Shown here one piece after another: positions 1 to 64,000 of a stretch of 64,000 bases of DNA. A model generated the notes under the pieces. That model searched no databases and was not told the DNA's origin. It was given only the letters and a program-made list of their open reading frames with translations. How positions within the stretch are numbered: the stretch's first letter is position 1; each line of letters starts with the position of its first letter. Both the position numbers and the translations under genes were made by a program. Source of the DNA: Chthoniobacterales bacterium (lineage in GTDB: Bacteria > Verrucomicrobiota > Verrucomicrobiia > Chthoniobacterales > DYNR01); NCBI GenBank assembly GCA_026418675.1, contig JAOAAX010000009.1, forward strand, positions 1,192 through 65,191, in the 5' to 3' direction.

Positions 1-1189
1 TGTCAAAAAATAGGACGGAAATTACTACGAGAATTCCCGCAATAATTCCAACGAGAATCGCCGGCCACGGGTTGATAGCATCCGCACCTGCTGTGATTCC
101 TACTAAACCAGCTAAGATACCGTTGAGAGCCATAGACAAGTCAGGCTTTCTCAGGAGAACCCAGGATGTCAACGATGCAGCGACACCACCTGCAGCCCCA
201 GCTAATGAAGTAGTAACAAAAACATGAGAAACTCCCACTGGTTCAGCACTTAAGACAGAACCTCCATTAAAGCCATACCATCCCAGGAAAAGCATAAATA
301 CCCCAATCGTAGCCAATGGCATACTATGCCCAAGAATAGGGCGAATTTTCCCGTCGGGAAGATACTTGTTTCTACGAGGTCCAAGGAGCAAAACTGCAGC
401 AAGTGCCGCATAACCTCCAAACGCATGAACGAGGGTAGATCCAGCAAAATCAGCGAAACCCATCTCTTTTAGCCAACCTCCACCCCATTGCCATGAACCC
501 GTAATGGGATAAATAAATGTAACCAAAAGGGTTGCACCTATCATAAAGGGGGCAAGTTTAACTCTTTCAGCAACAGCACCAGACACAATCGTCGCCGCGG
601 TAGCAGCAAACATTGCTTGGAAGATAAAATCTCCCCAGTATGTATATCCAGGGTTATACTCACTCGTTAAATTTGAAACAATAGCATCAGGTTCCGTGAA
701 GCTGTTAGCAATAGGCGATCCTAAAGCGAAAATTTTGCCAATTGTCCAATTATCTCCGGGATACATAGAGTTAAACCCATAGGCCGCATAAGTGAGCATT
801 CCTACGCAAATGATAAATACATTTTTGAAAAGGATGTTTGTTGTGTTTTTTGATTGCGTTAATCCACTTTCCACACAAGCAAAACCCAAATGCATGATAA
901 AAACTAAGGCAGCCGCTATGCAAATCCAAAGATTATTGACCGCAAAAGTGGCATAGTCGGCTGCTTTCCCCTGCCAAAATTTCTCCGTTGGCTTCAATTC
1001 CTCGGCAGGCGCTTGATCCGCGGTAACTTCTACCGTCTCTGCCACTACAATTTGCGTTGTCGAAGCAGATTGTGGCACTGCTTGTTCAGCCCCAGGAGGG
1101 TTTTCTGCAAATGCTGAACTTGCAAATGCTAAGGCTACAGTAAATGTCAGGATTTTTGATATTCGAGTTAGATTTCTTATAATCTGCAT
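1..1189 (-). CDS. amtB: Ammonium transporter (Amt family); C-terminus runs off the window start
   Basis: Own minus-strand translation from ATG at 1189, with AGGAG 8 nt upstream. Signal-like N-terminus, then Amt motifs AMFAATAATIVSGAVAERVKL, DFAGSTLVHAFGGYAALAAVLLLGPR and GWYGFNGGS. The frame stays open to position 1, so it is absent from the ORF track. Confidence 0.9.
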   Translation of the reverse strand, partial: MQIIRNLTRISKILTFTVALAFASSAFAENPPGAEQAVPQSASTTQIVVAETVEVTADQAPAEELKPTEKFWQGKAADYATFAVNNLWICIAAALVFIMHLGFACVESGLTQSKNTTNILFKNVFIICVGMLTYAAYGFNSMYPGDNWTIGKIFALGSPIANSFTEPDAIVSNLTSEYNPGYTYWGDFIFQAMFAATAATIVSGAVAERVKLAPFMIGATLLVTFIYPITGSWQWGGGWLKEMGFADFAGSTLVHAFGGYAALAAVLLLGPRRNKYLPDGKIRPILGHSMPLATIGVFMLFLGWYGFNGGSVLSAEPVGVSHVFVTTSLAGAAGGVAASLTSWVLLRKPDLSMALNGILAGLVGITAGADAINPWPAILVGIIAGILVVISVLFFD

Positions 1190-1252
1190 AAGTTGGACTC
1201 CTTTTTTACGTATAATTTTCGAGTTGTTGTTTGTTTGAAAACACCCACCTGT

Positions 1253-1268
1253 AGCAACTCGTGTGCCA
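1253..1268 (-). promoter_or_regulatory. Sigma-54 (RpoN) -24/-12 promoter upstream of amtB
   Basis: Minus strand reads TGGCAC-ACGAG-TTGCT, a perfect match to TGGCAC-N5-TTGCW. It lies about 65 nt upstream of the amtB ATG. Nitrogen-regulated amtB genes are classic sigma-54 targets. Confidence 0.6.
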
Positions 1269-1368
1269 ATTTTATCTAACTTGCAATATTCCTTGCAAGT
1301 GTTGAAAACATAAACTGCACCCTCATTCGTAGACTATTTCTTTGAAGCCCTATAATAATTTTTTTACA

Positions 1369-2241
1369 ATGACTCATTCCCCAAAAGCGTATCTTACAAA
1401 CCATAAAGGAATAATAAATTTAGATGGAACTCTCAGTAGCGGCCAAGTATTCCATTGGAAGAAGGTTTGTGATGACATATGGGAAGGATTAATTGAAAAC
1501 GAATTTGTTCGGTTAAAACAAACCAACGAAGGTATGCTAGAAGTATTAAAAGGAGATAGGGAAAAAATTTTTCATTATTTTGCACTTGACCACGATTTGG
1601 GATTAATTTACGCTAATTTTCCCAATAGTGATTATACCAACAAAGTAATCGAATTTTGCAGAGGCATCCGTATTATTCGCCAACCTTTCTGGGAGTGTCT
1701 TGCAACATTTCTCTTCTCAACCCAAAAACGAATTTGGCACATCAAACAAATTTCTTGGAACCTTCGTGTCAAATTTGGTGAAGAAATTGAAAATAGTGGT
1801 CATTTTTCTTTCCCAACCGTCGAACAAATTGCCTCTACTCCTGTGGCTGAGCTGGGAAACTGCAAATTAGGCTTTCGGGCCCGATTCCTCTCTGAAACCG
1901 CTAAACAATTACTTTCAAAATACATTTGTGAAGACCAACTTTCCAAAGCACCAACTCCTGAATTAATCAACCAACTTTGCTCTTTACCGGGAGTTGGAAG
2001 GAAAGTTGCTGCATGTGTGGCCTTATTTGCTTTCGGCCGCTTGGAAGCAGTCCCCGTAGATGTATGGATTGAACGTGTTCTGCAAAGAATTTTTCCACAT
2101 TTGGCAAAACACTCGAGAGAAAAATTGGAAAAAGCTGCTTATAAAAAATTTGGCAGGTATGCAGGATATTTCCAACAGTATTTGTTCCATTACGTGCGAA
2201 CTACAAAGGACTTCCCCTCCTCTGCTTCGTTCAACTTCTGA
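1369..2241 (+). CDS. ogg: 8-oxoguanine DNA glycosylase, HhH-GPD superfamily (Ogg1 type)
   Basis: LPGVGRKVAACVALFAF (HhH with catalytic Lys) followed by PVDVWIERV (catalytic Asp). ORF track starts at TTG 1342; the in-frame ATG at 1369 is the more likely start. Confidence 0.8.
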   Translation: MTHSPKAYLTNHKGIINLDGTLSSGQVFHWKKVCDDIWEGLIENEFVRLKQTNEGMLEVLKGDREKIFHYFALDHDLGLIYANFPNSDYTNKVIEFCRGIRIIRQPFWECLATFLFSTQKRIWHIKQISWNLRVKFGEEIENSGHFSFPTVEQIASTPVAELGNCKLGFRARFLSETAKQLLSKYICEDQLSKAPTPELINQLCSLPGVGRKVAACVALFAFGRLEAVPVDVWIERVLQRIFPHLAKHSREKLEKAAYKKFGRYAGYFQQYLFHYVRTTKDFPSSASFNF

Positions 2242-2317
2242 AAATTAAAAAATTGCTGAAAGAAATTGCAATGACTCCCCATTTTATTAACCTCCTCGTT
2301 AAAAACTAAAAAAGCTA

Positions 2318-3409
2318 ATGCAGCTTTCTTTCAGCCAAGCCAGTATTCTTCAGATACGGCGCCAACGCGAAAAAGTCGAGTTTCTACTTGCAAACTTTCT
2401 CTCTCTCCTAGCACATCTATTAATTTTCAGCCTTTTTAATATCAGTATCTTGCAAATTTTCAACAAGAAAACTTCAACTAACCCAATTGAAATAATTGAA
2501 TTTCAATTAGAACCAATTAAAGAACAAATTAAACAAACCCGAGATTTTATTGATAGTTCCGGATTATCGCTAGCAGAAAAACCTCCCAATGATGCTCAAT
2601 TTGAATCCGATCGCAATACCATCGCAGCCTCAGAAAAACAAGGTTCTGGTCCAGCTTGGCTTCCAAAAATAGAAGGCCATAATACGCCATTCCTGGAATT
2701 GGAGGAATCAGAATTATCTTTCGAAAACAATCAGAAACTCAAATCAAACACTATCGTTACAAGCGAAATCCTTCCTTCTCATTCTCATAACGAGCATGTC
2801 ATCGAAAATCCTAACTCCGTTTCACAACAAACTTTAAAACAATCCATAGCAAGCGAATCAATAACGCAAATGGAAATTGTTCCAAAAGACAAGGAATTAG
2901 AAATTCATACAAAAAATATAGAGAATACATCAATCGAATTACCTACGAAGGTCGAGTTAGAAAACTTACAACCATCAATCCAGCAGCCTTTATCACAAAT
3001 AAAACCCTCCCCAACAAACGAATCTACTTACCAACCTCAGAAAAGAATATCTCGCATAGAAGGTGGCATCAGTAACCGCGGTAAAAGTTCCGTAAGTGCT
3101 GTTGGCACACCACTCGGCAAATACAAAAAAGCTCTAACCGATGCTATTGGTTCTAGATGGTATTTTTATATTAAGCAAAATTTAAGTTTGATGACAGTAG
3201 GAACAGCAATTATTCGTTTTTATGTTATGCCATCCGGTAAAGTTTCTGGTGTAAAAGTTCTATCTAACACTTCAAGCGAAAGCTTCGCTTCTGTCAGCAT
3301 ACGTGCCATAGTGGATGCAGAAATACCTCCAATGCCACCAGAAGTAGCTGAATTGCTCGAAAACAATAGAATAGAGGTGGACTATACATTCTCTATTTTT
3401 TCTAACTAA
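2318..3409 (+). CDS. TonB-family energy transducer (N-terminal TM anchor, long linker, TonB C-terminal domain)
   Basis: N-terminal hydrophobic helix, and a C-terminal block (YKKALTDAIGSRWYFY...IIRFYVMPSGKVSGVKVL...IEVDYTFSI) resembling the TonB_C fold. Sits directly upstream of exbB/exbD. Confidence 0.65.
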   Translation: MQLSFSQASILQIRRQREKVEFLLANFLSLLAHLLIFSLFNISILQIFNKKTSTNPIEIIEFQLEPIKEQIKQTRDFIDSSGLSLAEKPPNDAQFESDRNTIAASEKQGSGPAWLPKIEGHNTPFLELEESELSFENNQKLKSNTIVTSEILPSHSHNEHVIENPNSVSQQTLKQSIASESITQMEIVPKDKELEIHTKNIENTSIELPTKVELENLQPSIQQPLSQIKPSPTNESTYQPQKRISRIEGGISNRGKSSVSAVGTPLGKYKKALTDAIGSRWYFYIKQNLSLMTVGTAIIRFYVMPSGKVSGVKVLSNTSSESFASVSIRAIVDAEIPPMPPEVAELLENNRIEVDYTFSIFSN

Positions 3410-3445
3410 ACTTTTTTGCCCCGATTCAACTTTTCCCAAATAGCT

Positions 3446-4090
3446 ATGATTGACTTCTTTCTTCAAGGCGGAATCTTTATGTTTTTTTTAGTTGCTCTTT
3501 CTATTTTGGCACTAGGGGTAATAATTTGGCGAGGTTATGCACTTCGAAGGAGTGCAGTTTTGCCTCAAAACTTAATCGAAGCGATTGAAAAATTTCGCCC
3601 AGAAGAACCACCAACAAAGCTACTCCAGCTTGTAGATAAACAAACGGCTCCCCTTGCAATTGTCATTCGAGTCCTCTTAGGACACATCCATTGGCCTATT
3701 GAAGAAGCAAGAGAAGCCGTCCAAACTACTGCCCGCAGGGAAATCGCTCACCTCGAGAAAGGCCTAGTGTTTCTCGAAATGGCAACTGGTGTAGCTCCCC
3801 TCTTCGGTTTATTAGGGACACTTTCAGGTTTAGTCAACGTCTTTGCAAACTTAGGAGAAGGAGGAGACCCTGCTCAGGTAGCACGCGGTATTTCTGAGGC
3901 TCTCAACACAACAATTGTCGGGCTCTCAGTGGCAGCTCCAAGTCTCGTAGCTTATCACTATTTTGTAAGGAAAGTCGAAATGATGAGCATTGAAATGGAG
4001 TCCCTCCTCGGGGATTTAGTTATCAAACTTTTTCAGCTTCAAAAACAAACCTCTAATCAAACGAAAAAAACAACTCATCTAGAAGAATGA
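3446..4090 (+). CDS. exbB: MotA/TolQ/ExbB proton-channel protein
   Basis: Three TM segments and a conserved C-terminal half (GVAPLFGLLGTLSGLV...ISEALNTTIVGLSVAAPSLVAYHYF). ORF track starts at 3416; ATG at 3446 is the likely start. Confidence 0.85.
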   Translation: MIDFFLQGGIFMFFLVALSILALGVIIWRGYALRRSAVLPQNLIEAIEKFRPEEPPTKLLQLVDKQTAPLAIVIRVLLGHIHWPIEEAREAVQTTARREIAHLEKGLVFLEMATGVAPLFGLLGTLSGLVNVFANLGEGGDPAQVARGISEALNTTIVGLSVAAPSLVAYHYFVRKVEMMSIEMESLLGDLVIKLFQLQKQTSNQTKKTTHLEE

Positions 4091-4118
4091 TTAATTTTAA
4101 AAGATATTCACGTCAGGA

Positions 4119-4553
4119 ATGAAATTCTACCAGAAAACTCGACATCCCCCTGTTCCAATGATCTTACCTCTAATAGACATTCTTGCTATACTTCTTGTCT
4201 TCTTTATCGTAACCACGACTTTTAAAAAACCAGAACCGCGTATTAAAATCCGACTCCCCGAGTCCGCTACAGCTACAGAAGACCACAAACAACGTTCAGA
4301 ATTAATCGTTCTCACAGTTCTAAATGAACAGAATATAGAACTTAATGGCAGGCCCATTAAGCTGGAGGATTTAATCCCAACTTTGCGTAGTACACGAGAA
4401 ACAAACCCTCAAAAAGCATTCGCTTTAAAAGCCGACCGACAAGCACCTTTTGGACTTATTGTAAAAATAATGGACGCACTGCGAATTGCTGGTATCCCGA
4501 ATGTTTCAGCTTTCGCAGAAGCAACTCAAAATAAAGAACAACCTCAAAAATGA
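4119..4553 (+). CDS. exbD: ExbD/TolR biopolymer transport protein
   Basis: Single N-terminal TM (PLIDILAILLVFFIVTT) plus a periplasmic domain. Immediately follows exbB. Confidence 0.85.
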   Translation: MKFYQKTRHPPVPMILPLIDILAILLVFFIVTTTFKKPEPRIKIRLPESATATEDHKQRSELIVLTVLNEQNIELNGRPIKLEDLIPTLRSTRETNPQKAFALKADRQAPFGLIVKIMDALRIAGIPNVSAFAEATQNKEQPQK

Positions 4554-5113
4554 TCTTGGAGATCGTTAAATATGGCCATCCAGCCCTAAGAGCTCGTGGA
4601 GCAAGAATCAAAAAAGTAGATCAGCGCATACGGGAACTAGCAGCGAACATGATAGAAACGATGATCGCTGCTGACGGTTGTGGATTAGCTGCTCAGCAAA
4701 TCGGGATTCCCCTTCGACTTTGTGTTGTGGATATTCGTGAAGTCCAAAACCGCCCCAGCCGCATGTGGATCAATAGCAACGAGGTTGATCCAAATAAGTT
4801 TATGCCACTTGTCCTCATTAACCCTGAAGTCGAAACTTTGGGCAGCGAAGAAGCTGGAACCGAAGGCTGCCTCAGCTTACCAGGAATAACAGCGGAAATC
4901 TTACGCCCAGCTAGAGTCAAAGTCACCGCAACAAACTTGGAAGAAGAGACAATTCAATTCGAAGCCGCTGGTTTGCTCTCACGCGCCATCCAACATGAGT
5001 TTGATCACCTTAATGGCGTTCTCTTTATTGATCGAATGGACCTCAAGACACGGGAAGCAGTTCAGCCATTATTAGATAAAATTACCCCTAATAAGAGTCA
5101 TTTTCTCCATTAA
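4550..5113 (+). CDS. def: Peptide deformylase
   Basis: Motifs GLAAQQIG, EGCLSLPG and HEFDHLNG. There is a 4-nt overlap with exbD. Confidence 0.93.
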   Translation: MILEIVKYGHPALRARGARIKKVDQRIRELAANMIETMIAADGCGLAAQQIGIPLRLCVVDIREVQNRPSRMWINSNEVDPNKFMPLVLINPEVETLGSEEAGTEGCLSLPGITAEILRPARVKVTATNLEEETIQFEAAGLLSRAIQHEFDHLNGVLFIDRMDLKTREAVQPLLDKITPNKSHFLH

Positions 5114-5119
5114 TCAAAT

Positions 5120-5707
5120 TCATTTTTTTTGAGAAAAGTTTTCAAGCAGTCTCAAGATCGAAGGAGCTAATGTAAAAAGTAAAACTGCATTAGTTATGGC
5201 ATGCGCAGCATCATAAGGGAAACTGAGGATATTTGCTGCTATAAACGTTTGAAGACTTAACGGAGAATAATAGAAGAGCCAGGAGTAAAAATTCAAAAGC
5301 AAGGCAGCAAAAAAAGCACAAGCAACTCCCAAAAAAGCCATTCCCCAGCGTGTTGGACTGGGTATTAATTTTTTAAACACGCCAGCCAACAAACCACAAC
5401 AACCCCAAGCTATCATTTGCCACGGAGTCCATGGACCATGGCCAAGAAAAAAATTTGTAACCAATGCAGCAGCAAAGCCACAGGACATACCAGCCCGTGA
5501 ACCCAAATGAAGCCCCGAAATAATCACAAAAAAAGTTGTGAACTGAAATCCGGGAATTGCAGCAAAAGGAAGTCTCCCCAAAACAGCAAACGAAGTTAAA
5601 ACCGATAAAACCGCAATATCTTTGGAATTCCAACGGCCAGATTCGACTATTAACGCCGCGATTACCAAAATCCCCAGCAAAAAAATCCCTATTAGGGTAA
5701 CGATCAC
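5120..5707 (-). CDS. Polytopic inner-membrane protein, possibly an ECF-transporter S-component-like protein (function uncertain)
   Basis: 195 aa with 5-6 hydrophobic helices. The resemblance to vitamin S-component proteins is only a general impression. Confidence 0.4.
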   Translation of the reverse strand: MIVTLIGIFLLGILVIAALIVESGRWNSKDIAVLSVLTSFAVLGRLPFAAIPGFQFTTFFVIISGLHLGSRAGMSCGFAAALVTNFFLGHGPWTPWQMIAWGCCGLLAGVFKKLIPSPTRWGMAFLGVACAFFAALLLNFYSWLFYYSPLSLQTFIAANILSFPYDAAHAITNAVLLFTLAPSILRLLENFSQKK

Positions 5708-5722
5708 TTCCCAAAGCGCTCC

Positions 5723-6808
5723 TTACCTCTTAGTTAAAAAACCAACCAGCTCAATTTCCGCTGTCTGGGGGAACATGTCGAATATTTCAACGCTTTCAAG
5801 TTGCCAATTTATACTTAATCGAACCAAATCCCGTGAAAAAGTTGCAGGATTACAGCTCACATAAATAATTTTTACAAAATTCATTTCTAAAATTTCCTTA
5901 ACAACGGATTTAGATAGTCCAGATTCCGGAGGATCCAAAAGCAGAAAAGCGTTCCGATTTTTAATATATGGCTTCAGTTTTGGGATTTCTTCATCCACAT
6001 TTCCTACTATCCAATTACAATTTGGAATCTCTAACAATTTGGCTGCTGCAATCGCACGAGCATTCCAATCTATCCCATAAACTTCTTTAAATTTTGAAGC
6101 AGCCTTTTCACTCAAAAAACCACATCCACAGTAAGCATCAAGTAGAACCTCTCCACCGGCCTCTAATTCCGAAGTAACAGAACTCCTTAATATTTCTGCT
6201 ACTTCATCATTAACCTGTCGAAAACCACTATATGCTTTGTGTCTCGAGTTCCATAAAGTCTGATGACCATTCCGAAGCCTCCGCCTTAAACACAATTCCC
6301 AGAGTTTATTATTAACTTCTTCATCCGCTAATAGACAACTTGTCACAGAAATAACCCTCTTGGGACGATCTTTTGAAAAAAAACCGACTTTCCCATCCCT
6401 TATATGGACAGTTACTCGATTTCTGTATCCATAATGTTTAGGGCTTGGCACAACTCTTCGAATTTTTATGCCATCTATTTTTGCTATCTTTTTGATGATT
6501 TCTTCAACTTGCCGAGTTTTTAACGCAACTTGCATTTCATACGGAATATGCTGGTAGACACAACCACCGCATAATTGATACCACTGGCATGGCGGAATAA
6601 TCCTTGCAGGATTCTCTTCTACAACTTTAAGGAGCTTTCCAATCACATAATCTTTCTTTTCTTCCGCTGCCTCCGCAACAATCAGCTCACCTTGCAGGAC
6701 ATAAGGCACAAACCATATTTTTCCCTTACATCGCCCTAGCCCCCATCCACCAAACACAATTTCCTCGATCCTGATTTCTACAAATTCTTGAGAAACCATA
6801 AATGCCAA
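5723..6808 (-). CDS. RumA/TrmA-family SAM-dependent RNA (uracil-5)-methyltransferase with TRAM domain
   Basis: N-terminal TRAM-like domain, Fe-S Cys cluster CQWYQLCGGCVYQH, and C-terminal LLLDPPESGL...YVSCNPATFSRD...FDMFPQTAEIE. Confidence 0.85.
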   Translation of the reverse strand: MAFMVSQEFVEIRIEEIVFGGWGLGRCKGKIWFVPYVLQGELIVAEAAEEKKDYVIGKLLKVVEENPARIIPPCQWYQLCGGCVYQHIPYEMQVALKTRQVEEIIKKIAKIDGIKIRRVVPSPKHYGYRNRVTVHIRDGKVGFFSKDRPKRVISVTSCLLADEEVNNKLWELCLRRRLRNGHQTLWNSRHKAYSGFRQVNDEVAEILRSSVTSELEAGGEVLLDAYCGCGFLSEKAASKFKEVYGIDWNARAIAAAKLLEIPNCNWIVGNVDEEIPKLKPYIKNRNAFLLLDPPESGLSKSVVKEILEMNFVKIIYVSCNPATFSRDLVRLSINWQLESVEIFDMFPQTAEIELVGFLTKR

Positions 6809-6841
6809 CTTATCATTTTTAAATCACTTCCTTGCCTATCT

Positions 6842-7804
6842 TCAATTTTCCCTATTGGTAAGAGCAGGAATGTTGCTGAGATGTGCTCGAAACCTAAGAA
6901 TACGAACAAGTAAGCGACTACTGAAAACCCAGTCAAAAAAAGCAAGGAAAATAGCAGGCAAAAGCAAAGGGTTTCTCCATGGAGCGAGTAAAAACGAACG
7001 TAGTAATGCTGAACAGCCACCCGAATTTTTCCCATAAAAGAATTGGTTTCTTGCAACGTTCTCCCAATGTTGAGAAGTAGCACATAGAAAATGAAGCATG
7101 CCATATCTCATGAATTCCTTTTCATGCTTCTTGAGAAAACGTCGCGTGGCTTCGAATGTTAAAAAAGGATTTGTTGGTTGGTTTTCATAAATATTTGCCA
7201 GTGGCTCCTCAATAACATGAATTGGGTGATGGATAGCTATTCGAAGACACCAGTCCCAGTCCTCTAAGACCCGCAGTGACTCATCTTGATACCCTACAGT
7301 TTTGAGAATCCAACGAGGTGCAACAGTTGTGCTGGCTCCATGAAATGGTTGGGAGCTATGTAAAACCCGACGCCAATCGGTGCTATTTTTTACAATACGT
7401 TCGATCGTTCGCCCGTCGCTTAAGATAAATTTGCAGGATGTAGCACATAGCCCAAAACGGGAATTTCTTTCCAAAAAACCGATTTGACGATCTAATTTTC
7501 CGCTCAGCCACTCATCGTCAGAATCTAAAAAAGCAACATATTTGCCTGTTGCTCTTTGAAGAGCTACGTTTCGCGCAGAGGCAGGACCAGAATTCTCTGG
7601 TAGCCGAAGCACACAAACCCTCGAATCCATCCTAGCAGCGACTTCGGCTGTCCCATCGGTCGAGGCGTCATCAGCTACCAGAATCTCGATATTTTCCAGC
7701 CCCTGTTCAAAAACGGAGCGAATTGCTCGCTCGATAGTTGCCCGGCGATTGTAAGCCGGTAGAATTACACTCACTAATACTGTCTTTTCTTTTGTTTTAG
7801 ACAA
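6842..7804 (-). CDS. Family 2 glycosyltransferase
   Basis: VSVILPAYNRRATIERAIRSV...LVADDASTDGT...FLDSDDEW, the typical GT-A/GT2 signature. Confidence 0.85.
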   Translation of the reverse strand: MSKTKEKTVLVSVILPAYNRRATIERAIRSVFEQGLENIEILVADDASTDGTAEVAARMDSRVCVLRLPENSGPASARNVALQRATGKYVAFLDSDDEWLSGKLDRQIGFLERNSRFGLCATSCKFILSDGRTIERIVKNSTDWRRVLHSSQPFHGASTTVAPRWILKTVGYQDESLRVLEDWDWCLRIAIHHPIHVIEEPLANIYENQPTNPFLTFEATRRFLKKHEKEFMRYGMLHFLCATSQHWENVARNQFFYGKNSGGCSALLRSFLLAPWRNPLLLPAIFLAFFDWVFSSRLLVRILRFRAHLSNIPALTNREN

Positions 7805-7816
7805 ATAAATCAGAAA

Positions 7817-8212
7817 TTAAGCTTTTTCCGGCAAGACAGCAATCGCATCTATCTCGACATCCATTCCCAGCAGCTGGCAACCAATCGTCGTGCGAGCAGG
7901 TTTGTGGTCACCAAAAAAAGCCTGATAGATTTTGTTCATTTCACGAAATGTTTCCGGGGTAAGCTCCGAGAGAAATATCCTGCAACTGACTACATGATTC
8001 CGGTCAGTTCCAGCAGCTTTCAAGACTTTATCGAGATTGGCAAGGGTGAGAGCAGTTTGCTCAGCAATTGTGCCCCGATGGATGCCATGCATCTCAGGAC
8101 TCCAAGGAGTTTGCCCACTTACAAAAACAAAATTGCCAACAACAACTGCTGGTGAATAGGGGCCAAGCGCTGGCGGACCGCCCGGAATTTGCGATATTCG
8201 CTTGATGCTCAT
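7817..8212 (-). CDS. ridA: RidA/YjgF-family reactive intermediate deaminase
   Basis: 131 aa with GPYSPAVVVGNFVFVSGQ...PARTTIGCQLLGMDVEIDAIA, the typical RidA pattern. Confidence 0.88.
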   Translation of the reverse strand: MSIKRISQIPGGPPALGPYSPAVVVGNFVFVSGQTPWSPEMHGIHRGTIAEQTALTLANLDKVLKAAGTDRNHVVSCRIFLSELTPETFREMNKIYQAFFGDHKPARTTIGCQLLGMDVEIDAIAVLPEKA

Positions 8213-8328
8213 ACCTGAATGAGAATCGCCAGTTTTCCCTTATCTTGCAACCGAAAAGCCCTCATTAAAGTAAATTCAAAATTTTTCTCTTTGTGATAAC
8301 CACAAATTCGAGGTAACCTATTCACAGT

Positions 8329-8754
8329 ATGAAGCCAACTATTTTTTTGACATTGATGGCAATAATTTGGGGATACACAGTCTCATTCGCCGATATACAT
8401 CAACCCCCATCGGCAGACTACGGACCAACAAGAAAACTGGGACGCGCCATCAATAACATGGCTTTAGGTTCAATTGACGTCCTCGCTGTCATGTCCAACA
8501 CGAATTACCTCGAAGGAAATTCAGAAGCTTCAACTTATGGTGCAATCAAAGGGTTGGGACGTGCCTTAGCTCGTTTAGGTTTGGGTGTTTATGAATTCCT
8601 TTTGTTCCCTATCCCAACAAACAAAGGAACATATTATCCTCCTTATCGCCTATCAGTTCCTTGGACACTCTCCGGTTTCGACGAATTTCCTCCTGAATTA
8701 GGATTTGAAACCCGTTACAATTACAGCCGTCTTTATCCAATGACTCCTTGGTAA
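8329..8754 (+). CDS. Secreted small protein resembling the exosortase-system-associated TIGR04073 family
   Basis: Signal peptide, then RKLGRAINNMALGSIDVL...GAIKGLGRALARLGLGVYEFLLFPIP. This matches my recollection of the TIGR04073 pattern and was not verified by search. Confidence 0.5.
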   Translation: MKPTIFLTLMAIIWGYTVSFADIHQPPSADYGPTRKLGRAINNMALGSIDVLAVMSNTNYLEGNSEASTYGAIKGLGRALARLGLGVYEFLLFPIPTNKGTYYPPYRLSVPWTLSGFDEFPPELGFETRYNYSRLYPMTPW

Positions 8755-8814
8755 TGTTTTTAACCAAGGACGTCTATTGTTTCCCTTTCCAGCCAATAAG
8801 GGAATATTGCTGAA

Positions 8815-9591
8815 ATGTTTCCAACTAAGGGGGAACATAACAAAACAAATCATCTGAAGAAATTTCATCAATCCTTTTACTCTCTTCTTCTTGCTGTCTT
8901 TTTTTTCCCCCTAACTTCATGCGAAAAACTTTCATCTTCACACTCGCAAAGCCGATTCGAGGACGCCGCTAGGGCCTTACAGATAAAAGATTACAACCAA
9001 GCTATCCGAATTTACGAAAGTCTCCTGTCAAGAAACGAGGCTGCAGCAGAGGCTCATTATCATCTAGCTGTCATCTACGAAACCCATTTAAAAGAGCCTT
9101 TCTCTGCCTACCATCACTATCAACAATACTTAAAATTAGCAAACTCACAGAAACACACTGAAGAAGTCAATAAATCAATACAACGCCTCCAAGAAGCAAT
9201 CGCTACCCGTTTAAATGAAAGCGGTCTCATCTCCAAAGAAGAAGCTATCCGTATTCGTAACGAAAACAATCAGTTACGAAAAGAGATAGCTCAACTGAGA
9301 GAACAACTCATAAACGCAAAGCGATCTTCCTCCCATTCTGAAAATACAACAAAAACAAAATTACTACTAGATAAATCAGGTTTTTCAAAAATTCCTCAAA
9401 CCCGCGAAGCGGAAAAAGCAGTTGGCACAGAAACAAGAACCTATACAGTTCAAAAAGGCGATACGTTAGCAAGCATCTCTCGAAAATTTTACAAAACTAC
9501 CGCCCGTTGGAAGGATATAGCAGACGCAAACTTCAACCAATTACAAGGAAACACAAACCTCCGGGAAGGACAAATATTAATAATTCCTTAG
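8815..9591 (+). CDS. Lipoprotein with TPR-like and coiled-coil region and a C-terminal LysM domain
   Basis: Lipobox-like LTSC. C-terminal YTVQKGDTLASISRKFY...WKDIADAN...LREGQILIIP is a LysM motif. Confidence 0.7.
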   Translation: MFPTKGEHNKTNHLKKFHQSFYSLLLAVFFFPLTSCEKLSSSHSQSRFEDAARALQIKDYNQAIRIYESLLSRNEAAAEAHYHLAVIYETHLKEPFSAYHHYQQYLKLANSQKHTEEVNKSIQRLQEAIATRLNESGLISKEEAIRIRNENNQLRKEIAQLREQLINAKRSSSHSENTTKTKLLLDKSGFSKIPQTREAEKAVGTETRTYTVQKGDTLASISRKFYKTTARWKDIADANFNQLQGNTNLREGQILIIP

Positions 9592-9615
9592 ATTTTAGTT
9601 ATTAGTAACTTGCTT

Positions 9616-10701
9616 TTATATGAAATTTCTTATAAGATCCATAGTTTGTAAATAAAGAGGATGATAACCTCGGCGAGCTAGTTCCCTCAGAAGCACCTCT
9701 TCATCCTCTTCAGGAAAAAAGGGTTGAACATAATCGGGGATTAGAATTTCTGATCCCTTTGCACATAATTCAAAATGACCATCTTTATCTTTTTTGGTGA
9801 GACGAAAAGACGCACTTTCAGAAACCAATTCACAAGAGGAGAGAATAGGTCCATCCTTCTCCACAAAAACTAGTTGTAATTCTCGACCAGAACGCGTAAC
9901 TAAAGCCTTCCAATTACTATCGGGATGCGGCTGGCATTGTATTCTAAGCGCAATCCATCCAGCAAAAAGCTTGGCTGCCAAACTATGCTGGGGACTATGG
10001 TGAATCTCTAAATACCGAAAAGATGGTATCTCTGCCTGAGCTGCCTCAGAATCAAACAAAGAGGCAAACGCAAAGCGGTAGGGCAATAAGCGCGTCCAGT
10101 TTAAATCGCACAAATGAGTGCGCCGCCTCATGCAGCCATAAAGGTCTTGTAAACGAGAGTTAATTATTGGTCCTAGAGAAAAAAAACTTGCGCCAGGTTG
10201 AGTCCACTTCGAACTATCAAAAACTAACCGATCCACATACCGCCATAAATTAGGGTTCAGCTCATGAGGGAAATCCTCCAACCAGAGCAATACTAATGGC
10301 AAATCTGAATCTAAATGAGCAAAAACAAAATTCTCCCACCCATCAACCGTCTCACCCTCAAAATGTAATATTATTTGCTCAGAACAAATCTGACGATGAG
10401 CTTCTTCAGAACCAAAGTTATTTTCAATGTGACAGTTCGCGCTAATCCACGCACGTATTTGATCTTGTTGAGAATTCCGCTGAGCAATTGCTAATATAGC
10501 CCGGCACGCGAATTCTGTTTGAACTTTATTAAACAAGTTAACATATTTATCTAGCAAATCCAAATTCTCCGTAAAAGCAACGAGATTAAGTAGGCAGGCC
10601 TTTGCACGATTTTCGCCCTCCCCTTCCCACATCCGGTTCAAAGAAATTTCAATTTGGGATGGCTCGACTTGAATGCCTGGTGGAGAGAATAACTCCTGCA
10701 T
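9616..10701 (-). CDS. opcA: OpcA-like glucose-6-phosphate dehydrogenase assembly protein
   Basis: Immediately downstream of zwf, with IEISLNRMWEGEG...ACLLNLVAF typical of the OpcA N-terminus. ORF track extends to 10899 and overlaps zwf. The ATG at 10701, 5 nt after the zwf stop, is the likely start. Confidence 0.72.
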   Translation of the reverse strand: MQELFSPPGIQVEPSQIEISLNRMWEGEGENRAKACLLNLVAFTENLDLLDKYVNLFNKVQTEFACRAILAIAQRNSQQDQIRAWISANCHIENNFGSEEAHRQICSEQIILHFEGETVDGWENFVFAHLDSDLPLVLLWLEDFPHELNPNLWRYVDRLVFDSSKWTQPGASFFSLGPIINSRLQDLYGCMRRRTHLCDLNWTRLLPYRFAFASLFDSEAAQAEIPSFRYLEIHHSPQHSLAAKLFAGWIALRIQCQPHPDSNWKALVTRSGRELQLVFVEKDGPILSSCELVSESASFRLTKKDKDGHFELCAKGSEILIPDYVQPFFPEEDEEVLLRELARRGYHPLYLQTMDLIRNFI

Positions 10702-10705
10702 TTTC

Positions 10706-12241
10706 CTATAACCTTCTCCAAAATGTGCCGTGTTTTGCGATGAGTCTGTCGGCCTCTTCAGGCCCCCAGCTTCCCGCAGAATAGAAGAGGAGTTTACAGA
10801 TCCCCTGATCCCATGCGTTTCGAATCCCGTCAACAAATCGCCAAGCTTCCTCAACTTCATCCCTTCGAGCAAATAGCGTTGAATCATTTGCCATAACATC
10901 TAGCAGCAGGCGTTCATAAGCATCTGGGCTAACCGAACCAAAGGATGTGCGGTAATGAAAATCCATTTTCACTGGTTCGATTGTTACCGTTGGACCAGGG
11001 CGTTTCACGGCAATCCGAAGAGAAGCCCCTTCATCCGGCTGGATACGAATCACTAAAACATTTTCCTCAAGGTCAAGTGCAGAACTACGAAATAGAACAG
11101 GTGGAACGGCTTTGAAGTGAATTGCAATCTCTGTAGCATTTTTGGGTAACCGTTTACCAGTCCGGAGGAAAAAAGGGACTCCTGACCATCGCCAGTTATC
11201 AATATCCAGCCGTAAGGCAGTATAAGTTTCGGTTGAAGAATCGGTCGGGATGCCTGTTTCCTGCCGATAACCGAAAACTGGTTGTCCCTCAACTCTACCA
11301 GCAGTGTATTGAGCACGAACTGTATATAAAGCGACATCATTGCCAACAATGGGTCGCAGAGCTCTCAAAACTTTTACTTTTTCATCACGAATGGAGTCTG
11401 GACTGAGATCCGAAGGGGGCTCCATAGCCGTAAGGCAAACAAACTGAAGAAGATGGTTTTGAACCATGTCGCGCAAAGCACCAGCTTTGTCGTAATAGCC
11501 GGCCCGCCCTCCTATTCCCAGAGATTCGCAGGCCGAAATTTGAACGTGGTCAATATAATTCGCATTCCATACGCTCTCAAAAATCTTATTAGCAAACCTT
11601 AAAACCAGAATGTTCTGAGCGGTTTCTTTGCCAAGGTAATGGTCAATCCGAAATGTCTGACTTTCTCGAAATACTTCTAGAACCAGCTCATTCAGCTTCC
11701 TTGCTGATGCCAAATCATTGCCAAATGGCTTCTCAAGGACTATTCTAGGCCAATTCGACTCATGTATCTTATTTAATCCTGTCTCCCGTAAATTGTTAAG
11801 AATACATGGAAATTCATCTGGGGAAGCCGACAAATAAAAAAGCCGTCTCGGAGGAAATCCTTGTGAAGTTTCCAGTTCCGATAGGTAGCGATCTAAATCA
11901 ATGTAGGATTGACGAATATGGAAATCCCCTCGGAAATAATAGACGTTTGAGGCGAAATTTGCCCATAATTTATCGTCAACTGACCTGCGCGAAAAAGTTC
12001 GAGTCGCTTCCTCCATCTCGGACCGAAACTGCTCGGTCGTTTTGTCTCTCCGAGCGAAGCCAATTACTCGCACACCAGGTGGCAAGTTGCCACTTGCAGA
12101 AAGGTTATAAAGTGCAGGAATAAGTTTCCGCCGGGTCAAATCACCAGACGCACCAAAAATAACAATCGAGCAAGGCTCAGGAACAGTCCTACTACCAAGT
12201 CCCACGCGAAAAGGATTCGTCGAGGTAGGATTATTAAACAT
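10706..12241 (-). CDS. zwf: Glucose-6-phosphate 1-dehydrogenase
   Basis: IFGASGDLTRRKLIPALY, RIDHYLGKE and LRFANKIFE motifs. Confidence 0.95.
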   Translation of the reverse strand: MFNNPTSTNPFRVGLGSRTVPEPCSIVIFGASGDLTRRKLIPALYNLSASGNLPPGVRVIGFARRDKTTEQFRSEMEEATRTFSRRSVDDKLWANFASNVYYFRGDFHIRQSYIDLDRYLSELETSQGFPPRRLFYLSASPDEFPCILNNLRETGLNKIHESNWPRIVLEKPFGNDLASARKLNELVLEVFRESQTFRIDHYLGKETAQNILVLRFANKIFESVWNANYIDHVQISACESLGIGGRAGYYDKAGALRDMVQNHLLQFVCLTAMEPPSDLSPDSIRDEKVKVLRALRPIVGNDVALYTVRAQYTAGRVEGQPVFGYRQETGIPTDSSTETYTALRLDIDNWRWSGVPFFLRTGKRLPKNATEIAIHFKAVPPVLFRSSALDLEENVLVIRIQPDEGASLRIAVKRPGPTVTIEPVKMDFHYRTSFGSVSPDAYERLLLDVMANDSTLFARRDEVEEAWRFVDGIRNAWDQGICKLLFYSAGSWGPEEADRLIAKHGTFWRRL

Positions 12242-12335
12242 AATTTATTTTGGATGAAATTGTCTACAAAAAATGATTACTTATAAATTCATCCAACGCC
12301 AATGCAAAAAAGGAATATTCAACAAACTTGTCTTT

Positions 12336-12374
12336 AAAAAAAGATCCATCTGGCACACAGTGCATCCCAGATGG
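12336..12374 (-). terminator. Rho-independent terminator after rpsI
   Basis: Minus strand reads CCATCTGG-13 nt-CCAGATGG followed by ATCTTTTTTT, about 50 nt after the rpsI stop. Confidence 0.6.
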
Positions 12375-12422
12375 CTTTCTCGATAGAGTAAATTGGAAAG
12401 GATCGTCCTTCTTGTATTTCTG

Positions 12423-12815
12423 CTAACGTTTAGAAAACTGGAAGCGCTTGCGTGCACCTGGTTGGCCCGACTTTTTGCGCTCTTTCATTCGAGAATCCCG
12501 CGTCAGCAGTCCTTCCTTTTTTAAGACAGGTCGCAACTCCTGATTGTATTCAACAAGAGCTCGCGAAATAGCTAAACGAAGTGCTCCTGCTTGTCCACTA
12601 ACACCTCCCCCATGAGCTACTGCCTTAATGTCGAATGAATGGAGATTATTCGTAGCTTCTAAAGGCTTTAGAATTTGGTTTTGTAAGGAGAGGCTAGGGA
12701 AATACTCAGAAAAATCGCGTCCATTTATTTCGATGCTACCCGCCCCGGGATACAATTTTACACAAGCAACGGCTGTTTTTCTGCGACCGGTAGATTCCGC
12801 TAATGTCGAATCCAT
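12423..12815 (-). CDS. rpsI: 30S ribosomal protein S9
   Basis: 130 aa with GGGVSGQAGALRLAISRAL...DSRMKERKKSGQPGARKRFQFSKR. Confidence 0.95.
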   Translation of the reverse strand: MDSTLAESTGRRKTAVACVKLYPGAGSIEINGRDFSEYFPSLSLQNQILKPLEATNNLHSFDIKAVAHGGGVSGQAGALRLAISRALVEYNQELRPVLKKEGLLTRDSRMKERKKSGQPGARKRFQFSKR

Positions 12816-12859
12816 ATAATGTGCAATCAGTAATTTGAAGTTTTAAAGAAATTTTTAGA

Positions 12860-13297
12860 TCAGAGGTTAATAAGCTCTGGTTTTTGGGCTTCGTGAGGAT
12901 GATTGGGACCTCGATAAACTTTTAATTTCCTGTAAATTGCCCGACCGAGTCTGTTGTGAGGCAACATTCCTCGCACTGCTCTTTCAAGAATCAACTCAGG
13001 ATGGCGGTTCAAACGGACATGAAAAGCTTCACTCTTGTGCCCACCAACATAACCTGAAAAACTCATATAGGACTTTTGAGTCGCTTTTTTTCCCGTCACA
13101 CGAACTTTTTCCGCATTAACTACAATTACATAGTCTCCGTTATCAATGTGAGGTGTGTAAGTTGGTTTCTGCTTTCCCCGAAGCAAGTTCGCAATTCTCA
13201 CCGCAAGGCGACCAAGCACTTGACCTTCGGCATCAATAACATACCACCTTTTGCTTTGGGGATTAGGCTTTTCAAAATATGTCCTCGGATTTGCCAT
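12860..13297 (-). CDS. rplM: 50S ribosomal protein L13
   Basis: [33 protein letters not shown]..., in the canonical rplM-rpsI order. Confidence 0.95.
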
Positions 13298-13384
13298 AAA
13301 TCTTTTTTCAAAATGAAGGGTTAAATTATGTTCCTTTCTCTCTCCGAGTCAAGTCAAATAGTAACTAGTTTTTGTCCATTTAAC

Positions 13385-13993
13385 TTAGAGAAGCGAACGT
13401 CCCTTGAAAGCATTTTGTAGAGTGAGAACATCGGCATGCTCAATACCACCACCAGCAGGAATTCCAAAAGCAATTTTAGATACTTTTATCATTTTTTCTT
13501 TCAGAATCGAAGAGAGGTAACTCATAGTAGCAAGTGATTCTACGTCTGCTCCTAAAGCTAAAATAACCTCCTGCGGTTTGAGCTGCTCCACACGCTTTAG
13601 CAACTGGCTTATACGAAGATGTTCTGGGCCAACTTGATTCAACGGCGAAAGCCGCCCACCAAGCACATGGTAAAGTCCCCGAAAAATGCCGGTTTTTTCA
13701 ATCGAAAGAACATCCATGGGTTGTTCAACAACACACAAAACAGAGCCATTCCGAGTGGAATCCGAGCAAATCTTGCAGAGGGTAGCTTCTGCCCAAAAAC
13801 CACATTCCAGGCATAGGGTAATTTTTTCTGCTGCATTTGCAAGCGCTCGGGAAAGGGGGATAGATCGTCTGGAAGGATCTGATAACAACCAAAGAGCTAT
13901 TCTTGATGCTCCTTTCGGACCAAGCCCAGGTATCCGCTTTAATTCGGATAATAGTATCTCCAAAGAATCTGGATAGGGTGAAGATGTTTTCAC
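13385..13993 (-). CDS. recR: Recombination protein RecR
   Basis: LKRIPGLGPKGASRIALWLL (HhH), a C4 zinc finger (CLECGFW...CKIC), and a Toprim domain. The GTG start overlaps the stop of the upstream gene (GTGA). Confidence 0.93.
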   Translation of the reverse strand: MKTSSPYPDSLEILLSELKRIPGLGPKGASRIALWLLSDPSRRSIPLSRALANAAEKITLCLECGFWAEATLCKICSDSTRNGSVLCVVEQPMDVLSIEKTGIFRGLYHVLGGRLSPLNQVGPEHLRISQLLKRVEQLKPQEVILALGADVESLATMSYLSSILKEKMIKVSKIAFGIPAGGGIEHADVLTLQNAFKGRSLL

Positions 13994-15261
13994 GGGCGAT
14001 GCGGCAAACGCATATCGCTTACCATGGGGCTGCCTGAATTTTTCTTAAGGGAATCTATTCTTTGAAGGTAAGCGTCAATAACCGAATCGGGGATCCCCTT
14101 GATTCTCGCCCGGGCAAACTCTTCAACCGCTTCATCCCATCTTTGTGCTCGAAAATGGTTGACCCCCGACCAGAAAGCATCTCTGCTCCTTTTACGCTCC
14201 GGTGACAACCCGCCTTTGAGACACAAAAGCTCGTATATTTCTACATCCGATCCATCTGGAGCACGGATAAGATCAATTGGCCTCACCTCAACCGTTTCTT
14301 CAGCTTCCTGAAAAGTTTGCGAACATAAAAGAGCCTTACATCCATAAAAAGCAGCTATTTCACAAAGTTGTATCGAAAAATCCAGAGCTACTCCAGCAAC
14401 AGCATATGGTTTTCCTCTCGGTGCACCAAAGTTACCTATAAGGCAAGTTCCTGTCGCAAGACCTATTCGAAACTCAAGAAACTGTCGCCAGAGAGAATCA
14501 GCTTCAAGATTCAGTTTTTCAAGGCGAGTAATTATTTCATGGGCACAACGAGCAGCAACCTGTGCAGGATTTTCAAGGGATAATGGAGCCCCAAATACAG
14601 CTCGCAGAAAATTAGCGTTAACGGATTCCAGATATGCTCCTACTTCGCAAAGGTAATCGGAAGCGTAGCGGAGATAGAGACGATTCATATTTGCCCATTC
14701 GTCTGGTTGCATTACCTGGAGGTAACGCTCAGGGGGTTCAAAGTGCAATGTTAGTATCGAAACACGGGAAAGCCGCGGATGAGAGAAGTCCGAAGACGAA
14801 TTTTCAGCAAGCACTAGCCGCGCTCTTCGACTCAACGAAGGGCCAAAAGTTTCCTCTATTTTACGACGCATTGCACCTGGCCCAACCTTCATGAGTGCCT
14901 CGGTAGTAACGAAAGATACAATTCCACCTAGTAAAGGCAAAATTGGAGAAAATACAAACCCGTGGAGAGAGAGGACAAGAGCTCCTGTTATCAGTAAAAC
15001 AATTGTTCCAAAAGCAACAAGGTGGCGTTGTGGCGGGCGAGCTATGTCTGTCGAAACCCACGCAAGAGCAAAAGAAATAACTGCCCCTAGAACCAAAGAA
15101 GCTTCCCGTGAAACTTGTGCCGAATTCGGCTCACTTTGGAGGTAAAGATTAATAAAAGCATCAAGACCTTGGCACCAATTTGAAGATCGAAATACCAGCA
15201 TTATTCCAACACCAGCCAATCCACCAAGAAAAACAGTCAGAAATGTCCTCATCAGATGCAA
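13990..15261 (-). CDS. Membrane-anchored class III nucleotide-cyclase-homology protein with degenerate catalytic residues and a TPR-like tail
   Basis: 4-5 N-terminal TM helices, then a cyclase-homology fold (VSILTLHFEPPE...FLRAVFGAPL...FRIGLATGTCLIGNFGAPRGKPYAVAGVALDFSIQLCE). The expected metal-binding Asp pair and the Asn/Arg of VNxAxRxE are not present. Confidence 0.6.
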   Translation of the reverse strand: MHLMRTFLTVFLGGLAGVGIMLVFRSSNWCQGLDAFINLYLQSEPNSAQVSREASLVLGAVISFALAWVSTDIARPPQRHLVAFGTIVLLITGALVLSLHGFVFSPILPLLGGIVSFVTTEALMKVGPGAMRRKIEETFGPSLSRRARLVLAENSSSDFSHPRLSRVSILTLHFEPPERYLQVMQPDEWANMNRLYLRYASDYLCEVGAYLESVNANFLRAVFGAPLSLENPAQVAARCAHEIITRLEKLNLEADSLWRQFLEFRIGLATGTCLIGNFGAPRGKPYAVAGVALDFSIQLCEIAAFYGCKALLCSQTFQEAEETVEVRPIDLIRAPDGSDVEIYELLCLKGGLSPERKRSRDAFWSGVNHFRAQRWDEAVEEFARARIKGIPDSVIDAYLQRIDSLKKNSGSPMVSDMRLPHRP

Positions 15262-15285
15262 TCAAAGACGAGAAACCTGAAGTAA

Positions 15286-16878
15286 TCAAGCTGATGGGGA
15301 AGTCAGAACTTCGCTCCCCTTTTCTTCTTGATAACTTGAGACGATGACTTCACTGAGGAATACTTCCGGATTTTCAATTGCCCACTCCGGTATAGGAATA
15401 GGCTCAGATGGTTCTTTGCGTAAGGCAAGCTTTAGACCATGCTCGTAGTTTTTGAAGATCTGCTCAAACAGTTTCCTGGGTTGTAGGTTGAGCTCAAGAG
15501 ATTTTTGGACTAGCTTATCCTGAGTCTCCAATGGAAAAATGATAGGTATTCCGGTGCGGGCAGAAAATTCAGCCGCTAACTGACGAAAGGCACTTCGAGC
15601 ATGTTCAGTGAGATTCTCTTTGCCTTCTAATAGTAATTTTTCAAGGGCAGCTGCAGGATTTTCTACAACCTCCTTCGTCACGTGAAATTTTGTAACCCCT
15701 GACCCAGGGAGCGAAAATTTGAATTCTAGCAGAAGCTTTTCGCAAATACTTATAAGTCCGCGAGCTCCAGTTTGCTCGGCGGAAGCAAGAGAAGCGATTG
15801 CTCTAAGAGCTTCATCATCAAATGTCAACTCAATCCCATAAGCTGCAAATGACTTTTCGTATTGCTTTAAGATACTTCCTTCGGAGTAGCGAAGAATCTT
15901 GTAGAGGTCTTCGTCGCTTAATGGAGAGCAAGCTACCCGCACCGGTAAGCGACCAATAAACTCAGGTTCAAAGCCAAATTCAACAAAATCGGGAGTGGTG
16001 GCAAAATGAAGAAGCAAAGCAGGATTATCAGGGATCTCCTGTTGATGCGCCCCAAAACCGATTAATGATTTTCTTAATCGGCGAGAGATAATTTGAGGGA
16101 GGGCTGTAAATGCCCCACTCATGATGAAAAGGATATTTCGCGTATTGATGCTCTCGCGAACTATTCGACCCTGCCGTTGAAAATCCATCAATGCCTTAAT
16201 CTGAGACTGAATATCTGCTGGATTTCGGACAGGGACCTCTGTTTCCTCGAGCAGTTTCAAAAGTGCAATTTGAACTCCCCTTCCGCTAACATCCCGTCCG
16301 GAATGGCTTGAAGTCGCAGCAATCTTGTCAATCTCATCAATGTAAACAATGCCGAACTCAGCTAATTGGATATTACCATCAGCTTTATGGTAAAGTTCGC
16401 GGACAATATCTTCAACATCTCCTCCAACATAACCAGTTTCGCTAAACTTGGTTGCATCGGCTTTAACAAATGGGACACCAATCAAGTCCGCAATGTGCTT
16501 AACGAGATATGTTTTACCTACGCCAGTTGGACCTAATAAAAGAACATTCGGTTTCGTATATTCGTAGAAGGAATTTTTGTTTTGGGCCTGACGTAGGGAA
16601 TTCCGAGCGTGGTTATAATGATCACAAATTGCAACAGCTAGAACTTTTTTAGCCTCATCTTGACGAATAACAAACCGGTCAAGGTGCTCCTTAATCTGAC
16701 TTGGTATAAGGGAGAAACTTTCAAGAGGATTTACTGAAGGAGGGACTTTTTCCGATGGCGGCGCTTCTGCTGCTGTTGATTTACGAGCAAATTGTTCGGC
16801 AGCACGAGCAAATTGCCGAAAAAAATCCTGAATTGGAATATCTTTATCAAATTTATCTGAATTCAAAACATTGTTCAC
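15286..16878 (-). CDS. ClpX-like AAA+ unfoldase paralog without an N-terminal zinc-binding domain and with a C-terminal extension
   Basis: Walker [12 protein letters not shown], pore loop [10 protein letters not shown], Walker [27 protein letters not shown], an IGF-type loop SLIGFGA, and sensor TGARGL. There is no CxxC...CxxC N-domain. About 110-130 extra C-terminal residues compared with ClpX. Confidence 0.8.
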
Positions 16879-16896
16879 TTTTAAATAACAAACAGT

Positions 16897-18693
16897 CTAC
16901 TTAATCTGTTTCTCTAAATTTTTAACCATATTGTTAAATTTGTTCTCGAAAAGTTTTGCAGTTTTGAGCTTTTTACGCACTTCCTGTATCTTGGCTATTG
17001 CATGGCGGGCCTGTTGGGAACTTCTAGCTGAACGTATTGTCTCCTGGAGAGTTTGGATTTCTTGAGCATCTGCGATCATTGCTTCCGCAAGGGGCTTATA
17101 GCTGGATATCCACTTCCATTTCCCTTGGGGATCTGTCTTTAAAAAATTTTCTAAAATTTCAGCACCTTGGACCGGTGAGGCACGGAACCAGTTGTTGATT
17201 CCGAAAATAAAATATGCGAATGCTTCAAAGTCATCGCGCTTATAACTGTCTAAAGTGCCGCTTGAAAGTTTGCGCTTTTGCAGGAGAAAATTTGCCATAT
17301 TGACAAAGAAATTTGCAAGTCTTTCACTTTCTTGACCTTCAGAGAATAATCCTTGTTCTTTAAGGACTCTTAAATTTTTTTCTGCAAGACTAAGCTCATC
17401 ATTTAAAATGTAGAAAATGGACAATTGAAGGATTGCCCAGTTTTTATCGGGTTGGGAAAGTTGTGGACTTTGAAGTGCAGTGTTGAGAATTTGTATTGCA
17501 TTTTGAAGATTACCATTAGTTACTTGTTTTCTTGCAGAGGCAGTTGCTTGAGCTAGAGAGGAATCTCTGACATTGACTTCAAGCCCAAAAGCTTCAGCTA
17601 TTCTTGTTCGATTTAAGTAACCAACCAATCCTAGTAAAAACAATCCACCGATGACAGAAAGAAGGATTAATGCAGTTGCCTTTTTCTGTTCCGTTGATTC
17701 TAACTGAATAGGCTGAGGACGAGCAGCCGCTGGATTGCGGAGGCGTTCAGCGAGCTTTTGTCGAGCGTATTGGAGATGTTCGATAAGCTCATCGTAGCTT
17801 TGATAGCGCTCGTCTGGGTTTTTAGCCATCATCCGATTCACGATATAATTTGTTTCATCGGAAACATCAGGCGCAAATGATTGTAAATTAACAATATGGC
17901 TATGGAGCTGTTTCAAGGCAACCATAGATGCGGTTTCCGCCTCATAAGGCGGGCGTCCCGCTAATGCGTGAAAAATGGTGCCTCCTAAACTATATATGTC
18001 GCTTCTGAAATCCTCATCTCGCCCATCAAGTTTTTCTGGAGCAACGTAGTAGGGAGTGCCCCAAATTTCTCCTTTCTGCGCAGCAACTTCATCCATAACG
18101 AGAGCAAGACCGAAGTCAACGAGTTTAGCAGTATGGGCATCAGCGAAGAGAATATTTCCCGGTTTGATATCACGATGGATTAATCCTACCTCCTGAGCGG
18201 CTTTGAGGCCGCTAGCAATTTGGATAGCAACATTCAGAACCTGCATTTCGGGAACGCGTCCCTGGAGTGTGATCAGGTCATCCAACGACCCGTTGGGAAC
18301 TAGTTCCATAGCCAAATAAAACTGCCCATTGGCCGAGCCGTAGTTAAAAACCTTAACTACGTTTGGGTGGTTAATTAACGCAGTCCGTCGAGCCTCTTCG
18401 GCAAGTTTACGTTGTTCCTGTTCGCTTCCGCTAATTTCTCGGTGTAAAACTTTCAGTGCAACTTCTCTCCCAAGTTGCTCATCAAAAGCACGATAAGCAG
18501 ATCCCATACCACCGGAACCCAGTTTTTTAAGCAGACGGAATTGACCAAGTTTGGTCCGAACATTAAAAGAATTCCCACAAGCCGGGCACACCACTTCTGC
18601 CATTAAAGCCAAGCCAAGTGTGCTAACATTTGCCCCGCAAGCAGGGCAAGGCTCACTTATGATAATTTCAAGAGAGTCATAGGGGGAGTTCAT
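16897..18693 (-). CDS. Ser/Thr protein kinase (Hanks type) with N-terminal zinc ribbon, a TM helix and a C-terminal TPR-like sensor domain
   Basis: CPACG...CPACG ribbon. Kinase motifs GSGGMGSAYRA, VALKVL, HRDIKPGNIL, DFGLA and GTPYYVAPE. TM segment ATALILLSVIGGLFLLGLVGYL. Confidence 0.9.
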   Translation of the reverse strand: MNSPYDSLEIIISEPCPACGANVSTLGLALMAEVVCPACGNSFNVRTKLGQFRLLKKLGSGGMGSAYRAFDEQLGREVALKVLHREISGSEQEQRKLAEEARRTALINHPNVVKVFNYGSANGQFYLAMELVPNGSLDDLITLQGRVPEMQVLNVAIQIASGLKAAQEVGLIHRDIKPGNILFADAHTAKLVDFGLALVMDEVAAQKGEIWGTPYYVAPEKLDGRDEDFRSDIYSLGGTIFHALAGRPPYEAETASMVALKQLHSHIVNLQSFAPDVSDETNYIVNRMMAKNPDERYQSYDELIEHLQYARQKLAERLRNPAAARPQPIQLESTEQKKATALILLSVIGGLFLLGLVGYLNRTRIAEAFGLEVNVRDSSLAQATASARKQVTNGNLQNAIQILNTALQSPQLSQPDKNWAILQLSIFYILNDELSLAEKNLRVLKEQGLFSEGQESERLANFFVNMANFLLQKRKLSSGTLDSYKRDDFEAFAYFIFGINNWFRASPVQGAEILENFLKTDPQGKWKWISSYKPLAEAMIADAQEIQTLQETIRSARSSQQARHAIAKIQEVRKKLKTAKLFENKFNNMVKNLEKQIK

Positions 18694-18801
18694 TAAGAAA
18701 AACTTTACAATAATTTTGCAAAAAGTGAACCAAAATTGCGTTTTTTTAATTGTAAAAAATTTCGTTTTAAAATAAGCAATTATGAAAAGAAAAATTCAAA
18801 T

Positions 18802-19422
18802 ATGAAAGCTATAAACCTCATTGGGTTATTAATTAGTTTAGTTTTTCTGCAATTCTTGGGCCATCTCGCTTATGCTCTCCCGCAAATAGGGGAACCTGCG
18901 CCCGATTTTAGTTTACAAGACATTTCTGGAAAAGAAATTACACTCTCGTCCTTTCGTGGTAAGATTGTAGTTTTGGAGTGGATTAACCATGGTTGCCCGT
19001 TTGTCATCAAACATTACAAAAGTGGTAATATGCAAGCACTTCAAAGAGAGGCGAGGGAGAAAGGTGTTGTTTGGCTAAGTATTTGCTCCTCTGCTCCCGG
19101 TAAACAAGGACACATGCCACCCGAAGAAGCCAGAAAGAAAAACGAAGAGGTTGGTTCGAATGCCACAACTTACTTGATTGATGAGAATGGACAAGTGGGA
19201 AAACTTTACGGAGCTAAGGTAACCCCTGAGCTTTTCATAATCAATCCTGAAGGGGTTCTCGTCTATCACGGCGCAATTGATAGTATCAAAAGCACGAATC
19301 CTGCAGATATCCCTAAAGCCAAGAACTATGTCCGCCTAGCACTTGAAGAGCTTTTTGCTGGAAAACGAATCAGTGAACCAACAAGTACTCCCTACGGTTG
19401 CTCCATTAAATACGAAAAATAA
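18802..19422 (+). CDS. Secreted thioredoxin-fold (AhpC/TSA-redoxin family) protein
   Basis: Signal peptide, then PAPDFSLQDISGKEITLSSFRGKIVVLEWINHGCPFV. ORF track starts at 18736; ATG at 18802 precedes the signal peptide. Confidence 0.78.
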   Translation: MKAINLIGLLISLVFLQFLGHLAYALPQIGEPAPDFSLQDISGKEITLSSFRGKIVVLEWINHGCPFVIKHYKSGNMQALQREAREKGVVWLSICSSAPGKQGHMPPEEARKKNEEVGSNATTYLIDENGQVGKLYGAKVTPELFIINPEGVLVYHGAIDSIKSTNPADIPKAKNYVRLALEELFAGKRISEPTSTPYGCSIKYEK

Positions 19423-19449
19423 TAAACTTACTCAAAGCAACTTGAGGAG

Positions 19450-19524
19450 TGGTGCGCCGTAGAGGAATCGAACCTCTTACCCCCGCCGTGTCAAGGCGAT
19501 GCTCTACCGATGAGCTAACGGCGC
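19450..19524 (-). tRNA. tRNA-Val (anticodon GAC), CCA encoded
   Basis: Minus strand reads GCGCCGTTAGCTCATCGGTAGAGCATCGCCTTGACACGGCGGGGGTAAGAGGTTCGATTCCTCTACGGCGCACCA. It folds by hand into a cloverleaf: 7-bp acceptor, GCTC/GAGC D-stem, anticodon loop TTGACAC, T-arm AGAGG-TTCGATT-CCTCT. Confidence 0.9.
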
Positions 19525-19589
19525 AACTCTTTACTTACTTTCCTATATTTAGAAAAAAGTCTGGGCAAGTTTTTTTTAATCCTTTGCAT

Positions 19590-21119
19590 TCAGTATGCTT
19601 TTGCCCAGAGCACCCTGCCCCTACTTGGTTCACCTGTGAAGATGCACTTGCCAGGTTCCGGTATTAGATCAAAAGGAATACAACGAATTGTAACCTTTAG
19701 GTCATTTTTTATCTGGGTTTCAACATTTACACTTCCATTCCAGTGAGCTAAAGCGAAGCCTCCATGAATTTCTGGTTTTTCGGAATTTAGAGGCGTAAAG
19801 AAGTCATAAAAGTCTTTTTTATTCTCAATAATATGAGTATGTTTGCACCGAAACTCTTGAGCACGTTGAAGCATTCCCTGCTGCATTTCCGAAAGAATCT
19901 CGCAAACTCGCTGAGGAAGGTTTTGGATTAATACAGCTTCTTTTTTCCGATGTGGTCTATCTCTTCGGTAAAGAGTTACAGAGAGGTTTTCAAGATCACG
20001 GGGTCCAATTTCAATTCGAATCGGAATACCTTTTTTTATCCATTCCCAATTTTTGTTGCCTCCACCAATATCCCTCGTATCAAATTCGACTGATATTTTC
20101 TGACCCTCCCAATAGGTTTCCCGAAGGGAGTTTGCAAGGCGTTCAGCATATTCTAAAACCTGACTCCGACAATTTTCCTTTGTAAGGATTGGCAGAAAAA
20201 CAACTTGAGACGGAGAAATTCGCGGAGGGAGAACAAGGCCATCATCATCAGAATGAGTCATAATCAAGGTGCCAACGAGACGCGTGCTAACACCCCAACT
20301 TGTTGTCCAGGCATATTCCAATTTTCCCTCCCGGGATTGAAAGCGAATCCCCGATGCCTTTGCAAAATTTTGACCGAGAAAATGGGATGTGCCAGCTTGA
20401 ATAGCTTTACGGTCCTGCACCATTGCTTCGATACAAAGGGTGCGGACGGCACCAGGGAAACGTTCTGATTCCGTTTTCTCCCCTTTTATTACTGGAATAG
20501 CTAAGTAATCTCTTGCAAATCGTTCGTAAACACCAAGCATCCGCACAGTTTCTTCCCAAGCTTCTTGCTCTGTTTCGTGAGCAGTGTGGCCCTCCTGCCA
20601 AAGAAATTCTGCTGTTCGCAGGAATAGCCTTGGGCGCATTTCCCAACGAACTACATTCGCCCACTGGTTAATTAAAATTGGGAGGTCACGGTAACTGTTA
20701 ATCCAACGAGCGTAGGCTGCTCCGATGATTGTTTCGGATGTTGGACGGACGACTAAAGGCTCTGACAACTCTCCCGCTGGGACCAATTTCCCATCTCGCA
20801 CCTCTAATCGATGATGGGTAACAACGGCGCACTCTTTGGCAAACCCCTCAACGTGTTCCGCCTCCTTCTGAAGATAGCTAAGAGGGATAAAAAGAGGGAA
20901 ATAAGCGTTGCGGTGCCCTGTTGCTTTAAACATTCCATCTAGGATTAATTGTATCCGCTCCCAGATTGCCCAACCCCAGGGTTTAATAACCATACAGCCT
21001 CGGACTTCTGAATTTTCTGCAAGATCGGCAGCACGAATAACTTGCTGATACCACTCTGGGAAGTCTTCCTCACGGCAAGGAGAAATCGCGTTTTCCTCTT
21101 TTTGGGACATACAAATCAA
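19590..21119 (-). CDS. proS: Prolyl-tRNA synthetase (archaeal/eukaryote-like class II type)
   Basis: About 500 aa with FPEWYQQVIRAADLAE...GCMVIKPWGWAIWE...FRTAEFLWQEGHTAH...C-terminal zinc-like domain, typical of the short ProRS lacking an INS domain. Confidence 0.92.
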   Translation of the reverse strand: MICMSQKEENAISPCREEDFPEWYQQVIRAADLAENSEVRGCMVIKPWGWAIWERIQLILDGMFKATGHRNAYFPLFIPLSYLQKEAEHVEGFAKECAVVTHHRLEVRDGKLVPAGELSEPLVVRPTSETIIGAAYARWINSYRDLPILINQWANVVRWEMRPRLFLRTAEFLWQEGHTAHETEQEAWEETVRMLGVYERFARDYLAIPVIKGEKTESERFPGAVRTLCIEAMVQDRKAIQAGTSHFLGQNFAKASGIRFQSREGKLEYAWTTSWGVSTRLVGTLIMTHSDDDGLVLPPRISPSQVVFLPILTKENCRSQVLEYAERLANSLRETYWEGQKISVEFDTRDIGGGNKNWEWIKKGIPIRIEIGPRDLENLSVTLYRRDRPHRKKEAVLIQNLPQRVCEILSEMQQGMLQRAQEFRCKHTHIIENKKDFYDFFTPLNSEKPEIHGGFALAHWNGSVNVETQIKNDLKVTIRCIPFDLIPEPGKCIFTGEPSRGRVLWAKAY

Positions 21120-21196
21120 TTAAAAAGATTAGCGGAAAAATGTGGAGCAAATTAGCTGTTATTTATAAAAAATTCAAGACACTAACTCAAAAAAGC

Positions 21197-21228
21197 AAAA
21201 AAATCGCCCTCCTTTGAAGGAGGGCGAT
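21197..21228 (-). terminator. Rho-independent terminator after the flagellin gene
   Basis: Minus strand has a 9-bp stem TCGCCCTCC/GGAGGGCGA with a 6-nt loop, followed by TTTTTTT. It lies about 35 nt after the fliC stop. Confidence 0.78.
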
Positions 21229-21264
21229 TCTGAGCAGCTAAGCTGCAGGGAAGTGTTAGCTGAT

Positions 21265-22089
21265 CTAAGCGAGCAACCGCAGAACTGATTGTGCGCTTTG
21301 GTTGGCCTGGGCAAGCATTGCGGTTCCGGCTTGCTGGAGAATATTGTAACGGGCGAGCTGTGTGCTCTCAGAAGCAACATCCACGTCAATGATGCGGCCA
21401 TTTGCTGCTTCGAGATTATTCTTGTTAGTTATTAACTGCTCCATCGCGAAAGCAATTCGACTTGATTCTGCACCGTTTTGGGCCCGCATCGTTGCGAGAT
21501 TTTGCAATGCTGTGTTAATGACAGACACTGCGGCCTGAGCAGCAGTAACTGAGCTTATCACAACTGAGGTGCTTGCAGCACTACCAACACCACTAGTGGT
21601 GCTGGTAAAGTTAGCAATTGTAATTCCTGTAGTTATTGATGAATCTTCATTCGTATAAACAGTTGTTGTGCTTCCAGTGCCAAAGAGACTCACTCCATTG
21701 AATTTTTCACTAGCAAGGTTTGTCAACTGTGTTTGCAACTGTGCAAACTCAGTCTGGTAATTCGACAAATCACTACTGGATTTCGTTACGTCTTGAGCCA
21801 AAGTTGAAAGCTCAGCCATCCGAGTGAGGATTTTGTAAGCCGTGTTAAATGCACCATCCTGCGTCTTAAGGAAGGATTGTGCGTTTTGAAGATTGATATT
21901 TGTAGCCTCCGTCCTCCGGATAGCTGCACTCATTTTCATAGAAACTGCCAAACCACCCGCATCATCGGATGAGCTGACAATTCGCATGCCGCTTGATAAG
22001 CGCTGCAAACTGCGTTGCAACAGAGCATTTGTTGCATTAAGATTTGTTGCTGCAGCTGACGCAGCAGGATTAGTGTTAATTGATAGCAT
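21265..22089 (-). CDS. fliC: Flagellin (short, 274 aa)
   Basis: N-terminal MLSINTNPAASAAATNL...LQRLSSGMRI.SSSDDAGGLAVS and C-terminal ESTQLARYNILQQAGTAMLAQANQSAQSVLRLL conserved D0/D1 segments. Confidence 0.9.
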   Translation of the reverse strand: MLSINTNPAASAAATNLNATNALLQRSLQRLSSGMRIVSSSDDAGGLAVSMKMSAAIRRTEATNINLQNAQSFLKTQDGAFNTAYKILTRMAELSTLAQDVTKSSSDLSNYQTEFAQLQTQLTNLASEKFNGVSLFGTGSTTTVYTNEDSSITTGITIANFTSTTSGVGSAASTSVVISSVTAAQAAVSVINTALQNLATMRAQNGAESSRIAFAMEQLITNKNNLEAANGRIIDVDVASESTQLARYNILQQAGTAMLAQANQSAQSVLRLLA

Positions 22090-22187
22090 AACTTTTCTCC
22101 TTGTTGGTTGTTGCGGACTCCGCGCCGCTCGCGAACTGATATTTAAGCGTCAGTTACGCTTTCGAGTGATTGTCTCGTTATTTCAAT

Positions 22188-22214
22188 ATATCGCAATTAG
22201 AAAATTTGTCTTTA
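22188..22214 (-). promoter_or_regulatory. Candidate sigma-28 (FliA) promoter for the flagellin gene
   Basis: Minus strand reads TAAA-N15-TGCGATAT (consensus TAAA-N15-GCCGATAA; CGATA core conserved, 5/8 in the -10 element). It is about 100 nt upstream of the fliC ATG. The -35 overlaps the cinA stop codon. Confidence 0.38.
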
Positions 22215-23453
22215 ACTTTTTTTTACTTTTTTCAAAACTTTTTGCAACAAATTCAGAGCAGTTTGTGAAATAGCAAATTTGAATGCTTCGCGAGTCGTTG
22301 GTAGATATACCGAGAGACAAACAGTTGGTTTACCGTTAGCAGCAACTGCAATGAAGCACGTTCCTACTGGTTTTTGAGGAGTTCCCCCAGAAGGGCCGGC
22401 AATTCCTGTCGTTGCAATCGCAAAGTCAGATTTAGTGAGTTTACGAATACCCTCCGCCATGGCTTTTGCAACTTCCTGGCTAACAGCTCCATGCGAGGCG
22501 ATCAACTCTACGGGAACCCCTAATAAATTGCTTTTAGCTTCATTCGAATAAGCAACGACACCGCAAACAAAAACTTCACTAGCTCCCGAAACATCTGTCA
22601 AACGACTGGCAATAAGTCCACCTGTGCACGATTCCGCCACTGAAATTTTTAAACGCTCCTGACGGAGTTCTTTTATTACAACTTCCTCCAATTTAAGACC
22701 ATCTTCGCAGGCGAGATGATCCCCTAGTGTGTTTCTTATCTTTGCATCCCAACTCTCCAGAACGTTTTTTTTGCCTATTAACCGCAGGTCCACCTCATTA
22801 GGACGAGCGCAGTAGCCAACTTCAATATCACTGTTGGCTTCAATTTCTCGTCCGATCAATTCTTCGATGGCAGATTCACCAAGACCAACAACTGTGTAAA
22901 TTTTTTCGATAATTTGGTCATCTTTTTTTGGAAAATACTCCTTTATTAAAGGGACAACATAGTCCAAAAACATGGGCTGAAGCTCACGTGGAGGTCCTGG
23001 AAGGAGAAAAACCCAATACCCCTGTCCAATTTTTTGTGCAATGCCCGGCGCAGTGCCAAAATTATTTTCTAGCAGTAAAGCACCTGGGGGGTGAAGGGCT
23101 TGTTTTCTCATCGAAGGAATAAAACTTCTCTTCCGTTCTTGCAGGCGCTTGCGAATCGCTTCGATAGCTACAGAGCTTTCAACTAACTGCGTGCCGAGCA
23201 CTTCCGCAAGCGACTCTCTAGTTAAATCATCGGAAGTTGGACCGAGCCCTCCACTGACTAAAACTATCTCTGGCTTTCTCGCCAAAGCTTCCTGCAGGGC
23301 AAATTTTATAGGCTCACCATCAGGAACAATCGTAAAACGACCCACGCGAAAACCTAAGGGAAAGAGTTGCCTTGCCAGCCATGGGAGATGTCTATCTACG
23401 GTATGCCCCAACAACAGTTCAGTCCCCGTGCAGAGTATTTCCGCAATACGCAT
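22212..23453 (-). CDS. cinA: CinA-family protein (MoCF-like domain plus nicotinamide-nucleotide amidase PncC domain)
   Basis: MRIAEILCTGTELLLG...GGLGPTSDDLT N-domain and ESCTGGLIASRLTDVSGAS C-domain. ATG at 23453 has an AAGGAG RBS; ORF track extends to 23489. Confidence 0.9.
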   Translation of the reverse strand: MRIAEILCTGTELLLGHTVDRHLPWLARQLFPLGFRVGRFTIVPDGEPIKFALQEALARKPEIVLVSGGLGPTSDDLTRESLAEVLGTQLVESSVAIEAIRKRLQERKRSFIPSMRKQALHPPGALLLENNFGTAPGIAQKIGQGYWVFLLPGPPRELQPMFLDYVVPLIKEYFPKKDDQIIEKIYTVVGLGESAIEELIGREIEANSDIEVGYCARPNEVDLRLIGKKNVLESWDAKIRNTLGDHLACEDGLKLEEVVIKELRQERLKISVAESCTGGLIASRLTDVSGASEVFVCGVVAYSNEAKSNLLGVPVELIASHGAVSQEVAKAMAEGIRKLTKSDFAIATTGIAGPSGGTPQKPVGTCFIAVAANGKPTVCLSVYLPTTREAFKFAISQTALNLLQKVLKKVKKS

Positions 23454-23464
23454 ACTCCTTAGAT

Positions 23465-24289
23465 TTACCTCTGCAAAGCAACAAGCCATGCAGTAACTTT
23501 GGATAACATATTAAAATTGCTTTGCTTGGAGTAAACAAAGTGAAGGTTAGTTAATATACGACGCAAAGTTTTCAACGGTGTAGCGATCGAAAAACAATCT
23601 TGTGTTGGTAAAATTCCCTGGCCCAGCAATATTTGGATACAATCATCCATTGATAAAATCCGACAACTATGATAGGGGTCAAAAAATATGTCACTATGGC
23701 AGGCGATGAAATGACCTGGCAAATTTACACCAACGACATTTATTCCAGCCCTATGAGAGAGGAAAATGACAAGACAAGTCAGTGTAATTGGAAGGCCTTT
23801 ACGGGTTTGAATAACATCCGCAAGTAAGGAATTTGATGGATTGTAATAATCATTTAAGTTTCCTTGAAAACCTAATTCCTTGTGAAAATAGTTTCCTAGT
23901 ATAGCAATTCTTTTTCTTGCATCCTGGACATAAGAAATTCTCAGTAAAAGATCATGTCCCCAGCGATTCAGTAAGTTTTTTGCAGATTCGACATCTGCAT
24001 CGGGGTTGATTGCTTTATTGAGTAACCAACAAGCATCTTCAAGGTTACCATCTTCAGAAAAAAAACGGCACAAGAGTTCAAAGTCATTTTCGAGGCCACG
24101 ACGATTTAATTCGCGGAGGAGGCATTTTGCGGATTGGGAAATTTTAGGATTTTTCCTGCGCGAAAGAGCTTCTAATTTGCTATGCCATTGCTCTGGTTGC
24201 TCTGCCATCTGATCACACAAAAGCTGGAGAGTATGAGGATCGTCATCTTCCAATAGCTTTGCCAGAGTGCTTGTAGAACATTTTTGCAT
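23465..24289 (-). CDS. Transglutaminase-like/SirB1-family protein
   Basis: GLPITLTCLVIFLSHRAGINVVGVNLPGHFIACH...FFDPYH resembles the transglutaminase-core-2 (SirB1 N-terminal) family. Called by pattern recall only. Confidence 0.55.
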   Translation of the reverse strand: MQKCSTSTLAKLLEDDDPHTLQLLCDQMAEQPEQWHSKLEALSRRKNPKISQSAKCLLRELNRRGLENDFELLCRFFSEDGNLEDACWLLNKAINPDADVESAKNLLNRWGHDLLLRISYVQDARKRIAILGNYFHKELGFQGNLNDYYNPSNSLLADVIQTRKGLPITLTCLVIFLSHRAGINVVGVNLPGHFIACHSDIFFDPYHSCRILSMDDCIQILLGQGILPTQDCFSIATPLKTLRRILTNLHFVYSKQSNFNMLSKVTAWLVALQR

Positions 24290-24401
24290 TTAATGAACTC
24301 AATAAAATTCGGAAATCAGGCTGTGCAAGTTGGTTGATAAATACTTCAAAAAAAGTCTTTTTTATCTAATATAATCAGAAAAAATTATTAGCAAAAAATT
24401 A

Positions 24402-25313
24402 TTAAAGAATGCCTGCGCCGCGATAACCCAGGGAGTCAAAATGGACTTCTTTGAATCCGTAATTAAGGAGTTCTTGTTCGATTAATCTAGTAAACTCTTG
24501 AAGTTTTGGCAGCTCTTGGGGAGATACTTGGACCAAAGCAAAGGGATAATTAGTTTTGTAATTATAACGGACCCGGACAATCCGGAATCCGAGGGATCGA
24601 AGAAAAAGCTCGGATTTTTCGATTAAGGCTAATGCTTCGGCAGTTACGGGTGTGCCATGTAGAATCCGGGAACTTAGGCATGGTTCTGCAGGGAGGGAAG
24701 CAACAGGCAAATTAAGGAAATTTGCAAGTAAGCGTATTTGAGCTTTGTGCAAGCCAGCCTGCCGAAGTGGAGCAATAACCTTCAATTCCTCGGCTGCTTT
24801 TGAACCAGGGCGATCTGAGGGGGAGTCATCAGCATTTTCCCCGTAGGCAAGAGTCTGAAAATTTTTCTTCTGTGCAAGTTCTTGCATTTTTTTAAATAAC
24901 TCAAGCTTGCAGTAGTAACAGCGATTTGGGGGATTTTTCGCATAGAGAGGGTCGGAAATTTCATTCGTCAAAATAACCTCTACGCAAGCCCCGATGTCGT
25001 ATGCAAATTGCAAGGCACGGTTTAAGTTGGCACGAGGTAAGCTTGGACTGTCGGCGATAATACCTAGGTATTTTACTCCAGGAGTCAGGGCAGCAATTGC
25101 CAGGAGGGTAGAACTGTCAACACCACCTGAGTAAGCAATGAGAACTGGAGAAGATTGGAACAGGATTTGGCTTACACAAAGGAAAGGAGTGCGTAGTTGG
25201 TCTGGAAGGGAATTTACGAAATTTTGAAATTTTTCGTTGGGTAGTGGGATATGAGAACAAGAATTCGAAATTGCTGTCATTTTAGTTGGAGCTAAGCTAG
25301 GACGAACAATCAA
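24402..25313 (-). CDS. larE: PP-loop ATP-utilising enzyme of the LarE/TIGR00268 family (sulfur transferase-like)
   Basis: PP-loop IAYSGGVDSSTLL and NRCYYCK motifs. Start uncertain (M1 or M12). Confidence 0.72.
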   Translation of the reverse strand: MIVRPSLAPTKMTAISNSCSHIPLPNEKFQNFVNSLPDQLRTPFLCVSQILFQSSPVLIAYSGGVDSSTLLAIAALTPGVKYLGIIADSPSLPRANLNRALQFAYDIGACVEVILTNEISDPLYAKNPPNRCYYCKLELFKKMQELAQKKNFQTLAYGENADDSPSDRPGSKAAEELKVIAPLRQAGLHKAQIRLLANFLNLPVASLPAEPCLSSRILHGTPVTAEALALIEKSELFLRSLGFRIVRVRYNYKTNYPFALVQVSPQELPKLQEFTRLIEQELLNYGFKEVHFDSLGYRGAGIL

Positions 25314-26175
25314 GCCCTAACCTCGCAAGAAGCTGATGTGGGGAAAGAGATAAACCAATAAAAAATTCGCCAAAATCAGCGTAAAGAGCACTGGCAGGGT
25401 CAAAACGCATTTCGTAAACGATAGCTTTAATATCAGTGGTAGATTTAGCAAAAAGTGTTACTGCCCACTCCATGTCATCAAGTCCCGTCGAACCAGTTAT
25501 CAATTGTAAAACCCGGCCAGAATACTTACGTCCAACATTCCCATGACCTCGCATGAATTCCTTGCGTTTTTCGAAAGGCAAGGAAAACCAATTTTGACCA
25601 GGAATACGAAGTTTCCCCATAGGGTAGAAACATGCTACTGGCCAATCCGGCAAACGGGGGTAGAGACGATCACGCTCATATTTAGACATGCGGGTTTTGA
25701 ATTCTGCCATTTTTTGTTGAAATACCTGAGAATCGGGTTGGAGACCTTCTTGATTCTGGAGAGTTTGAGCAAATTCCGACTCTGTCGTCGTATATTCACT
25801 TAGTTCTGTTACAGAAAGGTAACCAATAATCAATTGAGGAGAAGTTAGCGCAAGAGATCGGATAAGACGCTTAGCCGAACTATCTGCAAAGTGTAAATCG
25901 GGGGTAAGCAGCATAAAACCGAAGTCTGCTTTTGGATTTGCACAACTCCAGAGGAACAATTGTGTATCTGGAGCAGAGCGAATGGCATGTATTTCGGATT
26001 CAAAAAGGTTCGTTGTATCTTTTTTTTGCTGAGGACTAAGAGATGAAATGCGAATTGCGTCAACTTTATAGAAAGCATGAATAACGTGGAGTCCTTGGTC
26101 AGGAATTAATGGTGGTGGTGAGTTAAAGATTTTCTCCTCTGAGAGTTGCTGAGTTTTCTGTTCTTTCTTTTGCAT
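25297..26175 (-). CDS. hemQ: Chlorite dismutase-family haem protein (HemQ/coproheme decarboxylase-like)
   Basis: FYPMGKLR...NWFSLPFEKRKEFMRGHGNVGRKYSGRVLQLITGSTGLDDMEWAVTLFA...YEMRFDPASALYADFGEFFIG. ATG at 26175 is the likely start; ORF track extends to 26292. Confidence 0.75.
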   Translation of the reverse strand: MQKKEQKTQQLSEEKIFNSPPPLIPDQGLHVIHAFYKVDAIRISSLSPQQKKDTTNLFESEIHAIRSAPDTQLFLWSCANPKADFGFMLLTPDLHFADSSAKRLIRSLALTSPQLIIGYLSVTELSEYTTTESEFAQTLQNQEGLQPDSQVFQQKMAEFKTRMSKYERDRLYPRLPDWPVACFYPMGKLRIPGQNWFSLPFEKRKEFMRGHGNVGRKYSGRVLQLITGSTGLDDMEWAVTLFAKSTTDIKAIVYEMRFDPASALYADFGEFFIGLSLSPHQLLARLGLDCSS

Positions 26176-26281
26176 GATGTAGGAAAAGGAAGATGTGGGA
26201 ACTAAAATCGTGATAGAAGAAAAAACAATTGCAATTCTTCGTGAAGAAGGCAAATTGGGGGCTGCAAACAATACTTCCCCT

Positions 26282-26515
26282 ATGGCTGACAAAGCGAATA
26301 AATACCCTGAGAATGTGCCTGGTCCATTTTATGTGGACGACCAATGCATAGACTGCGACTTGTGCCGCGAAACAGCTCCAGCAAATTTTAAACGCAATGA
26401 TGAAGGCGGCCACTCCTACGTTTACAAGCAACCCGAAACTCCAGAAGAAGAGCAGCAGTGCCGTGAGGCAATGGAAGGTTGCCCAGTGGAGGCAATTGGG
26501 TGCGACGGGGATTAA
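26282..26515 (+). CDS. Small single-cluster ferredoxin
   Basis: PGPFYVDDQCIDCDLCRETAP...GCPVEAI. ATG at 26282 is the likely start; ORF track starts at 26195. Confidence 0.8.
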   Translation: MADKANKYPENVPGPFYVDDQCIDCDLCRETAPANFKRNDEGGHSYVYKQPETPEEEQQCREAMEGCPVEAIGCDGD

Positions 26516-26542
26516 ATAAGATCCTAAGATTCATTTATTTCA

Positions 26543-26572
26543 CTTGCACTAAATAATTAGTGCAGGTTTATT
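26543..26572 (+). terminator. Candidate terminator after the ferredoxin gene
   Basis: CTTGCACTA-AATAAT-TAGTGCAGG hairpin (8/9 bp) followed by TTTATT. Confidence 0.45.
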
Positions 26573-26580
26573 GGATAACA

Positions 26581-26589
26581 GGGGGGGGG
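26581..26589 (+). repeat. G9 homopolymer tract in the RBS/5' region of the DUF721 gene
   Basis: Nine consecutive G in an otherwise AT-rich region. It lies 6 nt upstream of the in-frame GTG at 26596. Confidence 0.9.
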
Positions 26590-26595
26590 AAAGGA

Positions 26596-26955
26596 GTGGA
26601 AGAAAGCATACGTTTGAAGTTGCTAGAGGAGTTGCGCGGACTCCCGCAAAACATTACTCCTCCATTTTTACCGAAAAAGATTGGAGATGTTCTTCCCTCA
26701 ATTTTTGAGGAATTTGGGTTGCAAAATAGAGCTTCTGAAGAGCAAATGCGGCAGGAATGGAGGGAAATCGTTGGAGAATTTCTAGCAAGGCACTCCTTTC
26801 CCGAAAGCTTACAAGGAGGTTGTTTAGTTGTGCGAGTATTGCAACCTTCAATTCGCTACGAATTGGAAGTAAATATGAAGAAGCAAATTTTGGCGAAACT
26901 ACAGGGAATGTGTGGATATAAAAAAATCTCGGATTTAAAATTTTTACCCGGATAA
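26596..26955 (+). CDS. DUF721/DciA-like protein
   Basis: WREIVGEFLARHSFPESLQGGCLVVRVLQPSIRYELEVNMKKQILAKLQ matches the DUF721 pattern. Start uncertain: ORF track GTG 26560 lies inside the upstream hairpin, so GTG 26596 is preferred. Confidence 0.6.
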   Translation: MEESIRLKLLEELRGLPQNITPPFLPKKIGDVLPSIFEEFGLQNRASEEQMRQEWREIVGEFLARHSFPESLQGGCLVVRVLQPSIRYELEVNMKKQILAKLQGMCGYKKISDLKFLPG

Positions 26956-26999
26956 AGCCTGATTAAAACTTTCAGGTTTTTACTAAAAAAATTAAATTA

Positions 27000-28850
27000 T
27001 TATTCGACAGTCACGCTTTTTGCTAAGTTTCTTGGTTTATCAACATCGCAACCAATTTCAACAGCAATATGATAGGCAAAGAGTTGAAGGGGTATTACTG
27101 TTAAAATTGGCATAAGATACTCGGGAGCTGGAGGGACGAAAAATATCTCATCAGCTATGCCATTGAGACGGTCGCAGCCCTCGGTAGTAACAGCAATGAC
27201 AGTTCCGTTCCGAGCTTTTATTTCCTCGATAGTATTTAAATTTTTTTCAAAAACAGAATCTTCGGGCGCTATTATGACAGATGGAATATTTTCTTTGATG
27301 AGAGCAATTATGCCGTGTTTGAGTTCTGCACTAGGATGACCGGAGGCCGGGATGTAAGAGATTTCTTTAAGTTTCAGCGCACCTTCTAATGCAATAGGGT
27401 AATTAAATTGGCGTCCAAAGAAGAGGAAATAAGGAGCACGAGCAAACTTTTTTGCAACAGCAGAAATATAATCAGAATTTTCGAGCACCAACTCCACTTT
27501 TTCTGGTAAAGCTTCGATTTCGCTAAGTATTTCAAGACCTTGAGAATGGGAAAGGTTGCGCATTCTGCCCATAAGAAGTGCGATGAGTGAGAGAACCAAA
27601 ATTTGAGAAGTAAAGGACTTTGTTGCAGCTACACCGATTTCTGGACCGGCATGCATATAGACACCACCGTCGCTTTCCCTAGCAATCGTGCTACCAACGT
27701 TGTTGCAAATGCCAAGGGCGCGGTGGCCCTTGCGCTTACATTCACGAAGTGCAGCTAAAGTATCAGCAGTTTCTCCACTTTGGCTAATGGCAAAAACGAG
27801 CGTATCTTTCGGCAGAGGTAAATTGCGGTAGCGCAGCTCACTGGCATATTCACATTCGGTTGGAATTTGAGCTAAGGTTTCGAGAATGTATTCACCAACT
27901 AAGGCGGCATGGAAAGCAGTGCCACAACCACAAAGGACAATTCGCTCGATTGCACGGAGTTCTGCGTTGGACATATTCAGTCCGCCAAGTTTTGCTGATG
28001 CTTCCTCATGGGATAAGCGCCCACGCATGGTCTCTCGAAGACTCGTTGGTTGCTCATAGATTTCTTTGAGCATAAAGTGAGGATAAGGTCCGAGCTCGAC
28101 TGCCTCTGCATCGAAGTCAACAGAGTGGATTTCAACGCTGCCCCCAGTGCTGCCAGTTAGTGAGAAAATTTCAAAACCTTCAGCAGTTATTTCAGCAATC
28201 TCATTATCCTTAAAATAAACGACTTCTCGTGTATGGCCGACAATAGCGGTAACGTCACTTGCAAGGAAGTGTTCGCCACTACCAATTCCAAGGACTAACG
28301 GACTGCCCCGCCTCGCCCCAATCAGAAAACCAGGAAGCTTACAATGGATAACCGCAATTCCAAAGGTGCCTTTGACACGTCGCAAAGATCGCTCAACCGC
28401 TAGGCGAAAAGATTCAGGAGTGATTGGTCCGTTTTTTTGTATTTCCAAGCCAATAAGGCAGGCAAGAACCTCAGTATCGGTTTGTGAACGAAAATTGATC
28501 CCTGCCCGACTGAGTTCGGTGCGCAGTTCGCGATAGTTTTCTAGCACACCGTTGTGGACAAGAGCTAAGGATTCTGAGGCATCGAGGTGCGGATGGGCAT
28601 TCTCTTCCGTAACAGCACCGTGGGTTGCCCAACGTGTGTGGCTAATACCGGTGGAACCATGAACAGGTTCAACAGAGAGAAGCTCATAAAGATTTTCAAT
28701 CCGGCCAACGCGACGGCGACGCTGAATGATACCTCCATCCAGAACGGCAAGGCCAGCAGAGTCATAGCCACGATACTCAAGCCTCCGAAGGCCCTCTAGG
28801 AGAATCGGCGCAGCCTCGTTTTTACCTACATAGCCAATAATTCCACACAT
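27000..28850 (-). CDS. glmS: Glutamine--fructose-6-phosphate aminotransferase
   Basis: MCGIIGYVG start, two SIS domains, and the C-terminal DKPRNLAKSVTVE. Confidence 0.97.
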   Translation of the reverse strand: MCGIIGYVGKNEAAPILLEGLRRLEYRGYDSAGLAVLDGGIIQRRRRVGRIENLYELLSVEPVHGSTGISHTRWATHGAVTEENAHPHLDASESLALVHNGVLENYRELRTELSRAGINFRSQTDTEVLACLIGLEIQKNGPITPESFRLAVERSLRRVKGTFGIAVIHCKLPGFLIGARRGSPLVLGIGSGEHFLASDVTAIVGHTREVVYFKDNEIAEITAEGFEIFSLTGSTGGSVEIHSVDFDAEAVELGPYPHFMLKEIYEQPTSLRETMRGRLSHEEASAKLGGLNMSNAELRAIERIVLCGCGTAFHAALVGEYILETLAQIPTECEYASELRYRNLPLPKDTLVFAISQSGETADTLAALRECKRKGHRALGICNNVGSTIARESDGGVYMHAGPEIGVAATKSFTSQILVLSLIALLMGRMRNLSHSQGLEILSEIEALPEKVELVLENSDYISAVAKKFARAPYFLFFGRQFNYPIALEGALKLKEISYIPASGHPSAELKHGIIALIKENIPSVIIAPEDSVFEKNLNTIEEIKARNGTVIAVTTEGCDRLNGIADEIFFVPPAPEYLMPILTVIPLQLFAYHIAVEIGCDVDKPRNLAKSVTVE

Positions 28851-28961
28851 AAAACAAATAGATGGGTAGTCATGTTTTCAGCTTCCAATAATATTGTAAA
28901 TTTTGTAAAGTTTGTTTATGCAGGCTTGCCGCAAAAAACGCGCCAAGTAAAATGTGGAAAA

Positions 28962-29258
28962 ATGTCAGTCACCTTAGTCCACATACGAGTAAAGCCTGAT
29001 AAAATCGAAGAGTTTATCGCTGCGACTTTGAGGAACCAAACTGCCTCGCGAAGAGAGGAAGGAAATTTGCGCTTCGATTTTCTCCAAAGCAAGGAAAATC
29101 CACAGTTTTTTCTACTTTATGAAGTATATAGAGATGATGCTGCAGCCAAATCTCATAAGGAGACAGCTCATTATCAGGAGTGGAAAGATAAAGTTGCGTC
29201 AATGATGGCAGAGCCTAGGCGAGGTGAGCAATTTCAAGCTTTGGGAGGGATTACCTAA
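28962..29258 (+). CDS. ABM-domain (antibiotic biosynthesis monooxygenase-like) protein
   Basis: About 98 aa: VTLVHIRVKPDKIEEFIAAT...NLRFDFLQSKENPQFFLLYEVYRDDAAAKSHKETAHY. ORF track starts at 28872. Confidence 0.75.
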   Translation: MSVTLVHIRVKPDKIEEFIAATLRNQTASRREEGNLRFDFLQSKENPQFFLLYEVYRDDAAAKSHKETAHYQEWKDKVASMMAEPRRGEQFQALGGIT

Positions 29259-29281
29259 AAGGGCATAATAGGAAATTTGTT

Positions 29282-30505
29282 ATGCTGAGCGCCCAAGTTG
29301 CCCAAGTTGACTGGAACAGTTTTATTGGCGGGGGGAAAGTAACTCGCGGGGTAGGATGCGCAAAAGAATTGTGTAAAGAAGTATTGGGTTCCATTAGCGG
29401 AAATCTCGTTTTGATAACAGGTGACAAGTGCATGGCGCGGAAAGGCCCAGCAGCAACCGTAGCTGAGGAACTTTTAGATAGTGGACGCCTCGTGCTCCAC
29501 TTGACACTCGCAACGGAACCGGAAATTGTTTGGTTAGACGAAGCGCGTATTGGGCTTAAACCCTATCATCCCGCAGCAGTCATTTCAATCGGTGGTGGAA
29601 GCGTCTTGGATGCAGGAAAAGCACTTGCAGCCCTTTTAAATGAGCGTGGTCCTACGCAAGACTTCTTAGAGGGAGTCGGCTCAGAGAAACCAAGCGGTAA
29701 AATGCTGCCGTGGTTTGCCGCACCAACAACAGCAGGGACTGGAAGTGAAGCAACCACTAATGCTGTAATCTCACATCATGGAGAACATGCTTTCAAACGT
29801 TCACTCCGCCACAATGCTTATCATCCACAAGGTGTTTGGCTTGATCCTCAACTTCTCCAAGGACTACCAAAAGAAATTGCAGCCGCCAGTGCCTTTGATG
29901 CTTTTACCCAATTATTAGAAGCTTTGACCTCCGTGCATTTGCCCCCAGAAATTGAAGATGTGATTATTTACGGCGCTGCACTTGCGGCATATTCCTTACC
30001 CAAATTTGTAATGGAATGTCCTACACCGAGTCCGCAAGTTGGACAGGCAATGCTCGACGCAGCTTTTCTTTCGGGAGTAGGCTTAACCCGAGCAGGATTG
30101 GGAACAATTCATGGTCTAGCTGGCAAAGCTGGTGCAGTAAGCCGTATTCCACACGCAGTTTTTTGTGCAAATCTTTTTGTGCCGACCTGGGAAGCAACCC
30201 TGGAGTGGTTTTTGGCAAACCCTGATAGCCCAGGTGTCTCCGCTGGGATTAAAAGAATTGCCCAGGTTGCCCGTTTTGCCGGTTGGGTAGAACAGGAAAA
30301 AGATGATGTTTCTGCTTTGCTTGTTTTTCTAGAAACTCTCCGTAAATGGAAAGAGGAATTTTACTTTCCACCACTCAGAGAATATGGCATTGGTAAATTC
30401 GAGGTCGAAGAAATCGTAGCAAGTGGCAGTGATAGGAATAGCCCGGCAAAACTCGGGCCTACAGTTTGGGAGCAATTACTACAAAAAGCAGGGGCAGTAA
30501 TTTAA
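29282..30505 (+). CDS. Iron-containing (type III) alcohol dehydrogenase family protein
   Basis: ISIGGGSVLDAGKALAALL and PTTAGTGSEATTNAVI motifs. Confidence 0.85.
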   Translation: MLSAQVAQVDWNSFIGGGKVTRGVGCAKELCKEVLGSISGNLVLITGDKCMARKGPAATVAEELLDSGRLVLHLTLATEPEIVWLDEARIGLKPYHPAAVISIGGGSVLDAGKALAALLNERGPTQDFLEGVGSEKPSGKMLPWFAAPTTAGTGSEATTNAVISHHGEHAFKRSLRHNAYHPQGVWLDPQLLQGLPKEIAAASAFDAFTQLLEALTSVHLPPEIEDVIIYGAALAAYSLPKFVMECPTPSPQVGQAMLDAAFLSGVGLTRAGLGTIHGLAGKAGAVSRIPHAVFCANLFVPTWEATLEWFLANPDSPGVSAGIKRIAQVARFAGWVEQEKDDVSALLVFLETLRKWKEEFYFPPLREYGIGKFEVEEIVASGSDRNSPAKLGPTVWEQLLQKAGAVI

Positions 30506-30561
30506 AAGAATTACATTATTTTCCTGTTAATCAGGGTTTGAAAAAAATTTTTGAAAGTGCC

Positions 30562-31389
30562 TTAAGGGCGAATAGTCTCAAGCCACTGCAACCAAGAGTC
30601 AAGGCCATGTCCACTTCTAACACTAATTTCGAAAATTTTTGCATCTGGTGAAGCTAAACGAAGGTTTTCCCGGGCTCGTTCAAGATCAAAACCAACATGA
30701 CTTGCAAGATCCATCTTAGTTATAAGAACTACATCCGCCTTGTGGAAAAGCGGTGGATATTTGAGGGGCTTGTCTTCACCTTCTGTAACCGCAAAAAGAA
30801 CTATTCGGTAATTCTCGCCAAGATCGAAAGTTGCTGGACACACAAGATTGCCAACGTTTTCGATAAAGAGGAACTCTAGACCTTCCCAGTTAAGTTTACC
30901 AAGTGCAACAGAAACCATTTCAGCATTGAGATGGCATGCTGTTCCAGTTGTTATTTGGAGGACTTGTGCCCCGCGGTTATCAAGACGCCGCCCGTCTATG
31001 TCTGTAGCTAGATCACCAACAAGCACAGCACAGCGCAAACAAGAGGCAAAAGAATCAAGCGTTTTTTCGAGTAGCGACGTTTTACCAGCCCCAGGTGATG
31101 ACATAAGGTTTAAAACTACTGTCCGATGAGCAAGAAAAAAACCACGGTTGCGTTCCGCTAGGCGGTCATTTTTTTCCAGAACAGGCAAATTTACGCTTAA
31201 ATGATGCACGCCATGAGCGTGTGCATGTTCAAACCACGTTCCCGTTTTGGGATCATAATGACGGTGTTTTTGGCTCTGCTGAACGTGGAGGTTACTTGTA
31301 AGTTCCCTCTCAGCAAGGGGGTGTTCCAACACTCCTGGTTTTAACACTGAAAAATGTTCAACATTACCACATCCACAATCTTGGCACAT
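30562..31389 (-). CDS. hypB: Hydrogenase/urease nickel-incorporation GTPase HypB
   Basis: N-terminal MCQDCGCG Ni site, His-rich stretch HAHAHGVHH, and GTPase motifs SSPGAGKTSLL and ENVGNLVCPA. Confidence 0.92.
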   Translation of the reverse strand: MCQDCGCGNVEHFSVLKPGVLEHPLAERELTSNLHVQQSQKHRHYDPKTGTWFEHAHAHGVHHLSVNLPVLEKNDRLAERNRGFFLAHRTVVLNLMSSPGAGKTSLLEKTLDSFASCLRCAVLVGDLATDIDGRRLDNRGAQVLQITTGTACHLNAEMVSVALGKLNWEGLEFLFIENVGNLVCPATFDLGENYRIVLFAVTEGEDKPLKYPPLFHKADVVLITKMDLASHVGFDLERARENLRLASPDAKIFEISVRSGHGLDSWLQWLETIRP

Positions 31390-31415
31390 ATTGTTTTGGA
31401 GTTGTCTGTCTAATG

Positions 31416-31763
31416 TTAACTTTCCGCTTCAATAGATGCAAGAGTAATTTCACTCGAACCCAGCGTCGCGTAAGCCCAAGAAGAGCACCTTGGACAACGT
31501 TCATGAAGAGCTTGTGCATTGAAACTTTCACCGCATGCCGGGCAAGTCAACTCCATAGCAATTACTTCTATTTCTAAGCTGCAATTCTTGAGAACCTGCT
31601 CATTTTTTGTGAAACTTTCAAAAGCTAGGTTTAACGCTTCAGGAACAACTCCACTCATCAAACCCAGCCGAACCTTTGCGCGAAGAATATTTCGAAAACC
31701 AAAATCAGATGCTATTTTACGCAATTGCTTAATAAGCTCTGCAGCAACCACCCCCTCATGCAT
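31416..31763 (-). CDS. hypA: Hydrogenase nickel-incorporation protein HypA
   Basis: MHE start and a CPACG...CPRC zinc site. ORF track starts two codons upstream at GTG 31769. Confidence 0.9.
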   Translation of the reverse strand: MHEGVVAAELIKQLRKIASDFGFRNILRAKVRLGLMSGVVPEALNLAFESFTKNEQVLKNCSLEIEVIAMELTCPACGESFNAQALHERCPRCSSWAYATLGSSEITLASIEAES

Positions 31764-31895
31764 AGGCACTTAAGGAAACGATTTTAGAAAACTGAAAGTC
31801 AACTCATTGCCGGAATTTAATAATTTAGATACTATTTTGACGATTGAATTGTCCTTCTCTCTTAAAAAAGATATAAAAAGATAAGCTTATCTAAT

Positions 31896-32753
31896 ATGTT
31901 TTCTTTTAACAACTTAATTTTTGAAGATGAGCCAGTTGATATTCTTCGTAAAGCAATAAACGGCCTTGGCATCGAAACGGAAGAATTGGCTAGCAAGTGC
32001 GGGCTGAAAAGAAACGAACTTGAAAAAGTCCTGCAGGGAAAAACAGACCTAAAAAATCTCGAAACGGTTGCTAAGTTTTTAGGACTAAGGACAGAACAAT
32101 TGAAAAAAATGATAACTGGCCAACTCGAGGTGCCAAATTTGCCACATCTAAAAAATTTTTGGATTTTTACATCCGATTTTGGTGGAATGAAAGTGAATTC
32201 CTATCTGGCCGTAGATCAGGAGAGACGAAAAGGTATTGCTTTTGATACTGGTGCTGATGCAACCAGCCTTCTTGAAACATTAATCGATGAAAATATCCAC
32301 TTAGAATACCTTTTACTTACACATGGACACGGCGACCATATTTATGAAATGGATAGAATTATCGAAAAAACAGGATGTATCGCATATGCACCTCGAGGTG
32401 AAATGATAAAGGGAACCCGCCCCATAGAACCAAACCAGAAATTAACATTAAGCGGCCTAGAAGTTCGTGTTCACTCTGTGCCAGGGCATTCTGCAGCTCA
32501 TGTTGCCTATGAAATTTCGGGTCTAGAGGCACCCGTCTTAATAGTCGGAGATGCGCTCTTTGCTGCTTCTATGGGCAAAGCTAATATTAGTTACTTACTT
32601 TCCCTGGAAAGTCTGCACTACCTTTTGAGTTTTAGTGATAATACTTTTCTTGCCCCTGGTCATGGCCCCATGACTACTGTTGCTTTAGAGAAGAAAATAA
32701 ACCCCTTTTACAATCCTTCTTGGCTCGAGTATCTGCGTAATAAACAACGGTAG
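31896..32753 (+). CDS. Fusion of an XRE-type HTH domain and an MBL-fold metallo-hydrolase
   Basis: N-terminal ETEELASKCGLKRNELEKVLQGK (HTH-like). Then LLLTHGHGDHIYE, GHSAAH and PGHGP metallo-beta-lactamase motifs. Confidence 0.78.
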   Translation: MFSFNNLIFEDEPVDILRKAINGLGIETEELASKCGLKRNELEKVLQGKTDLKNLETVAKFLGLRTEQLKKMITGQLEVPNLPHLKNFWIFTSDFGGMKVNSYLAVDQERRKGIAFDTGADATSLLETLIDENIHLEYLLLTHGHGDHIYEMDRIIEKTGCIAYAPRGEMIKGTRPIEPNQKLTLSGLEVRVHSVPGHSAAHVAYEISGLEAPVLIVGDALFAASMGKANISYLLSLESLHYLLSFSDNTFLAPGHGPMTTVALEKKINPFYNPSWLEYLRNKQR

Positions 32754-32765
32754 TAAACCCAGCCA

Positions 32766-32999
32766 ATGAAACTTCTTCAAATCGAGGACCGACCACTAAA
32801 GGCAATCAGAATTATGGCAATGCCATACAAATACAAAGTTTGTTTGGGGTGCGATTCAATTGTCAGCGCTAAAGTTTCAACTTGTCCAAATTGTCATTCT
32901 TACAGATTTGAACAATCAGTTGAGGAAGTCTTGAAGCAAGCAAAGGAACTTGCTTTGCGTCCACAGAAGTCCGTCACTACTTTTGATTTGTTAGGCTAA
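32766..32999 (+). CDS. Small zinc-ribbon protein (hypothetical)
   Basis: CLGCD...CPNC pair in a 77-aa ORF, 12 nt after the MBL gene. Confidence 0.4.
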   Translation: MKLLQIEDRPLKAIRIMAMPYKYKVCLGCDSIVSAKVSTCPNCHSYRFEQSVEEVLKQAKELALRPQKSVTTFDLLG

Positions 33000-33043
33000 T
33001 TTTCCCGCAACTTTTGATCAAAGGTAGGGTTTTTAAGTATGTT

Positions 33044-33547
33044 ATGAAACGCCATCTACACAGGAAACTTATCTATGCTGCTTTGATTGCAGGAAGTATC
33101 ACTGGGCTATCTTTGGGCTCAATCCACGCTCAAGATACAAACATTCAAGGACCAAACCAACCCCAATTTCCGGGTTCGGGTAATTCCTTTGGGGCTCCAC
33201 CTCAGAAGTTCTGGAAGGGCCCCAGGTGGGAGAAACTGCAGGGGCCACTTGGTTTAACGGATGATCAAATGGAAGAGTTAAAAAACATCCGAAGCGAACA
33301 TCGTCAGGCAGTCCAAAAAATAAAACAGGACCAAACGTTAACTCGTGAACAAAAAAAGGAAAAACTTTCTCAACTTAGGCAACAAATGAAAAAGGAATTC
33401 GAAAATGTGCTTACTTCCGAGCAAATCCAAAAACTCAATCAAATGCGCCAACAATGGCGAGAAAAATGCAAAAAAAATGAATGCCCTCTCACACCTTCTG
33501 ATCCATTGAGTAACGGGCAATCAGTTAACAAACCTGCTACAAATTAA
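33044..33547 (+). CDS. Periplasmic LTXXQ-motif (Spy/CpxP-like) protein
   Basis: Signal peptide, then repeated LTDDQ, LTREQ and LTSEQ motifs in a charged helical protein. ORF track starts at 33014. Confidence 0.62.
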   Translation: MKRHLHRKLIYAALIAGSITGLSLGSIHAQDTNIQGPNQPQFPGSGNSFGAPPQKFWKGPRWEKLQGPLGLTDDQMEELKNIRSEHRQAVQKIKQDQTLTREQKKEKLSQLRQQMKKEFENVLTSEQIQKLNQMRQQWREKCKKNECPLTPSDPLSNGQSVNKPATN

Positions 33548-33585
33548 TTTAAAAACTCTTTCAAAGTTTTATTACCAACAAAAAG

Positions 33586-33615
33586 GGAGAGTTAGCAAAA
33601 CTCTCCTTTTTTTTT
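33586..33615 (+). terminator. Rho-independent terminator
   Basis: GGAGAGTT-AGCAA-AACTCTCC hairpin followed by T9. Confidence 0.8.
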
Positions 33616-33747
33616 GCCTAGTTAATCTGTAATAAGTTTTTTACAAATAAACGACGCAATTATAGAAAAAACAGAATTGCATTTTCTTTCTAGAAGAATA
33701 GTCTTCGCGCCAAAAGAGTTTAAAAAACTTGCAGATATAGCTACCCA

Positions 33748-34740
33748 ATGAGGAGTGGATTGTCGAAAAACATTTTAATTAGCAGACAGGAACTTGATTT
33801 AAAATTACTAAATGGACTTTTCTTGCTTTGGTTACTATTTTTTTTCCTGTTACTCAAACCAGTAGCTCTTTCTGCTGATAGTTATATCCTCGTTGATCAT
33901 ACCAGTGGGCATATTTTGGACTCTTTAAACCCAAACCGTAAAGGGCCCATAGCTAGTTTGACGAAGATCGCAACTGCGGTTGTTGTATTAGACGCTTCGG
34001 AACGAGGATTAATTCGCTTAAACGAAATTGCGGAAATTCCACCAGAAGCACACCAATTAGGAGGCCATAACCCGGCAGGTCTCTTAGTTGGTGACCAAAT
34101 ATCTCTGCGGGATCTGCTCTATTGCGCAATGATGGCTTCGGATAATATCGCTGCACTTACTCTGGCCCATTACGTTGGTCAGCGATTACCGAACTATACC
34201 AGCTTAGATCCTGTGGGAAATTTTGTTGCGCACATGAATGCTTTAGCTCGAGGACTCGGAATGAAGCACACTCTTTTCCTTAACCCTCATGGCATAGATG
34301 CCGGCAAGGGCCCCCATGGTTACTCTACTCCAGCAGATTTAGCCCGTTTGTGTCGTTATGCTTACACAGACGGTGACTTGCATTTTTTTGTTTCACAGCC
34401 GTGGCGAAAAATCGAAATCGTGCGCAACGGCCAAAAGTTGGAACTTCCTTTGTCAAATACAAATAAACTACTTGGTGTGGAAGGAATTGACGGAATCAAA
34501 ACCGGTTTTACCTCAAAAGCAGGTTTTTGTCTTGCCTTAAGTTCTTGGAAACAACCCGAGGTCATACGTCTTGAAAACGGTGTAAGCAACTATCCTCGAC
34601 GTTTAATTGTAATCTTACTTGCTGCAGCTTCCGATAACGAACGCTTTTCTTTAGGATTGCAACTTGTAAAACATGGGTGGATACTCTACGAAGATTGGAA
34701 AAACAAAGGCAGACCGACCGATCGTAAAACAACGCTCTGA
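33748..34740 (+). CDS. D-alanyl-D-alanine carboxypeptidase (serine peptidase S11, low-MW PBP)
   Basis: SLTK (SxxK), SDN and KTGFT motifs with appropriate spacing. Confidence 0.85.
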   Translation: MRSGLSKNILISRQELDLKLLNGLFLLWLLFFFLLLKPVALSADSYILVDHTSGHILDSLNPNRKGPIASLTKIATAVVVLDASERGLIRLNEIAEIPPEAHQLGGHNPAGLLVGDQISLRDLLYCAMMASDNIAALTLAHYVGQRLPNYTSLDPVGNFVAHMNALARGLGMKHTLFLNPHGIDAGKGPHGYSTPADLARLCRYAYTDGDLHFFVSQPWRKIEIVRNGQKLELPLSNTNKLLGVEGIDGIKTGFTSKAGFCLALSSWKQPEVIRLENGVSNYPRRLIVILLAAASDNERFSLGLQLVKHGWILYEDWKNKGRPTDRKTTL

Positions 34741-34878
34741 AGTAAAATGAAATCGAGCTCATTCTTCAAAAAAACACTTTCAAAAATTTTGTCTTTTATT
34801 CCGGTATTTAGAAAAAATAAAAATTCTATCTATCTAAAGCCCGCCCAGAACAAACAAAACAACCTCTAATATTCTCCT

Positions 34879-35958
34879 ATGAGCACAAAAACGATTGGTG
34901 TTTTGACAAGCGGCGGGGATTGTCCCGGTTTAAACGCGGTTCTGCGTGGTGTAACTCGAGCAGCTACTAAAAGAAATTGGAAAGTAATTGGTTTCCGAGA
35001 TGGATTTGAGGGTCTTTTACCCCCTGGCGACTTTATTGTATTGGATCGCTCAACCACAGCAGGCATCATGCATCTTGGAGGAACCATTTTAGGCACCACC
35101 AACCGGGGGCACTTTGTAGCTAAGGTCGGTGAAGGCAATATTGTCCAAGTTGACCCCACAGTTATTGCTAAAGCAAAATCCACACTCGAAAATCTTGGTG
35201 TCGAAGGGCTAATAGTAGTGGGTGGAGATGGCTCCATGACCACCGCCCTTCAAATGCATAATGCGGGTATTAAAGTCGTCGGTGTTCCTAAAACCATTGA
35301 TAACGACCTAGAAGCGACGGCAATGACTTTTGGTTTTGATTCTGCTGTTGCTGCCGTTGTTGATGCCCTTGACCGCCTCCATACCACAGCCTCGAGCCAC
35401 AAACGGGTCATGATCTTAGAAGTCATGGGACGCCATGCTGGATGGATAGCCCTCCATGGTGGATTAGCTGGGGGAGCTGATGTCATCCTAATACCCGAAA
35501 TCCCATACGATATTGAAAAAGTAATCGAGGTAATAAAGAAACGCGATGCAATGGGAGCAAAAAGCACCATGATCGTCATAGCAGAAGGGGCAGCACCCAA
35601 AGGTGGAAAACAATACCGACACGAAGTCAAAAGTGGCGAATACCGTTTAGGAGGAGTAGGGGAAATTTTAGCCCGCGAAATAACTCAACGTATTGATAAA
35701 GAAGTCCGAGCCTGTGTGCTTGGCCATTTGCAAAGAGGAGGAGCTCCTACAGCACTCGACCGAATCCTAGGCACTCGTTTCGGTGTTAAAGCTGTGGACT
35801 TAATCGCTGAAGGCAAGTTTGGCTTTATGGTCAGCTATCACAATTATCAAACTGAAGAAGTGACTATTGAACAAGCAGTTCATCGGCTCCGTCTTGTTTC
35901 ACCAGATGCCCAAATGGTTCAGACTGCCCGTGCCGTTGACATCTCTTTTGGCGACTGA
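34879..35958 (+). CDS. pfkA: 6-phosphofructokinase (PfkA family; ATP vs PPi specificity not resolved)
   Basis: IGVLTSGGDCPGLNAVLRGV, VVGGDGS, PKTIDND and MGRHAGW motifs. Confidence 0.9.
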   Translation: MSTKTIGVLTSGGDCPGLNAVLRGVTRAATKRNWKVIGFRDGFEGLLPPGDFIVLDRSTTAGIMHLGGTILGTTNRGHFVAKVGEGNIVQVDPTVIAKAKSTLENLGVEGLIVVGGDGSMTTALQMHNAGIKVVGVPKTIDNDLEATAMTFGFDSAVAAVVDALDRLHTTASSHKRVMILEVMGRHAGWIALHGGLAGGADVILIPEIPYDIEKVIEVIKKRDAMGAKSTMIVIAEGAAPKGGKQYRHEVKSGEYRLGGVGEILAREITQRIDKEVRACVLGHLQRGGAPTALDRILGTRFGVKAVDLIAEGKFGFMVSYHNYQTEEVTIEQAVHRLRLVSPDAQMVQTARAVDISFGD

Positions 35959-35976
35959 TTCCATAAGTTTAGAACT

Positions 35977-36507
35977 ATGAAACCCGAAATTCGGGATAAA
36001 CTTCTGGCAAGTGTAAGGAGCATACCGGATTTCCCTAAAAAGGGGGTCCTCTTCCGAGACATTACTCCTTTACTCCTTAAACCTGAACTATATAAGGACA
36101 TCATAGCCGAGATGGCCGAACTCGCTCAACAAGCTGGTTGTGATAAAATCGCTGCCATTGATGCGCGGGGGTTCCTTTTTGGAGCCACACTTGCTCACGT
36201 TCTACACGTTGGTTTTTTACCGGTCCGAAAAAAAGGGAAACTTCCATGCAAAACGCTTTCACAGGCTTATCAACTAGAGTATGGGACTGCCGAAATAGAA
36301 ATCCACGTTGATGCTCTCCAAGCCGGCGAGCGTGCGGTTCTCGTAGATGATCTCCTTGCTACAGGCGGCACAGCTTCTGCAGCTATTTCATTAATTGAAA
36401 GAGCTGGCGCAAAAGTAACACTTGCTCTTTTTCTCATTGAACTTGTTGAGCTTGGGGGCCGCTCTTTCTTGGCTCCTCATAAGGTGGAATCTCTCCTTTC
36501 ATTCTAA
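35977..36507 (+). CDS. apt: Adenine phosphoribosyltransferase
   Basis: IPDFPKKGVLFRDITPLL and the PRPP motif VLVDDLLATGGTA. Confidence 0.93.
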   Translation: MKPEIRDKLLASVRSIPDFPKKGVLFRDITPLLLKPELYKDIIAEMAELAQQAGCDKIAAIDARGFLFGATLAHVLHVGFLPVRKKGKLPCKTLSQAYQLEYGTAEIEIHVDALQAGERAVLVDDLLATGGTASAAISLIERAGAKVTLALFLIELVELGGRSFLAPHKVESLLSF

Positions 36508-36539
36508 TTTCATGTCTTAATGATAACAGAAGCTTTTTT

Positions 36540-36872
36540 TTGAAGCAATTTTCAACCAAACGAAAAATTTTGGGTTTTTTAGGGCTCTTTATCCTATGTA
36601 TTGCTTGTTTTATTTTTTATAGTTTTTCCTCACATATTCTTTTCCATTTATACATAAAGCCCTCGCCAAGTCAGTTCATAAAAATCCAAAAAGTCTGTCA
36701 GCAGATTTCGTTGGGAAACTTTTATTTTCCCTCTAACCAAGATATTCAGATTCAGGGCATCGTATTTTCAATCCCAACAAATGAAAATCATAATTGTAAC
36801 CAATCTGATTTTTCCCACTCTTCAGAAATACTTACAATACTCAATTCAAATTCAACTCAATGCCTCGAATAG
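36540..36872 (+). CDS. Hypothetical membrane-anchored protein
   Basis: 110-aa ORF with an N-terminal TM. No recognisable motif. Confidence 0.3.
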   Translation: MKQFSTKRKILGFLGLFILCIACFIFYSFSSHILFHLYIKPSPSQFIKIQKVCQQISLGNFYFPSNQDIQIQGIVFSIPTNENHNCNQSDFSHSSEILTILNSNSTQCLE

Positions 36873-37318
36873 GAATCTTCTTCTTTCTCTTATTCATATA
36901 CCCCACCCAGGTTTGGAGTGAAGATGTTTTTTGGATACTCAGAATTGCTCCCGGGTCAAATCCTTCCATGGAAAAAAATTGGCAGAGATTTAAAAGTGAA
37001 AGGAAGTTGTCAGCTGAATTTATTTCTTATTTTCTTCCAAAGGAGGGAGATCCAGAACAAAATGTGGTCCAACTTCTAGAAATCCTAAAAACAAATTTTA
37101 CATCAGCAGAAAAAAAGAACCTAGCTTTCTCGAATGGTTCTAGCCTTGAATTTAAAAAGGTTGCTCGTCATTTCGATCACTATACTGCAAGCATAACTTT
37201 CAAGTGGAAAGGATTACCTCTTTGGGTATCAGAGATAAAAATTGGGCGTGCCAGCCCGCTAATACTTGCACCAGTTGGACTAGAACAACCGTGGTTTCTT
37301 CTCCTTTTCGTTCAATAG
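36860..37318 (+). CDS. Hypothetical secreted protein
   Basis: 152-aa ORF with a signal-like N-terminus. Overlaps the previous ORF by 13 nt. No recognisable motif. Confidence 0.35.
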   Translation: MPRIGIFFFLLFIYPTQVWSEDVFWILRIAPGSNPSMEKNWQRFKSERKLSAEFISYFLPKEGDPEQNVVQLLEILKTNFTSAEKKNLAFSNGSSLEFKKVARHFDHYTASITFKWKGLPLWVSEIKIGRASPLILAPVGLEQPWFLLLFVQ

Positions 37319-37319
37319 T

Positions 37320-37814
37320 ATGCCCAGGACTATTTTTTTGTATTTATTGCCATTTCTCTTTTTTTACAGCTGCATTCCATCGCCAACACAAAATTCAGGT
37401 TTTAACAGCTTCCACGAATTAAAAATTAATAATGTTACCTTTTTAGCCCAAATTGCAATCACTCCAGAAGAGCAAGAGCAAGGACTAATGCATCGCGCAA
37501 ATCTCGGTAAAAACGAAGGGATGCTTTTTGTTTTTCCTAATGACGACAAAAGAGCTTTCTGGATGAAAAATACCCATATCCCACTTGATGTAGGCTACTT
37601 CACGGCTGACGGAACACTTCAGGAAATTCATTCCATGAACCCATACGATCTCACTCCAGTCGAGTCGCAACGAACAGACATTCGATTTGCTCTCGAAATG
37701 AACCGCGGTTGGTTCGAACAAAACAATATCTCATTAGGTGCTAAGTTAGATTTAAATGCTCTTAATGTCGCCTTGCAACGTCGATTAGCTCATAAAAACA
37801 ATTTCATTGATTAA
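37320..37814 (+). CDS. DUF192-family protein
   Basis: GLMHRANLGKNEGMLFVFPNDDKRAFWMKNTHIPLDVGYF is the DUF192 signature. Confidence 0.7.
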   Translation: MPRTIFLYLLPFLFFYSCIPSPTQNSGFNSFHELKINNVTFLAQIAITPEEQEQGLMHRANLGKNEGMLFVFPNDDKRAFWMKNTHIPLDVGYFTADGTLQEIHSMNPYDLTPVESQRTDIRFALEMNRGWFEQNNISLGAKLDLNALNVALQRRLAHKNNFID

Positions 37815-37829
37815 ATGATTTCTGTTAGT

Positions 37830-39143
37830 TCAGGACATTAAGCATTCTTCGGCAGCTCTTGAAATCGCAGAAACCATTTTTTTTAACTGTTCTTTGGTGC
37901 TGCAGTAAGGAGGTATTAGGATAACTGTATCCCCAATGTTTCTGGTAAGAAGTCCATACTTTCTCGCAGCTTGACAGACTCTCCAGCCTGCTCGACTTAA
38001 GGGTGGAAATGGCTTACCGTCTTCATCGTTCAAATCAATACCTGCTATTAACCCCACTTGGCGAAAATTTTTTGTAAAACGACATTTTTCAGAAAGCGAC
38101 TCTAAAAGCTCACTTAGAAAATTCGCTAACTCGTTAACCTTTTGTAAAGTATTCTCCTCTTCAAAAACTTTTAAATTCGCAAGAGCTGCAGCACAACCAA
38201 GTGCGTTTGCAGTGTAACTGTGACCATAAAAAAGCGACCTACCCTCGTGCCACTCTCCAAGAAATCCTTCGTAAATCCTCTGATTCGTAATGGTTGCTGC
38301 AAGTGGCAAATAACCACCAGTTAAGCCTTTTGCGAGGCAGAGTATATCGGGAACAACACCTTCATGTTCAAAGGCAAACATTCTTCCAGTCCTACCAAAT
38401 CCGGTAAGAACTTCATCCAAAATCAAAAAAACGCCAAAGCAGTCACAGATTTCTCGAACTTGTCTTAACATCCCTCTAGGCCAAAGGAAAATTCGGTTAA
38501 CTCCTTGGACAATTGGTTCGAGGACCACTCCAGCTATTTCTCCACGAAGCAAACTTTCATGAGTCTGGAGTTCATCAGCACTCGAAACCCTATAAACCGG
38601 GAAATGCATTTCCGAAAAACGGTCATGGAACAAAGGAATATCTCCTATGCTGCTGGCGCCAGCAGTATCTCCATGATACGCTCCGGAAAAAGCAATAAAT
38701 TTCTTTCGGTTTGGGAATCCATTTTGTTGCCAGTATTGAAAAGCAATCTTTAGAGCAACCTCAATTGCCGTCGAACCATTATCGGAAAAGAAAACACGCT
38801 GGAGTGTTCCTGAAGGAATTAGACTAGTTAAATTTTTAGCTAGTTCAGCAGCCAACGGATGTGTTGTGCCAAGAAATGATACATGAGCAAAACGCTCTAA
38901 CTGTTCTTTAATAGCGGCATTAATTAACGGATGACAGTGCCCATGTAAATTGGTCCAAATTGAACTATTGCCGTCTAAATACTCTCTTCCATGTATATCC
39001 CAGAGAATAGCACCCTTACCACCTACCAAAAACAAAGGTTCAAAATCGGGCCCTGTCCACTCCTTCATTGGAGTAAAAGGATGCCACACATGTTCCCTCT
39101 CCCACTTTAGCAAAAGATCGTAGTTTAATCCGGATCTCCGCAC
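37830..39143 (-). CDS. bioA: Adenosylmethionine-8-amino-7-oxononanoate aminotransferase
   Basis: Class III aminotransferase with HVWHPFT, FFSDNGSTAIEVALK, ILDEVLTGFGRTG and CLAKGLTGGYLPLAA. Confidence 0.88.
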   Translation of the reverse strand: MRRSGLNYDLLLKWEREHVWHPFTPMKEWTGPDFEPLFLVGGKGAILWDIHGREYLDGNSSIWTNLHGHCHPLINAAIKEQLERFAHVSFLGTTHPLAAELAKNLTSLIPSGTLQRVFFSDNGSTAIEVALKIAFQYWQQNGFPNRKKFIAFSGAYHGDTAGASSIGDIPLFHDRFSEMHFPVYRVSSADELQTHESLLRGEIAGVVLEPIVQGVNRIFLWPRGMLRQVREICDCFGVFLILDEVLTGFGRTGRMFAFEHEGVVPDILCLAKGLTGGYLPLAATITNQRIYEGFLGEWHEGRSLFYGHSYTANALGCAAALANLKVFEEENTLQKVNELANFLSELLESLSEKCRFTKNFRQVGLIAGIDLNDEDGKPFPPLSRAGWRVCQAARKYGLLTRNIGDTVILIPPYCSTKEQLKKMVSAISRAAEECLMS

Positions 39144-39192
39144 TTTTATTTTATATTAAAATTAAATATGGATAAATAAATCTAGTATTGAA

Positions 39193-39222
39193 TAAAAAAG
39201 CGCCAAAAGTCCAATTGGCGCT
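39193..39222 (-). terminator. Rho-independent (bidirectional-looking) terminator after cbiM
   Basis: AGCGCCAA-8 nt-TTGGCGCT hairpin, followed by T6 on the minus strand and T4 on the plus strand. Confidence 0.7.
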
Positions 39223-39264
39223 CTTTTAAACTCCAAATTACTTTGGAAGTTCTAGAAAAATTGA

Positions 39265-40188
39265 CTAGGAAGCCTTCGTTTTAGCAGGTCTGCACCAAGC
39301 TGTGGATAACAAAAATGCCACGGCAAACGTAGCAGCAACTCCAACAACTCCAGCAGCAGCAGTTGCTACACCTTGATGAGAAATACCGGGTAAAGAATAA
39401 TCCGGTAGTGGGGCAACAAATGTAGGAGCCGATTCATGGAGGAATTCAAGTTTCTCCGCTACCCATTCTAAACCATCCGGCCATGGACTAGCAAATGGGC
39501 TTAAAAGCGCAGCCAAGAGGAAAGCTACTATAAGAATATAAGGCAAGGAAGTTCGAGCTGAAGTAGTAATAGGCGCAACTACTTTTGGACTCTCAGAAAT
39601 TAGATAAACCGCAATAATTGTCAAAAAAGCTTCTCCTATTCCAATCATGGCGTGTATGCCAACCATCGCAGGTAAAACTTTAGCCAACGGAATTACACCC
39701 GCCATCCACAATTCCAAACTAAGGAAAAAAGCTGCCAGAACCACTGAAACCCACGCAGAAATACCAGTCATAGTAAGAGAACGCAAATCTTTTTGTCCCC
39801 CTTTTAAAAAATTATTGAGCAACCCTCCTAATCCTGCTCCCACTAAACCCATGTTCAATAAATTAGCTCCCAAAACTGTAAGTCCTCCATCAGAAAACAT
39901 CAAGCATTGTAAAGTAACCACCAGCGCTAGAGAGAGAATCCCAAATGGCACTCCCAGCAAACTGCTTGCTAATACTCCACCTAATAAATGCCCCGATGTG
40001 CCATTTTGAATTGGGAAATTAAGCATTTGAGCGGCAAATATCAATGCCGTTACAGAAGCAAAACGAATTGGCTCAGGCCGCTCTTTTGACTTTACAGCAC
40101 TATAAGCTGCTCCGGCAACTCCAACTGTTGAAACAATAGCAGTTAATGGACACACTGGTCCGGACATCATTCCATCGGGGATATGCAT
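39265..40188 (-). CDS. cbiM: CbiM/NikM-type cobalt/nickel ECF substrate-capture protein fused to a C-terminal PDGLE domain
   Basis: Canonical MHIPDGMMSG N-terminus, multiple TM helices, and C-terminal SPWPDGLEWVAEKLEF. Confidence 0.85.
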   Translation of the reverse strand: MHIPDGMMSGPVCPLTAIVSTVGVAGAAYSAVKSKERPEPIRFASVTALIFAAQMLNFPIQNGTSGHLLGGVLASSLLGVPFGILSLALVVTLQCLMFSDGGLTVLGANLLNMGLVGAGLGGLLNNFLKGGQKDLRSLTMTGISAWVSVVLAAFFLSLELWMAGVIPLAKVLPAMVGIHAMIGIGEAFLTIIAVYLISESPKVVAPITTSARTSLPYILIVAFLLAALLSPFASPWPDGLEWVAEKLEFLHESAPTFVAPLPDYSLPGISHQGVATAAAGVVGVAATFAVAFLLSTAWCRPAKTKAS

Positions 40189-40348
40189 AGCTTTTACTCC
40201 TACAACATCAATATCCTGAACATTAGCCGCCTTTTTAGCAAGGAAATTATTCTACTTAAAAAAAATAAAAAAGACATAAAAATCAAAAATATTAATTTTA
40301 CCTTGATACTTCTTGAAAAAACATATTTTTTTGTAGAGTAATAGGATT

Positions 40349-41083
40349 ATGCTAAAACGTGAGGAAATAAATTGGGATGAGATACGAGAAGTAGGAAACC
40401 AACTCGAGCAACTTGAAGTATGCGAAATTTTACGCTGGTGTTGGCAGAAATATGGAAAGCGAGCTGCGATTGGAACTAGTTTTCAGGGCGGAGGATTAGT
40501 AGTCCTCAATGAAGCTATGGAAAATGGTTTGGATTTTCCAGTTTTCACCATAGATACGGGCTTACTGTTTCCAGAATCGTTGGAGTTGAAAAAAAAATTG
40601 GAAGAAAGATATGGAATCATTATTGAATCGCTTTTTCCAGAGCTAAGTATTGAGGATCAAGCGAAAGAATTTGGCCCAGAATTATGGAAACGGAATCCCG
40701 ACCTTTGCTGCACACTGCGAAAAGTTATCCCACTACAAAAGAAGCTAACTCAATTGGATGTATGGATTACGGGCCTGCGCCGTCAACAAAGTGAAAGTCG
40801 CACAAAAATTAAAGTTTTGGAAATTTACAAGTTCGATGTAATTTACGACCGATATATCATAAAACTAAACCCCGTGGCCGGTTGGTCTCGAGACCAAGTC
40901 AGAGATTATTTAAAAAAATGGGAAATTCCAACAAACCCTTTACTTGAAAAAGGCTACCGAAGCATCGGCTGTATGCCTTGCACGAGGCCAATCGCAGAGG
41001 GAGAAAACGAACGCGCAGGCCGATGGACAGGTTTTGATAAATCGGAGTGCGGTATCCACACTTTCCTCGGAGCAAATATCTAA
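40349..41083 (+). CDS. cysH: Assimilatory adenylyl-/phosphoadenylyl-sulfate reductase (Fe-S type CysH)
   Basis: PAPS_reduct fold, a CC pair (NPDLCCTLRKV), CMPCT, and C-terminal SECGIH. Confidence 0.88.
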   Translation: MLKREEINWDEIREVGNQLEQLEVCEILRWCWQKYGKRAAIGTSFQGGGLVVLNEAMENGLDFPVFTIDTGLLFPESLELKKKLEERYGIIIESLFPELSIEDQAKEFGPELWKRNPDLCCTLRKVIPLQKKLTQLDVWITGLRRQQSESRTKIKVLEIYKFDVIYDRYIIKLNPVAGWSRDQVRDYLKKWEIPTNPLLEKGYRSIGCMPCTRPIAEGENERAGRWTGFDKSECGIHTFLGANI

Positions 41084-41143
41084 TTTTTGACTTGAAAATA
41101 GTCACTTCTAATTTGTATAAATCATTTGGATTTGATTTTAATT

Positions 41144-42538
41144 ATGAAAATTAAGACTTATTTATACATTATTTTTTGTTTGTTGACTCCTATTCCTACT
41201 TTTGCAGACAGTAAAAAACATCAAGTTTATCAAGGAAATTCTTTGAATGAACTAGAAATTTGGTGGGGCGGCGATGGAATTTCAGGAAATTGGTTTGGCT
41301 GGCGTTCCAAGCTTTCAGAAATAGGGCTTCAACCTTTCGCCGATTATACTTTTGATATTTTTGGAAATACCGCTGGTGGAATAAAACGAGGAACAGTTTA
41401 CTCAGGCCTCCTTAGCTTCGGCATCGAAGTTGACCTAGAAAAATTAGTTGGTTGGAAAGGTGCAGTTTTTCTTAATTCCTGGAAATGGCTTTCAGGACGT
41501 GACGCTTCTGAAGACCTTGTTGGAAACTTTTTTACAATTTCAAACATAGCAGGTTTTAACACTCTGAGAGTATTCGACTTGTGGTTAGAACAAAAGTTGT
41601 TTGATAGTATTTTTTCAATAAAAATTGGACAATTCTCTGCTGATAGTGAATTTTTAATTTCTGATACTGCGTCACTTTTTCTTAACGGAACTTTTGGCTG
41701 GCCAGCCTTTGCCTATTTAAACTTGCCGAATGGTGGTCAAGGTTACCCAATGAGTACACTAGGCCTGAGACTGCAACTGCAGCCAGTTAATTGGTTCTCT
41801 TTGCAATCTGCCCTTTTTCAAGGAAATGTTTTTTCACAGGATGTCAATAGATATGGTTTTCGTTACCGTTTTAATTCAGAAAACGGTGCTACTTGGTTTG
41901 TTGAGTCTCAATTCAAATGGGATGAGTTCCCATGGTTAATTAAAAACCCAGGTGGATTTAAAGCTGGTCTTTGGCTTCAAACAGGGCACAACGCTAATCA
42001 ATTCTCTGCTGACCAAATTTCGACTAACACTGCTATCTACTTTGTGTTTGATCAAATCCTTTTCCACGAAATGTCAGGTTTAACACAAACTTTACCCTCC
42101 TCCAAAACCACTCAACCATCAATTTCAAGAAAGAATGTCCAGGCCCAAACGTTTTCTAACCAAAAAAGTCAAAACTTAGAAAACTCTCAAGGCTTAGCAA
42201 CCTTTGCTCGTTTTGGGGTTGCACCAGCACAACAAAACTTTACTAACTTCTATTTTGACACAGGATTTGTTTATACTGGCCTAATTCCCTATCGCGATGA
42301 AGACAAACTTGGAATAGCTTTGGGCTTCACAAAATTAACCTCAAGAGCCAAATCCTCACTCATTGATGAAGGATTATCACCTCTCTCTAATGAATTAATT
42401 CTAGAAGCAACCTATAAAATTCAAGTAAATCCATGGTTTTATCTGCAGCCTAATATACAAGCTATTTTTAACCCAGGAGCAGATTCATCTCTACGCGACT
42501 CCCTTATAGTTGGATTTCGGGGACAAGTTACCTTCTAG
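41144..42538 (+). CDS. OprB-family carbohydrate-selective porin
   Basis: Signal peptide, GNWFGWRSKLSEIGLQPFADYTFDIFGNTAGG typical of the OprB N-terminus, beta-strand periodicity, and a terminal Phe. ORF track starts at 41126. Confidence 0.7.
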   Translation: MKIKTYLYIIFCLLTPIPTFADSKKHQVYQGNSLNELEIWWGGDGISGNWFGWRSKLSEIGLQPFADYTFDIFGNTAGGIKRGTVYSGLLSFGIEVDLEKLVGWKGAVFLNSWKWLSGRDASEDLVGNFFTISNIAGFNTLRVFDLWLEQKLFDSIFSIKIGQFSADSEFLISDTASLFLNGTFGWPAFAYLNLPNGGQGYPMSTLGLRLQLQPVNWFSLQSALFQGNVFSQDVNRYGFRYRFNSENGATWFVESQFKWDEFPWLIKNPGGFKAGLWLQTGHNANQFSADQISTNTAIYFVFDQILFHEMSGLTQTLPSSKTTQPSISRKNVQAQTFSNQKSQNLENSQGLATFARFGVAPAQQNFTNFYFDTGFVYTGLIPYRDEDKLGIALGFTKLTSRAKSSLIDEGLSPLSNELILEATYKIQVNPWFYLQPNIQAIFNPGADSSLRDSLIVGFRGQVTF

Positions 42539-42559
42539 TTCCTCAAGCATTTATCTAAT

Positions 42560-43126
42560 TCATCCAGCATTCAATAAGCTCTTCAGAACCAAATGGCAAA
42601 CAAGCAATTGAAAGTCCTCAGCAGATTGCATGTCGTCAATACTGAGATGAAGAGTAACGTTAGCTAATTCTTTTGCTTTACCTCCATCAAATCCCACTAT
42701 AGCAAAGGAATGTAAACCTTTTTCTCGAGCAAATTCCAAAGCTCTTATTATGTTTGGAGAATTTCCACTGCCACTAAGGACAATTAAAATATCTCCTTCC
42801 CTTGCTAAAGCTTGAAGTTGAAAGCGAAAAACTTCCTCATAACCTAGATCATTTGCTAGGCAAGTAAGTGTTGAAATGTCACTGGTCAATGCTAGTGCCT
42901 TTAAAGGACGGCCCCCCGCTTTCGATACAGGAAAAGTCAAATCATTAGCCCAATGAAGTGCATTAGCCGCACTTCCACCATTTCCACAAAAAAAAACTGT
43001 TGAACCCAATTCGCGCGCCCTACGTATCTTTTCTACAAGAATATTCAACAAACTCCAATCGAACTTTGCTAATGCAGAATTATATTTCTCAAGGTAGTTT
43101 ACTACTAAATCATCCAATTTCTTCAT
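42560..43126 (-). CDS. gmhA: SIS-domain phosphoheptose isomerase
   Basis: VFFCGNGGSAANALHWANDL and ILIVLSGSGNSPN. ATG at 43126 follows the stop of the upstream gene; ORF track extends to 43195. Confidence 0.85.
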   Translation of the reverse strand: MKKLDDLVVNYLEKYNSALAKFDWSLLNILVEKIRRARELGSTVFFCGNGGSAANALHWANDLTFPVSKAGGRPLKALALTSDISTLTCLANDLGYEEVFRFQLQALAREGDILIVLSGSGNSPNIIRALEFAREKGLHSFAIVGFDGGKAKELANVTLHLSIDDMQSAEDFQLLVCHLVLKSLLNAG

Positions 43127-43130
43127 AAAA

Positions 43131-43979
43131 TCAAAATCGAAACCATAATGCTGCTTTGAATCCACCTCCTGCTCCAGTAGTCCGCCCCGCCACATGCCAA
43201 AAAGGCCCTGCTTGTAACGACCACTGATTTCCGAGTTTAATCAAAATGCTCATTCCTAATTTTACTAACACAAAATCTGTCGTAAGCAAAATATTTTCAC
43301 CAACATACTGGGGTTGAGAATTCGTTAAGCCAAATATTCCTGAAGCTTCAAGCAAGTATATTTGCAGCCAATCCGTTAAATCCAATCCAGCAGTAAGATA
43401 AAATCTTAATTCGTCCGCTGGTGCTCCAGTGCGCAAACGATATCCAACTCCAGTATCTACAAACCCACTTCTTTCGAATAATATCCAATTAAATCCGAAA
43501 TAATAAGCTAGTTCTACATCAGTTTGGGCATTCCCTAAAGATGGCTGACGATCCACCTCATAAGGCCCACGAATTTTTACGGAGAGTTGTAAAGATTGTG
43601 GTAAATTATTGGTCAAACGATAACGCAGACCAACTTCAGGATCACTAAATCCAAAGTTTTTGTTGTTAACGTAGATATTTTGGTATTGAAGGAAATCGAG
43701 GTAAATATTGCCAAGAAAAGTCAACTTTTTAGTCAACCCATATTCCCAATATAAATTCCACTCGTGCTTCCGAAACTCTCCGCTATCAGAAAATCGTTGC
43801 AAATGCCATCCAGAGGTAAATTGTTCGTATGTGTAGTAGTAACTGTAGCCCAAAATAGCGAGTCCATGATGTTCAGGTTGTGTCCATGCCCCTGCAGTAA
43901 GTTTTTCATTCCAAGTAAATATTAAAAAAAGCATAAAATACACTGCTCTCAAATAAATTTTTATTTTTCGAACGCTCAT
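43131..43979 (-). CDS. Putative outer-membrane beta-barrel protein
   Basis: Signal peptide, alternating hydrophobic beta pattern, and C-terminal ...AALWFRF. Confidence 0.5.
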   Translation of the reverse strand: MSVRKIKIYLRAVYFMLFLIFTWNEKLTAGAWTQPEHHGLAILGYSYYYTYEQFTSGWHLQRFSDSGEFRKHEWNLYWEYGLTKKLTFLGNIYLDFLQYQNIYVNNKNFGFSDPEVGLRYRLTNNLPQSLQLSVKIRGPYEVDRQPSLGNAQTDVELAYYFGFNWILFERSGFVDTGVGYRLRTGAPADELRFYLTAGLDLTDWLQIYLLEASGIFGLTNSQPQYVGENILLTTDFVLVKLGMSILIKLGNQWSLQAGPFWHVAGRTTGAGGGFKAALWFRF

Positions 43980-44075
43980 AAACCTTTAATCAGATTTTTT
44001 TTAATCAAAATTCCATCAAACTGTTTTATTTTTAAACTTGACGTAAATATAACTATCATCATCTTGTAGCCTAAA

Positions 44076-45332
44076 ATGCAAGTTTTTTCAAACACATTAG
44101 ATCAACAGGAAAATTCAAATTTTGGTTCTGCACCTGGCTCAAATGATGAAGTTTTACGCCATCTGGAAGCAAATTCTTTCTGTGCGAATCTTCCAGATGC
44201 GGATCTCCAATGGTTAGCAGCAAGTGTTTCGGCATTAAATCTTTCCTCAGGAGCAATACTCTTTGAAGACAAAGACTCTACTGACTCAGTCTACCTCGTC
44301 GCAAGAGGAGCTGTTAGTTTCTTAAGTCGCGTCTCACTTTCTGCCGAATACACAGAAATTGCCAGAATCTTGCCAGGTGATTTCTTTGGCGAAGGCACTG
44401 TAATTGATAAAATTTGCATGCAACACCTCATGCCTAATACTACTAATCAAGAGAAAGATTCTAAAATCTTCAAAAATCGAAATTCCAGAGCAAGGGTATA
44501 TTGTCCCACCCCCACTCTCTTATATACAGCATCCTCAAAAGTTGTTTCTCAACTCCTATATCGTCAACCAATTTTAATGGTTCGAAATTTATTAAAGCAC
44601 TCCGCTGACAAATCCAGAATGAGTTCACAATCCTTATTTGATGAAGTGATTAAACGTGAAACAAAGCTTGTCGTTGAAGGATTAATTGACTGGTTAACAA
44701 GACATACAATTGATTTCCTAACAACTCTTCAAATAAACACCGATATACTTGTCGAACGCGCTCTTGGCGGACCTAGTCAAGTTTTCGTTTTAGATATTGC
44801 CGATACCCTCGCAAATTATAGAAACACTATCACAGTCCTTCGTGAATTTGCTGCAGGTGTTCCCCTACAACCTCCTTTAAAAAATATTAACCTCCGTGAT
44901 TGGAGCAAAAACATAGAACCCACTTTAAAGACACTTTGTAAATCAAAAGATATAACTTGCTCCATATACGCTGAAGACTTTGAAGTCTCAACTAACCCAA
45001 CAACATTAGATAAAGCAACTCATTACTGTTTTTTGGGAATTCTCGAAGTTGCAACCAAAGGGTCAAATGTTGAAATGCGCGTAGGTAAAAACCAAAGTAT
45101 GGCTGAAATCCAAATAAGTTTTTACTACCCTGCCCTTTCAGAATTCGTTCTACTTCGTCTCTTCGAGCCTTTCTCCCTCCGCGGCGAAAATCAGGACGTA
45201 GGTATCTGTTTAACGTTAAGTAAATTCCTTATGCAAAGTCTAAAAGGGGACGCCCAAATAAAACGCCGCTCCAATAATTACTTATCCATCTGTTTCTCTT
45301 TTCCAATTTATTCAGTAAACAATGCAAGTTGA
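44076..45332 (+). CDS. Cyclic-nucleotide-binding domain protein with a degenerate histidine-kinase-like C-terminal region
   Basis: CAP-type cNMP domain (SGAILFEDKDSTDSVYLVARGAV...LPGDFFGEG). The C-terminal region keeps LFEPFS and DVGICLTLSKFLMQSLKG, but no DxGxG box is visible. Confidence 0.58.
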   Translation: MQVFSNTLDQQENSNFGSAPGSNDEVLRHLEANSFCANLPDADLQWLAASVSALNLSSGAILFEDKDSTDSVYLVARGAVSFLSRVSLSAEYTEIARILPGDFFGEGTVIDKICMQHLMPNTTNQEKDSKIFKNRNSRARVYCPTPTLLYTASSKVVSQLLYRQPILMVRNLLKHSADKSRMSSQSLFDEVIKRETKLVVEGLIDWLTRHTIDFLTTLQINTDILVERALGGPSQVFVLDIADTLANYRNTITVLREFAAGVPLQPPLKNINLRDWSKNIEPTLKTLCKSKDITCSIYAEDFEVSTNPTTLDKATHYCFLGILEVATKGSNVEMRVGKNQSMAEIQISFYYPALSEFVLLRLFEPFSLRGENQDVGICLTLSKFLMQSLKGDAQIKRRSNNYLSICFSFPIYSVNNAS

Positions 45333-45867
45333 TTATTCTCGTCATCCGGATGGATCTTATCGTCAAGTTCTTCTTGTTGAACGGGATGCAACGCTCCTTA
45401 ACTCAATTGCAAGAGCTCTTGAATTGGAGGGTTTCTTAGTAACACGTTCAACTAACCTAAAAAATGCAGAAAACTCGATTCAGAAAAATTTATATGATGC
45501 TATAATACTCTCAGATCAGTTCTCTGACGAAAATACTCTTCAATTTATAAAAAACCTTCGTGGCCTAGGAACAAGTGCACCAATTATTTTCTTAAATACA
45601 AAACTAAACAATCATTTCCAAACTCTAATTACCGAATCTGGTGCAAACTACATTCTAACAAAGCCTTTTACGTTTCATGACCTTAGGAATTGTCTCTATC
45701 GTTGTTTTGAGCAAGCATGTTCTGACCTATTTGTTCCTCCCCCTGTTTGGTCCAAAACAAATCAAATCAAAAGGGAATCCCTTCGAACATCACTCTGGCT
45801 TGGAATTCTTGCTTCAATTCTGATTGGGGTTGCTTTATATTTCACCATGATTGTTGTAAGTTCTTAA
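45322..45867 (+). CDS. Receiver (REC)-like domain protein with a C-terminal transmembrane helix
   Basis: VLLVERDATLL...YDAIILSDQF...ILTKPF receiver pattern. C-terminal LWLGILASILIGVALYFTMIVV. There is an 11-nt overlap with the upstream gene. Confidence 0.6.
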   Translation: MQVDYSRHPDGSYRQVLLVERDATLLNSIARALELEGFLVTRSTNLKNAENSIQKNLYDAIILSDQFSDENTLQFIKNLRGLGTSAPIIFLNTKLNNHFQTLITESGANYILTKPFTFHDLRNCLYRCFEQACSDLFVPPPVWSKTNQIKRESLRTSLWLGILASILIGVALYFTMIVVSS

Positions 45868-47114
45868 CACCATTTCTCAGATGTTCTTATTTGATTTCTG
45901 CCCTCCCGTTTAGCTTGATACAACAAACCATCTGCTTCAGTTAACATCTCTTGGAATGTTTTCTTACTTTGAAAGTTAATCGAAACACCTGCACTTACTG
46001 TTAGGCAAATCTCATTGTTAAGAAATTTTATTTTCTGTTGAGCCACATCATTTCGAAATGCTTCAAGAGCTTCGATAGCATCAGCTCCATATCCGAGAAT
46101 TCCAAACTCTTCACCTCCTATCCTTGCCGCAATTATTGCTCCATCAAAATGCTTTTTAATAATACTTGATACCATCTTTAAGGCTACATCTCCCGCGGCA
46201 TGCCCATAAGTATCGTTAATTGATTTGAAGTGATCTACATCCAAAATAGATAACCATATCGTCCGCTCACCAAAACCCTTTGAAAAAAGCTCCTCAGAAC
46301 GATCAAAAAAAGCCCTCCTATTCGGCAATCCAGTTAAAACGTCATTTAATGCAGTTGCTTTAATCTTTTCTACTAGCTCAATCATCTCAAAATTCAATAG
46401 AACTCTCCAGAGAAGTTCCTTGTCATGAAAGGGTTTCTTTATGAAATCATTCGCTCCATACATTAAAAAACGTAAAGACAAATCTTCATCTTCCAAAGAA
46501 GACAATCCAATAACTGTTTTTTCATAAAAAGGATATGATTGTCTTATTTTTGAAAGAAATTCTAAACCATCCATCCCTCCCAGCACATAGTCAGTAATAA
46601 TAACCCGAACACTATTTTCCTTATCGAGAATGCTCAGTCCTTCTTCTGCTGTCCTCGTATCAAATATCTTGATTCTAAGAGAACTTAAAATTGATACCAT
46701 TTTTCTCCTCATCAAATCATTATCATCCACAATTAGGATCGCCTTAAAACGATTTTCTATTATCTTTCTAAGAATATTTACAACTTGACCAATACACTCA
46801 GGGCTCTTTAAGACGTAAGCAATTGCATTTCTGTCTAGCTCACTAAACTTCGATTTCCAATCAGAGCTCGAACTCCAAACAATAAAAGGTATCATCAATC
46901 TAGAAAAAAATTCTAATGATTCACCCCGAGTCGCATCCTCAAGAACTAATCCTGTCACCGCCGCTACAATCCCATTTCGATCTTTTAATACGATTTCTTT
47001 AGCAGATTGTAAGCTTTTTAATAAAACTGCTTCTAGACTCAACTCTTTTTTAATTGCATCTTTCAATAAATTTGAAAGCACTGTGCTTGACTCTAAAACG
47101 ATAACTTTATCCAT
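45864..47114 (-). CDS. Response regulator (two REC-like domains) fused to a GGDEF diguanylate cyclase
   Basis: ILIVDDNDLMRRK...VIITDYVLGGMDGLEF...IKKPF receiver. Also LTGLPNRRAF and RIGGEEFGIL (intact GGEEF). Confidence 0.85.
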   Translation of the reverse strand: MDKVIVLESSTVLSNLLKDAIKKELSLEAVLLKSLQSAKEIVLKDRNGIVAAVTGLVLEDATRGESLEFFSRLMIPFIVWSSSSDWKSKFSELDRNAIAYVLKSPECIGQVVNILRKIIENRFKAILIVDDNDLMRRKMVSILSSLRIKIFDTRTAEEGLSILDKENSVRVIITDYVLGGMDGLEFLSKIRQSYPFYEKTVIGLSSLEDEDLSLRFLMYGANDFIKKPFHDKELLWRVLLNFEMIELVEKIKATALNDVLTGLPNRRAFFDRSEELFSKGFGERTIWLSILDVDHFKSINDTYGHAAGDVALKMVSSIIKKHFDGAIIAARIGGEEFGILGYGADAIEALEAFRNDVAQQKIKFLNNEICLTVSAGVSINFQSKKTFQEMLTEADGLLYQAKREGRNQIRTSEKWC

Positions 47115-47235
47115 TTTTATCGCTAGAATTTAAACTAAAAAGTTTTTCTTGAAGTCAAGATCCGAAAAAAATATATTTTAAACATATTAATATCCAATCT
47201 AATAAAAAATGAACTTTTAAAAGTTAAAAATTTGT

Positions 47236-47565
47236 TTGTATCAAGTTTCAATTAAGAAACTTATGAAACGCTTGCGCAGATTGGCCCAAAATATGCTTTG
47301 TAGGCAAATATTGAATTCAGATCACTTTTTGCCTATGAAATACTTTATGCTACTAGGAGGTTTTCTAGGTTTTGTGTTGACTTTTAGTGCTGGGATTTTA
47401 GCTCAGGCTGATCTGTGGGTTGCACTAATGCACTCCAGTTTAGGATGTGTTATAGGAGCTTTTCTTATGAAAGTTTTTCGTAAAGTTGTTGCCTCCTCGG
47501 TTCGTGAAGTAGTTATCGAACGCCATCGAACTAAATCGCAGGAGGCTATCCCCATGGAAGGTTAA
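47236..47565 (+). CDS. Small hypothetical membrane protein
   Basis: Two hydrophobic helices (FMLLGGFLGFVLTFSAGILA, SSLGCVIGAFLMKVF). Start uncertain (47236, 47263 or 47335). Confidence 0.35.
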   Translation: MYQVSIKKLMKRLRRLAQNMLCRQILNSDHFLPMKYFMLLGGFLGFVLTFSAGILAQADLWVALMHSSLGCVIGAFLMKVFRKVVASSVREVVIERHRTKSQEAIPMEG

Positions 47566-47688
47566 ATTTTGCCCGCACGGATGCATACTTACCCCTATAA
47601 GTTTCTAGAAAGTCAATTACTAATAATTTTTCTTTCAGCAAAATCCACCCTTGCATCCTTGGGCCTTTTTACTCTTGAATAGGCTCTG

Positions 47689-48480
47689 ATGTCCGAGGGT
47701 AGCAATTCCCCAGACCGAACTCAATCTGATGTTAATTATCCTTTTAAATCTCTTGCTCGAAAAGCTTATTGGGCTTCTGAGGACGAAGAAAAACAACTGC
47801 GCCAATACCTTCCTTTGCTCTATAGCGAGGTCAACCGAGTTGCTGCAGCTTTACCACAAAACTACGACCTCTCAGACCTTGTTAGCGCAGGTCTCGTGGG
47901 ACTTGTTCAAGCTTGGCGCCGCTTTGACCCAACTTCAGGAACTCCTTTCTTGGCTTACGCTCTCCGCAGAATTCGCGGTGCTATTCTTGACGAATTGCGA
48001 AGATCAGATTGGATGTCACGCTCAACCCGCGCTAAAGCAAAAATCATATCTGAAGCCATTCGTCAATTCGAACAAATCCATGGTCGACCTGCTTCTCCCG
48101 ATGAAATTGCAGCAGAGTTGGGCCTATCAAACGAAGACTACTCAAAACTTCTCGATGAAGTTCGCCCCATCTCTTTCGTTCAAATAGATGCCACTCCTGA
48201 AGATTCCGACCTAGATTCTCTTCACGATGTTATTCCTGATTCTAATGCAGAATCAATTCAAGAAATCCTCCAAAAAAGAGAACTCATCGAACTTATTTCT
48301 AAGAGAATACGTCAAATGCCACTTAATACGCAAAAGATTTTGGCTATGTATTACTACGAAGGTATGAAACTTGCCGAAATCGCCAAAGTCTTCGGTGTCA
48401 CTGAATCTCGAATCTGCCAAATCCATACCCACGCTATTCTAAGTCTAAGAACTTACATTCAAGCATTACTTAAGTTGTAA
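47689..48480 (+). CDS. fliA: Flagellar sigma factor FliA (sigma-28)
   Basis: Sigma-70 regions 2-4: LVSAGLVGLVQAWRRFDP, AYALRRIRGAILDELR, and the MKLAEIAKVFGVTESRICQIH region 4 HTH. Adjacent to motAB. Confidence 0.9.
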   Translation: MSEGSNSPDRTQSDVNYPFKSLARKAYWASEDEEKQLRQYLPLLYSEVNRVAAALPQNYDLSDLVSAGLVGLVQAWRRFDPTSGTPFLAYALRRIRGAILDELRRSDWMSRSTRAKAKIISEAIRQFEQIHGRPASPDEIAAELGLSNEDYSKLLDEVRPISFVQIDATPEDSDLDSLHDVIPDSNAESIQEILQKRELIELISKRIRQMPLNTQKILAMYYYEGMKLAEIAKVFGVTESRICQIHTHAILSLRTYIQALLKL

Positions 48481-48484
48481 ACTT

Positions 48485-49348
48485 ATGGTCCTCCTCTTAG
48501 GATATTTAATTGTCTTTGGTTCAGCAATGGGAGGTTTTATGCTCGCCGGTGGCAATCCGATAGTTTTGCTTCATATCTCTGAAATAGTCACAATCTGCGG
48601 AATTGGTACAGGAATACTCGTTATTGCAAGTCCACCGAGTGTTCTTGCAACATTAGTCCACCAAGTCCAAGTTGCTCTTAAAGGTTCGCCTGTCAGCAAA
48701 GACGAATTCATAGATTTGCTAAAGTTACTTTACGAACTATTCTCAAAAGCTCGCAGAGGTGGCTTAGTTGCTATCGAGGAAGACATCCTCGATCCATCGA
48801 ACAGCCCCATACTTTCTAAATATCCTTCTTTTGTAAACGATTCAGGTAAAGTTGAATTTCTCCGAAACAGCTTAAGACCTGTGATAGACGGTCGAGTCCG
48901 TCCAGAGCACCTACTGGGACTACTTGAAAATGAACTCGAAACTGTTCACGAAAGTGAAAATCAGCCAGTTCACGTATTACAACTTGTGGGCGATTCTCTC
49001 CCAGGTGTTGGTATTGTTGCGGCCGTTATGGGTATAATCAATACAATGGGCTCAGTTGCCGATGGCCCCGAAAAAGTTGGTTTAAAAGTTGCGGCTGCTT
49101 TAACTGGCACTTTCCTTGGTGTTTTCCTTGCTTACGGTTTTGTCAATCCCCTAGCTGCTCGATTAAAATCCAATAACATGCTTCATGCCTCGTATTACAT
49201 AATGATCATGAAAGCCTGTGTCAGTTTTGTTAATGGAATGGCTCCAATCATGGCTGTAGAAGTCGCGCGCCGTTGCATTCAACCAGATCTCCAACCCACC
49301 GCTGACGAACTCGAAGAAATGCTAAAATCCACAGGCTCCTCCAAATAG
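48485..49348 (+). CDS. motA: Flagellar stator protein MotA
   Basis: 287 aa with 4 TM helices, GDSLPGVGIVAAVMGII and AAALTGTFLGVFLAYGFVNPLA. Followed by motB. Confidence 0.88.
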   Translation: MVLLLGYLIVFGSAMGGFMLAGGNPIVLLHISEIVTICGIGTGILVIASPPSVLATLVHQVQVALKGSPVSKDEFIDLLKLLYELFSKARRGGLVAIEEDILDPSNSPILSKYPSFVNDSGKVEFLRNSLRPVIDGRVRPEHLLGLLENELETVHESENQPVHVLQLVGDSLPGVGIVAAVMGIINTMGSVADGPEKVGLKVAAALTGTFLGVFLAYGFVNPLAARLKSNNMLHASYYIMIMKACVSFVNGMAPIMAVEVARRCIQPDLQPTADELEEMLKSTGSSK

Positions 49349-49362
49349 CCCCATTTTATTTT

Positions 49363-50133
49363 ATGGCCAAAAAAAAACATGATGCCCATCATGGCGGTGC
49401 ATGGAAAGTGGCTTATGCTGACTTCGTAACAGCAATGATGGCACTTTTTATGGTTCTTTGGATACTATCCCAACAACCAGAAATCATTGAAGCTACTGCC
49501 CGATACTTCCAAGACCCTTATATCGCTTTTGCAAACAAAGGCTCTGGTGTTATGGACGAATTCGTCGCTGGCACAAGAAAAGAGTCATCCTCTGAAAATC
49601 CAGAAATCACTCAAAACGAAGGCTTCTTACGTGCTGTAGCTCGTGATTTTACTCGCCTCCTTAATATCAAAACTGAAGAAAATAGCCCAATCGAGGTCCA
49701 ACTCACTTCCGATGGCCTCAAAATCACTATGTATGATCGCCCAGATAAACCTTTATTTAACCCTAAAACCGCTGAACTCACCGATTGGGGTAATTTTGTC
49801 CTCCAAAACCTTGCTTGGTTAATTGAGCGATATAACTTCCGTGTATTCATTGATGGTCATACCGCAAAATGGACTGAGCAACCCGATTCCAAATATGGCC
49901 CATGGGAACTCAGTGCGGACCGAGCTAATTCGGCACGCCGTGCCCTAGAACGTTACGCAGTAAATCCCAAAAAAATCGAACGCGTAACAGGCTATGGGGA
50001 CACTTCTCCCATTCCAGGAGAAGACCCCACCTCCACTCGTAATGAACGTATCACCGTTAGCCTCTCCGCACTTCCTGACATAAATCTTGAAAACCTTGCC
50101 GAACCATTCCCAACGCCTAATCCCCAATCCTGA
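49363..50133 (+). CDS. motB: Flagellar stator protein MotB (OmpA-like C-terminal domain)
   Basis: HHGGAWKVAYADFVTAMMALFMVLW with the conserved Asp. OmpA-like domain ends in TGYGDTSPI...NERITVSL. Confidence 0.88.
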   Translation: MAKKKHDAHHGGAWKVAYADFVTAMMALFMVLWILSQQPEIIEATARYFQDPYIAFANKGSGVMDEFVAGTRKESSSENPEITQNEGFLRAVARDFTRLLNIKTEENSPIEVQLTSDGLKITMYDRPDKPLFNPKTAELTDWGNFVLQNLAWLIERYNFRVFIDGHTAKWTEQPDSKYGPWELSADRANSARRALERYAVNPKKIERVTGYGDTSPIPGEDPTSTRNERITVSLSALPDINLENLAEPFPTPNPQS

Positions 50134-50136
50134 ACC

Positions 50137-50388
50137 ATGCGCAATTTTCTCGACAATCGTCCAAAAATCCCCACACCAAACACCCAGCATTCTCAATCCA
50201 ATCCACACACACTCCCAACTCAAGGACTAAACAAAATTCTACCTTCTTCTTCTATCATTCATCAAACCGATACTTCTCACTCTGAGTTCCCTCGCATCGA
50301 ACTTTCGCAAGATTCTGAAGGCCGAATCTCCGAAATCCGCCTCCATTGCCGCTGCGGTGAAATGATTACTCTCCGTTGTATTTACTAA
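50137..50388 (+). CDS. Small hypothetical protein with a C-terminal HCRCG...C motif
   Basis: 83-aa ORF starting 4 nt after the motB stop. Disordered Pro/Thr/Ser/Gln-rich N-terminus and C-terminal RISEIRLHCRCGEMITLRCIY. No SD. Coding status uncertain because stops are rare on this G-poor strand. Confidence 0.35.
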   Translation: MRNFLDNRPKIPTPNTQHSQSNPHTLPTQGLNKILPSSSIIHQTDTSHSEFPRIELSQDSEGRISEIRLHCRCGEMITLRCIY

Positions 50389-50496
50389 TTCCCTCCAATT
50401 TCACAAGTGCAGAATCTGCAAAGGCTAGTCTAACAAACTTATAGATCATCATAAAAAACTTCCCTCTCCACCGTATAACTCCTCTTCATTTGAAAA

Positions 50497-53235
50497 TTGC
50501 CATACAAAAAAACATTTCTATTCAAAAAAACTGTTTCCCAGCTTTTACTGTTCTTTTTAGCCTCCTCCTTTCTTTCCTCAAGCTTTCCCCAATTAAACCC
50601 TCGTGATTCCTTTCCAAATCCTTCTCCTTCTCTCCTAACAGCGGCTCAAACACTTGCCGATGCCGCCCGTCAACTTCCAGATTCCCTCCAACTATCTATA
50701 CTTCGCCCAGCACTCGCCTTAACCATTCTCGAACAGTACTCCAGGATACTCCCAGATGACCCCCCCCTAACCGACATTCTTTACCTCATAAATCTTCTCT
50801 TATCCCACTCCCCAGAACCACATCTACTCCAAAACTACCTCTCAAAACTTCCTCCAGCCGACTCCATCATCTTCAATGGACATCAGCTCCTCGGCGCAGC
50901 CTTAGCACGTCCCGACAATCTCATCGGTCTCGACTCATTGCCCATCGCTCTTTCTCGTCGGATTCCCGCTCTCCTCTTTCCCCTCCGAAATGATCAAGCC
51001 CCTCTCCTCACCCAATTTGTCCAAACATCAAGTTTTTCCCTCTCAACCCTCCGCACAAGAACTCAAAACTTTTACCAAGCCCCAATAGCCGATCTCCTCT
51101 TCGCTGACGGCCTTTTTCTCCGACCCTATTCGGGAAAAATAGACGATCTATATGTCCACTTTGTTCAAAAAAATCATACTTTGCTATCCATATTATCATT
51201 TTATGCCATAGCCGAATCCCTCCCAGCAAGACGCTATTCCCCAATAACCGGCATCGGCTCTCCCCTCTCGGTCCCAACTCCTTGGTTTAATGTTAACGAC
51301 ATCCTCTCCGGTGGCGCTCTCCTTGCAGTCGAACAATACCGCTCCTCCCACCAAACCCCATCCTCCATACCAAACCCATTTTCAAACTTCGCCATCCGCA
51401 TCCTCCCTTACCTAGATTCCTCAATTAATTCCCTCCAACCAGGCTCTACTCTCACAATCTCCCGTGAGTTAATTCGACAAGCCATCCGCCACCCAAAACG
51501 TTTCTCTCCTAAACCTGTCCCGCCAATCCTTAATGACCCATCCAGATTTTTTGGATCTTATAGTCCAATTTTTCAGCTCGCTTCACGCCGCCTCTCCCGC
51601 AAAGAGCTCGCTACTGCAATCCGCCAAATTGATTTCGAAACTCCTTTACCGGACATACCAGCCACACCTTCCGCTAACGAACTCCTTGCAGAGCCAACTT
51701 CCTGGGCACCCGCCTTCTCTGAAGATGAAATCCCTCTCTTACCCCAAGAGGAAAACTCTCTTTCAGAAGAATTGGCATTTACTCCCCCTCCCCAAAACCC
51801 TTCACCTCCACCCACAAAACGCGTTGAACCCATTTACCCCGAACCCATCCTTCCTAAAACTCCAACCCAACAACCCAATCAATCTAAACCTCAAAAAAAC
51901 ATCCCTTCTCCACTACCATCCGAACCCCCACTCGTCGCAACCCTCCCAACTTTTTCTATTCAAAATCAGATAATTACATCTAATTCTGTTGGACAACATT
52001 TCTTGCCACAAACCCAAAATTCCAGCACAACGCAATCTCTAGCCGCACCTTTTTCTCTCCCCAACCCCATCTCTCAAGAAACCACTTCCAATTCAACAAA
52101 CCCCTCCCCTCCACCACCATCAACCTTGCTCGCCCAAATCCCCTCCCCCCAATCCAAAATTCCTGAATTATTGCATAGCGACAATCCTACTGCCGAGGAA
52201 ATTCCTCAACCACCCCCTATTCCTAATCCTCAGTTAACTTTACCTTCCCCGTCACCTCACCGCCTCACTCCCACTCAAAGCCCAACACCAACTCCAAACC
52301 TACCACTCTCATTACCCCAAGAGAAAGCCTCTCCATCCGAACTGCCAGCTCCTTCTTCCTTACTTGCATCCCTTTTATCCCCAACAGAACCACATAGCTC
52401 CCCCATTCACCTCTCTTTCTACCCTACCAACACACTCCTCCCACCACAGCCTTACCAAACGTCTCTTGACTTGGTCACCGCCAAAACTTCTATTCCCCTT
52501 GCTTCCCCTACTCGCCTCGAGCCCCCCTCCTCTCTCCTCCAGCCCTCCATACACCCAATCCCAGCGCAAATCCCCAAACCAGACTTTACCATAAACTCAC
52601 TCCCACCTCAACCTTCTCCACTCACCAACCTTTACTCCTCTCTAACAACAAGCAACTTCTCCGAATCACCCATTACATTCAGCTTACTCCACCCCATTTT
52701 ACTACCACAAACATCCATACCAAAACTCCCGCAGCTCGAACAAATCCTCCCCACCCTTGCCGCATCCGCCCCAACCCCCACACCTCCACAACCCAAACCA
52801 ACCAAATCCGAACCCATCCAGCTTCCAGATTTTTCCTCCGCTCCCTATGTTGCTATTGTCACCCCAACCATTGAAGCCTGTGAATCCTACACAACGGCAC
52901 TCGCTGCTAACGACCAAGCTCTCTCAACACTCCTCTCCCAACTCAACCGCACCCAACTTTACCTCCGCTGGCTCGACGCCGCTACTACACCCCTTGAGGA
53001 ATTCCTCGCTCAAAACCCCAACCTCCCTGAGTCAGTCATAGCACAAATCCATCTCGCCATTAATCTTTCCACCGACGAAATGGCTCGTCTCCTTCAACTC
53101 CGCACCGAACTCCTTAGGCAACGCCAAACCCTCCTCGCTCAGCGCCAAGCACTCCAAATCGAACTCAACTCTAACCTTCAAAAAAATCTCCACTTCCTTC
53201 AAAAAAACGCGCTCGGCTCCTCCACAGGCGCCTAA
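50497..53235 (+). CDS. Large (912 aa) secreted or membrane-anchored Pro/Ser/Leu/Thr/Gln-rich protein with a C-terminal coiled coil
   Basis: The only long ORF in any frame across 2.7 kb; minus-strand ORFs there are under 90 aa. Hydrophobic N-terminus (QLLLFFLASSFLSS), a central segment of about 400 aa that is very Pro-rich, and C-terminal heptad-like LLQLRTELLRQRQTLLAQRQALQIELN. TTG start, no SD. Confidence 0.55.
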   Translation: MPYKKTFLFKKTVSQLLLFFLASSFLSSSFPQLNPRDSFPNPSPSLLTAAQTLADAARQLPDSLQLSILRPALALTILEQYSRILPDDPPLTDILYLINLLLSHSPEPHLLQNYLSKLPPADSIIFNGHQLLGAALARPDNLIGLDSLPIALSRRIPALLFPLRNDQAPLLTQFVQTSSFSLSTLRTRTQNFYQAPIADLLFADGLFLRPYSGKIDDLYVHFVQKNHTLLSILSFYAIAESLPARRYSPITGIGSPLSVPTPWFNVNDILSGGALLAVEQYRSSHQTPSSIPNPFSNFAIRILPYLDSSINSLQPGSTLTISRELIRQAIRHPKRFSPKPVPPILNDPSRFFGSYSPIFQLASRRLSRKELATAIRQIDFETPLPDIPATPSANELLAEPTSWAPAFSEDEIPLLPQEENSLSEELAFTPPPQNPSPPPTKRVEPIYPEPILPKTPTQQPNQSKPQKNIPSPLPSEPPLVATLPTFSIQNQIITSNSVGQHFLPQTQNSSTTQSLAAPFSLPNPISQETTSNSTNPSPPPPSTLLAQIPSPQSKIPELLHSDNPTAEEIPQPPPIPNPQLTLPSPSPHRLTPTQSPTPTPNLPLSLPQEKASPSELPAPSSLLASLLSPTEPHSSPIHLSFYPTNTLLPPQPYQTSLDLVTAKTSIPLASPTRLEPPSSLLQPSIHPIPAQIPKPDFTINSLPPQPSPLTNLYSSLTTSNFSESPITFSLLHPILLPQTSIPKLPQLEQILPTLAASAPTPTPPQPKPTKSEPIQLPDFSSAPYVAIVTPTIEACESYTTALAANDQALSTLLSQLNRTQLYLRWLDAATTPLEEFLAQNPNLPESVIAQIHLAINLSTDEMARLLQLRTELLRQRQTLLAQRQALQIELNSNLQKNLHFLQKNALGSSTGA

Positions 53236-53238
53236 CAC

Positions 53239-54171
53239 TCACCGGCTCCACTCCAACATCCTCCTCAACGGCACTTCCGCCCTCCGTCTCACTTCTTCCT
53301 CCACTGTCACCTCCGGCTCCATATCCCGCAAACACAAATACAGTTTTTCGAGTGTATTTTTTTTCATAAACCGGCAGTCATTACACGCGCACGTCTCCGT
53401 CGGCCCAGCGTAGAACCTCTTGTGTGGCAACTCCTTCCTTAACCGGTGCAACATCCCAGCTTCCGTCACAACAATAAACTCCTCCGCCTCATCTTCCCGG
53501 CAAAAACTCACCATCCGCTCCGTAGAACACACCTCATCCGCAAGCAACCGAACCGCTAATGTGCACTCCGGATGCGCCACCACCTTCGCCCTGGGATGCG
53601 CTCGCTTCGCCTCCTCTATGCTCCGCTGGGTAAACTCCACATGCACATGGCAACTCCCGTTCCACAAATCCATCTTCCGCCCAGTCCGTTCCATCACCCA
53701 CGCTCCAAGATTCTGATCCGGAACAAACAATATATTCCTCCCCTCAGGCACCCGCCGCACAATCCGCTCTGCATTTCCACTTGTGCAAATCACATCACTC
53801 AAAGCCTTCACTGCCGCGCTACAATTTATATACGCCACCACGTAATAATCCTTCTCTCGATTCTCTTCCAAATACTTCGCCAAGGCACTAGCGGGACACG
53901 ATTCCGCCAGCGAACAACCAGCCTCAAGGTCCGGTATCAACACCCGTTTCCTGGGATTTATGATCTTTGCTGTTTCAGCCATAAAATGCACACCGCAAAA
54001 AACGATCACCTCGGCGTCCGTTCCCGCTGCTTGAAAACTCAAACCCAGCGAATCCCCAACAAAATCCGCCACATCCTGCAAATCCCCTGTCTGATAATTA
54101 TGGGCCAATATTACCGCCCGCCGCTCACGTCGTAACTTCTCTATTCCAGCAAGTAAGTCATTCGTTTCCAT
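53239..54171 (-). CDS. nadA: Quinolinate synthase
   Basis: AVILAHNYQTGDLQDVADFVGDSL, VFCGVHFMAETAKI and VVAHPEC motifs. Confidence 0.92.
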   Translation of the reverse strand: METNDLLAGIEKLRRERRAVILAHNYQTGDLQDVADFVGDSLGLSFQAAGTDAEVIVFCGVHFMAETAKIINPRKRVLIPDLEAGCSLAESCPASALAKYLEENREKDYYVVAYINCSAAVKALSDVICTSGNAERIVRRVPEGRNILFVPDQNLGAWVMERTGRKMDLWNGSCHVHVEFTQRSIEEAKRAHPRAKVVAHPECTLAVRLLADEVCSTERMVSFCREDEAEEFIVVTEAGMLHRLRKELPHKRFYAGPTETCACNDCRFMKKNTLEKLYLCLRDMEPEVTVEEEVRRRAEVPLRRMLEWSR

Positions 54172-54323
54172 TTCCTTACATCCTTTTTATTCTATCACTA
54201 AAACTTACAAACTTCAACCTCCGCTTCCCTCTTGTCTCACAATTTTTTAATTGATGTTCTTGAGATTCAATTGCAAATATGCCATAATCTTCCTCTATCA
54301 AACCTCTATTCCCTTTCCTCGTT

Positions 54324-54578
54324 ATGAATCCTGGCGCAAAACCCATCCAACTTTCCTCTCTTCATCCTCACATCCCAGCACGCATACACCAACTTACAGA
54401 CCAAAACCCCATCTCAAGTCGCCTCGCGGCCCTTGGTCTGCTTCCAGGCTCGATTGTTTCCATCACTCACATCGCTCCTCTTGGCGACCCCATCGCTATC
54501 CAGATTGAAAAACGCCAAATCGCTCTCCGGCGTTCCGAAGCCCAACTCCTTCTTGTTCAACCTCAACTCGATGACTAA
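54324..54578 (+). CDS. feoA: Ferrous iron transport protein A
   Basis: 84 aa with the SH3-like FeoA pattern (RLAALGLLPGSIVSITHIAPLGDPIAIQI). There is an 8-nt overlap with the feoB ATG. Confidence 0.85.
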   Translation: MNPGAKPIQLSSLHPHIPARIHQLTDQNPISSRLAALGLLPGSIVSITHIAPLGDPIAIQIEKRQIALRRSEAQLLLVQPQLDD

Positions 54579-56769
54579 CAACTCACCCATCCGCATCGCG
54601 CTCATCGGCAATCCTAACACCGGAAAATCCACACTTTTTAACCGCTTAACCGGCCTCCGCCAACACATCACCAACTACCCTGGAACAACTGTCCTTGCTC
54701 ATACAGGATTTTCTCATATTGAAGATAAACAAGTCCAATTTATTGATCTTCCAGGTATTTATTCACTCTCTGCTTCTTCACCAGACGAAAAAGTCGTTTT
54801 TGATCTCCTCCTCTGTGATAACAAAATTGACCTTATTCTCTTTATCCTCGATTCCACCAATCTCCGACGCAGCTTTTTCCTCATCTATCAGCTAGCAGAA
54901 TTTGAAATACCCTGCTTGCTTGTCCTCAATCAATGGGATCAGGCCATCCGAAATTGCATAAAAATAAACCTACAACTCCTTAAATCGCGTCTCCCCGTTC
55001 CCATAGTTACAACGATTGCCCGCAATGGCATCGGGCTTGAAGAACTCCGCTCAGCCATCGCCACCAGCCTTAAAAGCCCCTCCCGCTTTCCCCTTCCCCA
55101 GTGGCCAACCATCATTGAAGAGTGCCGTCAAACCCTCCTCAACGCCGGCGCTAATCTTTCATTGAATCTCAAGCCACCAGAAGCAACACGCATAATTTTC
55201 GATTCAGACAGCATCTATTTAAAAAACTTTTCCCCCTCCCTCCACTCTCAACTCTCGCAACTCCAATCTCAAATCCAAAATCGCCTTCGACAGAACGGCT
55301 TCAACCTTTCCATTGCAGAAGCAACTATCCATTATAGAAAAATAGACAAATTACTAGAAAATGTCATCCAATCCGACGGCACGATTGCACGCTCCGACTC
55401 ACCACTCGATTCCATCCTCCTTCACAAATTTTGGGGACCTGTGATTTTCTTCGCCATCATGTTCTTGGTCTTTCAGTCACTCTATGCCTGGTCTGCCCCA
55501 TTCACTGACGCAATCGAATCGCTTATCGCTTTAGCCAAAGACAACGTCTTTCTTTGGCTCGAAAAGTTTCCCATCCTCCAAAGCCTTACGACCGATGGCA
55601 TACTTACTGGCGTTGGCAGTGTCTTAGTTTTTCTCCCTCAAATCCTCCTCCTTTTTCTCTTCATCAGCCTCCTTGAGGAGAGCGGCTATCTTGCCCGTGC
55701 AGCCTTTATTATGGATAAGGCACTCGCTTGGTGTGGTTTGAATGGCAAATGTTTCGTCCCTCTCCTCTCGGGCTATGCCTGTTCCATACCAGCTATCCTC
55801 TCTACTCGCACACTCGACTCTCCCTCTGCCCGCCTTACCACAACTCTCCTCATCCCTTTTATGAGCTGCTCTGCTCGCCTTCCCGTTTATACGCTCTTCA
55901 TAAGTGCTTTCATTGAGCCGAAATATGGCCCAAACATTGCCGCTCTCTCCCTTTTTTTCATGCATTTCGTTGGCCCTCTTGTTGCCTTCCCGTTCGCTTG
56001 GTTCCTAAACCGTAAACTCCTTCGCACCCCGCATCAAACTTTCGTCCTCGAATTCCCTCATTATCAACTTCCTTCCCTACGCAACGTCACAACCCGCCTC
56101 TGGGAGAGCGCCCGCGATTTCCTCCAACGTGCCGGCTCCATCATCCTCGCCATCTCGATTATCCTTTGGGCTTTGCTTTACTTCCCTCGCCCTCCAGAAC
56201 TTGCTTCAAAAATTCGAAGCGAATTCCTAAAAACCCATGCGAATTCTTATCCCTCCGAACAAATCCATGCCCAACTTTCGGATCCAAACTCTCCTCTCTC
56301 CGAAAAACTCCAACACACTATTACATCTGCTTACCTTGAGCAAAGCTACCTCGGGCGCCTCGGCAAATTCCTCCAGCCCATCTTCTCGTATGCAGGCTTC
56401 GACTGGAAAATCACCATTGCCATTCTTGGAAGCTTCCCAGCCCGTGAAGTCCTCATCTCAACTCTCGGCATCATTTACAACCTTGGCGGCGACATCAGCG
56501 AAGAATCCGCCGACCTACATTCCGCTCTCTCCTCTGCTACTTGGCCCTCAGGCCCAAAAGCCGGCTACCCCATTTTTTCACTCCCTACTGTTTGGGCCAT
56601 CATGGTTTTCTTTGCGCTTTGCCTCCAATGTGGAGCTACGATCGCCGTTGTTGCCCAGGAAATCAACTGGCGTTGGGCAATCGGCCTTTTCCTCTTCATG
56701 TCCTTCTTAGCTTGGCTTGGAGCTACCCTCACTTACCAAATCCTCTCTAAAATACCTCATTTCCTCTGA
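54571..56769 (+). CDS. feoB: Ferrous iron transporter FeoB
   Basis: G-domain IALIGNPNTGKSTLFNRLTG and DLPGIYSL, then a polytopic membrane domain. ORF track begins at 54433 inside feoA; ATG at 54571 gives the canonical N-terminus. Confidence 0.92.
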   Translation: MTNNSPIRIALIGNPNTGKSTLFNRLTGLRQHITNYPGTTVLAHTGFSHIEDKQVQFIDLPGIYSLSASSPDEKVVFDLLLCDNKIDLILFILDSTNLRRSFFLIYQLAEFEIPCLLVLNQWDQAIRNCIKINLQLLKSRLPVPIVTTIARNGIGLEELRSAIATSLKSPSRFPLPQWPTIIEECRQTLLNAGANLSLNLKPPEATRIIFDSDSIYLKNFSPSLHSQLSQLQSQIQNRLRQNGFNLSIAEATIHYRKIDKLLENVIQSDGTIARSDSPLDSILLHKFWGPVIFFAIMFLVFQSLYAWSAPFTDAIESLIALAKDNVFLWLEKFPILQSLTTDGILTGVGSVLVFLPQILLLFLFISLLEESGYLARAAFIMDKALAWCGLNGKCFVPLLSGYACSIPAILSTRTLDSPSARLTTTLLIPFMSCSARLPVYTLFISAFIEPKYGPNIAALSLFFMHFVGPLVAFPFAWFLNRKLLRTPHQTFVLEFPHYQLPSLRNVTTRLWESARDFLQRAGSIILAISIILWALLYFPRPPELASKIRSEFLKTHANSYPSEQIHAQLSDPNSPLSEKLQHTITSAYLEQSYLGRLGKFLQPIFSYAGFDWKITIAILGSFPAREVLISTLGIIYNLGGDISEESADLHSALSSATWPSGPKAGYPIFSLPTVWAIMVFFALCLQCGATIAVVAQEINWRWAIGLFLFMSFLAWLGATLTYQILSKIPHFL

Positions 56770-56777
56770 TCGAAAAA

Positions 56778-57926
56778 TTAACCCTTCAGCCTCATCACCT
56801 TCCATCCCATCTTCCCTGCCATATCAAGTATCCCCTCCCTGGCTGTCGCAGCTATAACCTGACTCCCCTCAAGCAAAATCCGTAAAACTCTTTCGGTCCG
56901 TTCACCATCCAACTCTGCTATCACATCATCCATCAGCAAAATCGGACTCTGCTTGCAAACCTCAATCAAAATAGCTGCCTGCGCAAACCGTAAACCTAGC
57001 GACAAAGTTCGCTGTTGCCCTTCCGAAGCATAATCCCCTGCGCTTCTACCATTTATTAAAACCGCAAAATCATCCCGATGCGGCCCCAAGGTCGTCATCC
57101 TCAATAGCTGATCCTCCTCGTAATTTTCCCGCAATCTCTTCAATAGTTCACTACCTCCCGAGGGCAGATAATTCACCTCGACATTCTCTACCCCATCCGT
57201 TAACCAACGCACAACCTCATCCGCCCGTTCCTTCACCTTAGGCATTACCCACTGTCGGCACTCCTGCAATCGTTTCCCCAAACCCGCTAACGGCTCATCA
57301 AATGCTTCAACCTCCGCTCGCCTTGCCCCCATTCGCAACAAATAATTCCTTGATCGCAGCGCCCTCTCGTAATCCCGCAAAACCTTCAGGTAACCAGGAA
57401 ATAACTGCGAGCAGAGAAAGTCCAAATATCTCCGCCGCATTGTTCCCGAACCCCGCACCAATTCCCGATCCTCCCCGGAAAACCAAACCACCCGCCCCAA
57501 ACTCAGATACCTATCGCTATCCCTTACACAATCCCCATCAATCCACAACCGTCGCCCATCCTCCCCATTTTCGACTGCTAGTCGAACTCCCCTCTCCCAT
57601 CCCCCCTCTCCGATTTCCACAAAGTCCCCTTCCAAACAAAAATTCCTCTCTCCCCATGCCACGCACGGCCCAGGCTTTGCGCTCCGTGGCGACTGCAAGC
57701 GCAAAACCATACACACCGCCTCAAGCAAACTCGTCTTCCCCACTCCATTCCTCCCAACCACGAGGTTCAACCCTGCTCCAAACTCAAACTCCCCCTCGCG
57801 GTAACACCGAAAACTTCGTATCCCTAACCTCCGAACCTCAAATCTCTTTGCCCCTCCGTAACAAAAAACCCGGAAAGACTCCCCCTCTCTCTTATCCCCC
57901 ATATCCAAAGCAGCATCATTTCCCAC
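56778..57926 (-). CDS. recF: DNA replication and repair protein RecF
   Basis: LGIRSFRCY...LNLVVGRNGVGKTSLLEAV (Walker A), the signature SEGQQRTLSLGLRFA, and Walker B ILLMDDVIAELD. It has an N-terminal extension of about 25-33 aa compared with typical RecF. Confidence 0.88.
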   Translation of the reverse strand: MGNDAALDMGDKREGESFRVFCYGGAKRFEVRRLGIRSFRCYREGEFEFGAGLNLVVGRNGVGKTSLLEAVCMVLRLQSPRSAKPGPCVAWGERNFCLEGDFVEIGEGGWERGVRLAVENGEDGRRLWIDGDCVRDSDRYLSLGRVVWFSGEDRELVRGSGTMRRRYLDFLCSQLFPGYLKVLRDYERALRSRNYLLRMGARRAEVEAFDEPLAGLGKRLQECRQWVMPKVKERADEVVRWLTDGVENVEVNYLPSGGSELLKRLRENYEEDQLLRMTTLGPHRDDFAVLINGRSAGDYASEGQQRTLSLGLRFAQAAILIEVCKQSPILLMDDVIAELDGERTERVLRILLEGSQVIAATAREGILDMAGKMGWKVMRLKG

Positions 57927-57990
57927 TACCGAAGAACGTCACCTCCCCCAAAACTCCATCCGACCTGAAAAAACTCCCACAACTCCCACA

Positions 57991-58440
57991 TTATTTCCAC
58001 ACCTCCTCCTCCTCAAAATCGACACGATACCTCCGAAAAAACAACCTCATCTCCTCCTGAAAAGTCCGCTGCCGATGGTGTTCCTCCTGCCGAAAAATAT
58101 ACTCTGATACTTCTCGAACCTTCGACGCCGAAACCGAAAAAGCTCCATAACCCTCCTGCCACTGAAAATGGGTCATCCCATATCGCTTCCGTATCAACCC
58201 TGCTGACCGCTGTTTCAACCGCCGTATCGCTTCAACAAGACTCATTTCCCTCGACAATATAAACAAAGAATGAACGTGATCGCTCACACCGCCAGTCCGG
58301 ATGGACGGACATCCCATCTGCTCCAAAATCCGCGCCATCCCTTGGTGAAGTTCCCTCAGCCACTCCATCTGCAGGCAGGGCTCCCGCAACCTCGTCGAAA
58401 ATACTACATGCACATAGAGCTTACTTAATTCGCACCTCAC
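57991..58440 (-). CDS. IS200/IS605-family Y1 (HUH) transposase of the RAYT/COG1943 type
   Basis: LYVHVVFSTR, the HUH motif SDHVHSLF, and WQEGYGAFSVS with the catalytic Tyr region. GTG start. No partner tnpB and no obvious flanking hairpin ends. Confidence 0.82.
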   Translation of the reverse strand: MRCELSKLYVHVVFSTRLREPCLQMEWLRELHQGMARILEQMGCPSIRTGGVSDHVHSLFILSREMSLVEAIRRLKQRSAGLIRKRYGMTHFQWQEGYGAFSVSASKVREVSEYIFRQEEHHRQRTFQEEMRLFFRRYRVDFEEEEVWK

Positions 58441-58557
58441 AGTCTGATCCCAAATTATCCTCCGCCATTTTTCCCTATCTCAAGCAAATTCTCAGTCCTC
58501 TCCAATACGTCTTTCCGTCCTTTCCATTTGTTCCACTTCTCACCCACCCCTCTTTAC

Positions 58558-58591
58558 AAAAAACTGGGCCCCCTTTCTTTCGGGAGCCCAG
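58558..58591 (-). terminator. Rho-independent terminator after the Cys-rich peptide gene
   Basis: Minus strand reads CTGGGCTCCCGAAAGAAAGGGGGCCCAG (GC-rich stem) followed by TTTTTTG. Confidence 0.78.
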
Positions 58592-58635
58592 TTCGTATTT
58601 CGCTTTTTTAAACAACTAACTCCGCTGCAGGGATC

Positions 58636-58794
58636 TTATTGGCAACCAGGGCAATTCGCACAATTATCTCCGCAGCAAGTCTTGCAAGCTTTCTCCTTGC
58701 AGCATTTCGCACAGTTGGGGCCTTTATTGCCCCCCTCTGCAAAGGCTGGAACCGCTGCAAGAGCAAGTAGAATTGCAATGATTATTGATTTCAT
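58636..58794 (-). CDS. Unannotated 52-aa secreted cysteine-rich peptide (9 Cys in a predicted 33-aa mature part)
   Basis: Own translation: MKSIIIAILLALAAVPAFAEGGNKGPNCAKCCKEKACKTCCGDNCANCPGCQ. AAGGAA lies 6 nt upstream of the ATG. Sec-type signal with an AFA-E site. Its own terminator lies 44 nt downstream. Below the 60-aa cut-off of the ORF track. Confidence 0.6.
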   Translation of the reverse strand: MKSIIIAILLALAAVPAFAEGGNKGPNCAKCCKEKACKTCCGDNCANCPGCQ

Positions 58795-58865
58795 GCGGAT
58801 TTCCTTTCTTTTAAAAGTTTCCTCCTAGTTCCGGCCGAAGTAAACTCCGGCCCCGACGGCTAACT

Positions 58866-59282
58866 TCACGTCCTTACCTTCGGAGGTGGAGAGGGAGGCC
58901 GATGGCGAATTGAACTTAACCGCTCCTCTCGATTCTCTAACGCTTTCTTCCCAGTTGAATCCAATACAAGAGCATCCTCTCCACAAACAAAAACTTTTCC
59001 TACAAAACAACTCACAACACAGGGCAAACACACACATTCCCCACCCACAACTCCATCATCCTTGGAAAGATTCTTTCCCAACTCCTGCTCACAACAGCAA
59101 CCTCCATCACCTCCACAACAATACTCCACACCGACACGAACTTTTACCTCCGACTTAGTCTCAAGACACGTCCCTGCTCTCACCCAACTATTTACTACAC
59201 CAAAAATCACAACGACAATTAATTGCACAATCCACTTCCCTGTCCACAATCTTGCCTCTTTACTCTTAGGACTCACAAACAT
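58866..59282 (-). CDS. Hypothetical single-pass membrane protein with a Cys-rich domain (11 Cys)
   Basis: 138-aa ORF between the ABC ATPase gene and the Cys-rich peptide gene. TM segment WIVQLIVVVIFGVVNSWV, then EYCCGGDGGCCCEQE and ECVCLPCVVSCFVGKVFVCGE. A His-rich ORF on the opposite strand (58886..59158) competes, so coding strand and status are uncertain. Confidence 0.35.
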   Translation of the reverse strand: MFVSPKSKEARLWTGKWIVQLIVVVIFGVVNSWVRAGTCLETKSEVKVRVGVEYCCGGDGGCCCEQELGKNLSKDDGVVGGECVCLPCVVSCFVGKVFVCGEDALVLDSTGKKALENREERLSSIRHRPPSPPPKVRT

Positions 59283-59329
59283 GAAAGAGAATATACATGC
59301 ACTTTACCTAACCGCAACTCCCTCCGCCC

Positions 59330-60454
59330 TCATTCAGGATAAATTCGCTTCGACGACTCTGGATCAAATAAATACAACCGCTCCGGATTCACTTCAAAAT
59401 GCACCCGATGTCCCACCTCCCTCCGGTCCAGTTCCTCTCGACTTCTCGATACTAGCGTTACCTCTCCAATATTCATATACACCATAGACTCCGCTCCAAG
59501 CGTCTCCACAAACTCTACAGTCGCCAAAAACGTATTCTCGTTCGGCGCTTTCCCAATCCCTAACGGGCTAATATCTTCAGCCCTCATTCCCAGCAGCAAA
59601 TCACGCCCCATCCACCGACTCGCCCCATTAAAATTCGACATCGAAATCCTAAAACTATCCACATCTGCTGCTTGGAAATAAATCCTCCCCCCCTCACACC
59701 GCAAACTCCCATGCAGAAAATTCATCCCGGGCGTCCCAATAAAACCAGCCACAAACACATTCTCAGGCCGCCGATAAATCTCGATTGGTGTCCCATATTG
59801 CTGCAACTCTCCATTATGCATGACCGCGATCCGCTCCCCCATCGTCATCGCCTCCACTTGATCATGCGTCACATACACCATCGTCGCCTGCAACCGCTGA
59901 TGCAACTTCAGCAACTCTGTCCGCATCTGTGCACGCAGCTTCGCATCCAAATTCGACAGCGGCTCATCAAACAAAAATGCCTTTGGCTGCCGCACAATTG
60001 CTCGCCCTACTGCCACACGCTGGCATTGCCCTCCCGATAACGTCCCCGGTTTCCGGTCAAGAATATCCGTTATCCCCAAAATCCCGGCTGCATCCCTCAC
60101 TCGCCGGTCAATCTCACTCCGGTTCACCCCCCGCAATCGCAACCCGAAAGCCATATTCTCATATGCCGTCATATGCGGATACAACGCATAGTTTTGAAAC
60201 ACCATCGCTATATCGCGGTCCTTCGCAGGTGTCCCATTCATAACTCGCCCGCCGATCCGAATCTCCCCGGTCGTAACCTCCTCCAAACCAGCTATCAGCC
60301 GCAATGTCGTCGTCTTCCCACAGCCAGACGGTCCTAGCAAAACCACAAACTCCCTATTACAGATTTGTAAGTCCAGTTTCTTGACCGCTTCAACTCTCCG
60401 TCCGCCACTCCTTTCAAAAATCTTGCTGACTCCTACTAACTCGATCGTTGCCAT
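59330..60454 (-). CDS. Sugar-type ABC transporter ATP-binding protein (MalK/UgpC/MsmX family)
   Basis: GPSGCGKTT, LSGGQCQRVAVGRAI and FLFDEPLSNLD, plus a C-terminal regulatory (TOBE-like) domain. GAGGAG RBS. Confidence 0.92.
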   Translation of the reverse strand: MATIELVGVSKIFERSGGRRVEAVKKLDLQICNREFVVLLGPSGCGKTTTLRLIAGLEEVTTGEIRIGGRVMNGTPAKDRDIAMVFQNYALYPHMTAYENMAFGLRLRGVNRSEIDRRVRDAAGILGITDILDRKPGTLSGGQCQRVAVGRAIVRQPKAFLFDEPLSNLDAKLRAQMRTELLKLHQRLQATMVYVTHDQVEAMTMGERIAVMHNGELQQYGTPIEIYRRPENVFVAGFIGTPGMNFLHGSLRCEGGRIYFQAADVDSFRISMSNFNGASRWMGRDLLLGMRAEDISPLGIGKAPNENTFLATVEFVETLGAESMVYMNIGEVTLVSRSREELDRREVGHRVHFEVNPERLYLFDPESSKRIYPE

Positions 60455-60518
60455 AATGTATCTTCTCCTCTTTTTTTATCCCATTCGAATTCCCTTTCCA
60501 AATCTCATACCCACCTCC

Positions 60519-61361
60519 TCACCTCAGAAATGGCCGTTCAAAACCACGCACAAACGCCCCGGAAGCAATCAGAAACAATACCAACAGAGGCAAACTCGAA
60601 AACGTAAACGCTGCGGTAATAACGCCCCATCGTTTGATATACTCCCCATCCAAATAGATGAGCCTTACCCCAACAGGAAATAGTTCTGGGTCCCTCAACG
60701 CTACCAATGGAACTAAAAAATCATTCCACTGATTCACAAACACCAGCACCCCAAGCGTCGCAAGAACAGGCCAGCAAAAAGGCACCACAATCCGCCACAA
60801 CTGACTCCAATGCGATGCTCCATCTATCTCCGCAGCGTCAAAATAATCCCGCGGAATTTCCTCTATAAATCCTCGCAACACATACATACAAAAAACTTGC
60901 CCGCCAGCTATCCCCACCAAGCCAAGCCCCACCAACGAATTGAGCAATTTCAGCCGCCCAAGTACCGAAACCACCGGCACCAAATTCACTACAGCCGGAA
61001 GCAACATCAGCACAAGAAATACCCACCACAAAAAACCAGACAACGGCATCCGGTATCTTGCAAAAAAATACGCTCCCATTAACGCTAGAAAAAGCGTCCC
61101 AACAGTCACAACTCCACTCAATGCAAGACTGTTCACTACACCCGGCAGCAATATCCCCAGCGCCTCCTTGTAGTTCCTCAACGCCAAATCCCAAGAAAAA
61201 ATCGGAGACCACGGATCCTGAATAAAGAGTCGGTTGTCTTTAAAGCTCGTTTGCAACATCACCCACAAGGGAAACAACTCCATTACAAGAACCATCCATA
61301 TCGCGGCATGAATACCAACCCCCTTCCAACCACTGCTCCTTCTCCTATTTTCGTTTCGCAT
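60519..61361 (-). CDS. Carbohydrate ABC transporter permease (MalG-like)
   Basis: 6 TM helices with the EAA loop DAAEIDGASHWSQLWRIVVP. Confidence 0.9.
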   Translation of the reverse strand: MRNENRRRSSGWKGVGIHAAIWMVLVMELFPLWVMLQTSFKDNRLFIQDPWSPIFSWDLALRNYKEALGILLPGVVNSLALSGVVTVGTLFLALMGAYFFARYRMPLSGFLWWVFLVLMLLPAVVNLVPVVSVLGRLKLLNSLVGLGLVGIAGGQVFCMYVLRGFIEEIPRDYFDAAEIDGASHWSQLWRIVVPFCWPVLATLGVLVFVNQWNDFLVPLVALRDPELFPVGVRLIYLDGEYIKRWGVITAAFTFSSLPLLVLFLIASGAFVRGFERPFLR

Positions 61362-61388
61362 AATTTAAAAGATTTTTTTGTCTTTTAT

Positions 61389-62333
61389 TTACTTCTCAAT
61401 CCTCATCCATCGGTGAAACGCCCATGGAATCAAAACTATCACCCCGAACAAAATTAAACCAAGAGCACACGCATAGCCAAACCCCCCTGCCACAAACGCC
61501 CGATTGAACATCCATAGACCAGGTGTCATCCCTCGCCCGGCAGGCCCTCCCTCCTCACCCAACAACAAAAGTTGCAAACCATATCCTTGCAACGTCCCAA
61601 CAATTAGCAACACAAGCATCAGCCGAATCTGTGTCAAAAGCAACGGGAGCTCGATCAAAACAAACTTCTGCCAACCGGATGCCCCATCCAGTTCCGCCGC
61701 ATCGTAAAGCGAAGGATCAATCCGTTGCAGCCCAGCTAGAAAAACCATCACCCCAACAGCTCCAATCCACGGAAAACCAAGAAAGATTAACGACGGCAGC
61801 ACAAGCTCCGGCTGCCCCAGCCATGCTATCGGCACATCCCCAAAAAACACACCCCACCCAAAAAAGCTGTCCAGCCGAACAAGCCAACTTTTCACTCCAG
61901 TCGCATCCAAAATACGATTCAAAATCCCATAGTTCGGATCATAGAAAAACTTCCACAGAAAAAGCGTGACGAGCGTAGGCACCACCATCGGCAATACCAC
62001 CAACACCCGATACCAATACCGCCATCGTTCACTCCAAACTCGGTGGATCAAAACAGCCAAAACTACCGACGGAATTATCTTAATTACATTTGCAGCAGCC
62101 AGAACCCCCACCGTCACAAACGACCCCCAAAATACAGAATCTTCCAACGCATTCGCAAAATTTTCAAATCCCACAAACTCCCGACTCTCTTCACCAGCCC
62201 AACGAAAAAAGCTGTTATAGACCGCACTCCCAGCAGGATAGTAACAGAAAGTCCCAACTGCAACCAGCGAAGGCAAAACGAACAAATACAACCCCCATTC
62301 CCGCCATGCCCTCTTCTTACTTATTCCTCTCAT
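61389..62333 (-). CDS. Carbohydrate ABC transporter permease (MalF-like)
   Basis: EAA loop DAAELDGASGWQKFVLIELP. The likely start MRGISKK at 62333 overlaps the SBP stop by 4 nt; ORF track extends to 62384. Confidence 0.9.
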   Translation of the reverse strand: MRGISKKRAWREWGLYLFVLPSLVAVGTFCYYPAGSAVYNSFFRWAGEESREFVGFENFANALEDSVFWGSFVTVGVLAAANVIKIIPSVVLAVLIHRVWSERWRYWYRVLVVLPMVVPTLVTLFLWKFFYDPNYGILNRILDATGVKSWLVRLDSFFGWGVFFGDVPIAWLGQPELVLPSLIFLGFPWIGAVGVMVFLAGLQRIDPSLYDAAELDGASGWQKFVLIELPLLLTQIRLMLVLLIVGTLQGYGLQLLLLGEEGGPAGRGMTPGLWMFNRAFVAGGFGYACALGLILFGVIVLIPWAFHRWMRIEK

Positions 62334-64000
62334 CTTCCACGCTCTACACCAAATCCCAACCCCACATCCCTTCGCCCAACCCATATCCCCCTCTCCTTCG
62401 TAGTCTCACCTCCCCTTCGATTTTCCTGTCCCTCCCGCAACTTCAATCCACTCACTCCTCTCCTGCCATCTGATCCTCCACTAAGGAATTCCTCTTCCCC
62501 GCCAAATCCAGCAGCTCTCTGCTTCCGAAGCAGCACATTTACCGACCGCAAAACCTCCCCTTGCAATGCCTTCAGTCGGTATTGCATCCCAAGCCCTGCA
62601 ATCATCCGATCCATCTTCTCTTCAAACTCTTTATTATTCGGGTCAAGCTTACTCAGCATCCACATCCCACCAAGCTGGATTTCCGTCCTCCAAATCGGAA
62701 TCTCCCGCGAACGAATTCCTCGACGGGCGTCCGTCGCATATCCTTGCAGCAACGGCAATCGAAGCGAATCCGCATATCTTTCCACGCTCCCATCCGGTTC
62801 TATCAAATAATGCAAATTTGTGCTTACTGCTCGAATCGCATCCGGCTGCGCCCGATCCGCAAGAAAAAAACCCTGGGTGTATCCTTCCGGCCGCATTTCA
62901 AACCCCTCAACCAATGGATCGGCCTTCACACCACGCACTGACGGCAACATCTTACTCCTCTCTGCAAAAACTTGATTCCCAAATCGACTCGCCGCAAACT
63001 GTAAAAAATCCACTGCAACCTTCGGATTCCGACTACCACGCGTAACCCCTAGGCTTAGTCCCCCTATTAAACCTGCCTCCGACAATTGCCCAAGCGCATA
63101 TTCCCCAAATCGCCCCTCACCAGCCTCTGGAAACGGTAAATCCATCACTCCAATTGCAAACCCAGCCTGCTCCCTCAAACTCGCCGCATCCCAGCTCCCA
63201 GTCGCTAAAAACAGCGCTCGCCCCTGCAAAAATTGGAACGTGGCGTCCTCTCGTGTAAGCTGAAGAAAGCCAGTTGGATAAACACGCCCAATCCGTTGCA
63301 TCAGCTCCATCCCTCTCGATACAGGTTCAGCTTCCAAACTCCATTTCCCTCGTGCATACAGCAGCGTCGTCAGCCAAGCATGCGCTTGCATATACCCAGG
63401 GGGATAAATCTCCCGCAAATACCGTTGCGTCTGACTCCCAAACAGCCAAAGCATGAAATTCACCGCGTAGCTACGCGAAAGCACAATCGGCAAAATCCTC
63501 TCCCCATCCACAACCCCCTCCCTCCGCAATCGCTCACACACCTCCAAAAAAACCTCAAATTTTTCCGGAAGTTCCCGTCTCCCTGTCACCCGCTCTAGCA
63601 AATCCAGATTCACCATCAACCGATTCGTAAAAGCAGAGAGCGGAACAGCGTAGTATTCACTCAATAGCGGATTAAATCCACCCAGCATCCTGTCAAAAAA
63701 CGTATCCTTGAATGCCACTCCTTCCAGCTCCGTCCCAACGTTGTAAGGATTCGGCCTGCCCGCTATCTCCCCCAGCGGCACAAAATACCGTGCCAAAACT
63801 TCTGGTGTCGTTCCAAGTCCAATCTCCACAATGTCCGGCGAATCCCCACCGAGCAACCGCGCCGTCAACCACTGCCGAAAAATTTTCTCCGGTATCGGAA
63901 TCTGAACAATTTGCACTCCAGGATTCCGCCTCTCATACTCCCTCGCTACCGCTTCAAATGCTTCACGCATCCCGGCTTCTAACTGCCAATGCGCCACCCG
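62330..64000 (-). CDS. ABC transporter extracellular solute-binding protein (family 1); N-terminus beyond the window end; Gly/Arg/Glu-rich C-terminal tail
   Basis: FEAVAREYERRNPGVQIVQIPIPEK... is typical of the SBP_bac_1 N-lobe. No signal peptide is in the window and the frame is open to 64000. First gene of the permease/ATPase operon. Confidence 0.78.
   Translation of the reverse strand, partial: RVAHWQLEAGMREAFEAVAREYERRNPGVQIVQIPIPEKIFRQWLTARLLGGDSPDIVEIGLGTTPEVLARYFVPLGEIAGRPNPYNVGTELEGVAFKDTFFDRMLGGFNPLLSEYYAVPLSAFTNRLMVNLDLLERVTGRRELPEKFEVFLEVCERLRREGVVDGERILPIVLSRSYAVNFMLWLFGSQTQRYLREIYPPGYMQAHAWLTTLLYARGKWSLEAEPVSRGMELMQRIGRVYPTGFLQLTREDATFQFLQGRALFLATGSWDAASLREQAGFAIGVMDLPFPEAGEGRFGEYALGQLSEAGLIGGLSLGVTRGSRNPKVAVDFLQFAASRFGNQVFAERSKMLPSVRGVKADPLVEGFEMRPEGYTQGFFLADRAQPDAIRAVSTNLHYLIEPDGSVERYADSLRLPLLQGYATDARRGIRSREIPIWRTEIQLGGMWMLSKLDPNNKEFEEKMDRMIAGLGMQYRLKALQGEVLRSVNVLLRKQRAAGFGGEEEFLSGGSDGRRGVSGLKLREGQENRRGGETTKERGIWVGRRDVGLGFGVERGR

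Follow-up and report, generated by a model that had tools for sequence, protein, structure and literature searches.

The question raised by this locus is why the strand composition of a bacterial chromosome should change steeply inside a single gene of a conserved operon. The window, meaning the whole 64,000-nt stretch that was analysed, comes from a Chthoniobacterales bacterium (Verrucomicrobiota; DYNR01) and corresponds to positions 1,192–65,191 of the forward strand of contig JAOAAX010000009.1 (70.9 kb) in GCA_026418675.1, a metagenome-assembled genome (MAG). A sequence-only reading had described an abrupt onset of C>G skew near 49.98 kb; the window is divided here into a left block (1–49,980) and a block to the right of the step (49,981–64,000, hereafter the block).

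The step was present in 1-kb windows, in which plus-strand GC skew ranged from −0.34 to +0.21 over 1–50 kb and from −0.32 to −0.70 in all windows over 50–64 kb. Taken as wholes, the left block and the block had skews of −0.057 and −0.456, GC contents of 41.8% and 49.7%, and GC3 values of 0.35 and 0.55, respectively; among 146 bacterial loci of at least 10 kb from elsewhere, the absolute skew had a median of 0.037 and a maximum of 0.293. The G-starved example at 50,161–50,220 was correct (28 C, 1 G), and the GC content previously given for the block, 50–63%, needs correcting to 50–53% per kb, since 63% was reached on no long stretch. Dinucleotide signatures also separated the block from chunks of the left block (delta 0.08–0.11), which differed from one another by 0.02–0.05. 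A likelihood change-point test that compared G with C along the raw sequence located the step inside motB, and C frequency in the same sequence rose from 0.226 to 0.368 at ~50,001. Four-fold sites alone resolve the boundary just to 49.1–50.7 kb, where an intermediate zone was seen with a post hoc p of about 0.01 per side and a bootstrap p of 0.115 for two steps versus one. The compositional features are:

42,500–49,995, no strand: approach zone, with plus-strand G3 of 0.08–0.11, C of 0.20–0.24 and skew of −0.35 to −0.44 in genes of both orientations
49,100–50,700, no strand: zone of four-fold change, C4 intermediate (0.34) either side of 49,996, 0.24 further left and 0.47 further right
49,992–50,069, no strand: change point (2-unit support interval; maximum-likelihood estimate 50,025), in codons for the C-terminal part of the MotB OmpA-like domain
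50,000–64,000, genes on both strands: extreme-skew domain, plus-strand C 0.362, G 0.135, A 0.263, T 0.240, reaching the end of the window

The bias follows the DNA strand rather than transcription or codon choice, since intergenic DNA agrees with the four-fold sites of genes in either orientation. As had been proposed from the letters, sign and size were equal in the two orientations: at four-fold sites, in the plus-strand sense, C and G were.46 and.04 in plus-strand genes and.53 and.06 in minus-strand genes (.49 and.05 over the block, a skew of −0.82), third-position skew was −0.63 to −0.76 for plus- and minus-strand genes alike, and the skew of intergenic DNA was −0.45. Codon positions 1 and 2 were less affected (mostly −0.1 to −0.5), the exception being orf912, a gene of unusual composition with a position-2 skew of −0.72. 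Across the 14 kb of the block, third-position skew was flat (−0.76, −0.67, −0.73, −0.73), with no decay. Four-fold A and T were nearly equal in the block (.21 and.25), and whole-sequence AT skew per kb varied from −0.15 to +0.30; the near-zero AT skew differs from the classical deamination signature, and counts against reading the asymmetry as one of replication type.

The genes of the block, together with motB, are as follows:

49,363–50,133, plus strand: motB, with MotB_plug and OmpA domains, spanning the boundary, with orthology to relatives on either side
50,137–50,388, plus strand: orf83, a small conserved gene that shares an operon with motB in relatives and whose product is 49% Pro, Ser, Thr, Leu, Gln and His versus 35–40% in orthologues
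50,497–53,235, plus strand: orf912, a conserved uncharacterised flagellar-operon gene
53,239–54,171, minus strand: nadA (quinolinate synthase), four-fold C.62 and G.06 in the plus-strand sense
54,324–54,578, plus strand: feoA, four-fold C.37–.48 and G.05–.08 together with feoB
54,571 (probable ATG) to 56,769, plus strand: feoB, four-fold values given jointly with feoA
56,778–57,926, minus strand: recF, 374 aa in the NCBI model
57,991–58,440, minus strand: IS200/IS605-family Y1 transposase gene, identical in a second MAG, with a different gene at this place in the sister species
59,330–63,997, minus strand: ABC sugar-type transporter operon, four-fold C.47–.61 and G.04–.07 in all genes
59,330–60,454, minus strand: ugpC of this operon
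60,519–61,361 and 61,389–62,384, minus strand: permeases of this operon
62,330–63,997, minus strand: binding protein of this operon

Seven of the 11 genes are encoded on the G-rich minus strand (eight of 12 with the unconfirmed orf138 at 58,866–59,282), and only about five to six transcription units are represented. All genes were intact, with Pfam matches from end to end. The asymmetry reaches their products in the manner previously claimed, with Gly at 3.0–4.6%, Val at 2.3–3.0% and Pro at 6.8–10.9% in plus-strand block proteins versus 9.5%, 8.6% and 3.9% in minus-strand ones; proteins of the left block showed no composition difference between strands. orf83, orf912, FeoB, RecF and UgpC departed from their orthologues in protein composition and at the first and second codon positions: the N-terminal 400 aa of orf912 contain 2.8% Gly versus 7–8% in orthologues, and 19.5% Gly, Ala, Val, Asp and Glu combined versus 34–38%, and RecF contains 11.5% Gly, 8.1% Val and 2.4% Pro versus 7.8, 3.9 and 4.7 in outgroups. 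MotA and MotB(1–212) were unshifted, so that the protein-level change starts sharply at orf83. The shifted protein composition indicates a long duration; the bias is thus long-standing, and the genes are under purifying selection. A reported contrast in Shine-Dalgarno sequences proved weak: SD-like motifs preceded none of four plus-strand block genes and three of the six minus-strand genes with upstream sequence inside the window, as well as only six of 50 left-block genes, and a G-rich minus strand could by itself explain the difference.

The boundary falls within conserved gene order. The genes fliA-motA-motB-orf83-orf912 form one operon whose order is kept in more than 30 relatives, with overlapping stop and start codons in three of them (L133, L134 and L138), and the conserved C-terminal motif of MotB runs on across the junction. 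On both sides the genes are core ones, with the same Chthoniobacterales as their closest relatives. The earlier suggestion of a recently acquired or translocated segment finds no support in this arrangement; unbroken synteny with relatives rejects a horizontally acquired genomic island, and a breakpoint left by an insertion or inversion is excluded by the position inside an orthologous gene of a conserved operon. At the edge there was no tRNA, no integrase and no flanking repeat (the sole tRNA of the window is at 19.45 kb), no meaningful repeat at 49.5–50.7 kb and none common to both blocks, no nick-site or relaxase feature at the boundary, and neither an origin-like DnaA-box cluster nor a dif-like site in the 64-kb window. 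The skew does not invert its sign at the site, in agreement with the earlier argument against a simple origin or terminus.

The left flank is less neutral than it first appears. The description of C as roughly equal to G upstream holds loosely, but third-position skew in the approach zone is already strong in both orientations, and intergenic skew over 40.0–49.4 kb is −0.30. Plus-strand G3 declines gradually toward the junction, from 0.20 through 0.14 to 0.09, and is 0.05–0.10 beyond it; C3 alone jumps at the junction, from 0.20–0.24 to 0.39–0.50. The skew is therefore not switched on from zero, as had been thought, but undergoes a step in amplitude at third positions from about −0.4 to about −0.7, nearly all of it from plus-strand C. 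Over the left block as a whole, the third-position profile is non-monotonic (about −0.3 at 1–10 kb, +0.1 at 21–32 kb and −0.4 at 42–50 kb), which is not what a simple terminus zone would give.

An independently binned second MAG contained pieces of both blocks at 99–100% protein identity (98.5% for the fast-evolving orf912), although the junction itself was not among its near-identical pieces, nor was it recovered in any other assembly searched. This bears directly on whether an assembler joined two related Chthoniobacterales populations, one with weak skew and 42% GC and the other with extreme skew and 50% GC, at homologous positions of motB. The metagenomic source, the unrecovered junction and the dinucleotide difference between the blocks are all compatible with such a chimera. 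However, the join would require a long exact common word between sequences that are very different at neutral sites, and MotB reads as one orthologous protein over the junction, across which G depletion is continuous; both sides also have identical nearest relatives and, as noted, both block types occur in the second MAG (98.5–100% protein identity), and another assembler working on another species likewise yielded an extreme-to-weak contig at the same locus. A chimeric join, raised in the sequence-only reading, accordingly loses ground and is considered quite improbable.

That other species, a sister species represented by Logan runs SRR27730019, SRR27730038 and SRR27730048, shares the gene order orf912-nadA-feoAB-recF-ugpC-permeases-SBP, and its skew domains are placed differently. 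It is extreme at nadA/orf912 (G4.73, C4.05), decays in skew through feoAB, and at recF-ugpC, an extreme locus in the present contig, its skew is weak or of the other sign; pfk is extreme in the sister species (C4.79, G4.02) and weakly skewed here. The polarity of its feoB|recF switch is opposite to that of the step described here, and opposite polarity at one locus is impossible on a single-origin chromosome without further rearrangements, which tells against an asymmetry of replication type. Across 46 relatives, the four-fold skew of motA spans −0.85 to +0.53, and whole-locus skews of relatives reach about ±0.3; a very strong skew at the flagellar operon, positive or negative, thus characterises the whole order.

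The existence of related lineages with identical gene order and other skew states raises the alternative that one side was imported from such a lineage by homologous replacement, with a crossover inside motB. A crossover there would keep both frame and gene order, leaving a boundary in a conserved gene with synteny intact, and would account for the abrupt protein shift at orf83 with MotA and MotB unshifted. The two species, however, share 66–77% nucleotide identity and only 26–39% identity at conserved four-fold sites; neutral sites are thus saturated, and the divergence lies far beyond usual recombination tolerance. Plus-strand G depletion, moreover, grows toward the junction before continuing across it, four-fold C seems intermediate to the left and right of 49,996, and a donor must still have had the extreme regime, so that replacement is judged improbable.

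A third alternative is a local strand-specific process independent of fork direction, such as recurrent one-sided exposure of single strands from a fixed nick or break near 50 kb, through resection or strand displacement, or persistent R-loops; it would harm just one strand along many kilobases. This came closest among the earlier options, and the sharp onset with a long-range effect in one direction, the absence of sign inversion and the variable extent, with the sister-species skew fading through feoAB, all suit it. Set against it are the undiminished third-position skew over 14 kb, the featureless boundary, and the presence of genes on both strands, which rules out a single transcription unit; the strong skew is order-wide, and the extreme state of pfk, which in the sister species lies far from this site, favours a regime acting genome-wide. 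A purely local process is, on this evidence, very unlikely.

Our preferred reading, held tentatively and at somewhat short of an even chance, is that the block is a genuine, contiguous part of the chromosome carrying an extreme strand asymmetry of replication type, undiluted within the block and diluted leftward. The order-wide strong skew and the extreme skew at other loci of the sister species suggest that the bias may be seen undiluted in the block and diluted in the left flank. A strong mutational process would strip C from a single strand, the minus strand in this case, and thus G from the plus strand. To the right of about 50 kb, this process would have acted over a very long period on the minus strand alone. 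Those G:C pairs whose C lies on the plus strand would have escaped it and would build up, and the outcome would be a G-starved, C-rich plus strand, higher GC and strand-dependent protein composition. To the left, both strands would have been hit, alternately or after a change of direction, lowering neutral-site GC and diluting the skew, with a dilution that shrinks as the boundary is approached. The likeliest cause, we infer, is that the block has always been replicated in one direction and the left region in both directions in the course of evolution; a zone of fork meeting bounded by a fixed arrest point is one example, a shift in the place where forks meet another.

In a toy model, one strand-specific process that destroys G was fitted to the composition of the block, and the two fork directions were then combined in different proportions; it reproduces the non-linear change at the junction, where G is continuous and C jumps, and is consistent with this replication-type reading. 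A mix of ~60:40 gave a GC4 of 0.27–0.38 and a skew of −0.16 (the left block has 0.33 and −0.18), an 80:20 mix gave C of about.25–.32 and G of about.08–.11, matching 42–50 kb, and the model predicts that extreme domains exceed weak ones in GC4, as they do by roughly 0.15–0.35 in both species; with as many free parameters as constraints, the agreement speaks to feasibility only. The sharp protein-level onset at orf83 implies that the boundary must have stayed fixed for long, and we know of no mechanism that fixes such a boundary in Verrucomicrobia. A broader interpretation, conceivable though unlikely, is that the chromosome is split into stable 'pure' and 'mixed' strand-exposure domains of mitochondrion-strong asymmetry, with edges long fixed at specific sites, here inside motB, that differ between sister species. 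Were this true, it would imply that Verrucomicrobia have a previously unrecognised polar replication-fork barrier acting at specific sites, or initiate and terminate replication at several sites; the alternative would be a novel mutagenic mechanism that is strand-specific and targeted locally.

If the contig is correct, a bacterial chromosome segment bears a mitochondrion-like strand bias, as measured by the four-fold GC skew given above, its housekeeping proteins have been pushed toward Pro/Ser/Thr/Leu or Gly/Val/Arg/Glu by coding strand alone, and strong and diluted bias adjoin in a single operon as two mutational regimes in one genetic background. The sister species, with regimes swapped between loci, then provides a natural experiment on strand-specific mutation spectra, on neutral GC versus strand exposure, and on the tolerance of proteins to compositional pressure. 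Such domains can also mislead composition-based binning, detection of horizontal transfer and skew-based origin prediction in Verrucomicrobia MAGs.

Among known systems, the GC skew of bacterial chromosomes is normally tied to replication through the leading and lagging strands, a replication-associated pattern reportedly described by Lobry in 1996, and Borrelia burgdorferi has strand-dependent proteomes. The block resembles such skew in being strand-bound whatever the gene orientation, strongest at synonymous sites and expressed in amino-acid composition; it differs in its magnitude (−0.46 overall, −0.82 at four-fold sites), in stepping in amplitude without a change of sign, in the accompanying shift in GC content, and in its near-zero AT skew. 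In a survey of 1111 genomes, Fusobacteria and Firmicutes were the most biased phyla, and cultured Verrucomicrobia had a low mean score (PMC4613354). Genomic islands share the abrupt change in GC content and composition, whereas the block consists of core genes in conserved order, with an edge inside a gene and operon and a strand asymmetry rather than a symmetric shift. Terminus-proximal regions show AT-enrichment and weakened skew, and Daubin and Perriere are said to have described GC3 structuring along bacterial chromosomes in 2003; the weakly skewed flank with lower GC3 is similar, as expected if the strands alternate in vulnerability, but the GC3 gap here is far bigger, the edge is sharp and terminus markers were not found in the window. 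Animal mitochondrial DNA has a G-starved light strand, strong AT skew and a gradient with single-stranded time. Its strand asymmetry (reviewed in PMC3269012) is comparable in the size of neutral-site GC skew and in the tracking of strand by protein composition. The coupled AT skew and gradient are both missing in the block, and a mitochondrial-type asymmetry from single-strand exposure does not fit; the block has an AT skew of about 0 and a profile that is flat over 14 kb, and it is bacterial chromosomal DNA with housekeeping genes.

Plus-strand GC skew in 1-kb windows ranged from -0.34 to +0.21 over the first 50 kb, and all 1-kb windows from 50 to 64 kb (the block) lay at -0.32 to -0.70, with GC content rising from ~42% on the left to ~50% in the block. 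A likelihood change-point test placed the G-versus-C switch at 50,025 (2-unit support interval 49,992-50,069), and C frequency rose from 0.226 to 0.368 at ~50,001. The profile and the test bear out the abrupt onset of C over G near 50 kb described in the sequence-only reading, whose example line, 50161-50220, does hold 28 C and 1 G. The skew of the block is far outside the range of comparable loci (whole-locus skew size 0.456, versus a maximum absolute skew of 0.293 and a median of 0.037 in 146 loci of at least 10 kb from other bacteria). From the four-fold sites of plus-strand genes alone, the change point was placeable only within 49.1-50.7 kb; C at four-fold sites in this zone was 0.34 on both sides of 49,996, 0.24 further left, and 0.47 further right (post hoc contrasts, p about 0.01 each), and a two-step model of the change did not improve significantly on one with a single step (bootstrap p = 0.115). 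The genes at the junction and in the block include:

49363-50133 (+), motB, containing the junction
50137-50388 (+), orf83
50497-53235 (+), orf912
53239-54171 (-), nadA
54324-56769 (+), feoA and feoB
56778-57926 (-), recF
57991-58440 (-), IS200/IS605-family Y1 transposase gene
59330-60454 (-), ugpC

The bias is a property of the DNA strand, as had been claimed, since the same skew was found in plus-strand genes, minus-strand genes, and intergenic DNA. In plus-strand sense, third-position skew in the block was -0.63 to -0.76 for genes of either strand; four-fold sites were A.21, C.46, G.04, T.30 in plus-strand genes and A.22, C.53, G.06, T.20 in minus-strand genes, a four-fold skew of about -0.82 for the block; and intergenic skew was -0.45 in the block versus -0.09 on the left. 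The block ORFs are real genes: NadA has a Pfam match from end to end (E = 1e-117), and others encode FeoA/FeoB, RecF, an IS200-like Y1 transposase, UgpC, two permeases, and a solute-binding protein. Amino-acid percentages likewise uphold a strand-dependent protein composition, with Gly 3.0-4.6%, Val 2.3-3.0%, and Pro 6.8-10.9% in plus-strand proteins of the block and Gly 9.5%, Val 8.6%, and Pro 3.9% in its minus-strand proteins; left-block proteins are composed alike on both strands. The proposed contrast in Shine-Dalgarno sequences between the strands of the block is weak, because an SD-like motif (GGAG, GAGG, or AGGA, 4-20 nt upstream of the start codon) occurs at only 6/50 left-block gene starts; Shine-Dalgarno pairing seems to be of little importance in this organism.

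Comparison with orthologs showed that the protein-level shift sets in sharply, at orf83 (PSTLQH and GAVDE are the summed percentages of those amino acids, the C-rich-codon and G-rich-codon sets, respectively).

Amino-acid composition of proteins near the junction
MotA: unshifted in the window
MotB residues 1-212: unshifted in the window
orf83: window, PSTLQH 49%, GAVDE 13%; orthologs, PSTLQH 35-40%, GAVDE 29-33%
orf912, N-terminal 400 aa: window, PSTLQH 51.5%, GAVDE 19.5%, Gly 2.8%; orthologs, 32-36%, 34-38%, and 7-8%

Intrinsic Pro/Ser/Thr richness of the proteins was tested as the whole explanation of the raw step and rejected, as the orf83 and orf912 orthologs are not so composed. FliA is mildly shifted (GAVDE z = -3.8), a value confounded by the low GC of the species. 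The shifted proteins, together with the intactness of all block genes, point to pressure sustained over a long time under purifying selection, not to a burst of hypermutation. Accelerated evolution of the block was also dropped, given that the RecF of the window and that of a sister species (a related species assembled from Logan runs SRR27730019, SRR27730038, and SRR27730048) are equally distant from nine outgroups in a symmetric relative-rate test.

Both sides of the junction match Verrucomicrobiota. The closest relatives of MotA and MotB are uncultured Verrucomicrobiia and Chthoniobacterales/Terrimicrobiaceae (nearest 70-75%, Terrimicrobiaceae about 62%), and the named matches of RecF are Chthoniobacterales. 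By exact protein matches the window belongs to a 70,909-bp contig of a Chthoniobacterales MAG at NCBI (proteins MCX7712963-MCX7713012). The left 50 kb carries ordinary core-chromosome genes (Ogg, G6PD, ClpX-like ATPase, ProRS, flagellin, CinA, GlmS, PFK, and others) and is not an island. A synteny check on motB, by tblastn against fetched loci, found the order fliA-motA-motB-orf83-orf912 kept in >30 relatives; in three of these loci (L133, L134, and L138) the orf83 and orf912 homologs overlap the preceding stop codons inside a long flagellar operon. MotB is one orthologous protein across the junction, with the motif GYGD...RNERITVSLSA conserved, and its identity to the L133 protein is about 73% up to the junction and 19/24 residues beyond it. 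Conserved operon order and MotB orthology mean that 50 kb cannot be the breakpoint of an insertion, inversion, or translocation, and with the core genes on the left they leave the earlier suggestion of a foreign segment unsupported. A transit from opposite skew after an inversion was rejected for lack of a synteny break at the boundary and of an opposite-sign fossil in left codon positions 1 and 2. Replacement by homologous recombination, from a lineage whose skew state differs, would yield an in-frame boundary such as this one but would need the exchange to occur at about 70-77% nucleotide identity, and we consider it unlikely.

The true synteny break versus other species lies at ~47.2 kb (47,100-47,250), 2-3 kb left of the compositional boundary, where a GGDEF response regulator encoded on the opposite strand (45864-47114) takes the place of flhA and the upstream flagellar export genes, otherwise upstream of fliA; this species thus has a split flagellar operon. 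A scan of the boundary for DnaA boxes, dif-like sites, local repeats, Rfam families, and tRNAs found none there. Elsewhere, a ~1.1-kb stretch (9592-10705) is empty of ORFs of 100 aa or more in the gene map and has neither an Rfam nor a tRNA match. The products of orf83 and orf912 (50137-53235, +) have no Pfam match. Many Chthoniobacterales/Verrucomicrobiia relatives have kept both genes at the flagellar operon end, in translational coupling with motB (homologs at L133 10750-13214, L134 10753-13622, and L138 10705-13718), and the products may be uncharacterized flagellar or motor-associated proteins.

The sequence-only reading also had the skew switched on from zero, which does not hold, as the third-position effect is already -0.40 at 42-50 kb.

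Third-position strand effect by region (plus-strand sense, pooled by orientation)
1-10 kb: about -0.3
10-21 kb: about -0.1
21-32 kb: about +0.1
32-42 kb: -0.15
42-50 kb: -0.40
50-64 kb: -0.7

Plus-strand G at third positions declines gradually (0.20, 0.14, then 0.09), is continuous over the junction, and stands at 0.05-0.10 past it; the jump at the junction is confined to third-position C, from 0.20-0.24 to 0.39-0.50. The sole weakly positive part of the window, 21,000-32,000 (third-position effect +0.07 to +0.17 for genes on either strand), makes the left block itself mosaic, not uniformly unskewed.

Continuous G depletion and uniform MotB orthology across the junction argue against a chimeric contig joining sequences at ~50 kb, as do the long exact shared word that such a join would need between compositionally very different sequences and the co-binning of both block types in an independently submitted second MAG (GCA_025055915.1; proteins MCS70...); we judge a chimera decidedly unlikely. 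The dinucleotide signature distance was 0.08-0.11 for right versus left, 0.02-0.05 within the left, and 0.13-0.20 for other genera. The second MAG holds several pieces matching the window, including a 1,562-bp contig 99.55% identical to 57,023-58,586 with equal skew, UgpC (373/374 residues), an orf912 fragment (98.5%), G6PD (511/511), and GlmS (576/576), so the two block types were binned together twice. Its orf912 fragment begins about 785 nt right of the junction, which it therefore does not cover, and the junction was not found in any other assembly searched (exact 50-mer in genome contigs; 24-mer in metagenome contigs). The second MAG carries an identical copy of the Y1 transposase gene, in whose place the sister species has an unrelated gene of 238 aa; in the window, the 425-nt spacer that follows the transposase gene (58441-58865) contains a GC-rich hairpin (58562-58593) and has a skew of -0.29, weaker than its surroundings.

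Among the candidates raised earlier, a strand-specific mutational regime is the best supported reading. Such a process would destroy G, and the block would be the state in which it acts on one strand alone. In a toy model, one G-destroying process was fitted to the four-fold composition of the block, with a baseline like the roughly 60-70% four-fold GC of relatives, and then mixed between strands: a 60:40 mix predicts four-fold GC of 0.27-0.38 and skew of -0.16 (left block observed, 0.33 and -0.18), and an 80:20 mix predicts C.25-.32 and G.08-.11, matching 42-50 kb. With as many free parameters as constraints, the model speaks to feasibility, not proof. Under it, G would be near its floor once the process mostly hits one strand and C would be freed only when the complementary process goes to zero, so that only C would jump. 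The natural agent would be replication direction, with forks always crossing the block in one direction, and with the left flank either crossed in both over time or recently switched in direction. An Ogg-type 8-oxoguanine DNA glycosylase gene at 1342-2241 (+) bears on any account of the bias through guanine oxidation.

Our tentative reading, which is plausible, if short of probable, is that a replication-type asymmetry shared by the clade shows undiluted in the block and diluted in the left flank. Several points count against replication direction: the strand effect does not change monotonically across the left block, AT skew is close to zero, neither an origin nor a dif-like landmark was found in the 64-kb window, and the switch in the sister species has opposite polarity; a long-fixed boundary would also need a site-specific cause, and we know of none in this phylum. 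Non-replicative, one-sided single-strand exposure agrees with the sharp onset but is at odds with the flat 14-kb profile and with the extreme skew at pfk of the sister species, and is very unlikely.

The sister species shares the order SBP-permeases-ugpC-x-recF-feoBA-nadA-orf912. Skew is extreme in its orf912 and its nadA (NadA 92% identical; four-fold sites of nadA G.73 and C.05), decays through feoA and feoB, and is weak or opposite from recF onward, with RecF and UgpC shifted in the opposite sense to those of the window. Its pfk has four-fold C.79 and G.02 at 62% GC, and the protein is 93.6% identical to that of the left block. The proposal that the high NadA identity reflects recent exchange of that segment was dropped, since PFK from the unskewed left block is as close and four-fold sites are saturated in all comparisons between the two species. 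Extreme domains of one kind thus occur in both species, at partly different places, and in both the four-fold GC of extreme domains is roughly 0.15-0.35 above that of weak domains. A NadA-based scan of JGI metagenomes gave a closest match of 68%, and a second Logan nadA contig gave no extension of the sister-species contig (L132). In a Terrimicrobiaceae MAG contig (L114, JAGYIV010000010.1), whole-sequence skew of -0.3 to -0.46 over the flagellar operon weakens to about 0 within ~2 kb at ~16,000, which may mark a further domain edge, although the skewed part has all its genes on one strand.

Strong strand bias has reportedly been published for Xiphinematobacter, which the literature searched did not confirm and on which we do not rely. 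Four-fold skew in motA spans -0.85 to +0.53 across 46 relatives and whole-locus skews in relatives reach about ±0.3 in either sign, so this order is characterized by very strong strand asymmetry; cultured Verrucomicrobia have a low mean composition-bias score in a survey of 1111 genomes (PMC4613354).

Follow-up and report, generated by a model that had tools for sequence, protein, structure and literature searches.

The minus-strand ORF at positions 58636-58794 of the 64,000-nucleotide stretch of Chthoniobacterales DNA analyzed here (hereafter the window) is the distal gene of a conserved two-gene cassette, which comprises a putative promoter, an upstream gene (gene A), a hairpin, the ribosome binding site (RBS) and coding sequence of a small cysteine-rich peptide (peptide B), and a terminator. 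On balance, peptide B is best read as the output of a cassette that senses and sequesters metal, that is, as a metal-regulated periplasmic thiolate peptide whose metal is probably copper. This reading draws on analogy with the nascent-chain sensors CutF and CruR, like which gene A most likely works. Homologous loci are referred to below by L numbers and individual proteins by P numbers.

Peptide B and its family

The peptide B ORF (58636-58794, minus strand) translates to MKSIIIAILLALAAVPAFA / EGGNKGPNCAKCCKEKACKTCCGDNCANCPGCQ, a total of 52 residues made up of a signal peptide and a 33-residue mature peptide with 9 Cys. The signal peptide, MKSIIIAILLALAAVPAFA (58738-58794, minus strand), has the n/h/c layout of Sec-type signals, with a Lys near the N-terminus, a hydrophobic stretch 13 residues long, and A-F-A occupying positions -3 to -1; its cleavage site was placed by the -3/-1 rule. 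The mature peptide and stop codon occupy 58636-58737 (minus strand), and the Cys residues form an arrangement of the [C-x2-CC] x3 type, spaced C-x2-CC-x4-C-x2-CC-x3-C-x2-C-x2-C in the window. A Shine-Dalgarno-like element, GAAAGGAA (58801-58808, minus strand), lies 6 nt 5' of the ATG, and a GAAAGGAA- or GAAAGAA-type element is kept at the RBS position of the peptide gene in other loci. The ORF, RBS, Sec-type signal peptide and Cys pattern given in the initial annotation were all recovered by exact translation and inspection of the sequence.

Homologues were sought with peptide B as query in an exhaustive phmmer search against 1.84 billion representative proteins, which returned 4 proteins of the same architecture, 47-59 aa long (E 1.9e-7 to 3.5e-4), built as a signal peptide followed by KGPNC.KCCKDK.CK.CCGD.C..C..C. 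A profile made from these matches recovered 13 members with strong support (E 1e-12 to 1e-18) together with 4 weaker ones, and a scan of metagenome DNA found 12 further loci; the family total from HMMER and profile searches is approximately 25 distinct homologues of 46-61 aa. These originate from metagenomes and from Verrucomicrobiota MAGs, the named carriers being labeled Terrimicrobiaceae, Verrucomicrobia or Spartobacteria. A word-indexed protein search with peptide B alone found nothing, since too few 5-mers are shared, and scans of genome collections (species representatives) with peptide B and with RecF yielded no relative.

All nine Cys positions are retained across the family, in the arrangement C-x2-CC-x(3-6)-C-x2-CC-x3-C-x2-C(C)-(x2-C). 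Exactly 9 Cys were counted in the mature part of 25 of the 26 sequences tabulated (the peptide of the window and its homologues), and one family member has 11. The initial annotation had named a lack of conservation of the Cys pattern as grounds for refutation; the pattern is clearly conserved, in approximately 25 homologues. Aromatic residues are absent from the Cys-rich core, and Met from the mature peptide, in all 26 sequences; the sole Phe, Trp or Tyr counted in the family is the Tyr of a weak member (P0018), located where the cleavage boundary is uncertain. Mature peptides are 27-41 aa long and contain 22-33% Cys (27% for that of the window); Lys, Asp and Glu are numerous, hydrophobic residues very scarce, and the net charge is -1 to +4. 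The N-termini follow the pattern MK-hydrophobic-AxA in all homologues, and the signal sequences diverge freely, in contrast to the fixed Cys scaffold. Pooled substitution across the family gave a pS of 0.52 versus a pN of 0.22, with synonymous sites near saturation. Conservation of the peptide, together with this excess of pS over pN, argues that the frame is a protein under purifying selection and a real conserved gene of Verrucomicrobia, as judged from sequence, and not a by-product of low-complexity DNA, an origin against which the initial annotation had cautioned.

Pfam and NCBIfam searches with peptide B gave no meaningful match, a PDB sequence search gave no relative of peptide B or gene A, and Foldseek gave no structural match to the AF2 model of peptide B, in agreement with the initial annotation, whose author had not recognized the family. 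The AF2 model (pLDDT 65 overall, 66-79 over the Cys region) has a short helical turn at each CxxCC. An NCBIfam match of peptide B to PtrA (E 0.054) was rejected, as it covers the signal peptide only, and matches of some family peptides to DUF4148, made via the signal region, were rejected likewise. Peptide B is absent from the protein collection, in which its upstream neighbor gene A is present as P0022. The earlier description of the peptide as unannotated is thus correct for this genome but not for homologues in three NCBI MAGs, which are annotated, solely as 'hypothetical protein'. The family is new to Pfam and NCBIfam, with some members already deposited as hypothetical proteins. Several database entries of the family carry false N-terminal extensions.

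The upstream gene

The 550-660 nt 5' of the peptide gene contained no called gene in the loci compared, and gene A was exposed by alignment of this region and listing of its ORFs. It is a same-strand ORF found 5' of the peptide gene in every locus with enough upstream sequence, with the exception of L013. In the window, gene A spans 58866-59282 (minus strand) and encodes 138 aa; in most loci it is 104-113 aa long. Conservation of the ORF and its motifs mark it as a putative exported leader or sensor of the CutF/CruR type. Gene A proteins are 13-25% identical to that of the window and have in common a hydrophobic N-terminal export signal with AxA-type ends, a CCC (or CC-x2-CC) motif, a CxCxxC(P) motif and a Trp. 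The corresponding motifs of the window are CCC (59091-59099), CVCLPC (59019-59036) and a C-terminal PPSPPPK (58878-58898), all on the minus strand, the last being followed by 3 residues and the stop codon.

Within CxCxxC, the first and second Cys never vary and at least 90% of sequences have the third, and in one subgroup CxC-x5-C replaces this motif; within CCC, one Cys is invariant and two are nearly so. All 15 gene A sequences carry PPxPPP(R/Q/K) with exactly 3 residues between it and the stop codon (that of L001 ends PEPATPPPRSAA). The distance from CxxC to PPP is 42-45 residues (12 sequences), or 45-48 residues when counted from the second Cys of CxC. AF2 predicted a confident helix at residues 7-38 of gene A (pLDDT approximately 90), with the remainder disordered, and dN/dS was 0.3-0.6, with rapid evolution outside the motifs. 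Disorder and fast evolution outside the motifs are expected of a sensor leader, not of a folded protein.

In the protein database, 8 matches to gene A were found, including P0022 of the window, all of them hypothetical proteins from metagenomes and Verrucomicrobia-labeled MAGs. Gene A and the peptide gene were both called, side by side, in the NCBI MAG locus L022, whereas gene A is not called in loci L001-L009, which come from ENA and Logan metagenomes; gene callers often overlook both genes of the cassette or give them a wrong start. No match to gene A was found with Pfam DUF2946 (11 members, E <= 10) or in NCBIfam, including its CopL-type models (E <= 1). A match of 3 gene A members to Metallothio_11 (E 0.003) reflected Cys composition only and was rejected.

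Organization of the cassette

A putative sigma-70-like promoter, recognized by its conserved position, lies at 59290-59317 (minus strand) and consists in the window of TTGCGG (59312-59317), a 16-nt spacer and TATATT (59290-59295), with the gene A start codon 7 nt past the -10 hexamer. The arrangement TTGNNN-16-TANNNT followed after 6-7 nt (15 nt in L006) by a start codon was found in 11 of the 12 loci scanned, or 9 of 10 distinct loci, the exception being L011, in which too little upstream sequence is available. Since the start codon lies 6-7 nt past the -10 hexamer, the cassette mRNA is taken to be leaderless or nearly so. Simple consensus scans missed both this promoter and the terminator described below, the promoter because its -35 hexamer is only TTGCGG. 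An Rfam search over 57900-59400 (E <= 1) returned nothing, and therefore no known riboswitch or leader is present there.

The stop codon of gene A is separated from the peptide ATG by 63-85 nt across loci. In the window this spacer contains a hairpin, GGCCGGAG-TTTA-CTTCGGCC (58833-58852, minus strand), which begins 13 nt past the gene A stop codon; a hairpin occurs at the same place in 9 loci, 12-15 nt past the end of gene A, and covaries, 4 of 6 consensus pairs having changed in a compensatory way. The RBS of the peptide gene lies outside the hairpin and was predicted by folding to be largely unpaired (mean unpaired probability 0.44-0.86), so that shielding of the RBS by the hairpin is unsupported by folding. 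Pairing of gene A Pro codons (CCUCC) with GGAGG was predicted only in the window and L011. A further candidate hairpin, formed between the PPR codons and the last three codons of gene A, was seen in L010, L019 and L020 and was dropped as inconsistent elsewhere.

The cassette closes with an intrinsic terminator (58556-58594, minus strand), a 13-bp G+C-rich hairpin followed by T6, located 41 nt past the peptide B stop codon. Its folding energy is -31.6 kcal/mol (z = -4.4), none of 200 shuffled sequences folded as well, and it is kept in 10 loci with compensatory changes in 6 of 12 pairs. The strong hairpin and T6 tract reported in the initial annotation are thereby substantiated. The peptide had further been described as occupying its own RBS-to-terminator cassette; the RBS and terminator are indeed present, but the transcription unit would start at the putative promoter upstream of gene A.

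Genomic context and nucleotide composition

The elements of the cassette are conserved across loci while the flanking genes differ. In the window, the cassette is flanked upstream by the gene for an ABC sugar-transporter ATPase and downstream by genes for an IS200-type transposase and RecF. Elsewhere the flanks encode DnaE (L001-L005), MacAB-type and CzcB-type efflux proteins (L007) or an ABC-F ATPase (L022), and in L006 the cassette lies directly 3' of a cytochrome oxidase cluster (COX1, FixO, COX2). No conserved functional neighbor, including any metal-homeostasis gene, was found around the cassette across the loci compared. In L013, the peptide B gene occurs without gene A in an unrelated context, yet its sequence from a point shortly 5' of the ATG as far as the terminator shares at least 95% identity with that of L012 and L022. 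This identity in an unrelated context suggests that the peptide-plus-terminator unit can move or be replaced by recombination.

The nucleotide composition of the window switches abruptly at approximately 50,000. GC content is 0.37-0.47 with little skew to the left of this point and 0.47-0.52 to the right of it, where the GC skew is -0.4 to -0.6 whatever the direction of the genes; third-position skew of the right-hand genes is +0.67 to +0.74 on the minus strand and -0.63 to -0.76 on the plus strand. A literature search on extreme GC skew in Verrucomicrobia returned nothing relevant. In the window, gene A shows the full skew (TGT 10, TGC 1). The peptide B gene resists the skew, with 8 G and 13 C at third positions versus 18.2 and 6.9 expected (P < 5e-5), and its Cys codons are 7 TGC and 2 TGT. 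The non-skewed patch extends from the terminator to the polyproline codons (approximately 58,560-58,950). Movement or replacement of the peptide-plus-terminator unit may explain this patch; alternatively, the gene may be highly expressed and under selection for TGC at the codon level.

Proposed function of the cassette

Among the three functions offered for the peptide in the initial annotation, a periplasmic metal buffer is the best supported, the RiPP precursor reading is less likely, and the toxin or signal reading fits poorly. Export aside, peptide B has the properties by which a metallothionein is operationally defined (low mass, approximately 30% Cys, CxxC and CC motifs, no aromatics), its 9 Cys are invariant, and a CutF/CruR-like leader lies upstream; it is on these grounds that the buffer is favored.

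In the proposed mechanism, the signal sequence of gene A would direct the nascent chain through the Sec translocon, and the CCC and CxCxxC motifs would reach the periplasm. The ribosome would then stand 42-48 codons further on, on the invariant PPxPPP(R), four codons before the stop codon. Metal binding, or failed disulfide formation, at the gene A Cys residues would alter the pause of the ribosome on the polyproline, by analogy with CutF and CruR, and the pause would control in cis the peptide B gene 63-85 nt downstream. The pause could be relayed by unmasking of the RBS, by Rho-dependent termination as for CruR, or by another route. Once exported by Sec, peptide B, with 30-33 mature residues and nine thiolates in three CxxC(C) triads, would bind soft metal ions in the periplasm and act as a buffer or sponge. 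Its metal would most likely be copper(I), which the thiolates could hold as a Cu(I) cluster; Cys-motif CutF-like leaders mostly head copper-homeostasis genes. An M(II)3Cys9 cluster resembling that of a metallothionein beta-domain would also be possible.

Several observations weaken this explanation. Gene A has no DUF2946 match, the RBS is predicted to be largely unpaired, peptide B matches no metallothionein family and is modeled by AF2 with moderate confidence, no metal-homeostasis gene is a conserved neighbor, and L013 lacks gene A. The CxxC pairs of peptide B would also tend to form disulfides in the oxidizing periplasm. A purely disulfide-bonded fold is argued against by the odd invariant number of Cys.

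The same architecture could serve metal acquisition or delivery, with copper shutting off expression; instead of detoxifying an excess, the peptide would scavenge or chaperone copper or another metal in short supply in the periplasm, for use by cytochrome oxidases for instance. CruR-type DUF2946 leaders do repress a copper-uptake operon (TonB-dependent transporter, bfrG) when copper is present (PMC9426467), the L006 cassette directly follows a cytochrome oxidase cluster, and a hairpin upstream of the RBS fits transcription termination as well as it fits unmasking. This role is nonetheless considered rather unlikely: the C-terminal motif of gene A is PPPR as in CutF and not the RAPP of CruR, an oxidase neighborhood occurs in one of approximately 12 distinct loci, and nine thiolates per 30 residues resemble a high-capacity sink more than a single-site chaperone.

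Peptide B could also be the precursor of a bufferin-like RiPP, in which case an MNIO whose gene lies elsewhere would convert the Cys residues, into thiooxazoles for instance, and Sec would then export the modified metallophore. MNIO precursors, bufferins among them, have Sec signals and Cys motifs, which is unusual among RiPPs; they act on copper stress, and some precursor genes stand alone (PMC12452194). Strict conservation has, however, been reported for the bufABC gene order (PMC12452194), and no MNIO (DUF692), DUF2063 or other maturase gene adjoins the peptide gene in the window, in L001-L009 or in L022. In addition, no match was found to DUF2282, Buf_6/12Cys or the NCBIfam bufferin models, and the mature peptide consists almost entirely of Cys and charged residues, with no recognizable core or recognition sequence. 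A precursor role is on this evidence improbable.

There is likewise only a slim chance that peptide B is a disulfide-knotted secreted bacteriocin, signal or toxin, with gene A encoding a membrane-anchored immunity or partner protein. Such a system would account for the pairing of a small, secreted, Cys-rich peptide with a small protein that is hydrophobic at its N-terminus, and for the shifting of the peptide-plus-terminator module between genomic contexts. It would not account for the odd number of Cys (9, or 11 in one member), nor for mature peptides that lack aromatics, are nearly devoid of hydrophobic residues and carry a net charge of just -1 to +4, and an immunity role leaves unexplained the disorder and fast evolution of gene A and the fixed spacing of its Cys and polyproline motifs. 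Finally, local low-complexity DNA might have given rise to the ORF as a by-product without function, but nothing speaks for this except that the ORF is short and uncalled in this genome, and conservation as good as refutes it: the Cys pattern is kept in homologues saturated at synonymous sites, the RBS and covarying terminator are conserved, and the genes are called in NCBI MAGs.

If peptide B is indeed a metal-sequestering product, an exported metallothionein-like peptide would represent a new layer of metal handling in the cell envelope. More tentatively, peptides of this family may be the first Sec-exported bacterial peptides of the metallothionein type, and the cassette the smallest self-contained module for sensing and sequestering metal (approximately 750 bp), carrying an exchangeable sponge-plus-terminator unit. 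On the same reading, a leaderless CutF-like sensor would read periplasmic metal through polyproline stalling and switch on a nine-thiolate sponge. The cassette is tiny, self-contained and easily synthesized, and is a potential part for metal-responsive expression or sequestration.

Comparison with known systems

The 9-Cys beta-domains of animal metallothioneins bind metal as M(II)3Cys9. Like metallothioneins (SmtA/BmtA, MymT and the animal beta-domains), peptide B is very small and rich in Cys (27-33%), contains CxxC and CC motifs, has Lys beside Cys and no aromatics, and has 9 Cys. It differs from the bacterial metallothioneins reviewed, which are cytosolic (PMC7558416), in being Sec-exported, and it matched none of the metallothionein families of Pfam and NCBIfam at E <= 10. 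A literature search for exported or periplasmic metallothioneins returned nothing relevant, and the phrase 'periplasmic metallothionein' was found in none of the literature searched. Neither the peptide B family nor its combination with a CutF-like leader is described in the family libraries and literature searched. In its proposed role as a periplasmic Cys-based binder of soft metals, peptide B resembles Csp1 and the bufferins, whose precursors also use Sec. Csp1, unlike peptide B, is a Tat-exported four-helix bundle of approximately 120 aa, and bufferins need adjacent MNIO and DUF2063 genes, which are missing here.

CutF, encoded in the cutFOG operon of Rhodobacter capsulatus, is a 118-aa nascent-chain sensor of periplasmic copper (PMC9973294; bioRxiv 10.1101/2025.02.05.636593). 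It is Sec-exported, and copper binds to its periplasmic CxxxC before the chain has left the ribosome (PMC9973294); its arrest motif is PEPEGPPPRL. CutF-like proteins have been delimited by a rule set of fewer than 150 aa, a signal peptide, PP in the last 15 residues, a Cys motif and, starting within 100 nt downstream, a gene on the same strand; those with a Cys motif are mostly at the head of copper-homeostasis genes (PMC9973294). The CutF-like spacer is mostly shorter than 100 nt and contains a stem-loop that shields the RBS of the downstream gene. Gene A has every property in the rule set: the length, the export signal, the Cys motif, the PP motif and a downstream gene within 100 nt. Its likeness to CutF extends to a size of approximately 105-140 aa, a Sec-type export signal, a Cys metal motif in the mature part, a C-terminal PxPxxPPPR a few residues before the stop codon, and a stem-loop in the spacer ahead of the same-strand gene. 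The differences are that gene A has no HMM match to DUF2946 and carries CCC and CxCxxC in place of the CutF CxxxC, that the hairpin of the cassette leaves the RBS uncovered and the RBS unmasking of CutF is thus not reproduced, and that the regulated gene encodes a Cys-rich peptide of 50 aa and not a multicopper oxidase. The phylum also differs, as Verrucomicrobiota are absent from the main text of PMC9973294.

CruR (Bp2923) of Bordetella pertussis is a copper-responsive DUF2946 upstream ORF that acts through Rho-dependent termination (PMC9426467). A literature search on DUF2946 in Verrucomicrobia returned nothing relevant. The hallmarks of DUF2946 proteins given by Roy et al. are an export signal, CXXC, approximately 45 residues (+/-1-2) from there to a C-proximal Pro arrest motif, and placement of that motif three residues from the C terminus (PMC9426467). 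Gene A shows all of these, with an export signal, CXXC, a spacing of 42-45 residues and PPP(R/Q/K) followed by 3 aa, and, like CruR, it stands first in a small operon; CruR has RAPP as its arrest motif, whereas gene A has PPPR. If gene A works as proposed, the recently discovered principle common to CutF and CruR, whereby a nascent chain undergoing export detects a ligand beyond the cytoplasm and stalls the ribosome making it, would be extended to a new phylum, the Verrucomicrobiota, to a new combination of motifs (CCC, CxCxxC and PPxPPPR) and to a new type of regulated gene.

Base composition around the cassette

An abrupt compositional boundary, free of Ns, was located at positions 49,900-50,200 of the window, and the switch coincides with the 3' end of a gene of the MotB/OmpA family (49363-50133). 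To the left of this boundary (positions 1-50,000), GC content was 0.37-0.47 and GC skew ranged from about -0.2 to +0.13; to the right (50,000-64,000), GC content was 0.47-0.52 and the GC skew of the plus strand was -0.4 to -0.6, independent of gene orientation. Third codon positions in the right-hand part had an absolute skew of approximately 0.7, with minus-strand genes ranging from +0.67 to +0.74 and plus-strand genes from -0.63 to -0.76; a surplus of W/G/R/V or of P/S/T/L was visible in the proteins encoded there. One plus-strand ORF of this region (50497-53235, 912 aa) contained a single Cys codon, had a coding-strand GC skew of -0.61 and returned no Pfam match at E <= 1e-5. The switch at ~50,000 could represent a chimeric join in the assembly, a boundary left by recombination or an unusual mutational regime that is strand-specific.

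Inside the skewed region, positions 58,560-58,950 were the sole patch lacking skew. This patch comprises the gene for the Cys-rich secreted peptide (58636-58794, minus strand), its terminator (58556-58594), the spacer and the polyproline codons near the 3' end of gene A, the CutF/CruR-like leader ORF upstream (58866-59282, minus strand). Synonymous codon usage of the peptide gene differed significantly from that of seven neighbouring minus-strand genes (P < 5e-5) and was similar to the usage in genes from the left, non-skewed part of the window. The cassette terminator is immediately followed, ahead of recF, by an IS200-like Y1 transposase gene (57991-58440, minus strand; Pfam Y1_Tnp, E 1e-21), which may be linked to local rearrangement.

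Predicted pairing between gene A and the spacer

In the window, the CCUCC polyproline codons of gene A (58878-58898) have a predicted pairing partner downstream, a GGAGG (58822-58827), and the same pairing was predicted in a related locus, L011 (positions 375-480). [quoted passage not shown] On the basis of these predicted structures, the pairing may constitute an anti-Shine-Dalgarno arrangement peculiar to the subgroup formed by the window and L011.

Gene calling and variation among homologues

The cassette was poorly handled by gene callers, as judged from gene calls for metagenome loci L001-L009 of ENA and Logan and from database entries P0008, P0013, P0015, P0016, P0020-P0024 and P0028. 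Gene A was uncalled in L001-L009, several peptide entries were lengthened to 94-100 aa by a false upstream start, and several gene A entries carried long false N-terminal extensions or truncations; in gene A entry P0025, the start was placed inside the signal sequence.

Three weakly matching peptides (P0017, P0019 and P0020) form a sister group with a purer repeat, [C-x2-CC-x3] x3, and a terminal CCK. Peptide P0018 contains 11 Cys owing to an additional N-terminal C-x4-C-x4 segment.

In L013 (positions 260-480), a peptide-plus-terminator module with at least 95% DNA identity to the modules of L012 and L022 was found without gene A, preceded instead by an unrelated ORF ending in ...CSQCGQIVPYVIGCPDGAEVCRACFEAGQH. 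Because identity to L012 and L022 begins just 5' of the ATG and ends just 3' of the terminator, the alignment suggests that the peptide and its terminator have been exchanged as a module by recombination.
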